Source: Prosthecobacter sp. (GTDB taxonomy: Bacteria; Verrucomicrobiota; Verrucomicrobiia; Verrucomicrobiales; Verrucomicrobiaceae). Taken from it: 39,671 nt of DNA. Within the stretch, counting starts at the first letter, position 1; every line of letters begins with the position of its first letter. The position numbers and the translations under genes were made by a program. Below the pieces are notes generated by a model that ran no database searches, had not been told where the DNA came from, and saw only the letters and a list, made by a program, of their open reading frames with translations. Below are positions 1 through 39,671 of the stretch, in pieces. Location: the NCBI GenBank assembly GCA_035438165.1, contig DAORHS010000001.1, positions 1 to 39,671 of the forward strand. Direction: 5' to 3'.

Positions 1-3000
1 TGGTGAGGGCTTCATCGGGGAAGGTTTTGGTTTGGGTCTGGCCGTTGGTGCCGATGCGGCCGTAGCGGACGGTCATTTCGCAGCCGCTTTGGCCTATCTC
101 CCAGAACTTCTTCGAGCCGGCTTCGATGAACTCGAAGCGCTTCATGCTGGAAGGTGTTGCGGGTGGCGAGCTCGGTCGTGGTGAAGACTCGGGCTCAGGA
201 GCTGGAATGATCTCTGGCGCAGCGGTGGGTTCTTCGATGACTTCTTCCTCTTCGATTTCATTCCGCAGCAGGCGCTCCACGCGCTCAATGACCGCCGCTG
301 GATCATGCCACCAGTCTTTGGCAAGAATCACGAGCACCTGCCAGCCGAAGGCTTTGAGGATGCTCGGCTGGGTGTGGAAGCGTTCCAACACGCCGGTTTG
401 GCCGGTGACATCGAGCAGGAGGCCGACTTGATGCTGCGTGGCTCCTTGGGAGCGCACGGCGACATCGCAGCGGAAGCGGCTCTGGCCGATGTGCGTGTCG
501 GCGTCCCAGCCGCGGGCTTGCAGGGCGGCGGCGATTTGTTTGGCGAGAGCGGCGGAGGTTTGTTCGAGGCTCAAGGCCTGACGTTTGAGTGGATTGAGGC
601 CGTCGAGCACCTGACGAGCGAGAGTGACGTCACCACGCGAGAGGCTTTCGGCGTAGTGGAGGAAATTCTTCAGCGCATTGGCTCCGTCGTTGTAGTCGTT
701 GGTGATGTCGCTGTGACGCAGGCTGCTGAGTAGGACCATGTGCTGGCGGGCACGGCTGAAGATGACATTGAGCCGTTTTTCGCCGCCGCGTTGATTGATG
801 GGGCCGAAGTTCATCAGGATGCGGCCATTCACATCGCGTCCGTAGCAGACGGACATGAGGATGATGTCGCGCTCGTCGCCCTGGATGTTTTCGAGGTTCT
901 TCACGAACAAGCCGCAGAACTGGTCGTCTTCCTCGCGGATGTATTCGGCCTCCAAAAGCGAGGCGAAGGCCGGATCGGTCTCGGCGAGGGAATCGAGTGC
1001 ACTTTCGATCTCGCCTTGCTGAGCCTCGCTGAAGGCGGCGATGCCGATGCTGAGCTTCGTTTCGCTCGAAAGCAGCGTGCGGACGATTTGAGCAATGCTG
1101 GCGGCCTCGCCGGCATTGCGGCGGTTTTCATACGGCATGGCTTCGCAGTGAATGAAACTGATGGGATGGCTCAAAAGCTGCGGAACGAGCGAGGCGGCCT
1201 CTTCGGGTGATTTGATGCGGGTTTCGCTGCTGTCGCGAAGGGCAAGCTGGCGATCCGGGATGGTGTAAAGCTCGCCACCATAGAAGGCGGCGTTGCTGAA
1301 GCTGATGAGCGCCTCGTAGCGACTGCGGTAGTGCCAGGCGAGCAAGGTGCTGGGCAGGTTGCGGGCGCTTTGAGCGAGGAAGCTGTCGGCATCCATGAGC
1401 ACGCTGATTTTTTCGCCCTCCTCTTCGAGCGTGATCTCGTCTTCTTCATCACTGCTGGTGCTGAAGAAACTGGTGGGCGGTAGCTGCATCTCATCGCCAA
1501 CGACGATGACCTGCTGCGCACGATACGCGGCGGGCACGGCCTCCTCGACAGGGATCTGGCTGGCCTCGTCAAAGATGACGACATCAAAGGAAGAGGCATC
1601 CAGCGGCAGCGTGTCGGAGACGGAGAGCGGGCTCATGAGCCAGATGGGCTTCAAATCGCGCACCACCTCACCGCTGTCGCCGGCGGCGAGATCGCGGATA
1701 CTTTTGTAGCGCATCGTTTTGCCAAACTCATGCTCCAGCTCGCGTCGGCCGGTGGTGAAAGTCTTTTTGAAGAGCTTCTGTTCCGGCGTGAGCACGGTGG
1801 CGGATTGATTCGCGAGTTGCACATGCTCCATGAAGCGTTTGCGAGACTGGGAGCGAATCCATCCGGCATTGTGATCGAGCCACTGGCGATGCGATCTGGC
1901 TACGCGGTCGAGTTTTTGCTTCAACACATGCCCGTCGAAGCGCTGCAAGCTGCGGTCGGCGCGATACAGCTCGGCCAGTGATTTCGCAGCGCAGGCGGAC
2001 TCAAGTTGCTCAGCGGTCCAGTCGCGAGTGCGCACGGCGCGGGCGAGTTTTGGCGGAGCGGTGGCGAGATCGCGGAGGGAGGGCAGCAGCTCGGGCAGCG
2101 CGTCCACCTCCTCTAGCATCTCGCGAATGGCGGCGGCGAGGGCAGCGAGGCTGTGGTGCTCCGGTTCATAGAGTGTGCTGCTCAGATCGCGGCGAAGCTG
2201 CGCAAAGCCTGGCGCGAGGGCAGCGAGCATTTCGACGAGAGCCGCTCCTTGCTGGGAGGAGAGCAGTTTTTCGCGAAGGGCGAGCGCGGCAGGCGAGGCA
2301 TCGCTGGCGGAAAGCGTGGCGAGCTGGCTGCGAAGCGTTTCGGGATCGTCGGAGGCAAATTCTTGCTCGCATTGGTCCTTCACGGCTTCCAGTTCGGCAT
2401 TCGCCGCGTGCTCGGCGACGAGTTCAGAGAGCACCTTGGTCCAGGTGGGCTTCACCGCGTGTTTGCTGAAGTCATACGAGGCGTTCAGGACCTTGCGCAG
2501 TCGCCACCAGGCGGGGTTCAGGAAGGAGAGAAAGCCTTGGCGTTTCTCGGCTTGAGCCAAGGCGGAGGCGGTTACGTCGGCAGGCAGCTTATCGCGCCAG
2601 TTCGGGGTCTTCTTTTGCGCGGCGTCGAGAGCTTTGCTCTTCTTGGTGTAATCGGCGCAGAGTTTGGCAAAGGCTCCGCTGGTGCTGCTGTTGGCGTCCA
2701 GCAGGCCAAGGAGATTTTTGCGGGCGAGCGGGAGCAGACGTGTGGTCGAGTCGAGAAGCTGGGCCACCTCATCCAGTGTGTCCCAGTGCTCCATCGGCAG
2801 GCCGGTTTGCTGGAGCGCATCGTCGAGGTCGCTGAGGCGCTGTTCGAGGTCTTCGAGACGTGCGGGAGTGGCTTCGAGGTCATTGAGCCAGCGCAGCGGA
2901 TGTTTGGCGAAAATGGGAGCTGCGCCGAGGTCTTCGAGGGCGTTGGCTAGTCGGAGCACGCTGTCGCCACCTTGCTGCCATTCGGTGTGATCAGGCAATG

Positions 3001-5305
3001 CGTCGTCGAGAGGCGGTTCAGCGGCTTCAAAGCCGTTTCGCAGCTCGATGAGGCGCAACAGCAGCGGATTGGCTGCGGCACTGGATTGGGTGAATTTCTC
3101 CAAAGCAGCCAGTTCGGCCTCCAAAGTGCTCAAAGCGGCATTTCGCTTCGATTCGCTCGCATCGGCGGCGCTGCTCGTGTCGAGCCATTGCTCGTAGGTT
3201 TGCTTCAGATTGAGGATGAACTCCTTCTTATCGGTCTGCGAGTCGTGGATGAGGCAGCACAGCTCATCAAGGCCCTGCTGCCGAAGGCGATGGAAGACGA
3301 CATCAATGGCGGCACGCTTTTCGCAGACAAAGAGCACACGTTTCCCGAGCGCGACATAGTCGGCGATGAGATTCGTGATGGTTTGCGATTTACCAGTGCC
3401 CGGCGGGCCTTGAATGATGAAGCTTTCCCCCGTGCGTGCCCGAGCGATGGCACCAGTCTGTGTGGCGTCCGCCGCGATGATCAGATGCTGCTGCGAGGGT
3501 GGCAAAACGGGGGCCGGCGGTGCCTCGACGGCTTTTGGCTCCAGCGAGAACACGCGGTCAAAGGCGGCATTCGGCAGATCGCTGGCGATGAGCTGCGAGT
3601 AGTCCCGCACGAGCGTCATCTTGCGGTAATTGAAGTTCGCCAGCGTGAGTGAGCAGAGATCAAACTCCCAGGAGTAAGGATTGCCGAGCGAGTCCTCGAC
3701 GATGGAGAAGGTTTTGCGCTCGGTTTCCGCCACCATGTTGAGCTGACGCGGCAGCGGTGGTGCTCCAGCAAGGTCACGCAGCGGCAGCGGTGCGGGCACG
3801 ATCTTCTTTTGGAAGACCTGGAGGCCAAGCGGGCGGAAGTCGGCCTTGTCGTAGCTGTAGTCCACCTTGGCCGCGCTGATGCGGCGGCCACTGCGGGCCA
3901 TGCGACGACGATATTGATCGACGCGCTGCTTGGCCTTTTCGTGAAAGAGCTGAATGCGCGGCTTCTCCGTGAGCGTGAGGCTCACACCGGGCTCGCTGGC
4001 GTGAATCTGCGCCTTCAACTGCTCGTGAAAGGCGGTGAGCGTGGTGCTGCGCAGGTCGATGGTCTCAGGCAGGTCGAGATTGTAGAGCTGCTTCAGGTGG
4101 TGGCGCAGCGCGGGGTTCACCTCGGCTACGGTGTCGCTCGGTTCGAGCGTGTAGTGGTCTTTGACGCCTTTCTTCTTCGTCAGCTCGACCGGCAGAAGCA
4201 GCAACGGCGAGTGAATGCGCTCCTGCGGTGCTTCCTTGAGATTGTGCCAGCGCAGAAAGGTCAGCACGAGACGGAGCTGCGAGAAGCCATACTCCGCGCG
4301 GTCGCGGCGGGCCTCGCTGATAAGCTTGTCGAGCTGCCCCGGCAGATACGGCGCCTCCTCCATGCGCAGCCAGCGGTTCAGCGCGAGCGTGTTCCCTGCG
4401 CTGATGTCCTGCGCGAGTGATTCATGCCAGTAGAGCAGGTCCTCCGGCTTCACATTCCGGTAATCGAGCACGAGCGGCACGCTGGCGATGGTGAGGTTCA
4501 GCGTGGACTGCGTACTCTTGAAGTAGAGCAGCTTGTTGCGCCGCGAGACTTCGAAGAGGCGATCGCGCAGGTGAGTCTGGATGATGGCGCGTTTGTCTTT
4601 CTTGCTGCCTTTTTCCAAGCCTGGCAGCGAGGTGATGTCGATGTCCACCGGCTGATCGCGATACGTCTCCAGCCTGCGGATCAGCGAGGGCAAATCCTGT
4701 GACCGCTTTCCACGATGCAGCTCCGTCATCTCGGTGATGACACTGGCAAGCACGGGATGCAGCCGACGCGAGAGCGCGAAGAGATTCGTGCGCGAGTTGG
4801 CAAACAGCGAGACATCCTCTGCATCCGTAAAATCCAGCCCACAGGCCAAGCTGGCGAGGATAAGACCGAGCGAGAATACGTCGGTGAGTTCGTCGTGATG
4901 ACCGATGACATGTTCCCAGGCCGTGTAGCCCGGCAAATAAACCGGCCGCGTGATTTCGGCGTCTGCACTGCCGACATCGAGGTTCGTGACGTTCTGCGAA
5001 AAGGTGTCGATGTCCGTCTCGCGCTTCGATTCGCCGATGACTTCGAGTCCGCGCGACTGCGTGGCCAGCAACTCACGCAATCGGCTGTCGTTTCGCTCCG
5101 AAGGCACGCCAACAGCCGAAACCAGCCCGAGGGAGCGGTCTTCGATCACCCGAAGGCCAGAAAGACCGCGCAATGGCGCGACATCACCCCTTTCGTGAAT
5201 GGTGAGCACCTCGCGCATCAACGGCAACACGGCGGCAAGCACGTCCTCGGTCTCAAAACCGCCACGGTCGATGCCTTGGTGAAGGAAGGTGGTGAACTCA
5301 CTCAT
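1..5305 (-). CDS. Large multidomain SF1 (UPF1/DNA2-like) helicase: N-terminal kinase-like lobe, DUF4011, AAA_11/AAA_12 helicase, REase-like (MTES_1575/Vsr-like) domain, C-terminal WGR domain; runs off the left edge (>=1768 codons)
   Basis: Not in the ORF track (no stop inside the window). My translation from ATG 5305 (MSEFTTFLHQG...) stays in one frame: LRDRLFEVSRRNKLL (~4570-4526, DUF4011 start), QGPPGTGKSQT (Walker A, GPPGTGKS 3409-3386), FDVVIFDEASQ (~1570), VVGDEMQLPPT, HYRSR, NLENIQGDERD, RLNVIFSRAR, FRCDVAV...GWQVLVILAKDWW, a Pro/Glu linker, then MKRFEFIEAGSKKFWEI...VRYGRIGTNGQTQTKTF (145-1). Confidence 0.9.
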   Translation of the reverse strand, partial: MSEFTTFLHQGIDRGGFETEDVLAAVLPLMREVLTIHERGDVAPLRGLSGLRVIEDRSLGLVSAVGVPSERNDSRLRELLATQSRGLEVIGESKRETDIDTFSQNVTNLDVGSADAEITRPVYLPGYTAWEHVIGHHDELTDVFSLGLILASLACGLDFTDAEDVSLFANSRTNLFALSRRLHPVLASVITEMTELHRGKRSQDLPSLIRRLETYRDQPVDIDITSLPGLEKGSKKDKRAIIQTHLRDRLFEVSRRNKLLYFKSTQSTLNLTIASVPLVLDYRNVKPEDLLYWHESLAQDISAGNTLALNRWLRMEEAPYLPGQLDKLISEARRDRAEYGFSQLRLVLTFLRWHNLKEAPQERIHSPLLLLPVELTKKKGVKDHYTLEPSDTVAEVNPALRHHLKQLYNLDLPETIDLRSTTLTAFHEQLKAQIHASEPGVSLTLTEKPRIQLFHEKAKQRVDQYRRRMARSGRRISAAKVDYSYDKADFRPLGLQVFQKKIVPAPLPLRDLAGAPPLPRQLNMVAETERKTFSIVEDSLGNPYSWEFDLCSLTLANFNYRKMTLVRDYSQLIASDLPNAAFDRVFSLEPKAVEAPPAPVLPPSQQHLIIAADATQTGAIARARTGESFIIQGPPGTGKSQTITNLIADYVALGKRVLFVCEKRAAIDVVFHRLRQQGLDELCCLIHDSQTDKKEFILNLKQTYEQWLDTSSAADASESKRNAALSTLEAELAALEKFTQSSAAANPLLLRLIELRNGFEAAEPPLDDALPDHTEWQQGGDSVLRLANALEDLGAAPIFAKHPLRWLNDLEATPARLEDLEQRLSDLDDALQQTGLPMEHWDTLDEVAQLLDSTTRLLPLARKNLLGLLDANSSTSGAFAKLCADYTKKSKALDAAQKKTPNWRDKLPADVTASALAQAEKRQGFLSFLNPAWWRLRKVLNASYDFSKHAVKPTWTKVLSELVAEHAANAELEAVKDQCEQEFASDDPETLRSQLATLSASDASPAALALREKLLSSQQGAALVEMLAALAPGFAQLRRDLSSTLYEPEHHSLAALAAAIREMLEEVDALPELLPSLRDLATAPPKLARAVRTRDWTAEQLESACAAKSLAELYRADRSLQRFDGHVLKQKLDRVARSHRQWLDHNAGWIRSQSRKRFMEHVQLANQSATVLTPEQKLFKKTFTTGRRELEHEFGKTMRYKSIRDLAAGDSGEVVRDLKPIWLMSPLSVSDTLPLDASSFDVVIFDEASQIPVEEAVPAAYRAQQVIVVGDEMQLPPTSFFSTSSDEEDEITLEEEGEKISVLMDADSFLAQSARNLPSTLLAWHYRSRYEALISFSNAAFYGGELYTIPDRQLALRDSSETRIKSPEEAASLVPQLLSHPISFIHCEAMPYENRRNAGEAASIAQIVRTLLSSETKLSIGIAAFSEAQQGEIESALDSLAETDPAFASLLEAEYIREEDDQFCGLFVKNLENIQGDERDIILMSVCYGRDVNGRILMNFGPINQRGGEKRLNVIFSRARQHMVLLSSLRHSDITNDYNDGANALKNFLHYAESLSRGDVTLARQVLDGLNPLKRQALSLEQTSAALAKQIAAALQARGWDADTHIGQSRFRCDVAVRSQGATQHQVGLLLDVTGQTGVLERFHTQPSILKAFGWQVLVILAKDWWHDPAAVIERVERLLRNEIEEEEVIEEPTAAPEIIPAPEPESSPRPSSPPATPSSMKRFEFIEAGSKKFWEIGQSGCEMTVRYGRIGTNGQTQTKTFPDEALT

Positions 5306-6459
5306 ACCAGCACCTCCTTGAGCTTTTTGAGGTCTTTGGCTTTCATCTTCAGCTCTTTGGTGAGCAGTTTTTCAAAGGCACCGAGGCATTCCAGATCGCG
5401 GGCGAACTCGAGACATCGTGAGATCGGCGGGTCATCGAGATCGGGATCGACGGCGCAGAAGTCGAGCATGAGCTGCGCGAAGTATTCGCGGTGCGAGGTG
5501 GGGCGCTCGGCAAGCTCGGCGATGATGCTGGCATCGGCTGTGGGTTGGAACTCGCGGAAGAAGAGCCGCGCATGAGCCAGAACGGCATCGGTTTGGAACC
5601 AAGAGGGTTCCAGCAGGTGCGCGAGGAAACGACGAGTGAGCGCGGCCATTTCCGACTGTTGCACGAGCGTGAGGTCATCAAGCCCTTCATCGAAATCGAG
5701 CATCTTAGCGATGGTTTCTTCAAGTGATTCGTCCTCTTCGACCCAAAGCTGAAGCGCACGCGCCCGGATGAAGGTCTCGGGATGGGTGAGTTGATCGGTC
5801 TTTGGCTTCGATTTGGAGAAAATCTCCTCTGCTTGAGCGAGGTAGCTTTTGGCGCTCACCTGAGCAAGCCCGGTGGTCGTTTTGACGAGTCCTGCAACGG
5901 CGGTTTCAAGACTGTTCGTCGCCAAGAAGGCTCCACGATCCGCAAACAACTCGGTGGCAAGCCGCCACACGCGCGCACTTTGAGCATGAGCAGGCTCCGC
6001 ACCGGGATGCGAAGCCGCCGAGTGCAGAATGCGGTCCGCCAGATAAAAGGTGCCATCCTCCATCTGCCAGAGGTGATGATGCGCCAGCTCATGCCCGATC
6101 ACTCCGCGCAACTCATCGGTCGAAAGCAGCGAAAGGATTGGCCCCGAGAAAATGACATGCGCCTCGCCTGGAAGGTGGCAGACCGCCGCGTTTGGCGTGG
6201 TGGCGTCCTGCGCCTGATAGGCAAAGACTTGTGCCTGAATCCCAAGCGCCGCACAGGCGGCCGCGATCTCCCGAAAAACCTCTGGATGGGCCTCTGCATC
6301 AAGACGGTAAGTGTCCCGTAGCAGCGACAGTCGAACCTGCTCGGCATCCGTCTCCGTTTTCTCCTTTTCCTCAAACCACCGCCAGACTTCCTTTTCCTCC
6401 CGGCACAGCCATTCGGCAAGGGTGCGGTGTTGGGGGAGAGGGGGGAGGGCCTTTGACAT
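5302..6459 (-). CDS. Soluble M48-family (HtpX/Ste24-like) zinc metallopeptidase with helical C-terminal extension
   Basis: PNAA, ELRGVIGHELAH (HExxH at 6093-6079), ELFADR third ligand and THP..R motifs; no hydrophobic TM stretch; stop TGA overlaps the helicase ATG (ATGA, 5302-5305). ATG 6459 preferred over the track start 6468. Confidence 0.85.
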   Translation of the reverse strand: MSKALPPLPQHRTLAEWLCREEKEVWRWFEEKEKTETDAEQVRLSLLRDTYRLDAEAHPEVFREIAAACAALGIQAQVFAYQAQDATTPNAAVCHLPGEAHVIFSGPILSLLSTDELRGVIGHELAHHHLWQMEDGTFYLADRILHSAASHPGAEPAHAQSARVWRLATELFADRGAFLATNSLETAVAGLVKTTTGLAQVSAKSYLAQAEEIFSKSKPKTDQLTHPETFIRARALQLWVEEDESLEETIAKMLDFDEGLDDLTLVQQSEMAALTRRFLAHLLEPSWFQTDAVLAHARLFFREFQPTADASIIAELAERPTSHREYFAQLMLDFCAVDPDLDDPPISRCLEFARDLECLGAFEKLLTKELKMKAKDLKKLKEVLV

Positions 6460-6554
6460 CAGGGGCAATCAAGCGGGAAGCCCGGAGTCCGTCAATGTCT
6501 CGCCAAGGAATATCACGAAAGAGGCATGTTTCTTTCTCGTTCGCCATTCATCAC

Positions 6555-7817
6555 ATGAGCACCTTCACCTTTCAAAAACACCTCTCCCGCCGCGCCATGC
6601 TGCGCGGGGCGGGCATCACGCTGGGACTTCCTTTGCTGGAGGCGATGACTCCCGCGCTGGCCGCCGTCAAAGAATCGAAACAGGCGAAGCGCTTTGTCGG
6701 GGTGAGCATGTCGCTCGGCCTGCACAATCCGAATCTCGTTCCCGAGGGCGCTGGACGTGACTACAAGCCCTCGCGCTATCTGAAGAGCATCCAGGATCTG
6801 CGGAACGACTTCACTGTCGTGTCCGGCTCCTCGCATCCCGGCGTTACAGGCGGTCACACGGCGGAAGGCAGCATCTATTCGGCCTGTCCGAACGCCCGCG
6901 GTGCCACTTCGCGCAACACGATCTCGCTCGACCAGCTCATGGCGAAGCAATTGGGGCATGAAACGCGCTTTCCGTCCCTCGTGTTGAACACGAATTCACA
7001 GACGAGTCCGAGCTATACCGAGAACGGCTCGATGATTCCCGCCGAAAACAGCGCCATGCGCCTGTTCACGCGCCTGTTCGTCAACGACAACCCCGCCGAG
7101 CAGAAACGACAGGCGGAACTCATCCGCAGCGGGCGCAGCGTGATGGACATCGTCGGGGCGGAGGCAAAATCACTTCAACGCGAACTCGGGGCGGGCGACC
7201 GCGACAAACTCGACGCGTGGTTCACCAGCGTGCGCGATCTCGAGCAGCGTCTCGCCTTGAACGAAGCCTGGACGCACAAGCCGAAGCCGAAAGTCAGCCT
7301 ACAGCCGCCGACCAAAATCCCGCGTGACAACGAAGTCGCCGTGGACGGCATCTTTCTCGACATCATCCACATGGCGCTGGCCACCGACAGCACGCGCTTC
7401 GTCACGCTGCACATCACGGGCAATTCCGTGCAGGGCATCGAAGGAGTGGACGAGAGCTACCACAGTCTCAGCCATCACGGCATGGACGAGGAAAAGCTCG
7501 CGCAGCTTGCCATCGTCGAGCAGGGCGTCATCAACCAGTGGGGCGATTTCCTCCGCAAGCTGAAGACCGACAAACTGCTCGATGAAACGATGGTGCTGCT
7601 CACCTCAAACCTCGGCAACGCCTCCGCGCACGACAACAAGAACATGCCCGTCCTCTTCGCCGGCGGCGGCTTCAAACACGGCCAGCACCTCGCCTTCGAC
7701 CAGAAGAACAACTACCCGCTGCCCAATCTCTACCTCGGCGCCCTGCAGCGTCTCGGACTGGAAGAAGACAAGTTTGCGACCAGCACCGGCACGATGAGCG
7801 GGCTGGAAACGGCCTGA
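6555..7817 (+). CDS. DUF1552 family protein (Tat-like signal)
   Basis: MSTFTFQKHLSRRAMLRGAGITLGLPLLEAM N-terminus, ISLDQ, YHSLSHH, GGGFKHGQH and NLY motifs; start at ATG 6555 rather than the track start 6192, which would overlap the M48 gene. Confidence 0.88.
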   Translation: MSTFTFQKHLSRRAMLRGAGITLGLPLLEAMTPALAAVKESKQAKRFVGVSMSLGLHNPNLVPEGAGRDYKPSRYLKSIQDLRNDFTVVSGSSHPGVTGGHTAEGSIYSACPNARGATSRNTISLDQLMAKQLGHETRFPSLVLNTNSQTSPSYTENGSMIPAENSAMRLFTRLFVNDNPAEQKRQAELIRSGRSVMDIVGAEAKSLQRELGAGDRDKLDAWFTSVRDLEQRLALNEAWTHKPKPKVSLQPPTKIPRDNEVAVDGIFLDIIHMALATDSTRFVTLHITGNSVQGIEGVDESYHSLSHHGMDEEKLAQLAIVEQGVINQWGDFLRKLKTDKLLDETMVLLTSNLGNASAHDNKNMPVLFAGGGFKHGQHLAFDQKNNYPLPNLYLGALQRLGLEEDKFATSTGTMSGLETA

Positions 7818-7866
7818 TTGATTCGCCGGTCAGATTTCACGGGTCAGGTCCGTTGAATGCCCGCTC

Positions 7867-10251
7867 ATGAAGCATCTTTGGCTCCTCCTCCTTTGCTCCC
7901 CGGCTGCTTTCGCCGCCCTGCCTGCCATCCAGCCGTTCCTGGATCAGAACTGCATGGACTGCCACGACGCGGAGATGAAAAAGGGCGGGCTCGATCTCGC
8001 GGCGCTCTCCACGGATGGCGCCGACGCGGCGGCTTTGAAGAAATGGGTGCGCGTGTTTGACCGCGTGGCGGCAGGCGAAATGCCGCCGCCGAAGAAGAAA
8101 CAGCAGCCTTCGGTGGATGCTATGCAGGATTTCATGGCGGCGCTGGGAGGCGACCTCGTGAAAAAGTACAACGCGCAGAAAGGCACCGTGCTGCGCAGGC
8201 TGAACCGCCAGGAGTATCAGAACACGATCAATGATCTCCTCGGCGTGAAGGTGAGTGTGATCGACTCGCTGCCCGAGGACGGGCGGGCGCAAGGCTTCGA
8301 CAACATCGGCGAAGCGCTCTCGATCTCCGGCATTCAGATGCTGCGCTACATGCAGGCGGCCGAACTGGCGCTCAATGCCGCGTTGTTTGCCGACCAGTGG
8401 CCTGAAAAGACCGCCGAACGCGCCACGCTCGAAAGCGACCGCAACAAGGACAACATCGGCAAGCACTGGCTGAAGCGCGATGACGGAGCCATCGTCGTCT
8501 TCAACAACGGCGGCTTTCCCAGCACGGTGATCCCGAACCTGCGGGCGAAGGCCTCCGGCACCTACAAGCTGCGTGTCACCGGCTACGGTTATCAGATCGA
8601 GGAGCCGGTCGTGTTTGCCCTCATCACCGGCAGCTTCAACTTCCGCAACGCGGACAACGTGACGCACAGCTATCACGAGTTGCCTGTTGGCAAACCCGGC
8701 ACCGTCGAGGTCACGCTGCACCTCGATCAAGGCAAAGGCATCTGGATCAGCGCCCAGGGTCTCAACGGTCCGGACGGTCATTCTCCGGTCAAGGACGGCC
8801 CCGCCAACTATCCCGGCGAAGGCCTCGCGCTGATGTCCGTCGAGCTGGAAGGCCCGTTCATCACCGAATGGCCTCCGCGCGGGCAGACGATGCTGCTCGG
8901 CGATGCGAGGCTGCGCGAGGTGATGCCGGACAAGCCATGGATGCGCGGCAAATACGGCTACAAGCCCGTCTTCACCGCCGACAGCGCCGACCCGGTCGGC
9001 GACTCGCGCAAACTGCTTCCCGCTTTCGTCACCGCCGCGTTCCGTCGCCCCGTCACGACGACGGATGTCGAGCCCTTTGTGAAGCTGTTTGATGCCGAGT
9101 TTGCCGAAGGGAGGGATTTCCTCGTCGCCATGCGCACCGCGGCCATCGCCGTGCTTTGCTCGCCGGAGTTTCTTTTTTTGAAGGAGCCTGCGGGCAGGCT
9201 GAACGATCACCAGCTCGCCACGCGCCTCAGCTATTTCCTCACCCGCAGCGCTCCGGACGCCGAACTGCTCGCCGCGAAACTCACGCAGCCCGAAGTCCTT
9301 CGCACGCAAACCGAACGCCTGCTCAAAAGCGCCACGTTGGATCGCTTCGTCACCGACTTCACCGACGGCTGGCTCAACCTGCGCGAGATCGAGTTCACCA
9401 CGCCCGACAAGCAGCTTTACCCCGAATACGACGGCCTGCTGCTCGACTCCATGCTGCGTGAGACACGTGGGTTCATCACCGAACTCTTTCGGAGCAACCT
9501 CGGTGTTGCAAACATCGTTCACAGCGACTTCGCCATGCTCAACTCTCGCATGGCGCGGCACTACGGCATTCCCGGCATCAGCGGATTGGATCTGCGCAAG
9601 GTCAAGCTGCCGCCCGACAGCCATCGCGGCGGGGTGCTGACTCAGGCGAGCGTGATGAAAGTCAGCGCGAACGGCACGAACACCTCGCCCGTCGTGCGTG
9701 GCATCTTCGTCATGGACCGCATTCTCGGCATGGAGCCGCCTCCTCCGCCGCCCGGTGTTCCAGGGGTGGAACCGGACATCCGCGGCGCCAACACGCTGCG
9801 CGAGCTGCTCGACAAACACCGCGACATGGAAAGCTGCAACGGCTGCCATCGCGTGATCGATCCGCCCGGCTTCGCGTTGGAGAGCTACGACGTCATCGGC
9901 GGCTGGCGCGACCGCTTCCGCAGCATCGACAAGGGGGATCAGGTCAATCTGAAGATCGAAGGCCGTCGCGTGCGCTACCGCCTCGGCCCGCCCGTCGATG
10001 CCGCAGGCGAGCTGCCGGATGGCGCTAAGTTCGCGAACCTTGCAGACTTTCAAAAGCTCCTCCTCGCCGACGAGGACCGCGTGACTCGCAGCATCACCGA
10101 AAAACTCCTCACCTTCGCCGCCGGCCGGGCCATGGGGTTCTCGGACCGCGCCGAAATCGCCCGCCTCGTCGCCGCATCCAAGGCCAAAGGCCACGGCATG
10201 CGCGATCTGATTCACGCCGTCGTTCAGAGCGAGGTTTTCCGGAGCAAATAG
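7867..10251 (+). CDS. Planctomycete-type cytochrome c protein with DUF1587/DUF1595/DUF1592/DUF1588/DUF1585 domains
   Basis: Signal peptide; two CxxCH (CMDCH, CNGCH); MPP; LRRLNRQEYQNTINDL; AFRRP; LATRLSYFL; TSPVVRG; IDPPGFALESYD. Confidence 0.88.
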   Translation: MKHLWLLLLCSPAAFAALPAIQPFLDQNCMDCHDAEMKKGGLDLAALSTDGADAAALKKWVRVFDRVAAGEMPPPKKKQQPSVDAMQDFMAALGGDLVKKYNAQKGTVLRRLNRQEYQNTINDLLGVKVSVIDSLPEDGRAQGFDNIGEALSISGIQMLRYMQAAELALNAALFADQWPEKTAERATLESDRNKDNIGKHWLKRDDGAIVVFNNGGFPSTVIPNLRAKASGTYKLRVTGYGYQIEEPVVFALITGSFNFRNADNVTHSYHELPVGKPGTVEVTLHLDQGKGIWISAQGLNGPDGHSPVKDGPANYPGEGLALMSVELEGPFITEWPPRGQTMLLGDARLREVMPDKPWMRGKYGYKPVFTADSADPVGDSRKLLPAFVTAAFRRPVTTTDVEPFVKLFDAEFAEGRDFLVAMRTAAIAVLCSPEFLFLKEPAGRLNDHQLATRLSYFLTRSAPDAELLAAKLTQPEVLRTQTERLLKSATLDRFVTDFTDGWLNLREIEFTTPDKQLYPEYDGLLLDSMLRETRGFITELFRSNLGVANIVHSDFAMLNSRMARHYGIPGISGLDLRKVKLPPDSHRGGVLTQASVMKVSANGTNTSPVVRGIFVMDRILGMEPPPPPPGVPGVEPDIRGANTLRELLDKHRDMESCNGCHRVIDPPGFALESYDVIGGWRDRFRSIDKGDQVNLKIEGRRVRYRLGPPVDAAGELPDGAKFANLADFQKLLLADEDRVTRSITEKLLTFAAGRAMGFSDRAEIARLVAASKAKGHGMRDLIHAVVQSEVFRSK

Positions 10252-10363
10252 ACCGCGAAATGGCCCCGGCTGAAGGCTTTTGTTTGACCTGCCATTGCAG
10301 TGAGGCCAGAGAGGTTCTCCGCGTTGTCGTGCGATGACGCGGTTCATTCCAAACACCCCCATC

Positions 10364-10975
10364 ATGCAATCCTCCCCCATCACCGCCTCCGTCGGCTCCA
10401 CCGTGCCCGACTTTGAAATGGAAACTTATGAACCCGCCCTTGGCGACTTCGCCAAGGTGGCGCTCGCTGACATCAAAAGCGCCGGCCAGTGGACGATCCT
10501 CATGTTTTACCCGGCGGACTTCACGTTCGTCTGTCCCACCGAACTGGCCGACCTCGCCGAGGAACACGCGCAGTTGGAGAAGCTCGGCGCCCGCGTGATC
10601 GCCGTCTCCACGGACACCAAGTTTGCCCACATGATGTGGCGCAACACCGAGGGCCTGCTCAAGAACGTGCGCTACACGCTCGCCGCCGACCCGACCGGCG
10701 CCGTGAGCCGTCTCTTCGGCGTGTATGATGCCGCCACCGGCCTTGCGCTGCGCGGCACCTTCATCATCAATCCCGAAGGCGTGCTCGTCTCCTCCGAGGT
10801 GAACTTCTACAACGTGGGCCGCAACGCCGCCGAACTCGTGCGCAAGATGGAAGCGAACGTCCATCTCATCGCGAACCCCAGCGAAGCCTGCCCCGCCAAG
10901 TGGACCCCTGGCGCGAAGACCCTCAAGCCTGGCAAGGACATCGTCGGCAACGTGGCCGGCGCTCTCGCGGCATAA
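10364..10975 (+). CDS. ahpC: Typical 2-Cys peroxiredoxin (alkyl hydroperoxide reductase C)
   Basis: FYPADFTFVCPTE (peroxidatic Cys), ALRGTFII, GRN and EACPAKW (resolving Cys). Start 10364 or 10334. Confidence 0.93.
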   Translation: MQSSPITASVGSTVPDFEMETYEPALGDFAKVALADIKSAGQWTILMFYPADFTFVCPTELADLAEEHAQLEKLGARVIAVSTDTKFAHMMWRNTEGLLKNVRYTLAADPTGAVSRLFGVYDAATGLALRGTFIINPEGVLVSSEVNFYNVGRNAAELVRKMEANVHLIANPSEACPAKWTPGAKTLKPGKDIVGNVAGALAA

Positions 10976-10999
10976 AAGCGGTCAAAGTCTGTTCATCAC

Positions 11000-11039
11000 A
11001 CGGCCCTGCGGATCTTCGTCCGCAGGGCCGTCTTTTTTT
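11000..11039 (+). terminator. Rho-independent terminator of ahpC
   Basis: Perfect 13-bp stem ACGGCCCTGCGGA (11000-11012) / TCCGCAGGGCCGT (11019-11031), 6-nt loop, T7 tract at 11033-11039. Confidence 0.92.
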
Positions 11040-11073
11040 GGCTCAATTCGTTTCGTGACTCCGTTGATAAGGC

Positions 11074-12507
11074 ATGAAATTCATCACCGGCCTTGCCTTC
11101 GCCCTCTTCACCGTCGTATTCGCCCACGCAGACATCACCATCGGCAAGTTCGACATGGCGTCGATCCGCGACACCTCGACGTTGGAGACGAAAGTGATCA
11201 TGGACTGGCATGCGAACCCCAAGGACGCGTCGATTCGCCAAAAACTCGTCGAGATCACCGTCTGCGAATGGTGGCCCGGCCTGAAGGTGCGGATGCCGGT
11301 GACCATGCTCGCGTCGGCGAACGGAATTTGCACGAACGTGCTCATCGAGAACACCGGCTTTCAGCTCAAGCCCGCCGCCGCCAACGGTGCGAAGCTGCGC
11401 CTGCTCAAGGAACATGGCGTGGGCCTCGTCTTCATCGGCTGTGTGCCGATCGACACGATGGAACCTGCCGGAAAGCTGCACCTCATGATGGAGGAGCGCT
11501 TTATCCAGACGAAGGACACGCGCTACACACCCGCATGGATCTGGGGCATCAGCGACATGCGCGCACTCACCACCGCGATGGCAGAGAAAGACGTGTTTCA
11601 GCCGAAGAAGGTGCTCGCCACCGGCGGATCGAAGCGCGGCGTCGCCACCGCCGCCGCAGGCATCGCGGATGATCGTTTCACGGCCATCATGCCCGTCGTC
11701 GCGCCCGTGATCGAAAGCCCTGGCGGTCCATATGTCGAAGGCATGATGCTGCCGGAGATCACGAAGATGAACGACGCCTTCATCGCGAACATGACTGATC
11801 CCGTGGGCCGCGAGAAGCTGCTCATTCGCCAGAAAGCCCGTTCTGACGAACGCATCACCGTGAAGATGGCCCGCGATGCAGGTTGGAGCGAGGCCGAGAT
11901 GAAAACTGCGTGCAACGCCGCCTGGGAAGCCTGCCGCACGACGAACTACCTCGACGTGCTCAAGCAGCGCGGCACCGAAGTCTTCTACAACCAGGGCTCT
12001 AACGACAACGTCAGCCCCGGCCTCGTCGAACTCGGCCGGCGCTTCCCGCAACTGCCCGTTTTCATCGTCCCCGGCGGCCAGCATGGCGGTGCGAAGGAGG
12101 CGGGATTCGTCAAATCCGTCGGCGGACTGCCCGAAGTGGATGAAAACCTCTACGCCTTTGCCACGCATCACTTCTTCGATGCACGTCGTATGGTTGCTCC
12201 ACCCAAAGTCACCACGCAGTGGGACAAGGCCGCTCATCGTCTCTCCGTGAAAGTCGTCTTCCCCGACGGCAGCGAGCCGCAGGAGAACACGCTCTGGTGG
12301 TCCGTGAACCGTCATCCCGACTACAGCATCCAGATGGAGTTCGATGCGTGGAGCTCCGCACCGCTGCAAAAGACCGGTGCAGCCACTTTCAGCGGCGAAA
12401 CGACGGTCGAAGACGAGGTGAAGACGCTGGATGTCATCACAGTTCACGCGCACGCTGAAAACGGCTCCACGCTGACGATTTCCAGCCCGGAACTGCGGCT
12501 GAAGTAG
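11074..12507 (+). CDS. Secreted PqaA-like (PhoPQ-activated pathogenicity-related) alpha/beta hydrolase-fold protein
   Basis: Signal peptide ending AHA; VLATGGSKRG matches the G(A/G)SKRG nucleophile elbow of the PqaA family; later GSND and GGQH provide candidate Asp/His. Confidence 0.65.
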   Translation: MKFITGLAFALFTVVFAHADITIGKFDMASIRDTSTLETKVIMDWHANPKDASIRQKLVEITVCEWWPGLKVRMPVTMLASANGICTNVLIENTGFQLKPAAANGAKLRLLKEHGVGLVFIGCVPIDTMEPAGKLHLMMEERFIQTKDTRYTPAWIWGISDMRALTTAMAEKDVFQPKKVLATGGSKRGVATAAAGIADDRFTAIMPVVAPVIESPGGPYVEGMMLPEITKMNDAFIANMTDPVGREKLLIRQKARSDERITVKMARDAGWSEAEMKTACNAAWEACRTTNYLDVLKQRGTEVFYNQGSNDNVSPGLVELGRRFPQLPVFIVPGGQHGGAKEAGFVKSVGGLPEVDENLYAFATHHFFDARRMVAPPKVTTQWDKAAHRLSVKVVFPDGSEPQENTLWWSVNRHPDYSIQMEFDAWSSAPLQKTGAATFSGETTVEDEVKTLDVITVHAHAENGSTLTISSPELRLK

Positions 12508-12562
12508 GCTCAAGCCGCGCTTGCTCTCGTTCATGGCTCCGGTCTAATGGGGCACCCCTGCC

Positions 12563-13345
12563 ATGAACTACTCCTATTCCGACCTCGCCAAGATGATCGA
12601 TCACTCGTTGCTGCACCCGACGATGACCGACAAGGATCTCGAAGAAGGCTGCAAGGTGGCAGCGAAATACCAGGTGGCCTCGGTTTGCATCAAACCTTAC
12701 GCCGTAAAACAGGCGGTCGAGTGGCTGCGTGGCTCGGGTGTGCTCGTGGGCGCGGTGATCGGCTTCCCGCATGGCAACAGCACCACCGAATCGAAGCGCT
12801 ACGAGACCGAACTGGCCTGCAAGGACGGCGCGGCTGAGATCGACATGGTCGTCAACATCGGCAAGGCGCTCGGCGGCGACTGGGACTACGTCGAGGCTGA
12901 CGTGAAAGCCGTGTGTGACGAGGCGCACCAGCATGGTGCGAAGGTGAAGGTGATTTTTGAGAACGACTACCTCACGAATGGCGGCGCGGGCCTGAGCAGC
13001 GATGATTTCAAAATCAAACTCTGCCAGATCTGCGAACGTGCAGGTGCCGACTGGGTGAAGACGAGCACGGGCTACGGCTTCGTGAAGCAGGCCGATGGCA
13101 GCTACAACTACAAAGGCGCCACCGAACATGATCTGGCGCTCATGCGTGCCAGCGTGTCGCCGAAGGTCCAGGTGAAAGCCGCCGGTGGCGTGCGCGATCT
13201 TGACGGTCTGATCAAAGTCCGCGATCTCGGCGGCACCCGTTGCGGTGCGACGGCGACAGCCGTGATGATGGACGAGTATCGCCAGCGCGAAGCTGCAGGC
13301 ACGCTCCACTCGGCAGGTGGCAAGATCGGCGCGGGCGGTTATTGA
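12563..13345 (+). CDS. deoC: Deoxyribose-phosphate aldolase
   Basis: MIDHSLL, VIGFPHG, EIDMVVNIG, KVIFE, WVKTSTG (Schiff-base Lys) and VKAAGGVR. Confidence 0.95.
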   Translation: MNYSYSDLAKMIDHSLLHPTMTDKDLEEGCKVAAKYQVASVCIKPYAVKQAVEWLRGSGVLVGAVIGFPHGNSTTESKRYETELACKDGAAEIDMVVNIGKALGGDWDYVEADVKAVCDEAHQHGAKVKVIFENDYLTNGGAGLSSDDFKIKLCQICERAGADWVKTSTGYGFVKQADGSYNYKGATEHDLALMRASVSPKVQVKAAGGVRDLDGLIKVRDLGGTRCGATATAVMMDEYRQREAAGTLHSAGGKIGAGGY

Positions 13346-13358
13346 GGAGTCCCCGGCC

Positions 13359-14045
13359 TCAGACCACGGCGCCGCCCTCATGCGCCTGCACCCAGCGGAC
13401 GGCATGATGAATCAGGTCCGGATTGGTCTGGATGTTGAGCTTGTCGCGAATGCGCACGCGATGGACATCGACGGTTTTGGAGCTGATGCCGAGCATGTGG
13501 GCGATTTCCTTGGCCGTCTTGCCGCGGCCGATGAGTTCGAACACCTCAAATTCGCGACCGCTCAGCGCCTTGAGCGCGTCCGAACTGTCCGAGGCAGTCA
13601 CGGCTGGTTGAGTGAGCACATGCAGCAGCCGCTGGGCGAGGTTTCCACTGACGTAGATGCGTCCGGCGTGGACTTCGCGAATGGCCGAGACGAGTTGATC
13701 GGGGGCCTTGCTCTTCATCAGGTAGCCTTTGGCTCCGGCGCGCAGGCAGCGCTCGGCATAGAGGTCCTCGTCATGCATGGAGAGGACCAGGATCTTCAGA
13801 TCGGGGCGGCGCTCGCACAGGATGTGGATGAGCTCCAGCCCGCCTTTGTCCGGGAGGGTCAGATCCGTCACCACGACGTCAGGCCGGGTCTCCTCCTCCA
13901 GACGGATGGCGGTGGCGGAGTCGGGCGCCTCGCCGCAGACTTCCAGGTCTTCGGCCGTCTGGATCGTGAGGGCGACGCCCTGCCTCAGGAAAGGATGATC
14001 ATCCACGAGCAGCACGCGGATACGGGAATGAGTGGGGGACTTCAT
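13359..14045 (-). CDS. NarL/FixJ-family response regulator (REC + LuxR HTH)
   Basis: LLVDDHP, VVVTDLTLP, LSMH, GYLMK; LSGREFEVFELIGRGKTAKEIAHMLGISSKTVDVHR. Start ATG 14045 or GTG 14081. Confidence 0.92.
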   Translation of the reverse strand: MKSPTHSRIRVLLVDDHPFLRQGVALTIQTAEDLEVCGEAPDSATAIRLEEETRPDVVVTDLTLPDKGGLELIHILCERRPDLKILVLSMHDEDLYAERCLRAGAKGYLMKSKAPDQLVSAIREVHAGRIYVSGNLAQRLLHVLTQPAVTASDSSDALKALSGREFEVFELIGRGKTAKEIAHMLGISSKTVDVHRVRIRDKLNIQTNPDLIHHAVRWVQAHEGGAVV

Positions 14046-14081
14046 GTCGGCTTCCTTGATATCACGTCCGGATTGCCGCAC

Positions 14082-15626
14082 TCAGGATGCAACCGGCACG
14101 CGACATTCAAGTTCTGTGCCTCCAGTGGGCCGGTTCCGCAAGCGCAAGCTGCCGTTCACGGCGGCCGCACGGTAGCGCATGAACCGCAGACCACGGCCGG
14201 TGGATTCCCCTGAAGGATGGAAGCCGCCGCCGTTGTCCGACACACGCAGCAATACTTCGCTGGCTTCACGTGAGAGCTCGATGTCCATCCTGCTGGCATG
14301 CGCGTGCCGGAGCACATTGTTCAGCGCCTCCTGGGTGATGTAGTATAACTGAGCACCCACATCGCGATCCACATCTGAGAACTGGCCGTGGGACTGCATG
14401 CCGCAGGGCATCTTGCACAGCTCTTCCGTGGTGCGCGCCAGCCGCCGGAGCGCCCTGACAAGATCATCTCCTTCTTCCATCACCGGCCCCAGGCCGTGGG
14501 CGATGTGGCGTGCGTGATCCAGGGTCTCCTCGATCATGAGACCGATCTTGCGGGTGGTTTCCGCCTCGCCGGACTGGACTGCCTTCAGGCGCTGGGCCAA
14601 CGCAACCACCGCGAAATGTACGGCGCTGATTTCCTGACACAGGCTGTCGTGCAGGTCCTGCGCGATGTGCCGGCGTTCATCCGCGGCGACGCGCATCAAT
14701 TCGGATTCAAGACCGCGGCGCCGGGAGATGTCCCGGATGAAGGCGGTGAAGTGGTCCAGACGCGGGCTGGCACCGATGGCCACCTCGATCGGAATCTGTG
14801 TACCGCCGGCATGCCGGAGCAGTGATTCGCGGGGCGCGGTGGAGCGGATGTCGGGCGAGGCGCGTTTTGCCTCTTCAAAAAACTCGCTGAATTCTTCGAC
14901 ATCGGAGGTTGGCAGAAAGGCGCTCAATGACTGCCCGATGAGCTGTTCCGGAGGCAGGCCGAAGAGGCGCTGTGCGGGAGGATTGGCGTTGATGATGTTG
15001 CCGAAGGCGTCGAGCACGAGGACTGTGTCGGGCGCGCTTTGCACCGTGGCCTCCAGGGCCTCCACAGTCTGGTGCAGTTCATGGGTGCGGGCCTGCACCT
15101 TGGCCTCCAGTTCGGCCGTCAGCTCCCGCAGTCGCAGTTCGGTGGCGCGCTGCTGGGAGACATCGACGGTGAGTGAGACATAACCGGTCACCTGACCCGT
15201 GGCATCGCGCTGCGGGGCGTAGTGCACGTTGACGTGACGCGTCGGACCGTGGTGGTAGGCAAAGGAGCCTTCGAAATTCACATCGGCGCCGGCAAGCGCC
15301 CGCTGAACGTGGGGTTTGGCGATCTGATAGACGGCGTCACCCACCACCTCTTCAAAGCGCCGGCCGATCAAGCTCCGCGGGTCCAGGTCAAACCATTCAC
15401 GATAGGCCGGGTTGCAGTAGCGATAACGCCGTTCGAGGTCGAACACGGCGATCAGGACGGGTAGCGTGCCGATGACCTCCGATTCCACTGATGAGGCGGC
15501 ATCGTTGATGAAAAAGGATTCCTCGGTCGAAAGCAGGACGATCGCAGCAGAGGCCGGCGTGAGGCGTGGGGCTTTCACACTTTTGAGTGGATCCAACTCG
15601 TTGGAGAATGGTCGTGTTTGCGGCAT
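14082..15626 (-). CDS. Cytoplasmic PAS-PAS sensor histidine kinase (HisKA_3 + HATPase_c)
   Basis: Two PAS domains; H-box ERRHIAQDLHDSLCQ; QEALNNVLRHA, DNGGGF, GRGL..M..RA; no TM segment. Start uncertain (15626 vs 15683). Confidence 0.9.
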   Translation of the reverse strand: MPQTRPFSNELDPLKSVKAPRLTPASAAIVLLSTEESFFINDAASSVESEVIGTLPVLIAVFDLERRYRYCNPAYREWFDLDPRSLIGRRFEEVVGDAVYQIAKPHVQRALAGADVNFEGSFAYHHGPTRHVNVHYAPQRDATGQVTGYVSLTVDVSQQRATELRLRELTAELEAKVQARTHELHQTVEALEATVQSAPDTVLVLDAFGNIINANPPAQRLFGLPPEQLIGQSLSAFLPTSDVEEFSEFFEEAKRASPDIRSTAPRESLLRHAGGTQIPIEVAIGASPRLDHFTAFIRDISRRRGLESELMRVAADERRHIAQDLHDSLCQEISAVHFAVVALAQRLKAVQSGEAETTRKIGLMIEETLDHARHIAHGLGPVMEEGDDLVRALRRLARTTEELCKMPCGMQSHGQFSDVDRDVGAQLYYITQEALNNVLRHAHASRMDIELSREASEVLLRVSDNGGGFHPSGESTGRGLRFMRYRAAAVNGSLRLRNRPTGGTELECRVPVAS

Positions 15627-15821
15627 GGAGCGGTCGGTAAAAGCGGGAACTGCGATGATGGCGACAACCCTTCCGTCACACAATCAGCCATGAGCTTTTG
15701 ATCAGTAGGCCGATGGCTTACATGGCGGGTCATTGACGTATCCAGCGATGCGCCTGATGCCCGAACGCATTGCAGGTTCGCCGGATGGATTTTCGAAGCA
15801 TGGAGCCGGTATTCTGGACGG

Positions 15822-18800
15822 ATGAAACAAAAACTCCTCCAGCCATCCCGAGGATTCCCATCACGGAACATGATGATGCCCGCAGCTCGTTTGCAGTCCA
15901 CGAATTCGCCTTCCCTTTCGTCCGTGTGCCTGCTTTTGCTGGCCCTGTTCACGGGAATCTTCTCCGCTCAAACACGTGCTGCCACGTTCTACTGGGACGC
16001 TGACGCCGATGCCACGGGGAATCTCGTGGACGGCACCAACCTCGGCGGCACAGGCACCTGGGACACCATCACCGCCAACTGGTGGGACGGGGTTTCCACC
16101 GATGCTGCCTGGCCGAATTCGCTGCTCGACACGGCTGTCTTCTCCGGCACCGCCGGCACGGTGACCTTGGGAGGACCGATCAATGTGGGGGCGCTCGTTT
16201 TCAACAGCGACGGCTATCTCCTCACCGGCGGCACCCTGACACTGGGCGGCGCGGCCACGATGGATGTGAGCGGTTTGAACGATGTGCGGATCGATTCCGA
16301 CATTGCTGGCAGCCTGGGGCTGATCAAAATCGGGAACGGCACGTTGAATCTCGGCTCGGCCAACAGCTACACGGGCGATACCACGATCAACGCCGGGATC
16401 GTCGAGGTGTACAAGGATGAGAGTCTCGGCACGGGCGGCGGCGACATCATTCTCGACGGAGGGACGCTGCGGGCGTTGGGAAACAATTTCTACTCGACAC
16501 GGAACATCACCATCGGCGCGGGCGGCGGCACGCTGGATGTGACGCGCAACAACTCCACCTTCGGCTCCATGCGTCTGAAAGGGGAGATCAGTGGTGCAGG
16601 CACGTTGACGAAGACCGGATTCGGCGAACTGCGGCTGGATGGCGACAGCTCTGCCTTCACCGGAGATTTCATCGTGGACAGCGGCATCGTGCGTATGCAG
16701 GCCTACACGGACCGGGGAACGGTGGCGAACATCCCCTCTCTGAGCGGAGCCTCCAGTTACACCGTCCGCTCAGGAGGCGATTTGATCTTGTCGTATAGCG
16801 CGATCGGCTCGACGCCCTATTACTCCATCGTCAACGAGACGGCTCCCGTGCACATGGAGGGCGGCCGCCTCCAGTTCTACTCGAACAACAGCGGCGCGGT
16901 CAGTCCCTGGACACAGACGATGGGTGACTTGTTTCTGGACCGCGGATCCTCGCGTTTTTTCATCAGCCGCACCAGCAGCAGTTCGGCGACGCTGTGGTCT
17001 TTTGGTGATCTCAACCGCTCGGTCGGTGCGACGGCCGACTTCGACTGGACGACCAGCGCCGGCACACTGGGCGCTCCGGGCAACAATCCGCGCATCCTGT
17101 TCAACAGCATCCCTGACCCGGTCAATGACGGCATCCTGGGCGGCTGGGCGCTGGTGAACCAGATCGACTTCGCCAACTACGACGCCACCCATGGCGTGGC
17201 CATCGCCAATTACACTTCCACGGACATCACCACCGCCGGTGCCACGGACAATGTGGACTTCAGCCAGGGGGCGGTGACCACCACGATCGGCGACACCACG
17301 GTCAATGCCCTCAAATGGACGGCCACGGCCGGCGTCACCACGGGTACGCCCACGACCATCATCGAGCAGACGGACGGCAGCACGCTGACCATCGACACCG
17401 GCGGTCTGCTGACCATCGGCAACTTCTACACCTCCATCCAGCCCGAGAGCGGCGGCAGCGCCACCATCAAAGCCAATGGCGGTGCGTTGTATGTTCACAA
17501 CGCGCAGTCCAACTTGTACATCTATTCCACGATTGCAGACGGGGACATGCCCACGGCCCTGGTGAAGACGCAGGCCGGCAGTCTGGTCATATACAGCACC
17601 ACGGACAACACCTACTCGGGAGGCACTTACATCAACGGAGCTGCAAACGTCTATACCGGCTTCACCAACAACCAGACCTACCTGGGCACGGGTCCTGTTT
17701 ACGTGACGCGGGGCATCTTGAACCTGCGGCGAATGGGCGCCACGACTTCGACCGAAGGCTACTCTGTTTTTGAAGGCGGCAGCATCTATCTCGACAGTTC
17801 AACGACGGCCTTTAACACCACAGGGGACCGGTTCACGGTTGATGGAAGCAGCAGCCTTGGCGGACAGTCCGCATCGGCGGGTGGGGGTGGTCTCAACAGT
17901 CTGACCTACGTCGCCGGAGCCGTCAGCGCAGGCGGCGAGGCGCATCTTGAGCCTGGTGCGACCATCCTTCATGGCACCAATTCATCCGCCATGGGCACGG
18001 GCAACAACACCATGCAGGGGTTGCCCAATGACATGCAGTTCTACTTTGGCGATGCGACCACCCAGACAGCCGCCTCAGGCGTCACCATTGGTGTCGGCAC
18101 CCCCTGGAAAGGCATCGGCAATGACCGCAACACCCGCGCCTGGGATCTGGGCACCATCACGGTCAATGGCAGCGACTTCGAACTGCACGCCATGCTGGTC
18201 CCCAATCAAAACGGCGAAGGTCAGAGCGCCTACACGCTGAGATTGGGCAATGGCACTGGCACCGGTGGTCCTGTGATCACCGGAGCCGCCGCCACTCCGC
18301 TCACCGCGCATGTGACAGGCGGTTACGTGGGGCTTGATGATGGCTCCGCGACCTACGGGAGCATCGCGGCCGGCAGCCCGCTGACGTTCATGGTGGAGCC
18401 GGGCGGAACGCTGGAGGTTTCCCAATCCGCTGCAATGGGGTCTGGCGACGGCCTGGCGAGCATCATCGTTCTCGATGGCGGCACCTTGCAGCAGTATGGC
18501 AGTACGGACGCGGCCCGGCTGGCGGCCGCCGAGACCGGGTTCAACGGCGATGTGACGGTTCAATCACGCGGCCGCTTCCTGGCGCAGAACACCAATGGCT
18601 TGTCTGGCAGCGGCCAGCTCACGTTTGAAGCCCGCTCCATCATTCAGATCAACAACAACACCGGCTGGACGGGAGCGCAGGCGCTGGCCGCCATCGGCGT
18701 GAACGACGCCATCGTGAAGATCAACGTGGACAACTTCGGCACGGCGGCACAACCGCTGCTCACGACCTACTTTGACGGCACCGGCATCTATGAGTGGTCC

Positions 18801-21800
18801 GCCAGTGCAAATGCGGCGAACCCCACCTCGGCGGGCACGCCGATTGTCTCTCTCGACGGCGCACCCGGCTCGGGTCACGGCCTCATCATCAACGACGCGT
18901 TTGACCGGAGTCTGGATGCGACCAGCAGAGGTTTCATCGAGCTGAAGGCCGGTGGCGCGGGCGGCACCATTGCGTCCTCCAGCGGGCATCTCTTCAACAT
19001 CAATGAGGATGTGGAGCTCAACGGCCTGATCCTGACCATCGGCTATGCGGATGTGATCGATGGCGATCCCGGTCTCGGTGACGTGCGCATGGACAAGGTC
19101 ACCGACGGTGTCGGCGGCGGCAGCATCAACGTGATCGACGGCGCCCAGTTGCGCATCAGTGCCGCCAATGCCTTCGACGACACCATCTTCATCACCCTCG
19201 AGGCCGGCGCCTGGCTGGATGTGGACGAAGGCGACACCATTCTGCGTGTGACGGGCGGCGGTGCCACCAGCCGCATCCTCGGTGACAACACACTGACGGT
19301 CACACAGGCGGGCGATTACAACCTCGGTGCCAGCATTTGCGACACGGCCAACATCCTGCAGACAGGCGGTGGTGTTCTGACCCTTGACCAGGACTCGGAC
19401 GGCGGCGGCAACCTCGCGGTCAGCAGCGGCACGATCAAGATCGGCACGGGGGTCAATATCGGAAGCACCTTCAATCTGAACCCGACGAGCGGGGGCGTGA
19501 TCGATCTCAATGGCACGACAAATGCGGTGCGTTCCATCACCGGCGACTCGACAGGAACGATCGAGCTCAACGGCGGTGTTCTCGTGTTCGCCAACTCGGG
19601 CACCGTGACGATCGATTCGGGGGAGGCGGTGATCAACGGTCCTGGCACCATCCGCCTGATTGGAGAAGGCCAGGTGCGCTTCAACGCGGACCCGACGCGA
19701 ATGACCAACATCAGCCAGATCGATGTTTTCAACGGAGAGTTTCGCGTGGACGGCGTGGCCGGCACGCCCAACAGCTTCCTCATCGACGTGCCCGTCATCA
19801 ATCTGGGCGACGGCTTTGTGACGACGGGAGGAACGGGATTCCAGGTGTTCCCGCGCCTCTATCTGGTCAACACAGAGACCACCCAGACGGCGGAGCTCAA
19901 TGTCAACGGCGGCTGGATCACCAGCGACCTTGGAAACAGCGACCTCACGATCTGGAGTGGGAACATCAACTTCACCGGCACGGGCAACACCAATCTTTTC
20001 GATGTGAACGACGCCGGGACGGGTGATCAACACGTTGTCACAGGTGTCATTGGCGGCACGGGCGGCTTCAGCAAGATCAACACAGGCACCCTCCGCCTGG
20101 AGGCCAATAACACAATCTCCGGCGACATCTACATCCAGCGCAACGGTGTGGGTGGCTCGAACATTGACTCCACCGTCTCCCGCGGCGGCATCCGCCTGAC
20201 CGAGGCTGCTGGGGCTCTCTCCGCCGCCAATTCCATCGTGATCAGCCGTGATGGCAGCCTTTATCTCAACAACGCCACGGATGTGAATCTCAACCGTGTT
20301 AATGACGCCGCCGACCTCATCCTCCGTGGCCAGGGTCGCATTCGACTGGTGGGCAACGCGGGATCAGCGGTCACGGAAACCATGGGCGACCTCATCGTTG
20401 AGTCTGGCTCCGGCAAGATCAATTTCGACCTCGACGACACCACACCGCAGACCACGAGTTTCACCTTTGCCAGCTTCACGCGTGATCCGGGGTCCATCGC
20501 GCAGTTTCAGGTGCTCGACAACGTTCCGGGCTCGTTTGGGACCACGGCTCACTTGTTCATCACTGATGGCGGCGCCAGCGCGACGCTGTATGGCGGCGGA
20601 ACGGGCAATGGCACGACGACCCAGTCCATCGTGCTGGGGGCGTTCGGCGGCGTGAACAACATCTCCAACCACTTCATGACCTTCGACAGCGTGACTCCCA
20701 CGGAATTGCGACCGTTGGATTTCGACACGGAGTATCTTCAAAGCTCCAGCCTGCCGGTCAAAGGCCTCGTGGACGGCGACTACACCGTCCTCTATGGCGT
20801 GAACCAGAATTTCATGCTCAACTACAACGTGGACCGCGCGGGCGATCCCGACGGCGACGTGAACTGGTATGGCGACAATCCCAACCGCATCACGGTCAAC
20901 GTGGCAATGAACTCGCTCCGCTTTGGCACCAATACGCCGACTTCTGTGGTCAACGGCAGCAATACCAACGAACTCGGCTCGGTACTGGTGCTCAACGCCG
21001 ACGTCACCCTCTATCTGGGGGACTCCCTGGGTGCGAGCAATGGGGTTGGTTTTGACACCAACGGTTCGGGCATGCTCCTTTTCGGACGGGATGTCAGCGG
21101 AACCAGCGCGGGCAGCAATCAATACATCGCTGGCGGGGTGATCGATTTCGGCACACGTGAGGCCATCATCGTCAATGAAAGCGGCAACAGCGCTCTCATT
21201 CGTTCTGAGATTTCCGGCAGCGGCGGATTGACGAAGGCCGGGGCGCAGACCTTGTACTTCGACAACAGCAACAGCTACACCGGCGTCACCACCATCGCGG
21301 AAGGCATTCTCGTGATTCGTGATCAGCATGCCCTGGGTGGCTCCGACCTGGTGAGAATCGAAAACGACGGACGGCTTTACCTGGAACTCGGCACCAATGT
21401 GCTCGATTCCGTTTCTGGAGGTGCTCCGCCGAATCTCTACATCGGCATCAACAGTGTTTCGACCACCGTTCTCCACAGCAACAACGCCAACAACACCTGG
21501 GGTGGCGACATCATTGTCGATACCGTGGACGATGCCGGTAACTGGGTCTTCACCCCCTACCTTGGCACCGGCTCGCTTTATACCCTGAACATCGACGGGG
21601 ACATCTACGGCAATGAGGAAGGCGGACCTGGAGGGATTGCCGCCAATCATATCAGCCGGGACACCGCTCTGAACGACGCACGCCTTCTCTCCACCGCCGG
21701 CGTCAGCTCGTCGGGCGGCGTCATCAACCTCAACGGTCAGTTCCACGACAATCAGTTCGGCGCCATTGCCACACCGGTCACCGCCGATAACGAAAACCAG

Positions 21801-24800
21801 CTCCTGCGTTTCTTCATTCGCGGCAGCGACCAGACGGTGGTCAACGCACGCCAGCAGTGGGACGCGGCGGGTCTCATCTTTGTGGAAAACGGCATCCTGC
21901 GCTACGAGGGCGACGGCAATTTCTGGACCCCGCTGGCGGCGGCCAACCTCAATGCCGCCAACGGGCAGAGCGGCCTGCGCATCGGCGGCAACAGCAACAA
22001 CTGGAACGCGGCGGTCATCCTGACCAAGCCCGGCCAGGTTCTCAACATCAGCCGCATCGACATCGGCGGGGACGGCACGTCCGATTACAACCAGTTCGGC
22101 AACGACATGCTCGCCGGCACGAACACCTCCGGTACGGTGACCTTTGGTGATGGTACGGACCGGATCGTTTACAACGGATCGAGTGCCGCCAACAACTTTG
22201 TCCGTGACCTGACCGTGTACCAGGCCGGAGGCGGCACGATGGAATTGAATTTCCGCCTGGACGACACGGACGCGGACTCCCACACCTCCTTCACCAAGAT
22301 CGGCCGTGGCGTCGTTAACTTCAACGGCCAGAACGATGTGAATGGCGCCGCGCAGAACGGTGACGTGGAGCAGCTCAACATGTCTGGCGGCCTGCTGCGT
22401 CTGACCAACTACGGCAATGCCACGGGGCGTCGCTTCGACACCGGGGCCATGATCACCTTCGCCGGTGGCGGCATCGAAATGGATGGTGCCAGCTCCATTC
22501 AAAATGAGACGGCCAATTACACAGGGGCGGCCGTCGGAGGGGCTTCCAATTTCCCCACCGCGCAGACGCTGGTCGCCGCCGGCGGCACCGATGTGATCGT
22601 CACGTCGAAGGAAGGTCGCACTACCACCATGAACATCGGCTCCCTCACGCTGGCGACGAATCGTCTGTCCGGCGGCACCTTGAACTTCGTGGAGAATGGC
22701 AATGGCGGCAATTCGGTCATCACCTTCCTGGGCAGCGGCGGTGGCAGCATTCAGGCGGATGACACCGCCTACGCCTGGGCCACCTACGGTGACAGCTACA
22801 CCTACAATGCCGCAGCGGCGACCTACACGCTCAATGCGCTCGACTTTGCCATGACCACCGGCGGAGCCGGAGACATCACGCAATTTGCGGGGGGCACTCG
22901 TCAGGATGAGGACGACATCACCTTGTGGACCGCGACGATGGATGTCAGTGAGAATGGGAGCGGCTTCAACGGCGGCCTGGCAGCATCGCCCATCAACACT
23001 CTCCACTTCGACTTTGATGGGGCGGGCATCATTGACGCCACCAACGGCCTCGAGGTGACCAGCGGCGGCATCATGGTCAGTTCCACGGTTCTCACGGGTG
23101 CCAAGTCCATCATCAACGGCACGCTGATGGCGGGCGCGGATGCCGACCTGATCATCCACCAGTATGGCGGTGTGGCGATGACGATTGGTTCGATCATCGC
23201 CGACAACGGCGGTAGTGTGGCAGGGAATGCGCTGGTCAAAACCGGATCCGGTGAACTCATCCTGTCCGGCACCAACACCTACACCGGCAGGACCTTCCTC
23301 AATGGCGGCGCGCTGACCATTTCCAGTGACGCGAATCTGGGCACTGCCCCCGGCGGGGTTTTGGTGGACGCCCTTTACATCAACAGCGGCAATTTGAACA
23401 CGACGGCGGACTTCACGCTCGATGCCAACCGTGGCATCACGCTCGGCGGCAACGGCGGGGAGCTGAACGTCGCCGCCGGAACCACCCTGAGTTATGGCGG
23501 CATCATTGCATCCGAGCCGAATGTGATCGTCAACTACTCGGCCAATCCGGCGGTGGGCCGCATCGACAAGACGGGAGATGGGACGCTGTACCTCACCGGC
23601 ACCAACAACACCTACAACGGCCTGACCGAAATCAAGGCGGGCACCCTGAAATGGGAGCCCACCTTTACAGGCAGCACAACCGCGACGCCGTTTGGATCAA
23701 ACAGCGCCTTCCTGGACGGCACCATCCTTCGCAGCGGAGCGACGCTGGTGCTCGCCCCCCAGACCCCCGCCACCAACTCCAACTACAACGCGATCCTGCA
23801 GGAGTGGTTCACCTTTGAAGGCGGCAGCATGCTGGATCTCGCTCCGGTGAACACCACGGGGGATTCGCATGACATTAACTATTACTTCCGTGGCATTCTA
23901 CAGTTTAACAGTCTCGGCAACGCCGGGACGCCCGATGGTGTGCAAACCGCCGGCACGCTGGCGGGTGCGACGGTCCTCAATGTGGGAAGCCAGGGCACCA
24001 CCAACCTCAATGATGCCGGCGGCTACATCACGGGCGACGGCGGCATCACCAAGATCGGGCCCGGCACCCTCTATTTTCGCGAGAGCAATCCGGAATGGAC
24101 CGGGCAGTTGATCGTCAGCGAAGGTTCGGTGCATCTCTTCAGCGCGGGAAATCCAGCAGGCATTGGTACGATGCCGATCATTCTCGGACACAATCTGGCT
24201 GCGGAAACGGCGGGAGAGGCCGTCTCCGGCACCGGCACGGTGCAGCTCCTCTACCGTGACGAGGGCGGCTACCGGGATGTGTCCAATGTCAGCCAGGACA
24301 TCATTGTGCGCGATGACTCCGGGGCGGGAAATCAGACGAAGCGCATCGGGGCCATCTATATGGCTCACGCCGACGTGGTGAACTACAAAGGTACGCTCAC
24401 GCTTCAGGACGACGTGGAGTTCTACTATCAGGATGACGTCCGCGACAGCAACAGCACAACCTCCTCGAACACCCGAAATGACACCCGCTCCATCGGCGCG
24501 CCGACCAATGCCGAAACCGTGTTCATCAATTTCGACGGCGACATCATCGGCGGCGGCAACATCTCCATCAACGTGCCCCAGGGGGGCAGTGGCAACGTCG
24601 CCAACGGCAGCATCACCGATCCGTTCGATGACTTTGTGATCAACGCCATCTTCGGCCTGAACGGCGACAACAGCGCCTGGACCGGCGATCTGCTGATCAC
24701 TAATAACAGCGCCACGACCGGCGGCGACGACGTGGACCGCATCGCCATCGTGCGTCTGGGCAATGCCCTGGCGCTGAATGACAACCTGGTGAAGTTCGCC

Positions 24801-27599
24801 TCGCAGGGCCATCTGCAACTGGCGGGCATCGACAAGACCTTCACCCAGAATTTCCTTTTTGTCGGCGCCTCGGGCGTGGCGCCCACCGCGAAGATCGAAA
24901 ACGCCGCGTTCACCGATGTGACGATCACGTTCTCCGCCGACGGCACCAAGACCGGCGTCAGTTTTCAGGATGTGGGTGTGGGCATGGCCGATGGTCTCAT
25001 CTTTGGCGGAACCTTGTACAATCAGGGGCTGCTGAACGTGGTCAAAACAGGCATCGGCGAGACCGTCTTTGGGGCCAGCACCGGTGGCGCTGATGTCGTG
25101 GACGCCTTCAGCAGTTACGCCGGCACGACCACAGTGGAGGCTGGCACCCTGTTTGCCGGCTCGAACAACTCCCTCTCGCCTTACTCACGTTTCATCGTGA
25201 ACAGCGGGGCGGAGCTGAGCACCTACTGGGACGAGGCGCAGGTCGGATTTGATGTCACGATCGGCTCCCTCTCCGGAGGAAGCGGCGCCTTGGTGAACAT
25301 GGAAAACTCCAGCCTCAGGATCGGCGGAGACAACAGCACGGGCGCGGATTTCGCGGGTGTCATTCAGACGCTCGACCACCTGGGAGATCCTGGTGCCGGC
25401 GGGTTCTTCTACAAGGTCGGCTACGGCACGCAGCGCCTGTCTGGCAACAACACCTTCATCGCTGGTGAGTTCAATTTCGCCGTGCTGCAGGGCACTTTGA
25501 TCGGCGGCAGCAACACGGCGTTTGGTGACGCCTCCAACTACATCAACCTCGGTGGCATTCCCTTCATCGGCGGCAGTCCGGTGGACACGAGATTGGAACT
25601 GCTGCTCGACGGCACGGCCACGGCGGTGGTCAATCCGGTCGTGATGAACAACTTCGACGGCAACGACGAAGGCATCACCGTGATCGGCACGCGGGCGGCC
25701 TCGGGCACCTATGGGTTTGCTACGGGAGGCACGGTTTCGCTCTACCAGGACTACTCCACGAATATTTTCGTCGAAGCTGACGGCTCCTCGGTCTTCCAGT
25801 TTGGCGATTCCATTCTCGATGGCGGTTTCGCCGGTGTCACGCCGCTGGTCAAGATCGGCGGCGGCACCGTGGAGTTCCACGCGGCGAACTTTTACAACTC
25901 GGGCGGCTCTTGGGCGGCGGGTGCCGGCATCGACGGCGGCACGGTGGTGCGCCACGGCACACTGAGCATCTTCGACAACGACGCGCTTTCCACCACGGTG
26001 GTGGAGCTGGGGGACACGCGCCGGGATCTGGCCTCGGAAGCCTACCTGGCCACCACCCGCTCGCTCATCACACCTGCGGCAGGCGGCAGCTTCGACGAAT
26101 TCAGCGATGGCGCGGGCGGCGCAGGCAACGGGGCCTTCCTCGGTGTCTCGACGGTGGTGGACGGTGTGGTGGTCACCACCGCCGACATTGGCAGGCGCAT
26201 CCTGGTCAAGGACGAGGGCGACGATCCGGAACGCAACGGTGTCTATGAAATCGTCAGCCTGGATCCCACCGGCACTCACATGAATCTGGTGCGCACGGCG
26301 GACTTCGATGAGGACACGGAAATGCTCTACGGCACCACCATCGTCGTCACTGCAGGCAGCACCCAGAGCGGCATCCGCTTCTTCATGGCCTCGGCGGATG
26401 TCACGGCGGTCAATGGTGACGGCACCGATCCGGTGTACTGGCTGGTGGATCAGGCGAACCCTGATGTGGGCCTGGTGGCCGGAGCTTCGGGCCTGGGCAT
26501 CCTCACGGACATCGACATCAACGACACGAACGGCACCGGCTCCACGATCATCGGCGGCACCTTCACCACCGGCACCTCGGAGTTCCTTGGCGCCATCACG
26601 CTGCAGCACGGCACGCACCCGGGCGTGGACAACATCCGCGAACTGATCCTGATTTCCGAATCGAATGATGCGGGCGGCGGAGTGCTCATCTCCGGGGCCA
26701 TCTCGACAGCGGACCCCGGCGACGTGCTCAGCATCAACAAGCAGGGCTCCGGCACCGTGACGCTCACCAACGCCGCCACCACCTACACCGGCAAGACGAC
26801 CGTCTCCGACGGCACGCTGGCCATGTCAGGTGACACGGACATCTCCACGGCCACGAGCTGGATCGAAATCGCATCCGGGGCCACCTTTGACTTCTCCACC
26901 TCGAACACGGGTGACTTCACCTTCGATGGACCTGTCAGTGGTTCGGGAACCGTGGCGACCGGAACCGGCAGCCTGATCATCGGCACCGATGGCGGTGCGG
27001 GGGTGCTGAGCCCGGGCATGTCCTCAGATCCTTCCGCCATTGGCACGGCGGGTGATGGCATCGGAGTGTTCACGGTGGACGGCAACCTCGAACTCGCCGG
27101 AGATTCCTCGGGGGTGAACCGCCTCACCCTCCAGATGGGCGCCACCAATGGTGCGGACTACAATGATGCCGCCAACTTCAGCAGTCACTTGGGCGCAGGT
27201 GATTTCTCAACCTGGATCGCAGGCCAGGGAGCGGCCTATGACGCCCAGACCGGTGGCAATCATGACCGCCTTGTGGTCACCGGATCGTTCACCCTCAACA
27301 GCGGCGGCATCATCAGCTTCACCAACAATGGCGGCGCGGATTACCAGCCGGTGTTTGGTGATGTGTTCAACCTGATCGACTGGGCCACGCTCAATCCCAA
27401 CAGCTACAGCGTCGGCGGCAACTTCCGCCCCGGCGGACTGCTGGGAGATCTGGAACTGCCGGACCTCAGCCTCGCGGGTCTGTTGTACGACACCAGTCTG
27501 TTCTCGGGTTATGGCATCGTGGTGGTCGTTCCCGAGCCGTCCCGTGCGCTGCTTCTCCTGCTCGGCCTGGTGGGCCTGCTGCTGCGCCGCCGTCGGTGA
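15822..27599 (+). CDS. Giant (3925 aa) surface protein with autotransporter-associated beta-strand (PATR) repeats and C-terminal PEP-CTERM sorting signal
   Basis: Signal peptide (...FSAQTRA/ATFYWD); about 13-14 PATR-like units, e.g. LIKIGNGTLNLGSANSYTGDTTINAG, LTKAGAQTLYFDNSNSYTGVTTIAEG, LVKTGSGELILSGTNTYTGRTFLNGG; G/T/N/S/D-rich; ends VVPEPSRALLLLLGLVGLLLRRRR; no C-terminal beta-barrel. The true start may be one of the later Met codons. Confidence 0.92.
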   Translation: MKQKLLQPSRGFPSRNMMMPAARLQSTNSPSLSSVCLLLLALFTGIFSAQTRAATFYWDADADATGNLVDGTNLGGTGTWDTITANWWDGVSTDAAWPNSLLDTAVFSGTAGTVTLGGPINVGALVFNSDGYLLTGGTLTLGGAATMDVSGLNDVRIDSDIAGSLGLIKIGNGTLNLGSANSYTGDTTINAGIVEVYKDESLGTGGGDIILDGGTLRALGNNFYSTRNITIGAGGGTLDVTRNNSTFGSMRLKGEISGAGTLTKTGFGELRLDGDSSAFTGDFIVDSGIVRMQAYTDRGTVANIPSLSGASSYTVRSGGDLILSYSAIGSTPYYSIVNETAPVHMEGGRLQFYSNNSGAVSPWTQTMGDLFLDRGSSRFFISRTSSSSATLWSFGDLNRSVGATADFDWTTSAGTLGAPGNNPRILFNSIPDPVNDGILGGWALVNQIDFANYDATHGVAIANYTSTDITTAGATDNVDFSQGAVTTTIGDTTVNALKWTATAGVTTGTPTTIIEQTDGSTLTIDTGGLLTIGNFYTSIQPESGGSATIKANGGALYVHNAQSNLYIYSTIADGDMPTALVKTQAGSLVIYSTTDNTYSGGTYINGAANVYTGFTNNQTYLGTGPVYVTRGILNLRRMGATTSTEGYSVFEGGSIYLDSSTTAFNTTGDRFTVDGSSSLGGQSASAGGGGLNSLTYVAGAVSAGGEAHLEPGATILHGTNSSAMGTGNNTMQGLPNDMQFYFGDATTQTAASGVTIGVGTPWKGIGNDRNTRAWDLGTITVNGSDFELHAMLVPNQNGEGQSAYTLRLGNGTGTGGPVITGAAATPLTAHVTGGYVGLDDGSATYGSIAAGSPLTFMVEPGGTLEVSQSAAMGSGDGLASIIVLDGGTLQQYGSTDAARLAAAETGFNGDVTVQSRGRFLAQNTNGLSGSGQLTFEARSIIQINNNTGWTGAQALAAIGVNDAIVKINVDNFGTAAQPLLTTYFDGTGIYEWSASANAANPTSAGTPIVSLDGAPGSGHGLIINDAFDRSLDATSRGFIELKAGGAGGTIASSSGHLFNINEDVELNGLILTIGYADVIDGDPGLGDVRMDKVTDGVGGGSINVIDGAQLRISAANAFDDTIFITLEAGAWLDVDEGDTILRVTGGGATSRILGDNTLTVTQAGDYNLGASICDTANILQTGGGVLTLDQDSDGGGNLAVSSGTIKIGTGVNIGSTFNLNPTSGGVIDLNGTTNAVRSITGDSTGTIELNGGVLVFANSGTVTIDSGEAVINGPGTIRLIGEGQVRFNADPTRMTNISQIDVFNGEFRVDGVAGTPNSFLIDVPVINLGDGFVTTGGTGFQVFPRLYLVNTETTQTAELNVNGGWITSDLGNSDLTIWSGNINFTGTGNTNLFDVNDAGTGDQHVVTGVIGGTGGFSKINTGTLRLEANNTISGDIYIQRNGVGGSNIDSTVSRGGIRLTEAAGALSAANSIVISRDGSLYLNNATDVNLNRVNDAADLILRGQGRIRLVGNAGSAVTETMGDLIVESGSGKINFDLDDTTPQTTSFTFASFTRDPGSIAQFQVLDNVPGSFGTTAHLFITDGGASATLYGGGTGNGTTTQSIVLGAFGGVNNISNHFMTFDSVTPTELRPLDFDTEYLQSSSLPVKGLVDGDYTVLYGVNQNFMLNYNVDRAGDPDGDVNWYGDNPNRITVNVAMNSLRFGTNTPTSVVNGSNTNELGSVLVLNADVTLYLGDSLGASNGVGFDTNGSGMLLFGRDVSGTSAGSNQYIAGGVIDFGTREAIIVNESGNSALIRSEISGSGGLTKAGAQTLYFDNSNSYTGVTTIAEGILVIRDQHALGGSDLVRIENDGRLYLELGTNVLDSVSGGAPPNLYIGINSVSTTVLHSNNANNTWGGDIIVDTVDDAGNWVFTPYLGTGSLYTLNIDGDIYGNEEGGPGGIAANHISRDTALNDARLLSTAGVSSSGGVINLNGQFHDNQFGAIATPVTADNENQLLRFFIRGSDQTVVNARQQWDAAGLIFVENGILRYEGDGNFWTPLAAANLNAANGQSGLRIGGNSNNWNAAVILTKPGQVLNISRIDIGGDGTSDYNQFGNDMLAGTNTSGTVTFGDGTDRIVYNGSSAANNFVRDLTVYQAGGGTMELNFRLDDTDADSHTSFTKIGRGVVNFNGQNDVNGAAQNGDVEQLNMSGGLLRLTNYGNATGRRFDTGAMITFAGGGIEMDGASSIQNETANYTGAAVGGASNFPTAQTLVAAGGTDVIVTSKEGRTTTMNIGSLTLATNRLSGGTLNFVENGNGGNSVITFLGSGGGSIQADDTAYAWATYGDSYTYNAAAATYTLNALDFAMTTGGAGDITQFAGGTRQDEDDITLWTATMDVSENGSGFNGGLAASPINTLHFDFDGAGIIDATNGLEVTSGGIMVSSTVLTGAKSIINGTLMAGADADLIIHQYGGVAMTIGSIIADNGGSVAGNALVKTGSGELILSGTNTYTGRTFLNGGALTISSDANLGTAPGGVLVDALYINSGNLNTTADFTLDANRGITLGGNGGELNVAAGTTLSYGGIIASEPNVIVNYSANPAVGRIDKTGDGTLYLTGTNNTYNGLTEIKAGTLKWEPTFTGSTTATPFGSNSAFLDGTILRSGATLVLAPQTPATNSNYNAILQEWFTFEGGSMLDLAPVNTTGDSHDINYYFRGILQFNSLGNAGTPDGVQTAGTLAGATVLNVGSQGTTNLNDAGGYITGDGGITKIGPGTLYFRESNPEWTGQLIVSEGSVHLFSAGNPAGIGTMPIILGHNLAAETAGEAVSGTGTVQLLYRDEGGYRDVSNVSQDIIVRDDSGAGNQTKRIGAIYMAHADVVNYKGTLTLQDDVEFYYQDDVRDSNSTTSSNTRNDTRSIGAPTNAETVFINFDGDIIGGGNISINVPQGGSGNVANGSITDPFDDFVINAIFGLNGDNSAWTGDLLITNNSATTGGDDVDRIAIVRLGNALALNDNLVKFASQGHLQLAGIDKTFTQNFLFVGASGVAPTAKIENAAFTDVTITFSADGTKTGVSFQDVGVGMADGLIFGGTLYNQGLLNVVKTGIGETVFGASTGGADVVDAFSSYAGTTTVEAGTLFAGSNNSLSPYSRFIVNSGAELSTYWDEAQVGFDVTIGSLSGGSGALVNMENSSLRIGGDNSTGADFAGVIQTLDHLGDPGAGGFFYKVGYGTQRLSGNNTFIAGEFNFAVLQGTLIGGSNTAFGDASNYINLGGIPFIGGSPVDTRLELLLDGTATAVVNPVVMNNFDGNDEGITVIGTRAASGTYGFATGGTVSLYQDYSTNIFVEADGSSVFQFGDSILDGGFAGVTPLVKIGGGTVEFHAANFYNSGGSWAAGAGIDGGTVVRHGTLSIFDNDALSTTVVELGDTRRDLASEAYLATTRSLITPAAGGSFDEFSDGAGGAGNGAFLGVSTVVDGVVVTTADIGRRILVKDEGDDPERNGVYEIVSLDPTGTHMNLVRTADFDEDTEMLYGTTIVVTAGSTQSGIRFFMASADVTAVNGDGTDPVYWLVDQANPDVGLVAGASGLGILTDIDINDTNGTGSTIIGGTFTTGTSEFLGAITLQHGTHPGVDNIRELILISESNDAGGGVLISGAISTADPGDVLSINKQGSGTVTLTNAATTYTGKTTVSDGTLAMSGDTDISTATSWIEIASGATFDFSTSNTGDFTFDGPVSGSGTVATGTGSLIIGTDGGAGVLSPGMSSDPSAIGTAGDGIGVFTVDGNLELAGDSSGVNRLTLQMGATNGADYNDAANFSSHLGAGDFSTWIAGQGAAYDAQTGGNHDRLVVTGSFTLNSGGIISFTNNGGADYQPVFGDVFNLIDWATLNPNSYSVGGNFRPGGLLGDLELPDLSLAGLLYDTSLFSGYGIVVVVPEPSRALLLLLGLVGLLLRRRR

Positions 27600-27735
27600 T
27601 CCGCATTCATCGCTGTGCGGCCTTTCGCGGGGAAGGGGGATGGTCGGTTGTCGGATCGTGCCGGCGGCTTGTCATGTTTTGTCCTTCGGTGATTCCACTG
27701 GTGAAATCGGGCCGCCTGCGCCGTTCTTAGTGGTG

Positions 27736-30700
27736 ATGAAGCCCCCCTTTCTGCTTTTCCTGCTGTTCGTCACCGCAGCCAGCGCTGTCGATTTCAATCG
27801 CGACGTGCGGCCCGTGCTCGCACAGCAGTGTTTCACCTGCCATGGCATGGATGAAAAAGCACGCAAAGGCAGGCTGCGGCTTGATTTGAGCGAATCCGCC
27901 CACGGTGCGGGCAAATCCGGCGAGATCGCCATCGTGCCGGGCAAACCGGACGCCAGCGAGGTCGTCAAACGCATCCTCTCCACGGACGAGGACGAAGTCA
28001 TGCCGCCACCTCACACGAAGAAGGTGCTGTCGGACAAGGACAAGGCCACTTTGAAGGCCTGGATCGCCGAAGGAGCGAGGTACGAGGCGCATTGGGCGTA
28101 CACGCCGCCGAAGCAGCCGGTAGTTCCAGGTTCCAAGTTTCAGGTTTCAAGTTCCAAAGGTTCCAGTGCTCAACTTGAAACTTTAAACCTGAAACCTGAA
28201 ACTCAGACACATCCCATCGACGGCTTCATTCGCGAACGCCTCACCAGAGAAGGACTCAAGCCCTCGCCAGAAGCGGACCGCTACACGCTCGTGCGCCGCG
28301 TCTATCTCGATCTCATCGGCCTGCCGCCCACGCCTGTCGATGCCGACGCCTTCGTGAACGACAAATCACCCGATGCTTACGACAAGCTTGTGGACTCACT
28401 TCTGAACTCCAAGCACTACGGCGAACGCTGGGCGCGGCGCTGGCTCGATCTCGCACGTTACGCGGACACGAACGGCTTCGAAAAGGATCGCCCGCGCCAG
28501 ATCTGGCCCTATCGCGACTGGGTCGTGAAGGCGCTGAATGATGACATGCCTTTCGACCAGTTCAGCATCAAGCAGCTCGCCGGGGACATGCTCCCCAATG
28601 CCACGCCGGACGATCTTATCGCCACCGGTTTTCACCGGAACACGATGCTCAACGAGGAAGGCGGCATCGACCCGAACGAATACCGCTTCTACGCCATGGT
28701 GGACCGTGTCGGCGTCACCGGCACCGCCTGGATGGGACTCACGCTGAACTGCTGCCAGTGCCACACGCACAAATACGACCCCATCCTGCACACCGACTTC
28801 TACAGCGTCATGGCCTTGCTCAACAACGCCGACGAGCCGACTTACCACATCCCCACGCCGGACATCGAAGCGCAGCAGAAAGCTCACGCGGCGAAGATTG
28901 CGCAGTTGGAGGCCGAGTTGCCGAAAAAGTTCCCCGGTGGCGAATCCGCGATGCAAAGCCGTCTCGCTGGCTGGATCGAAGGCGAATCGAAACGCGCCTC
29001 GAAATGGCAAACCATCCGCCCCACAACCATGAAGACCACCATGCCGCACCTGGAGCAGCAGCCTGACGGCTTCATCCTCGGCAGCGGTGACATCTCGAAG
29101 AGCGATGTCTATGACTTGAGTCTCAAAGCGCCGATCAAAGGTGTCACCGCGCTGCGCATTGAAGTCGCCAGCCATACCAGCCTTCCCAATGACGGCCCCG
29201 GCCTCACCAACTACGAAGGCCCGCTCGGCGGATTCTTCCTCAGCGAGCTGCAAGCCTTCCAAAACGGCCAGCGTGTCAAAATCGCCCGCGCCGAGGCCAC
29301 GAACGATGAGGAGGAAGACAAAATCAGCGATGCCGCTCCTGCAAAAAAGAAAGCCGCCAAAGCTCGTAAAACCAACAACGCCAGCGCCACGCTCGATGCC
29401 GAGATGTCCAGCGGCTGGCAGGTGCTCGGCGGCATCGGCGTGCAACACGCCGCCGTGTTCCATTTCGAGAAGCCGGTCGATTTCACCAGCGGCTTCGACT
29501 TGAAGATGCTCTTTGAAAAACACTTCGCCTGTCCGCTCGGTCACTTTCGCATCTCTGTCACCACCAGCGATCATGCCACGGCGACCGGCCATCCGGCGGA
29601 TGTCGAAAACGCACTCGCCAAGGAGAGGGATTTGCCAAGTCCCTCCAAACCCGGACTTGGCAAGTCCGGCTCCTTGCTTCTCCAGCGCTTTCTCGAAACC
29701 GCGCCCGAAACGAAGCAAGCCGCCGCCCAGCTCGCCGCCTTGCGCAAAAACCCACCACGCGGTCAATCCACGCTCGTCATGAGCGAACGTCCGGCCTCCA
29801 ATCCGCGCGTCACACACCGCTACCATCGCGGCGAATACCTCTCGCCGAAGGAAGATGTCGCCGCCGCCGTGCCCGCCTTTCTGCCTGCATTGCCGAAGAA
29901 TGCGCCCGCCAACCGCCTCACCTTCGCGAAATGGCTCTTCGTGCCCGAAAATCCGCTCACCGCTCGCGTCACCGTGAATCGCCAGTGGCAGGCCTTCTTT
30001 GGTCGTGGTCTCGTGAAGTCGCTCGAAGACTTCGGCTATCAAAGCGAGCCGCCCTCGCACCCGGAGCTGCTTGACTGGCTCGCCGTTGAATTCGTGAAGC
30101 AGGGCTGGTCGATGAAGAAGCTGCACCGCCTCATCGTCACCAGCGCCACCTACAAGCAAAGCAGCCGCATCACGTCCGAACTCGCCGAAAAAGATCCCGA
30201 GAACATCCTGCTCGGCCGCGGCTCGCGCTTCCGCCTCGATGCCGAGATCATCCGCGATGCCGCCCTGAAAGCCGCTGGTGTTTTGTCACCGAAAATGGGC
30301 GGCCCAGGCGTCTTCCCGCCGCAGCCGCTGAGCGTGACCTCCGAAGGCACCTACGGCAAATTCGAGTGGAAGGTCAGCGAGGGTGACGACCGCTACCGCC
30401 GCAGCCTCTACACCTTCATGAAGCGCACCGCACCCTTCGCCATGTCCACCACCTTCGACGCGCCCACCGGCGAAAGCTGCCTCGCTCGTCGCGAAGTCTC
30501 CAACAGCCCCCTGCAAGCGCTCACGCTCCTGAACGACCAGATGTTCATGGAAGCTGCGCAGGCCATGGCCAAACAAGTCATTGCCGAATCCATCGATGAC
30601 GACTCCCGTCTCCAAAACATCTTCCGCCGCTGCGCCACCCGTCCTGCCGCCGCCGATGAACTGGGCATGCTCAAAACCTTCCTCCAAAAGCAACGCCACC

Positions 30701-30780
30701 AAAAACTCGACGGCGAAGCATTGTGGACATCCGTGTGCCGCGCGGTGCTTAATCTTGATGAAGCGATCACTCACCCATGA
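27736..30780 (+). CDS. Planctomycete cytochrome c / DUF1549 / DUF1553 (PSCyt1-PSCyt2-PSD1) protein
   Basis: Signal peptide, VDFNRDVRPVL..CFTCH, MPP, HWAY, YGERWARRWLDLARYADTNG, CCQCHTHKYDP, NPLTARVTVNR, PSHPELLDWLA, PLQALTLLND. Start ATG 27736, not 27511 (which overlaps the giant gene). Confidence 0.9.
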   Translation: MKPPFLLFLLFVTAASAVDFNRDVRPVLAQQCFTCHGMDEKARKGRLRLDLSESAHGAGKSGEIAIVPGKPDASEVVKRILSTDEDEVMPPPHTKKVLSDKDKATLKAWIAEGARYEAHWAYTPPKQPVVPGSKFQVSSSKGSSAQLETLNLKPETQTHPIDGFIRERLTREGLKPSPEADRYTLVRRVYLDLIGLPPTPVDADAFVNDKSPDAYDKLVDSLLNSKHYGERWARRWLDLARYADTNGFEKDRPRQIWPYRDWVVKALNDDMPFDQFSIKQLAGDMLPNATPDDLIATGFHRNTMLNEEGGIDPNEYRFYAMVDRVGVTGTAWMGLTLNCCQCHTHKYDPILHTDFYSVMALLNNADEPTYHIPTPDIEAQQKAHAAKIAQLEAELPKKFPGGESAMQSRLAGWIEGESKRASKWQTIRPTTMKTTMPHLEQQPDGFILGSGDISKSDVYDLSLKAPIKGVTALRIEVASHTSLPNDGPGLTNYEGPLGGFFLSELQAFQNGQRVKIARAEATNDEEEDKISDAAPAKKKAAKARKTNNASATLDAEMSSGWQVLGGIGVQHAAVFHFEKPVDFTSGFDLKMLFEKHFACPLGHFRISVTTSDHATATGHPADVENALAKERDLPSPSKPGLGKSGSLLLQRFLETAPETKQAAAQLAALRKNPPRGQSTLVMSERPASNPRVTHRYHRGEYLSPKEDVAAAVPAFLPALPKNAPANRLTFAKWLFVPENPLTARVTVNRQWQAFFGRGLVKSLEDFGYQSEPPSHPELLDWLAVEFVKQGWSMKKLHRLIVTSATYKQSSRITSELAEKDPENILLGRGSRFRLDAEIIRDAALKAAGVLSPKMGGPGVFPPQPLSVTSEGTYGKFEWKVSEGDDRYRRSLYTFMKRTAPFAMSTTFDAPTGESCLARREVSNSPLQALTLLNDQMFMEAAQAMAKQVIAESIDDDSRLQNIFRRCATRPAAADELGMLKTFLQKQRHQKLDGEALWTSVCRAVLNLDEAITHP
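28122..28203. repeat. In-frame heptamer-repeat palindrome inside the DUF1553 gene
   Basis: Left arm 28122-28153 is built of GTTYCAR heptamers, right arm 28172-28203 of CYTRAAA heptamers; 27/32 positions complementary, 18-nt loop; encodes VPGSKFQVSSSKGSSAQLETLNLKPET. Confidence 0.85.
29619..29676. repeat. In-frame inverted REP-like doublet inside the DUF1553 gene
   Basis: CAAGGAGAGGGATTTGCCAAGTCC (29619-29642) and GGACTTGGCAAGTCCGGCTCCTTG (29653-29676) are inverted at 21/24 positions; each arm has its own GGAYTT-N3-AAGTCC hairpin with a GGAG tag; encodes KERDLPSPSKPGLGKSGSL. Confidence 0.8.
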
Positions 30781-31304
30781 TTCGATTCCTGACAGCGTTT
30801 CTGACCTTGGCCTCGCAGGCACCGGGTGAACTCGATCCCGAAGCGGGCGAGTTCAATCTGTTCCTGTTCTGCTTCTTGGTGATTGGCCTTGTCACGCTCG
30901 TCGCACTGGTGGTCATAGGCATCGTGGTGGGGATCATCGTGGCGGTCACGGGAGGCGCGGTGGTGGTATCTGGCGCGGCCTTGAGCTCTTCCATCGCCGC
31001 GGCGGCTCGTCGCAGTCCACAGACTGGATTGATGTGGTTCGTCGTTCAGATGTCCTTCGCTGGAGGAGCAGTGTCGGGATTCGCGGTTGGCGCTCTTTAT
31101 TCATACTTCAATAAACTGCCCGTCTGGAACTGGCCGCACTCGGGCTTGGCTGCTTTGATTGGTGCAAGCACATCCGCTGCCATCGGATGGGCTTCCGTGA
31201 AGCTCTGGATCCGCATCTGGAGGCAGCTTCAGCAGTGGTGGCAACAGCGAGGCCAGTTAGAAAGATCTAGCCAGACCACATCATTCGATATTCAAAAGCC
31301 ATGA
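30777..31304 (+). CDS. Hypothetical multi-pass membrane protein (about 4 TM)
   Basis: 175-aa ORF with long hydrophobic stretches; ATGA overlaps with both neighbours; no family recognised. Confidence 0.7.
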   Translation: MIRFLTAFLTLASQAPGELDPEAGEFNLFLFCFLVIGLVTLVALVVIGIVVGIIVAVTGGAVVVSGAALSSSIAAAARRSPQTGLMWFVVQMSFAGGAVSGFAVGALYSYFNKLPVWNWPHSGLAALIGASTSAAIGWASVKLWIRIWRQLQQWWQQRGQLERSSQTTSFDIQKP

Positions 31305-32713
31305 ACACCCCCAACATCACCCGCCGTCACTTCTTCAATGATTGTGCCATTGGCACGGGCAAGATCGCGCTGGCTTCGTTGCTGGCGGAATCGGCGTATG
31401 GAGCGGCGAAGAGTCCCAATGTGGCGGCACCGACGCATTTTCAGCCGAAGGCGAAGGCCGTCATCCACATGTTCATGGCCGGTGCGCCGTCGCAGCTCGA
31501 GATGTTCGATCACAAGCCGATGCTGACAAAATACGAAGGCAAGCCGCTGCCGCCGTCGATCATCGGCGGTCAGCGCTACGCGTTCATCCGGCCGGATGCG
31601 GCGGTGCTGGGACCGCGCTTCAAGTTTGCGCGGCATGGGCAGTGCGGCGCGGAGCTTTCGGAGGTGCTGCCGCATCTCGCGACGATCGTGGACGACATCG
31701 CCATCGTGAAATCCTGCCGCACGACGCAGTTCAATCACGCTCCGGCGCAGATTTTCATGAACACGGGCTTTTCACAGCCTGGGCGGCCCAGCATGGGTTC
31801 GTGGATCACGTATGGCCTCGGCGCGGAGTCGCGGGATCTGCCGAGTTTCGTCGTGATGAGCACCGGCAGCGGCATCAGCGGCGGCGCGGCGTGCTGGAGC
31901 AGCGGTTTTTTGCCGAGCGTTTACTCCGGCACGCGTTTCCGCAACACAGGCGATCCCATTTTGAATGTGAGCACACCACAGGGCATCGAGGCGGGCACGC
32001 AGAAGGACACCATCGACCTTATCAACGCGATGAACCATCGCCGCCTCCAACTCGATGGCGACAGCGAGACCGCCACGCGCATCGCGAACTACGAGATGGC
32101 CTACCGCCTGCAAACCTCCGCGCCGGAGCTGATGGATCTGACGAAGGAGGACGAGGCCACGCTCAAAATGTACGGCTGCGATCCGAAGGTGCCGTCCTTC
32201 GCCCGCGCCTGCCTGCTCGCACGGCGCATGGTCGAGCGCGGCGTGCGTTTCATCAACATCTACAACGAAGGCTGGGACGCGCACAGCAACGTCGAGGGCA
32301 ACGTGCGCAACAACTGCAAGGCCACCGACCAGGCCAGCGCCGCGCTCGTCAAAGACCTCAAGCAGCGCGGTCTGCTCGACAGCACGCTCGTCGTCTGGGG
32401 CGGTGAATTTGGCCGCACGCCGATGGTCGAGGCCAGTGTGTCGCTCGGTCGCAGCATGGGCCGCGACCACCATCCGCAGGCCTTCACCATGTGGATGGCC
32501 GGCGGTGGCATCAAAGGCGGCGTCACCCTCGGTGCGACGGATGAGATGGGATTCAACATCATCGAAGACGAAGTCCACGTGGCCGATCTGCACGCCACCA
32601 TCCTGCATCAGCTCGGCATGGACCACGAGCGGCTCTCCTTCCGCGCGGCGGGCCTCGATTTCAAGCTGACCGGCGTGGAGCCGTGCAAGGTGATCAAGCA
32701 GATCCTCGCATGA
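31301..32713 (+). CDS. DUF1501 family protein (Tat-like signal)
   Basis: ITRRHFF; PKAKAVIHMFMAGAPSQLEMFDHKP; RPSMGSW; CLLARRMVERGVRF; WDAH; GGEFGRTP; GRDHHP. Confidence 0.92.
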   Translation: MNTPNITRRHFFNDCAIGTGKIALASLLAESAYGAAKSPNVAAPTHFQPKAKAVIHMFMAGAPSQLEMFDHKPMLTKYEGKPLPPSIIGGQRYAFIRPDAAVLGPRFKFARHGQCGAELSEVLPHLATIVDDIAIVKSCRTTQFNHAPAQIFMNTGFSQPGRPSMGSWITYGLGAESRDLPSFVVMSTGSGISGGAACWSSGFLPSVYSGTRFRNTGDPILNVSTPQGIEAGTQKDTIDLINAMNHRRLQLDGDSETATRIANYEMAYRLQTSAPELMDLTKEDEATLKMYGCDPKVPSFARACLLARRMVERGVRFINIYNEGWDAHSNVEGNVRNNCKATDQASAALVKDLKQRGLLDSTLVVWGGEFGRTPMVEASVSLGRSMGRDHHPQAFTMWMAGGGIKGGVTLGATDEMGFNIIEDEVHVADLHATILHQLGMDHERLSFRAAGLDFKLTGVEPCKVIKQILA

Positions 32714-33153
32714 TCCCCGCCACCATCGTCCAAGGCCACCGCGTCGCGTCGGGTTTGAATGGCAATTCGCGTTTTCCGGGCGGCACGATTCAGATGCAGT
32801 TGCCGTTCTTTGCGGAACTTGGGCTGGACTTGAGCGGGTTCTTTCCCGGCACGTTGAATGTGAGCATCGCGCCGCTGAGTTATCGCGTGTTGAGTCCTCG
32901 ATACACATTTCGGGCCCTGAAATGGCATCCCGCGGATCCGGCGGAGGATTTTTCGTTCTTCGATGTGGTCGTGCATCGCGATGAAGCAGAATCCGTGACA
33001 GGATGGATCTACTTTCCCCACCCTGAAACCAAGCCCACGCACTTCCAGAAGTCCGACGTGCTCGAGCTGCTGCTACCATGGACGGAGGGGCTAAGCTATG
33101 GCGGGTCCATCCGTCTCGATGTGCCGGAAGACCAGATGGTTTTCGAACGGTGA
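32710..33153 (+). CDS. CTP-dependent riboflavin kinase-like protein (archaeal RFK/DUF120-like fold)
   Basis: IVQGHRVASG, LGLD..FFPGTLNV and P..KPTH...VLELL follow the archaeal RFK pattern; ATGA overlap with the DUF1501 stop. Confidence 0.6.
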   Translation: MIPATIVQGHRVASGLNGNSRFPGGTIQMQLPFFAELGLDLSGFFPGTLNVSIAPLSYRVLSPRYTFRALKWHPADPAEDFSFFDVVVHRDEAESVTGWIYFPHPETKPTHFQKSDVLELLLPWTEGLSYGGSIRLDVPEDQMVFER

Positions 33154-33194
33154 GCTACTTGTGAGGCGGGCGGCCCTCCCGACGTTGATTCCCC

Positions 33195-34034
33195 ATGAAA
33201 TGTTTTTTCCTGTCCCTGCTGATTGCTTCCACAGCCTTTGCTGACACTCAGACGGACATTGAGTATGCCAGGGCGGGCGAGACATCACTCAAACTCGATC
33301 TGCATCGCCCATCGGCGGAGAATGCGCCGCTCATTGTCTATGTCCACGGTGGTGCCTGGCGTGCGGGCTCGAAGTCGAATGTGCCTGTGGCGAATCTGCT
33401 CGACCTTGGATTTGCCATTGCGAGCGCGGACTACCGGCTTTCGACGCAGGCGGTGTTTCCGGCGCAGGTTCATGACATCAAGGCGGCGATCCGCTTTCTG
33501 CGGGCGAATGCCGGACCGCTCCACATCAACACGGCCAAGATCGCAATCATCGGCTCGTCTGCCGGCGGCCATCTGGCAGCGCTGGTGGGCGTGAGCCATG
33601 GGAATCCGGAGCTCGAAGGGAAAGTGGGCGATCACCTGGATCAAAGCAGTGACGTGCAGTGCATCGTGAGCTTTTACGGAGCCTCGAACCTGCAGTCGAT
33701 CCTCCCTCAGAGCACCGAGTTTGGTCTCACCGTGCGGATTCCGGCTCTGAAGCTGCTGCTGGGCGATGTGCCTGACAAGAAGCGTGATCTGGCGAAACTC
33801 GCGAGCCCGGTGGCCCATCTCGACAAAAACGATCCTGCGCTGCTGCTGATTCACGGAGACGTTGATCCACAGATGCCGCCTGCGCAGTCGCAGGAACTGG
33901 CCAGAGCGTATGAAGCACTGAAACTGCCGGTGACGCTGATCACGCTGCCGGGCAGCAAGCACGGCGGTCCGGAATTCTATGACGATGTGCGAACAAGGAT
34001 CGTCACCGAGTTTCTCCACAAGGCGTTGAAATGA
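33195..34034 (+). CDS. Secreted alpha/beta hydrolase (HSL/BD-FAE-like esterase)
   Basis: Signal peptide; VHGGAW oxyanion motif, DYRLS, GSSAGGHL nucleophile elbow, HGDVD, SKHG. Confidence 0.9.
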   Translation: MKCFFLSLLIASTAFADTQTDIEYARAGETSLKLDLHRPSAENAPLIVYVHGGAWRAGSKSNVPVANLLDLGFAIASADYRLSTQAVFPAQVHDIKAAIRFLRANAGPLHINTAKIAIIGSSAGGHLAALVGVSHGNPELEGKVGDHLDQSSDVQCIVSFYGASNLQSILPQSTEFGLTVRIPALKLLLGDVPDKKRDLAKLASPVAHLDKNDPALLLIHGDVDPQMPPAQSQELARAYEALKLPVTLITLPGSKHGGPEFYDDVRTRIVTEFLHKALK

Positions 34035-34040
34035 AGGAGG

Positions 34041-35717
34041 TCACGAGCGTTGGAGTGTCCAACGTGGTACGCAACCATCATGGGCCTGTGTGACCGTGGC
34101 GGCGAAATCGGCGAGATAGCCAAAGGGGTGCCCCACGGGATGGATCGTGTGCAGACGGGCACCGAGATCGGCCTTGACCTCGATGGTGCCTGCCAGGAGG
34201 TCGAACTCGATCTCATCGCCATCCTGGACGCGGGCAATCGGACCGCCCACGACGGCCTCGGGGCTGCAATGAACGCCGACAGCACCGCCGGAGACACCCG
34301 AGACGCGTGTGTCTGAGATGAGAGCGACTTTGCCGTACAACTCGGGCACGGCGAGCGCGGCGCTGGCCACGTGCATTTCCGGCATGCCGAGCGCGACAGG
34401 GCCGCAGCCGCGGATGACGACGATGTGACCGGGCTTGATCTGGCCTGCGGCGGCAGCATCAGAGACGCCTTTGGAATCGTGAAAGCAGATCGCCCGCCCG
34501 CGGAACTGCGGTTCGTCGAGCGAGGAGACTTTGAAGACGATGCCGTCCGGCGCGAGATTGCCGAAGCAGATCTGGATGTCGGCGAATGCTTTGAATGGCG
34601 CGTCGATGGGTGCGACGAGTTCGTTCGGGAAGGGGACTTCAGCGGCGGTGGCGAGGTTTTCCGCGAGAGTTTGTCCGGTGACGGTGATGCAGGAGCCGTC
34701 GAGCAGGCCGGTTTTCATGAGATGCTTCAGCAGCATCGAGGTGCCGCCAAGGCGATGGAGATCGACCATGGTGCCACGGCCGCGCGGGGCGAAATTGCAC
34801 AGCACGGGCGTCCGGCGGCAGATGGCCTGCACATCACGCAGAGTGAAGTCGATCTGCGCTTCGCGTGCGACGGCGAGGACGTGCAACACGCCATTGGTGG
34901 AGCCGCCTATGGCGGCGATGGCGGTCATGGCATTGGTGAGCGATGCCTTGGTGATGATGTCCCGTGGACGCAAGTTCAACTCCAGCAGGCGGCGGACGGC
35001 CTTGCCGACGCGCAGGCATTCTTCCCTCTTCCCGGCTTCAACCGCCGGCATGGACGAAGTGTCCGGCAGGCTGAGGCCCAGCGCCTCAAGCGCAATGCCC
35101 CAGGTGTTGAAGGAGGCGGCGATGCCGCAGCCGCCTGCCCCCGGACAAGCGGTGCGGATGATCTGTTCCGATTCTTCGTAGCTCATCGTGCCCTGCTTCT
35201 CCTTCGCGGCGGCGTCATAGACGTCGAGGATGGAGGTGGAGTGCCCTTTGTGGCAGCCGGGCATGATGCTGCCGCCGTTGACGATGAGGCCGGGATAGTT
35301 GGTGCGCGCCAGAGCCATCGCAAAGGCAGGACCGTTTTTGTCGCAGTGATGCAGGCCGATCAGCGCATCGTAGCAGTGCGAGGTGCAGACCATCTCGGCT
35401 CCATTGGCCATGAGATTGCGGGAGCAAAGCGATGCCGCTCCGCCGATGTTGCCCTGCGTGATGTTGTCGCTCACCGGCGACACGCCGAAGGGGAAACCGA
35501 TGAGTCCCGCCTCCGCGCAGCCCTGCTTGATGAGCTGGGCCAGCTCGTGCGCATGGACGTTGCAGATGTTGCCGTCCAGCAACGGAGTGCCGATGCCGAT
35601 CTGCGCCTTGTCAAAGTCCTCCGGCTTGAAACCCAGGCCCCAGAAGAAGGCGTTGACGCCGCGCTGCCAGCCGTGGGTGAGGTTGTTTGAGTTCCAGTTG
35701 AGCGAGTTTTCAGTCAT
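34041..35717 (-). CDS. ilvD: Dihydroxy-acid dehydratase (IlvD/Edd family)
   Basis: CNVH, SDNI, CDKNGP, CPGAGGCG, GGSTNGVLH, GNLAPDG, GMPEM, DTRVSG, VHCSPEA..GGPI. The substrate could be a sugar acid rather than a branched-chain precursor. Confidence 0.85.
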   Translation of the reverse strand: MTENSLNWNSNNLTHGWQRGVNAFFWGLGFKPEDFDKAQIGIGTPLLDGNICNVHAHELAQLIKQGCAEAGLIGFPFGVSPVSDNITQGNIGGAASLCSRNLMANGAEMVCTSHCYDALIGLHHCDKNGPAFAMALARTNYPGLIVNGGSIMPGCHKGHSTSILDVYDAAAKEKQGTMSYEESEQIIRTACPGAGGCGIAASFNTWGIALEALGLSLPDTSSMPAVEAGKREECLRVGKAVRRLLELNLRPRDIITKASLTNAMTAIAAIGGSTNGVLHVLAVAREAQIDFTLRDVQAICRRTPVLCNFAPRGRGTMVDLHRLGGTSMLLKHLMKTGLLDGSCITVTGQTLAENLATAAEVPFPNELVAPIDAPFKAFADIQICFGNLAPDGIVFKVSSLDEPQFRGRAICFHDSKGVSDAAAAGQIKPGHIVVIRGCGPVALGMPEMHVASAALAVPELYGKVALISDTRVSGVSGGAVGVHCSPEAVVGGPIARVQDGDEIEFDLLAGTIEVKADLGARLHTIHPVGHPFGYLADFAATVTQAHDGCVPRWTLQRS

Positions 35718-35753
35718 GAGGCGCGGATGCTAGACGGAAAGCCGTCCCGCGCC

Positions 35754-35790
35754 AAAACAAAAGCTCCCGGCCAGCGGACTGACCGGGAGC
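35754..35790 (-). terminator. Rho-independent terminator of barrel gene 1
   Basis: Minus strand GCTCCCGGTCAG-TCCG-CTGGCCGGGAGC (12-bp stem with one G-U) followed by TTTTGTTTT. Confidence 0.85.
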
Positions 35791-35834
35791 CCCAACCTAA
35801 TCAGACTGAATGCAGGCCGCGAGGCCCGCGTGAA

Positions 35835-36752
35835 TTAGAAGGAGACGCTCAACTTCACGCCACCGAAGATTTCGTTGTCGTGGGTGGCGTTCAGGTAGTT
35901 ACGAGTGCTTCCGGAGAAGTTCCATGCCACGTAGGGGGTGAGCGTGGCGATCTTCGTCAGCTGAATCGGAGTGGCGACGCTGAAGAGCACATGGGTGAAG
36001 CCGCTCGACTGGGTGCCCAGACCCACAAAAGCAGCGGAGTTGCTGCGGGTGCCGGTGTAGTAGTTGATGCCGTAGCCAGCCTGAACAGCCGGAACGATGC
36101 TGAGCCAGTCATTGACTGCATACGTGTAGTCCACAGCCGCCTGGAAATACTGACCACCGATGGTGAGGTCATAGAAATAGCCGGTGGAGAAGTTGAAGGC
36201 ACCGAGCGGGATCGCCATGGTGACACCGACTTCATGAGCACCAGTCAGGCCCATTTCCGGATCGCCGTTATTCACGCCGGTGCCGTTGATGGAGCCGGAG
36301 TAGGTGTCCGGATAGCCGTAGTACTGATATTGGACGCCAAATGTGGCAAATCCGGCATCATAGGCCAGGGAGGTGTAGAGGTCGTACTCGGAGTAGTCGA
36401 AGGCCTGGTTCGTCACACCGTTCTGGGGGGTTTGGAGGGAGGAGATGTAGCCAGCGCCGAGGCCCCAGGTCAGGCTGCCAGCACCGTCTTCAGCCGCACC
36501 ACCGATCACCGGAATGGAAAGATTGATGAAGGAGGAGATGATGTTGTCAGCGAACCACAGACCGCGGAAGTAGTAGCGGCTGTCGTAGGCGACGCTCAGG
36601 TCGGCTCCGACGGAGTCGAACAGGGTGGCCGGCTCGGTCACCGGGGTAACCGGCGCCTTGGCGGGAGTGCCGGCGGATGCGTTCAGCGCTGCACAGGCAG
36701 CAAGAACGGTCACCGATTTGGCAATGAGGGATGTCATGCTTTTGGGCTTCAT
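35835..36752 (-). CDS. Outer-membrane beta-barrel protein (TorF/TIGR02001-like putative porin), paralog 1
   Basis: Signal peptide, GTPAKAPV linker, YDSRYYFRG, alternating aromatic strands, ATLTPYVA, C-terminal GVKLSVSF. Confidence 0.75.
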   Translation of the reverse strand: MKPKSMTSLIAKSVTVLAACAALNASAGTPAKAPVTPVTEPATLFDSVGADLSVAYDSRYYFRGLWFADNIISSFINLSIPVIGGAAEDGAGSLTWGLGAGYISSLQTPQNGVTNQAFDYSEYDLYTSLAYDAGFATFGVQYQYYGYPDTYSGSINGTGVNNGDPEMGLTGAHEVGVTMAIPLGAFNFSTGYFYDLTIGGQYFQAAVDYTYAVNDWLSIVPAVQAGYGINYYTGTRSNSAAFVGLGTQSSGFTHVLFSVATPIQLTKIATLTPYVAWNFSGSTRNYLNATHDNEIFGGVKLSVSF

Positions 36753-36832
36753 GTGTTGGTCGAGTATAGTTATTGTTGGTGTTGAGGCGCTGAACTGACC
36801 GGGAAGACAGTGCAGCTTACAGGCTGTTCCAA

Positions 36833-36848
36833 AGCATCTGCCATGCCA
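36833..36848 (-). promoter_or_regulatory. Putative sigma54 (-24/-12) promoter of barrel gene 1
   Basis: Minus strand TGGCATGGCAGATGCT vs consensus TGGCACG-N4-TTGCW, with exact GG-N10-GC spacing; about 80 nt upstream of the ATG, with an AT-rich tract further upstream. Confidence 0.7.
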
Positions 36849-37024
36849 GGTTTTGGCCGTTCTTGGAAATTGTTAGGGCAATCAATACAACTCAAAAACA
36901 ATTCACCTCCTTCGCCATATTGCCTTGGTTGATCCTTCTGGCGGTGTTTGAAAGTGGCCTCCTCTCCTGGTGTCTTTCGTGGTTTCTTGATACCTACGAC
37001 CTGAAGGGCGGACCGAACATGTAC

Positions 37025-37056
37025 AAAAAAACCCCCGGTCTCACGACCGGGGGTTT
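37025..37056 (-). terminator. Rho-independent terminator of barrel gene 2
   Basis: Minus strand CCCCCGGTC-GTGA-GACCGGGGG (GNRA loop) followed by T7. Confidence 0.92.
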
Positions 37057-37104
37057 CCATAGACTGATTGGTTCTGTACGTGCCTTCCGAGAGGAAGACG
37101 AGTA

Positions 37105-38127
37105 TTAGAAGCGGATGCTCAGGGAGGCACCAGCGTACCAGACGGTTTCAAAGCCCGTGCTTGGCGGGTTGATGCCAGCAGCAGTAAGGCCTGCGTTGGA
37201 CTGGGACGCCTGAGCCGCATTGCTCAAGGCACCCATGGGCATGTTGACGGCCACATAGGGAGTCAAAGTTGCACGGCTGTTGAGCTTGATCGGGAAGGCG
37301 AGTCTGACGTTGGCAGCTGCCCAGCCGGAAATGCTGTCACCACCGCTTTCAGCGACACCCGAACCAAAGATGCCACCGGCACCACCCAGGAAGCTGTTGG
37401 CGGAGTCCGGGGTGAACTGCCAGCTGTAGCTCGCGACGTAGCCAACATTGAAGCTGGGCACGAAGCTGATGGCGTCCGTGATCGCAATGGTCGTGCTGGC
37501 GGTGAGGTCGAAGTACCAGCCGCCGTTGGTCAGGTCATAGTTGGCACTGGAAGCGAGGTCGATCGGACCCACGGAGGTGTTGATGCCGAGGTAAACTTCC
37601 TGGGTGTCATTCATGCCATGGTAGCTATTGCCAGCAAAAGTTGGTCCGTTCCAGACCTTCTGATCGGCCAAGTCGCCCATGTTGTAGAAGTAACGATAGC
37701 CGAGGCTCACGGTAGCAGGACCAAAGTCATGCGCGAAAGCAGCAGCCAATTGGAGACGCTGGAGCCCATTGCTATCGTTAAAGGGAAGACCAACTCCGCT
37801 GAAAGCAGGAGTGAACGCATCGTTGTCACCAGCGAGGAAGCCCCAGTTCACATCCCAGAGGAGGGAGGTGCTGCCGGCGCCATCTTCACCGGCACCGCCG
37901 ACGAGGAGGATGTCTCCATTAAGGCCAGCGCTGACCCAGTTGGAGCCGAAGTTGACGCCGCGCCAGACATAGCTGGAGTCGTAGCCAAGGGAGGCGTTGA
38001 TGCCGAGATCGTCATTCACCGGAGCGGGAGCGATCGGGTTTTTAGGAGCGGGAGCGGTTCCGGCCACAACGGGAGTGGCGGCCAGTGCCAAGAACCCCAG
38101 CGTTTTCAGCAATGCATTCAATTTCAT
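37105..38127 (-). CDS. Outer-membrane beta-barrel protein, paralog 2
   Basis: Signal peptide, GTAPAPKNP, YDSSYVWRG, VGGAGEDGAGS (compare IGGAAEDGAGS in paralog 1), ATLTPYVA, C-terminal GASLSIRF. Confidence 0.75.
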   Translation of the reverse strand: MKLNALLKTLGFLALAATPVVAGTAPAPKNPIAPAPVNDDLGINASLGYDSSYVWRGVNFGSNWVSAGLNGDILLVGGAGEDGAGSTSLLWDVNWGFLAGDNDAFTPAFSGVGLPFNDSNGLQRLQLAAAFAHDFGPATVSLGYRYFYNMGDLADQKVWNGPTFAGNSYHGMNDTQEVYLGINTSVGPIDLASSANYDLTNGGWYFDLTASTTIAITDAISFVPSFNVGYVASYSWQFTPDSANSFLGGAGGIFGSGVAESGGDSISGWAAANVRLAFPIKLNSRATLTPYVAVNMPMGALSNAAQASQSNAGLTAAGINPPSTGFETVWYAGASLSIRF

Positions 38128-38406
38128 AGTCTGATTAGTTTGGTATTAGGTTGGTTGGGTTGAGGTCGGACACTCGCATGGAATGCAGCAAAACAGGAGC
38201 TTTGATGCACAGTACGTGAGCCGTTCAGCCGATTAAATAGCAGCTGCCGCAATCACTGGAAAGCATTTTCTTTATCTTTCGGGCACTTTTTTGGCACGGC
38301 GGCACATCTCTAGCTTTGCCACTGGCCTCGCCTCCGTTCGTTTCCAACAAGCCCAACGGCTTGTTAATTGGTTGAATGGGGGGCTGAAGGCGGTTACTCA
38401 CGGGGC

Positions 38407-39018
38407 ATGAAGCGCCTTCTGTCCCCGGCTTTTCTCCTGGCCTGCTTGTTGCCTTTGCGTTCCCAGGAGGTCTCCCCATCTCTAGTTCTGCCGGTGCGGG
38501 TACATCTGGTGCAGTCGGTGGCTCATCCCCGACTTCAAACCACTGTTTCTGAGGCCGGTGTTCGTGCCATCTTTGACGAGGTGAATGCGATTTGGGCTCA
38601 AGCGGGCATTCGTTTTGAAATTGAGGCCGTCGGGGTGCTGCAAGCTCTGGACAGGCCCCTCAAAAAGTGGTTCGAAAGGGATCGCAACTGGGTGAAGGCG
38701 GCGATCCCAACGAATCAGTTCAGTCCCACCGCCATTGATGTGTGTTTCGTGAAGGAAATGGGGCCCAATGGATTTTTCTACGGAGAGCCGGTTGTGGTGT
38801 GCGAAAACCCCGAATTTACCAAGGTGAAAGGCGGGTCGGACAATCCTGTCGCCCGCGTGGCGGCTCACGAACTCGGCCACGTCCTGTTCCTCAAACACCG
38901 GCAGGAACACACCAACCTGATGGCCTCCGGGCGGAACGGCGTCTCCCTGAATAATCAGGAGATCAGGGATGCCAGAGAGCGAGCTCTGCAGATTTTGGGG
39001 CAGATGCCCGTGCCTTGA
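38407..39018 (+). CDS. Secreted zincin/metzincin-like metallopeptidase
   Basis: Signal peptide; VNAIWAQAGIRF; AAHELGHVLFLKH (HExxHxxxxxH, F in place of the usual G) followed by NLM Met-turn. ATG 38407. Confidence 0.75.
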   Translation: MKRLLSPAFLLACLLPLRSQEVSPSLVLPVRVHLVQSVAHPRLQTTVSEAGVRAIFDEVNAIWAQAGIRFEIEAVGVLQALDRPLKKWFERDRNWVKAAIPTNQFSPTAIDVCFVKEMGPNGFFYGEPVVVCENPEFTKVKGGSDNPVARVAAHELGHVLFLKHRQEHTNLMASGRNGVSLNNQEIRDARERALQILGQMPVP

Positions 39019-39020
39019 AC

Positions 39021-39237
39021 CTACAGCGCCTTCTTCAGAGCGAGTCCCAGCGCTTCGATCTGGGCGGCGGAATGCAGGGCGCTGACGGTGATGCGCAGCC
39101 TGGCGCTGCCTCTTGCGACCGTGGGGTAACGAATGCAGGGAATGAGGAATCCGGCATCTCGCAGGCGGGCGCTGATCTCCAGGGCACGACACGCCTCTCC
39201 CAAAATCACCGGCAGGATGGCCCCCGGGCCTGGACAT
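39021..39237 (-). CDS. bioF: C-terminal fragment of 8-amino-7-oxononanoate synthase (5' part absent)
   Basis: AILPVILGE..ALEISARLRDAGFLIPCIRYPTVARGSARLRITVSALH is the typical BioF C-terminus; similarity stops at about 39237. Confidence 0.75.
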
Positions 39238-39633
39238 ACCACCGACGGCGACGCGGTGCACCGCCTCACGCATCCCCGCTACCGCATCCCGGGCAGCTAC
39301 GTCGCGCTGGTGCACGGCCGGCCCACGGCCGAGGTGGAGAAGGCGGTGCAGGGGCGGATCGAGCTCGACGGCCGCGCGGTGGAACCACAGCGGCTCCGGG
39401 TCCGTCCGGGGAAGGAAGGCCGCAGCCTGATCGACCTGACGCTCACCGAGGGCCGCAACGGCGGGGTGCGCCGGTGGTGCGAGGCGATGGGGCTCAAGGT
39501 GGAACGGCTGGCCCGCCTCTCGTACGGCCCCGTCCGCCTCGGCGACCTGGCGGTGGGCAAGAGCCGCCCGCTCACCCCCGCGGAGGAGGCGGGCCTCTAC
39601 AAGGCCATCAAGATGGGGGGCGGCCGGGACTAG
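39238..39633 (+). CDS. C-terminal fragment of an RsuA/RluB-family rRNA pseudouridine synthase (5' part absent)
   Basis: TTDGDAVHRLTHPRY...Y, LTLTEGRN..VRR..EAMGLKVERLARLSYGPVRLGDL..G..RPLT; the S4 domain and GRLD catalytic motif are missing. Confidence 0.8.
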   Translation, partial: TTDGDAVHRLTHPRYRIPGSYVALVHGRPTAEVEKAVQGRIELDGRAVEPQRLRVRPGKEGRSLIDLTLTEGRNGGVRRWCEAMGLKVERLARLSYGPVRLGDLAVGKSRPLTPAEEAGLYKAIKMGGGRD

Positions 39634-39671
39634 GACCTTCCTGTGGCGGGGCTCACTCCTCCGGTCGTCCG

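What the first reader, a model, noticed from the sequence alone, without database searches (positions are those of the whole stretch)
1..6459. Candidate two-gene defence system: soluble M48 protease coupled to a kinase-like/DUF4011/SF1 helicase/REase/WGR giant
Seen: a >=1768-codon ORF that the ORF track missed, sharing an ATGA overlap with an upstream TM-less HExxH peptidase. Established: a single-gene DUF4011-helicase-Vsr-like architecture (Hhe) is anti-phage; kinase-helicase fusions occur in Mokosh; WGR domains bind nucleic acid/DNA breaks in PARPs. Inference: this is an Hhe-like effector with two extra sensing modules and a dedicated protease partner, which may activate it or release a domain by cleavage. 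I know of no described system with this combination.
Basis: partly seen in the sequence, partly recalled or inferred. Interest (0 to 1): 0.85.

Follow-up and report, generated by a model that had tools for sequence, protein, structure and literature searches.

The report
Protease-paired helicase with eroded nuclease
Two overlapping genes, a soluble zinc protease and a giant helicase related to known anti-phage proteins, stay together in scattered bacteria, and because the helicase's nuclease site has lost a key residue, the helicase likely senses nucleic acid while the protease likely does the damage.

Summary
A 385-aa M48 zinc peptidase overlaps (ATGA) a 1,788-aa DUF4011/SF1-helicase/REase/WGR gene.

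The pair is tightly conserved. The giant follows the peptidase in 79 of 80 genome loci, and peptidase sequence precedes the giant in 78 of 80 metagenome loci. It also occurs in Planctomycetota and on 14 Ralstonia megaplasmids. It is patchy (8 of 105 genomes in the genus).

The closest named family is Prometheus (ProA), not Hhe, and the giant fails both curated cut-offs.
- The 'kinase' is only a C-lobe, with no N-lobe or catalytic motifs.
- The nuclease glutamate is kept in none of the 173 aligned members, while helicase motifs are 98-100% conserved.
- True ProA proteins carry a fused Cys-His peptidase-like domain where this clade has the half-kinase, and this clade has a separate metallopeptidase instead.

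Best reading: the helicase senses nucleic acid and the protease acts, probably against phage. Defence-island signal is modest (retron XIII module in 14 of 161 loci). Binding, cleavage and protection are untested.

Verdict: new variant of a known kind; interest 0.62.

The parts
5302..6459 (-). Soluble M48-like zinc metallopeptidase gene, 385 aa from the ATG at 6459 (the ORF finder starts at TTG 6468)
   Evidence: Pfam M48 8e-9; database form P0003 is 385 aa; AF2 pLDDT 95.6, best fold matches 3c37 Z 10.1, ZMPSTE24 Z 9.8, BepA Z 8.8
6079..6093 (-). HExxH zinc motif (H123, E124, H127)
   Evidence: Invariant in 114 aligned homologs; HExxH plus ExxAD-type motif in 152 of 152 full-length peptidase ORFs from 160 loci
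5938..5952 (-). ExxAD motif (E170, predicted third zinc ligand; D174)
   Evidence: D174 invariant, E170 at least 90%; role inferred from the M48 family
5344..5682 (-). C-terminal helical domain of the peptidase (260-372), predicted TerB-like fold
   Evidence: VIA-align 2ou3 Z 7.3 (111 aligned, rmsd 3.6) and 2h5n Z 7.0; sequence test against two TerB proteins not significant; tentative
5302..5305 (-). ATGA stop/start overlap
   Evidence: Sequence; same 4-bp overlap in Ralstonia; gap of 40 nt or less in 138 of 156 loci
2..5305 (-). Giant DUF4011 / SF1 helicase / REase-fold / WGR gene (1768 of about 1788 codons lie in the window)
4649..5305 (-). Protein-kinase C-lobe only (1-219): no N-lobe, no HRD Asp, no DFG; predicted docking module
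   Evidence: VIA-align Z 14.0 to PknB residues 92-282, Z 13.9 to 97-286; Foldseek kinases; alignment of 63
4982..5044 (-). Predicted beta-hairpin (88-108) lying roughly where the activation segment would be; candidate protease bait
   Evidence: AF2 strands 88-98 and 103-108, pLDDT about 65-68; role is inference
4094..4561 (-). DUF4011 domain (249-404), divergent
   Evidence: Pfam 6.5e-16, against 1e-41 to 1e-47 in six canonical ProA-like proteins
3386..3409 (-). Helicase Walker A (633-640)
   Evidence: 100% conserved in 173 full-length members
1556..1570 (-). Helicase Walker B / motif II (1246-1250), after a large insertion of about 500 residues
   Evidence: 100% conserved in 173 members
722..1360 (-). 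Second helicase domain (AAA_12, 1316-1528) with the later SF1 motifs
272..541 (-). MTES_1575 REase fold (1589-1678) with an eroded active site: D1614 kept, canonical Glu replaced by L1630, RDRD motif replaced
   Evidence: Column 1630 is L92/M4/V1% in 173 members; canonical ProA-like proteins keep GIExDG
2..136 (-). C-terminal WGR domain (cut by the contig edge)
   Evidence: Pfam 1.2e-9; motif in 161 of 173 members

Best explanation
This is a conserved two-gene unit of the Prometheus/Hhe helicase family that likely defends against phage, with the giant helicase as the predicted nucleic-acid sensor and the zinc peptidase as the likely acting enzyme. Shown: the genes are coupled; the helicase and peptidase motifs are intact; the nuclease glutamate is lost; the N-terminus is half a kinase with no catalytic motifs. 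Inferred: the helicase, the eroded REase fold and the WGR domain would bind exposed or broken nucleic acid during infection. ATP-driven movement would then switch on the peptidase, which is likely held on the kinase C-lobe. The peptidase would cut a host or phage protein and stop the infection. The separately encoded metallopeptidase would stand in for the Cys-His peptidase-like domain that is fused at the same place in canonical ProA.
For: Coupling: 79 of 80 peptidase loci have the giant downstream. 78 of 80 half-kinase loci have peptidase sequence upstream; the two misses have 102 and 4 bp of upstream DNA, and one of the 78 has only a peptidase fragment. 14 of 14 plasmid hits have both genes, as do 4 of 4 further Planctomycetota hits. 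Specificity: in one draw of 301 genomes, 50 have DUF4011, 4 have the half-kinase and 3 of those 4 have the full-length peptidase; none of the other 46 has either. Peptidase motifs are intact in 152 of 152 and helicase motifs are 98-100% conserved, but the REase Glu is absent from the column's listed residues (L92/M4/V1%) in 173 members and in Ralstonia. In Hhe, E1731A abolishes defence (bioRxiv 2022.06.16.496414, passages); PADLOC model coordinates place L1630 near model position 1727-1730. 11 of 12 canonical relatives pass the ProA cut-off, and 10 of 10 aligned ones keep Cys and His in an N-terminal TCLD..GHA domain (Transglut_core 0.0017 in 1 of 6). ProA is described as an experimentally validated single-protein defence (PMC13700489 section 13). 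Distribution is patchy: 8 of 105 genomes in the genus. A retron XIII module lies just downstream in 14 of 161 loci, in at least 3 places on the tree.
Against: No experiment exists. Most neighbours are ordinary metabolic or envelope genes, and the window has no defence neighbour among the ORFs scanned. The REase keeps two acidic positions (D1614 94%; 1632 D86/E12%) and a His in many members, so it may still cut. The E1731 mapping is approximate, because no true Hhe sequence was obtained. Canonical ProA has both a peptidase-like domain and an intact nuclease, which would fit a processing role for the peptidase rather than a killing role. Orphans exist: peptidase alone (L074) and giant alone (G306/L209, L170). 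No target of the peptidase is known.
Confidence: 0.42

Rival explanations
1. One reading: the peptidase cuts the giant (for example at the 88-108 hairpin), releasing it from self-inhibition, and the helicase with a still-active but atypical nuclease is the anti-phage effector.
For: An exposed, lower-confidence beta-hairpin sits on the half-kinase. The half-kinase is found almost only with the peptidase. Two acidic REase positions are kept. ProA combines a peptidase-like domain with an intact nuclease.
Against: The canonical REase Glu and the RDRD motif are lost across the clade; the first Asp is Pro in three Opitutales-branch members and the His is lost in the window's branch. The hairpin sequence is only moderately conserved.
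Confidence: 0.22
2. A repair module rather than a defence: a nucleic-acid-activated protease plus helicase that clears proteins stuck or crosslinked to DNA or RNA, working like SprT/Wss1 proteases (comparison recalled).
For: 72 of 114 peptidases also match Pfam SprT-like at E <= 0.1. The WGR domain is present in 161 of 173. Most loci lie outside defence islands. Occasional neighbours are uvrA (Ralstonia), an mfd-like gene, and Tpt1, PNKP and HAD RNA-repair genes.
Against: The fold is closest to M48 proteins. Presence is very patchy. The named relatives are anti-phage. Canonical ProA loci in the same phylum also have few defence neighbours (3 of 20). The repair neighbours are scattered single cases.
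Confidence: 0.2
3. Toxin-antitoxin logic: the peptidase keeps a toxic giant in check, and loss of the peptidase during infection unleashes it.
For: The peptidase is upstream and translationally coupled, the usual antitoxin position (recalled).
Against: Intact giant ORFs exist with no peptidase found (G306, 1885-codon frame) or with only a fragment (L170, 1781-codon frame).
Confidence: 0.08

Closest known systems
Prometheus ProA (NCBIfam NF058533; single-protein anti-phage system)
   Same: DUF4011, split SF1 helicase with a large insertion, and MTES_1575 REase fold in the same order; best curated match (5e-202)
   Different: 674 bits against a cut-off of 1500. Half-kinase instead of the N-terminal Cys-His domain; WGR instead of DUF3320; REase Glu lost; dedicated upstream M48 gene; separate branch on the helicase tree (SH-aLRT 100, quick tree)
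Hhe (NCBIfam NF042953; PADLOC PDLC02194)
   Same: DUF4011-helicase-Vsr-like layout; PADLOC 3e-88
   Different: 431 bits against a cut-off of 2000. Hhe is a single gene and needs a nuclease Glu (E1731), which appears to be the residue lost here
PADLOC candidate PDC-S37
   Same: Best PADLOC profile, 3e-201 over residues 531-1699
   Different: The match does not cover the half-kinase or WGR; the peptidase has no PADLOC match
Peptidase family M48 (Ste24/ZMPSTE24, BepA, HtpX)
   Same: HExxH, ExxAD and HP motifs; fold Z 8.7-10.1
   Different: No membrane helix; extra C-terminal TerB-like helical domain; encoded with a helicase
Mokosh type I (MkoA kinase-helicase with MkoB; composition recalled)
   Same: Kinase-fold module joined to an SF1 helicase; PADLOC MkoA 4e-37
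   Different: The best-scoring stretch is the helicase half (1236-1559); the kinase here is a C-lobe only; no PLD nuclease partner among recurrent neighbours

Membership tests
Prometheus ProA | NCBIfam NF058533 score of at least 1500 | tested here: not met
   674 bits; four more clade members 654-707; 11 of 12 canonical controls pass
Prometheus ProA | DUF4011 + SF1 helicase with insertion + MTES_1575 fold | tested here: met
Prometheus ProA | C-terminal DUF3320 | tested here: not met
   WGR instead; PMC13700489 notes Asgard variants that also lack it
Prometheus ProA | Single-protein system | tested here: not met
   Peptidase adjacent in 78 of 80 loci
Prometheus ProA | N-terminal Cys-His (TCLD..GHA) domain seen in canonical homologs (my observation, not taken from a paper) | tested here: not met
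   10 of 10 canonical; replaced here by a kinase C-lobe
Prometheus ProA / Hhe | Intact REase motif GIExDG | tested here: not met
   Glu position is L92/M4/V1% in 173 members; alignment with canonical proteins
Prometheus ProA / Hhe | Protection against phage | not testable with these tools
   Needs a phage challenge
Hhe | NCBIfam NF042953 score of at least 2000 | tested here: not met
   431 bits
PDC-S37 | PADLOC profile match under the system's own rule | tested here: inconclusive
   E 3e-201, model positions 203-1356 of 1550; no cut-off is given by the tool
Peptidase M48 | Pfam PF01435 above gathering score, HExxH plus downstream Glu | tested here: met
   35.9 against 20.3 bits; 114 of 114 members match at E <= 0.1; motifs
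Peptidase M48 | Zinc-dependent proteolysis | not testable with these tools
   Needs an assay
Hanks-type protein kinase | C-lobe fold | tested here: met
   Z 14.0, 154 aligned, rmsd 3.1 to PknB
Hanks-type protein kinase | N-lobe (Gly loop, Lys), HRD Asp, DFG | tested here: not met
   Residue 1 aligns at PknB 92-97; no conserved Asp after H37 and no DFG in 63 sequences
TerB fold (peptidase C-terminus) | Structural and sequence match to TerB | tested here: inconclusive
   Z 7.3 and 7.0, below the tool's mark for helical domains; TerB not among the 25 Pfam families listed; profile test E 0.05-0.3 on two TerB sequences
Mokosh type I | Active kinase-helicase plus PLD nuclease partner (recalled) | tested here: not met
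   Half-kinase only; partner is a peptidase; no other conserved third gene

The most novel reading that the evidence does not exclude
An effector swap inside the Prometheus family. The nuclease has been retired, and a nucleic-acid-sensing helicase now triggers a separate zinc protease through a docking module made from half a kinase. Every working DUF4011 helicase may need a peptidase (a fused cysteine type in ProA, a zinc type in trans here), so proteolysis rather than nucleic-acid cutting would be the family's shared step.
Probability: 0.35. Interest if true: 0.82.

Novelty: new variant of a known kind. Interest (0 to 1): 0.62.

Why it matters
The mechanism of Prometheus/Hhe-type helicases is poorly known. 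This clade splits the functions into two genes and erodes the nuclease, so it lets one test directly whether proteolysis or nucleic-acid cutting is the family's output. It also points to a peptidase-like domain in ProA itself, and gives a natural example of an isolated kinase C-lobe kept as a module. Current annotation would call the giant alone (PDC-S37-like, below the ProA cut-off) and miss the partner, so a single-gene phage test could give a false negative.

Tried and rejected
- Complex prediction of the peptidase with giant residues 1-240: no verdict (score 0.00 in two runs). It is not used for or against binding.
- Peptidase fusions: none among proteins of 675-2000 aa. This is weak, since a full fusion would be longer.
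- Viral contigs: no half-kinase relative. Phage records: one unannotated hit to the helicase half.
- Expression: no RNA holder listed. No promoter or terminator consensus in 6300-6700.
- Active kinase: rejected. Membrane protease: rejected.
- Conserved third gene: none; the most frequent neighbour cluster covers 14 of 163 loci.
- A true Hhe sequence to verify E1731: not obtained.
- The ProA N-terminal domain had no PDB sequence match; its transglutaminase-like call rests on the Cys-His pattern and one sub-threshold Pfam hit.
- One search was meant to sample another phylum but returned two of the same Verrucomicrobiota genomes, so it is not counted.
- Atlas clusters of the peptidase are commonest in Bacteroidota and Pseudomonadota; pairing was not tested in Bacteroidota.
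- Paper searches for this combination found no description. The original Prometheus, Hhe and Ter-system papers were not retrieved and no supplements were read, so a mention there cannot be excluded.
Full report
Observation. The window is the start of contig C1 of an 83%-complete genome; close relatives are labelled Prosthecobacter or Verrucomicrobiaceae. Two minus-strand ORFs are present as described: a peptidase at 6459..5302 (385 aa) and a giant from 5305 to the contig edge. They share ATGA at 5302-5305. The giant has DUF4011, a split SF1 helicase, an MTES_1575 REase fold and WGR. It ends about 20 residues past the window: contig C248 overlaps by 244 bp at 96.7% and closes the frame, and the matching database protein is 1788 aa.

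Are the genes a unit? Yes. A scan of GTDB genomes found 329 relatives of the peptidase; of the best 80 returned, 79 have the giant downstream on the same strand. The reverse scan with the giant's first 240 residues found 250 metagenome relatives; of the best 80, 78 have peptidase sequence upstream, one of them only a fragment, and the two misses lack upstream DNA. The gap is 40 nt or less in 138 of 156 loci. These sets are the closest hits and are mostly Verrucomicrobiota, so they are not independent. The pair also occurs in 4 of 250 further Planctomycetota genomes, all paired, and in 14 of 14 Ralstonia megaplasmid hits, with the same 4-bp overlap in the one inspected. As a control, in one draw of 301 genomes of the phylum, 50 have a DUF4011 protein, 4 have the N-terminal domain and 3 have the full-length peptidase, those 3 being among the 4. 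The peptidase therefore tracks this sub-family, not DUF4011 helicases in general. Exceptions: a lone peptidase (L074), a lone giant (G306) and a giant with a peptidase fragment (L170). Presence is patchy: 8 of 105 genomes in the genus.

The peptidase. It has HExxH, ExxAD and HP motifs, intact in 152 of 152 full-length copies for the first two, and no membrane helix. The model (pLDDT 95.6) matches M48 proteins best (Z 10.1, 9.8, 8.8); Foldseek gave the same families without significance. Residues 260-372 match two structures at Z 7.3 and 7.0, one a tellurite-resistance protein and one that I recall as TerB-like. A sequence test was not significant, so the TerB call is tentative.

The N-terminal domain. 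Residues 1-219 fold as a protein-kinase C-lobe: Z 14.0 to PknB 92-282, with residue 1 aligned at the hinge. There is no N-lobe, no conserved catalytic Asp and no DFG in 63 sequences. It cannot be an ordinary kinase. Kinase C-lobes dock substrates (established knowledge), so a docking role is inferred. A beta-hairpin at 88-108 is a possible protease bait (inference).

Helicase and nuclease. In 173 full-length members the core helicase motif residues are 98-100% conserved. The REase is not. Canonical relatives read GIExDG..RDRD (15 of 19 matched the pattern). The clade has a hydrophobic residue at the Glu position (L92/M4/V1%) and replaces RDRD; the first Asp is kept in 94% and the second acidic position in 98%. 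The Ralstonia copy shows the same pattern. A preprint reports that E1731A abolishes Hhe defence (10.1101/2022.06.16.496414, passages). PADLOC coordinates put position 1630 near Hhe model position 1727-1730. This is consistent but unverified, as I could not obtain that protein. I put nuclease inactivity at about 65%.

What canonical ProA has instead. Eleven of 12 ordinary DUF4011 giants from the phylum pass the ProA cut-off, while clade members score 654-707. Ten of 10 aligned ones carry an N-terminal domain with invariant Cys and His; one of six hits Transglut_core below threshold. So ProA appears to carry a cysteine-peptidase-like domain where this clade has the half-kinase, and this clade has a zinc peptidase in trans. 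On a quick tree of the helicase core the 64 clade rows and 12 ProA rows are separated with SH-aLRT 100; it has only a midpoint root and no Hhe row.

Neighbourhood. A crude gene caller gave 838 genes in 380 clusters; I scanned the nearest 298 of 378 neighbour clusters against PADLOC and 130 proteins against Pfam. Most are ordinary. Specific defence neighbours are a retron type XIII module and DRT8. The helical gene of the retron module lies in 14 of 161 loci and the SWIM gene in 11 of them; the RT is adjacent in 5 of 5 tested; the type is defined in PMC7736814 (passages). DRT8 is near L161 and a HipA-like gene near L033. The retron label needs 3-4 changes on the tree. Only 60 of 160 loci are 15 kb or longer. 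In the control, 3 of 20 canonical loci had a defence neighbour among 132 of 173 called genes (different caller). Island enrichment is thus modest for both, and neither proves nor refutes defence.

Mechanism. Best reading (0.42): the giant senses nucleic acid and the peptidase acts. Rivals: the peptidase activates the giant by cleavage (0.22); repair of protein-nucleic-acid adducts (0.20); antitoxin (0.08). Defence of some form totals about 0.7. The coupling, the intact helicase and peptidase motifs, the half-kinase and the eroded REase are shown. Binding, trigger, target and protection are inferred.

Literature and novelty. Prometheus is described as a validated single-protein system with DUF4011 and DUF3320, with variants including a split form (PMC13700489; section 13 read whole; passages). 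A DUF4011 gene beside a radical SAM gene bounds a Pseudomonas defence hotspot (10.1101/2022.11.11.516204, passages). An M48 gene occurs in an unrelated defence island (PMC12255303, passages). PMC11232893 only lists Hhe (passage). No search found this pair, but the primary Prometheus and Hhe papers were not retrieved and no supplements were read. Its mention of fused forms was not confirmed. Verdict: a real, unnamed two-gene variant of the Prometheus/Hhe kind; interest 0.62.

Noticed in passing
L229-L240 (canonical ProA-like proteins, about residues 190-350): An N-terminal domain with invariant Cys and His (TCLD..GHA), transglutaminase-like, in 10 of 10 aligned; one other homolog (L235) has Ser at the Cys position.
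   Followed up: partly
L017:1808-2611, L020:7185-7988: A Kinase-PolyVal (PF18762) gene is inserted between the peptidase and the giant, abutting both; another small kinase follows the giant in L035:17228-17716.
   Followed up: partly
L019:5216-5785: A TIGR02996-domain gene lies between the two genes.
   Followed up: no
L019, L031, L035, L057, L066 and nine more loci, downstream of the giant: A retron type XIII module follows the operon, directly abutting it in L066 and L019; its helical protein had no WGR match, while the giant ends in one.
   Followed up: partly
L241:21886-27723: In Ralstonia the operon faces a 1945-aa uvrA gene, among copper-uptake and molybdopterin genes.
   Followed up: no
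L092:3-1715, L160:1-1170: DUF4132-type genes lie directly upstream of the peptidase in two loci.
   Followed up: no
L057, L071, L091, L007/L072: NrtR/NUDIX, Tpt1 (KptA), Band-7 and PNKP-like genes recur near a few loci, suggesting RNA-repair or NAD-salvage clusters.
   Followed up: no
L030, L033, L036, L045, L071, upstream of the peptidase: A 210-aa gene with conserved His/Asp motifs (HD-hydrolase-like by eye) and no significant Pfam match.
   Followed up: no
L034, L049, L052, L068, L091, L023: The giant is broken into several frames in these assemblies; sequencing error or decay was not told apart.
   Followed up: no
L133, L144, L151 and others, between the two genes: Gaps of 100-500 bp hold no convincing gene and look like dispersed repeats.
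   Followed up: partly
window 15822-27599 (+): A 3925-aa ORF with passenger-associated transport repeats (autotransporter-like) in its first 1393 residues.
   Followed up: no
window 6555-10251 and 27511-32713: Typical PVC-group DUF1552/DUF1592 and DUF1553/DUF1501 gene pairs; the DUF1552 gene also flanks the operon in L015, L018, L021 and L022.
   Followed up: no

Follow-up and report, generated by a model that had tools for sequence, protein, structure and literature searches.

Regulatory RNAs derived from mRNA 3' UTRs are known mostly from Hfq-bearing Proteobacteria, with a few examples from Gram-positive bacteria. In the sodF/sodN pair the two proteins are non-homologous, and the MicF gene adjoins ompC. 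In Streptomyces coelicolor, the s-SodF RNA from the sodF 3' UTR represses sodN independently of Hfq (PMC3919588; PMC9438474). MalH, the 3' end of malEFG, represses ompC and ompA, and NarS, from the narK 3' UTR, represses nirC (PMC9438474). FarS, from the fabB 3' UTR, represses two fadE paralogs and needs Hfq (PMC7148568). GlnZ is an RNA from the glnA 3' UTR, under NtrC/sigma54 (PMC13501541). Annotated sRNA families number 8 for the PVC group vs 345 for the Proteobacteria (PMC9029176, Table 1). In the literature searched, mostly papers outside subscription, we found no report of the PA/PB switch proposed below, or of a porin mRNA tail that represses its own paralog. The word "paralog" gave no hit in two reviews (PMC9438474, PMC13501541), and the literature searched on TorF and on Akkermansia held nothing relevant.

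The window, i.e. the whole stretch of DNA analyzed, covers 39,671 nt of a Prosthecobacter sp. contig (DAORHS010000001.1). The assembly has 5.27 Mb and is 83% complete, and this genome is called G000 below. The sequencing runs containing this DNA came chiefly from activated sludge and wastewater. Two genes were studied, PA, the upstream one (paralog 2 of the initial annotation), and PB, the downstream one (paralog 1). Both (PA 38127-37105, PB 36752-35835) lie on the minus strand, as annotated initially, and their products share 32% identity over 300 columns (E 7e-30). Most named homologs belong to Prosthecobacter, P. fluviatilis and P. vanneervenii among them, or to other Verrucomicrobiaceae. 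The features of the locus, in the order of transcription, are:

38234..38262, minus strand: predicted sigma70-type promoter of PA (TTTCCA, 17 nt, extended TGnTA -10)
38128..38226, minus strand: 5' leader of PA, ~100 nt, with a conserved outer stem, a covarying inner hairpin and an unpaired A/C-rich tract
38145..38154, minus strand: upstream target block (CCAACCUAAU), paired in G007, G001, G046, G087, G103 and in other duplexes
38128..38143, minus strand: main target site directly before the PA AUG, with the conserved core AUCAGA at -8..-3
37105..38127, minus strand: PA, 340 aa, predicted 12-stranded outer-membrane barrel, predicted target
37028..37055, minus strand: terminator-like hairpin and U-tract after PA, lying between the two genes (from the fold and from RNA contig ends, a weak hint)
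36834..36848, minus strand: predicted sigma54 (-24/-12) promoter of PB, TGGCA-N8-GC
35835..36752, minus strand: PB, 305 aa, predicted 12-stranded outer-membrane barrel, putative source of the regulatory 3' end
35812..35829, minus strand: small hairpin after the PB stop codon, variable in sequence (from the fold and the alignment)
35792..35807, minus strand: antisense seed UCUGAU…GGUUGG in the PB 3' UTR (from complementarity and the UTR alignment)
35752..35793, minus strand: intrinsic terminator of PB, with highly conserved columns, where the regulatory RNA is predicted to end

A genome-wide terminator count (89 found) was too strict and serves as a hint only.

The two arms, 35792-35807 and 38128-38143, are complementary at 15 of 16 positions, as the initial annotation had claimed. 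Its second perfect 10-mer (38154-38145), the CAUUC beginning at 35812 and the location of the UTR stretch between a 7-bp hairpin and the PB terminator, here at 35793-35760 (seen in the fold), were also found as described. An extension of the duplex over the AUG, likewise proposed, is present in this genome and a few others, but conservation is lacking opposite leader positions -2..+1. The assembly contains just two copies of the 11-mer core, namely the two arms, and the 16-mer at ≤1 mismatch is likewise restricted to them. By raw duplex energy the PA start region ranked second among 20,931 candidate starts. When the best 581 of these were rescored with opening energies, it ranked first (-17.4 kcal/mol, the runner-up having -14.9), in agreement with PA as the target. 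The inverted match is real, specific and above chance.

The structure of the PA leader was taken from an alignment fold of 56 leaders and from the G000 fold. The target region was unpaired in the latter, and 35 of the 56 leaders had a mean unpaired probability >0.9 at -25..-4. Of 68 distinct PA leaders, 61 carried the motif ATCAGA, vs none of 104 PB leaders. On the PB side, the fold placed the hairpin, the linker and the terminator in this order. The linker with the seed formed a weak G-U-rich hairpin in the minimum-energy fold and was open in the centroid. Aligned UTRs showed a conservation of 80–90% in the UCUGAU columns and of 70–90% in the GGUUG columns, compared with only 30–60% for the flanks (first hairpin and spacer). 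The seed is a conserved stretch amid variable flanks, located in the 3' UTR and sharing its intrinsic terminator with the PB mRNA. A candidate conserved antisense ORF, running from the leader-like plus strand at 35792, was rejected, as it stops after six codons. In G000 and G007, a sense mimic of the target was found inside the PA 3' UTR.

From these features and from the comparisons below, we consider it likely that the seed in the PB 3' UTR pairs in trans with the PA mRNA and shuts off PA when PB is induced from its predicted sigma54 promoter.

A PB-type gene was found in 100 of the 104 other genomes of the genus, and a PA match at 1e-15 in 58 of them, a few cross-hits to PB included. The PB tree had two clades, PB1 and PB2. 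Of 53 PB1 genomes, 50 had a PA gene, whereas none was found in the 39 PB2 genomes sampled. This presence-absence contrast is essentially one evolutionary split, and therefore shows an association, not a repeated co-occurrence. Linkers, defined as the 28 nt before the terminator, were scored against dinucleotide shuffles at p ≤ 0.05, those of PB2 on a panel of five leaders. Against the PA leader, 42 of 55 PB1 linkers beat the shuffles (median z -3.7), vs 2 of 49 PB2 linkers (39 genomes). The PA leader was preferred to the gene's own, similarly A/C-rich leader by 45 of 49 PB1 linkers. Counted by genome, pairing with the own PA leader was present in 41 of 49: 26/33 with tandem genes, 12/12 with unlinked genes and 3/4 with an unclear arrangement. 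The conservation and the shuffled controls both agreed with the initial annotation, and the pairing was kept in trans.

Metagenome contigs carrying both parts showed the pairing in six of seven cases, some of which may overlap with the genome set; the other 17 of the 24 metagenome loci lacked one partner and were left out. A strict genome-wide search for the seed followed by a terminator matched in 23 of 105 genomes, and its reversed control never did. Also left out were six UTRs in which no terminator was parsed (G005, G093, G118, the second copy of G080 and two from PA) and the PB1 genomes with no PA leader available (G021, G054, G082 and G084). For 11 genomes that likewise had no PA leader available, cross-pairing was scored between copies of the family, and none of the 22 pairs was convincing (best z -2.1). 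A reciprocal toggle was tried and rejected, with only 5 of 62 PA 3' linkers reaching p ≤ 0.05 against PB leaders (median z -0.1).

In 8 of the 49 genomes the seed was non-significant, and it has plainly disappeared from G089/G067/G094, G004/G109, G050 and G118. The automatic seed labels on the first tree were noisy, and seed presence was therefore judged on the other comparisons. A search for a second seed copy in five seed-less genomes gave matches at control level, none of them seed-like. ATCAGA was still present in 7/7 PA leaders of seed-less genomes, indicating that the target is conserved independently of the seed. Any such switch would be dispensable, and the PA leader appears to be conserved for its own reasons.

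Compensatory changes in orthologous loci were found, in few events. The five-base core was fixed by the anchoring and was not counted as covariation evidence. Among 36 genomes with one leader state, the pair next to the core was U-A in 16, C-G in 9 and unpaired in 11. The nine C-G genomes share the N terminus and fall into two or three neighboring groups, and thus probably represent one or two events. In G116 the following pair was changed from A-U to G-C on both sides, in G088 the seed matched one of the extra PA copies through C-G, and G046 carried an extra perfect block of 13 bp facing the upstream target site. Contig L191 is a counter-example, with a seed C opposite an A of its tandem PA leader. 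Cognate pairs averaged -16.0 vs -14.7 kcal/mol for non-cognate ones, as expected from antisense pairing, with a permutation p of 1e-4 in which kin are not independent. The cognate advantage remained when collapsed to 34 types (p 0.0008) and without the C-G clade (p 0.003), in tests of a kind that relatedness inflates. Individually, only 27 of 41 linkers preferred their own leader. It was the seed, not the leader, that changed length to fit.

The pairing, split into two blocks, had a median of 14 Watson-Crick nt and a maximum of 21, vs a median of 7 in PB2. The two blocks correspond to the reverse complement of the leader, suggesting that the seed probably originated when the PA leader was copied in inverted orientation, with later trimming by deletion. 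A first rival explanation is that the seed is a relic of an old inverted duplication, now kept for a different mRNA target or for a protein site, e.g., for RRM proteins. These proteins were found in 5/5 genomes, the seed is gone from several PA-bearing genomes, and the GGUU half of the seed resembles the 3' arm of a small hairpin present in 42 of 65 PA 3' UTRs. Through the same GGUU motif, 11 of 63 PA linkers beat the shuffles against PA leaders. We nevertheless regard a relic as unlikely. Although PB identity falls to 52% and the sequence around the seed is scrambled, seed changes follow those of the PA leader in the same genome. Further, G000 offers no better target among the 581 starts rescored, and the seed is absent where PA was not found.

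A second rival accepts the pairing and gives it another outcome, with the PA mRNA acting on PB by titration or co-degradation, or with the pairing only tuning PA. Complementarity has no direction, conservation of the PA leader does not hinge on the seed, and the target mimic in the PA 3' UTR of G000 and G007 hints at extra titration. PA was also covered by RNA contigs in 4/4 runs, from about 38215 to 37064-37111, and PB in parts in three of the four. The depth of RNA contigs was not used for ranking genes. Two RNA contigs stopped at 38205 and 38215, a weak hint for the PA leader, and RNA contigs from three studies ended at 37064-37073, where the DNA contig X3 continues, a weak hint as well. 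None of the RNA contigs listed covered the seed; contigs cannot show ends or levels, and this gap is not evidence of absence. X15 and X16, two bulk metatranscriptomes, each contained both genes, which weighs against a switch. Against an action on PB, the duplex spans PA -17..-1, directly upstream of the start codon, while on the PB side it covers just the linker after the stop, where there is little to block. The length adjustment in the seed rather than in the leader also argues for PA as the regulated partner, and we hold the other outcome to be improbable.

A chance or compositional match between a G/U-rich UTR and A/C-rich leaders is very hard to sustain: leaders of the genus are A/C-rich and one of the top raw duplexes came from a spurious GC-rich frame, but the dinucleotide shuffles, the own-leader control and the PB2 control all failed to reproduce the match. 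The less favored reading of the initial annotation, in which the arms are recombination sites around an invertible 2.3-kb DNA segment, could draw on the 15/16 inverted match in this genome and is rejected as practically excluded, because the pairing is kept in all 12 unlinked genomes, two of which have the genes on opposite strands (G053, 690 kb apart; G111, 373 kb apart), so that the motifs are direct repeats in the DNA and the mRNAs are still complementary; moreover, the arms of relatives differ by bulges and G-U-type changes, no strand-switch joints were found in four DNA runs, whose contigs show presence only, and flipping would separate PA from its promoter.

We return to the proposed repression of PA by the PB 3' UTR. 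The two genes differed in their upstream regions. A sigma70-like motif (TTTcA…GCTA) was found in 61 of 68 PA upstream regions; a generic consensus scan gave no promoter site at 38234..38262. TGGCA-N8-GC, a predicted sigma54 element by its -24/-12 consensus, was present upstream of 53/56 PB1, 28/46 PB2 and 0/68 PA genes. No NtrC-like box was found upstream of PB1 genes (0/78), and no other shared operator. RpoN and RNase E/G were each encoded in 5/5 genomes. Hfq was found in none of the 31 genomes searched, with the controls positive in 5/14, and ProQ in none of five. Rfam gave no family at the gathering score and two weak hits far below the cut-off.

The products of both genes had a signal-peptide-like N terminus, a predicted even-stranded barrel and a C-terminal Phe. 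The models had a 12-stranded barrel behind an N-terminal helix, with a pLDDT of 83.8 for PB and of 68.4 for PA (one good model of five). The best fold match of PB was PcoB (Z 17.2, rmsd 3.2, 192 aligned), followed by KdgM (Z 16.6), VhGalP (15.9) and then autotransporter barrels, FapF and NanC. A second fold search gave similar results. Two models and two fold searches thus agree with the barrel guess of the initial annotation. PcoB, KdgM, NanC and TorF/Gcw_chp share the 12-stranded fold; the identity of PA and PB to solved barrels, PcoB, KdgM and NanC among them, is only 9–12%. Pfam gave no match in 97/97 PB homologs, which sets them apart from TorF/Gcw_chp, nor in five genomes, and Pfam plus NCBIfam gave nothing meaningful for either barrel. 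A feature-level atlas search returned mostly unnamed clusters and one TorF/Gcw_chp cluster at 0.96. With profiles at E ≤ 0.01 over 182 frames, PA matched 17 and PB 11 of 22 Gcw_chp loci, weakly, and the Pfam cut-off of TorF/Gcw_chp (PF09694) was not reached, so the similarity is remote. Together, the fold matches, the Gcw_chp cluster and the weak profile matches support modeled small outer-membrane barrels that are remotely TorF-like, and a porin function is likely.

In the proposed mechanism, PA would be the default channel, expressed from its sigma70-type promoter. A signal would act through a sigma54 activator and turn PB on. The PB 3' end would most likely be a 45–85 nt fragment freed by RNase E/G, or possibly the whole mRNA; between these two active species we lean, by analogy, toward the fragment, with the whole mRNA a serious contender. 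GGUUG(G) would nucleate on the CCAAC repeats, which are open in the PA leader, and UCUGAU would seal AUCAGA at -8..-3, blocking initiation. In this way one membrane channel would be swapped for the other. With a pairing of 14–21 Watson-Crick nt a chaperone would be unnecessary, which would explain an independence of Hfq.

The locus is best read as a 3'-end antisense switch like s-SodF, NarS, MalH and FarS, similar in outcome to MicF, and the literature searched gave no other paralog-on-paralog case. In s-SodF too, an mRNA 3' end is complementary to the start region of a functionally alternative gene, the pairing is long (19 nt there), and the case was first spotted as sense-strand complementarity. 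It differs in that its partners are isoenzymes, whereas PA and PB are paralogs (32%) and envelope barrels, with a predicted sigma54 control and a bipartite seed. Further, s-SodF was shown experimentally, and the PA/PB switch is predicted here from sequence analysis. MalH, like the RNA proposed here, is a 3'-end-derived RNA that remodels the porin set upon a nutrient signal, but it comes from an ABC-transporter operon, is cut by RNase E in Hfq-bearing enterobacteria, and its targets are not paralogs of its source. NarS and FarS resemble the proposed PB case in the cross-regulation between mRNAs for transporters or enzymes of one process, through a 3' UTR that is processed there and probably in PB; their targets are unrelated to the source gene, and FarS requires Hfq. 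In the MicF/OmpF system under OmpR, an antisense RNA blocks one porin and the paralogous porin is favored, but MicF is encoded by a separate sRNA gene that has a promoter of its own and is not a porin mRNA tail (PMC13501541). GlnZ resembles the PB case as a 3' UTR RNA under sigma54-type control, which is predicted for PB, and differs by its metabolic targets and by its NtrC control, no NtrC-like box having been found upstream of PB.

This gives a concrete predicted regulator-target pair for the PVC group, from genomes that gave no Hfq or ProQ match when searched. How a seed is born also becomes testable here, since the seed reads like an inverted copy of the target cut short, and natural variants with compensatory changes, escape or loss can serve as controls. 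More tentatively, and short of what we would call probable, the locus may be a self-contained porin switch, in which barrels were duplicated, the leader of one gene was copied in inverted orientation into the 3' UTR of the other, and the latter's mRNA, possibly uncut, silences its paralog without Hfq or ProQ. If true, this would be the first worked-out base-pairing regulator in the Verrucomicrobiota, and its birth, refinement, escape and repeated loss would be visible within one genus.

Beyond the pairing between the seed, in the 3' UTR of the downstream barrel paralog (PB), and the leader of the upstream barrel gene (PA), several further elements were recognized in the transcripts of the two genes:

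38226-38168, minus strand: structured part of the PA 5' leader, from the fold of 56 aligned leaders
37068-37058, minus strand: sense mimic of the PA start region in PA's own 3' UTR, pairing with the seed
36804-36793, minus strand: PB leader hairpin with UCCCGG, a motif repeating the 5' arm of terminators
35789-35760, minus strand: PB terminator, its 3' arm complementary to the leader UCCCGG

Across the 56 leaders (97-102 nt), the outer stem of the PA structure was near-invariant and the inner hairpin had many compensatory pair types. The PA 5' leader matched nothing in Rfam and may be a novel element with a cis-regulatory or stabilising role. The sense mimic had a computed pairing energy with the seed of -16.1 kcal/mol and could act as a decoy for it. 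It was found in only 2 of 65 PA UTRs, those of the window's own genome and of G007.

The UCCCGG motif of the leader hairpin was present in 75/102 PB leaders. Terminators of this family have the same motif in their 5' arm, so that the terminator 3' arm is complementary to it; no covariation between the two was seen by eye. In many relatives, a conserved promoter-like sequence overlapped the PB terminator tail.

The neighbouring genes were as follows:

35717-34041, minus strand: gene after PB, assigned to the dihydroxy-acid dehydratase family
38404-39018, plus strand: divergently oriented gene, carrying an HExxH motif resembling that of zinc peptidases and matching Peptidase_M10 weakly
within 39015-39671, plus strand: pseudouridine-synthase fragment, adjoining the next feature
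near 39255-39020, minus strand: apparent 3' end of another gene, by reading of the sequence

Locus L035 had a divergent ORF similar in size to the gene with the HExxH motif. Where the plus- and minus-strand fragments meet, the sequence style changed abruptly, and this end of the contig (39015-39671) may hold two pieces joined during assembly.

In PB2, the PB clade for which no PA was found, the upstream regions (e.g., L016, L020 and L148) shared an AT-rich motif, TTTTCAGAAAA, positioned before the sigma54 site and containing TGAA-N13-TTCA in 14/25. It may be an activator or IHF site.

A third barrel gene of the window's genome, L039 (contig C420), was of PB type, with a weaker seed (p 0.07) and no sigma54 motif upstream. 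AUCAGA, the seed's target core, was altered or lost in the leaders of extra PA copies L040, L041, L060, L076 and L042 (genomes G017, G014, G103, G088 and G002), which look as if they were escaping the seed. L042 encoded, in a single frame, a 634-aa protein of two fused PA-like barrels. Six PB UTRs (L071, L078, L094, L181, L189 and L199) had a small AACC…GGUU hairpin in place of the seed. Since this hairpin is typical of PA UTRs (42/65), their sequences suggest that the seed was replaced through gene conversion.
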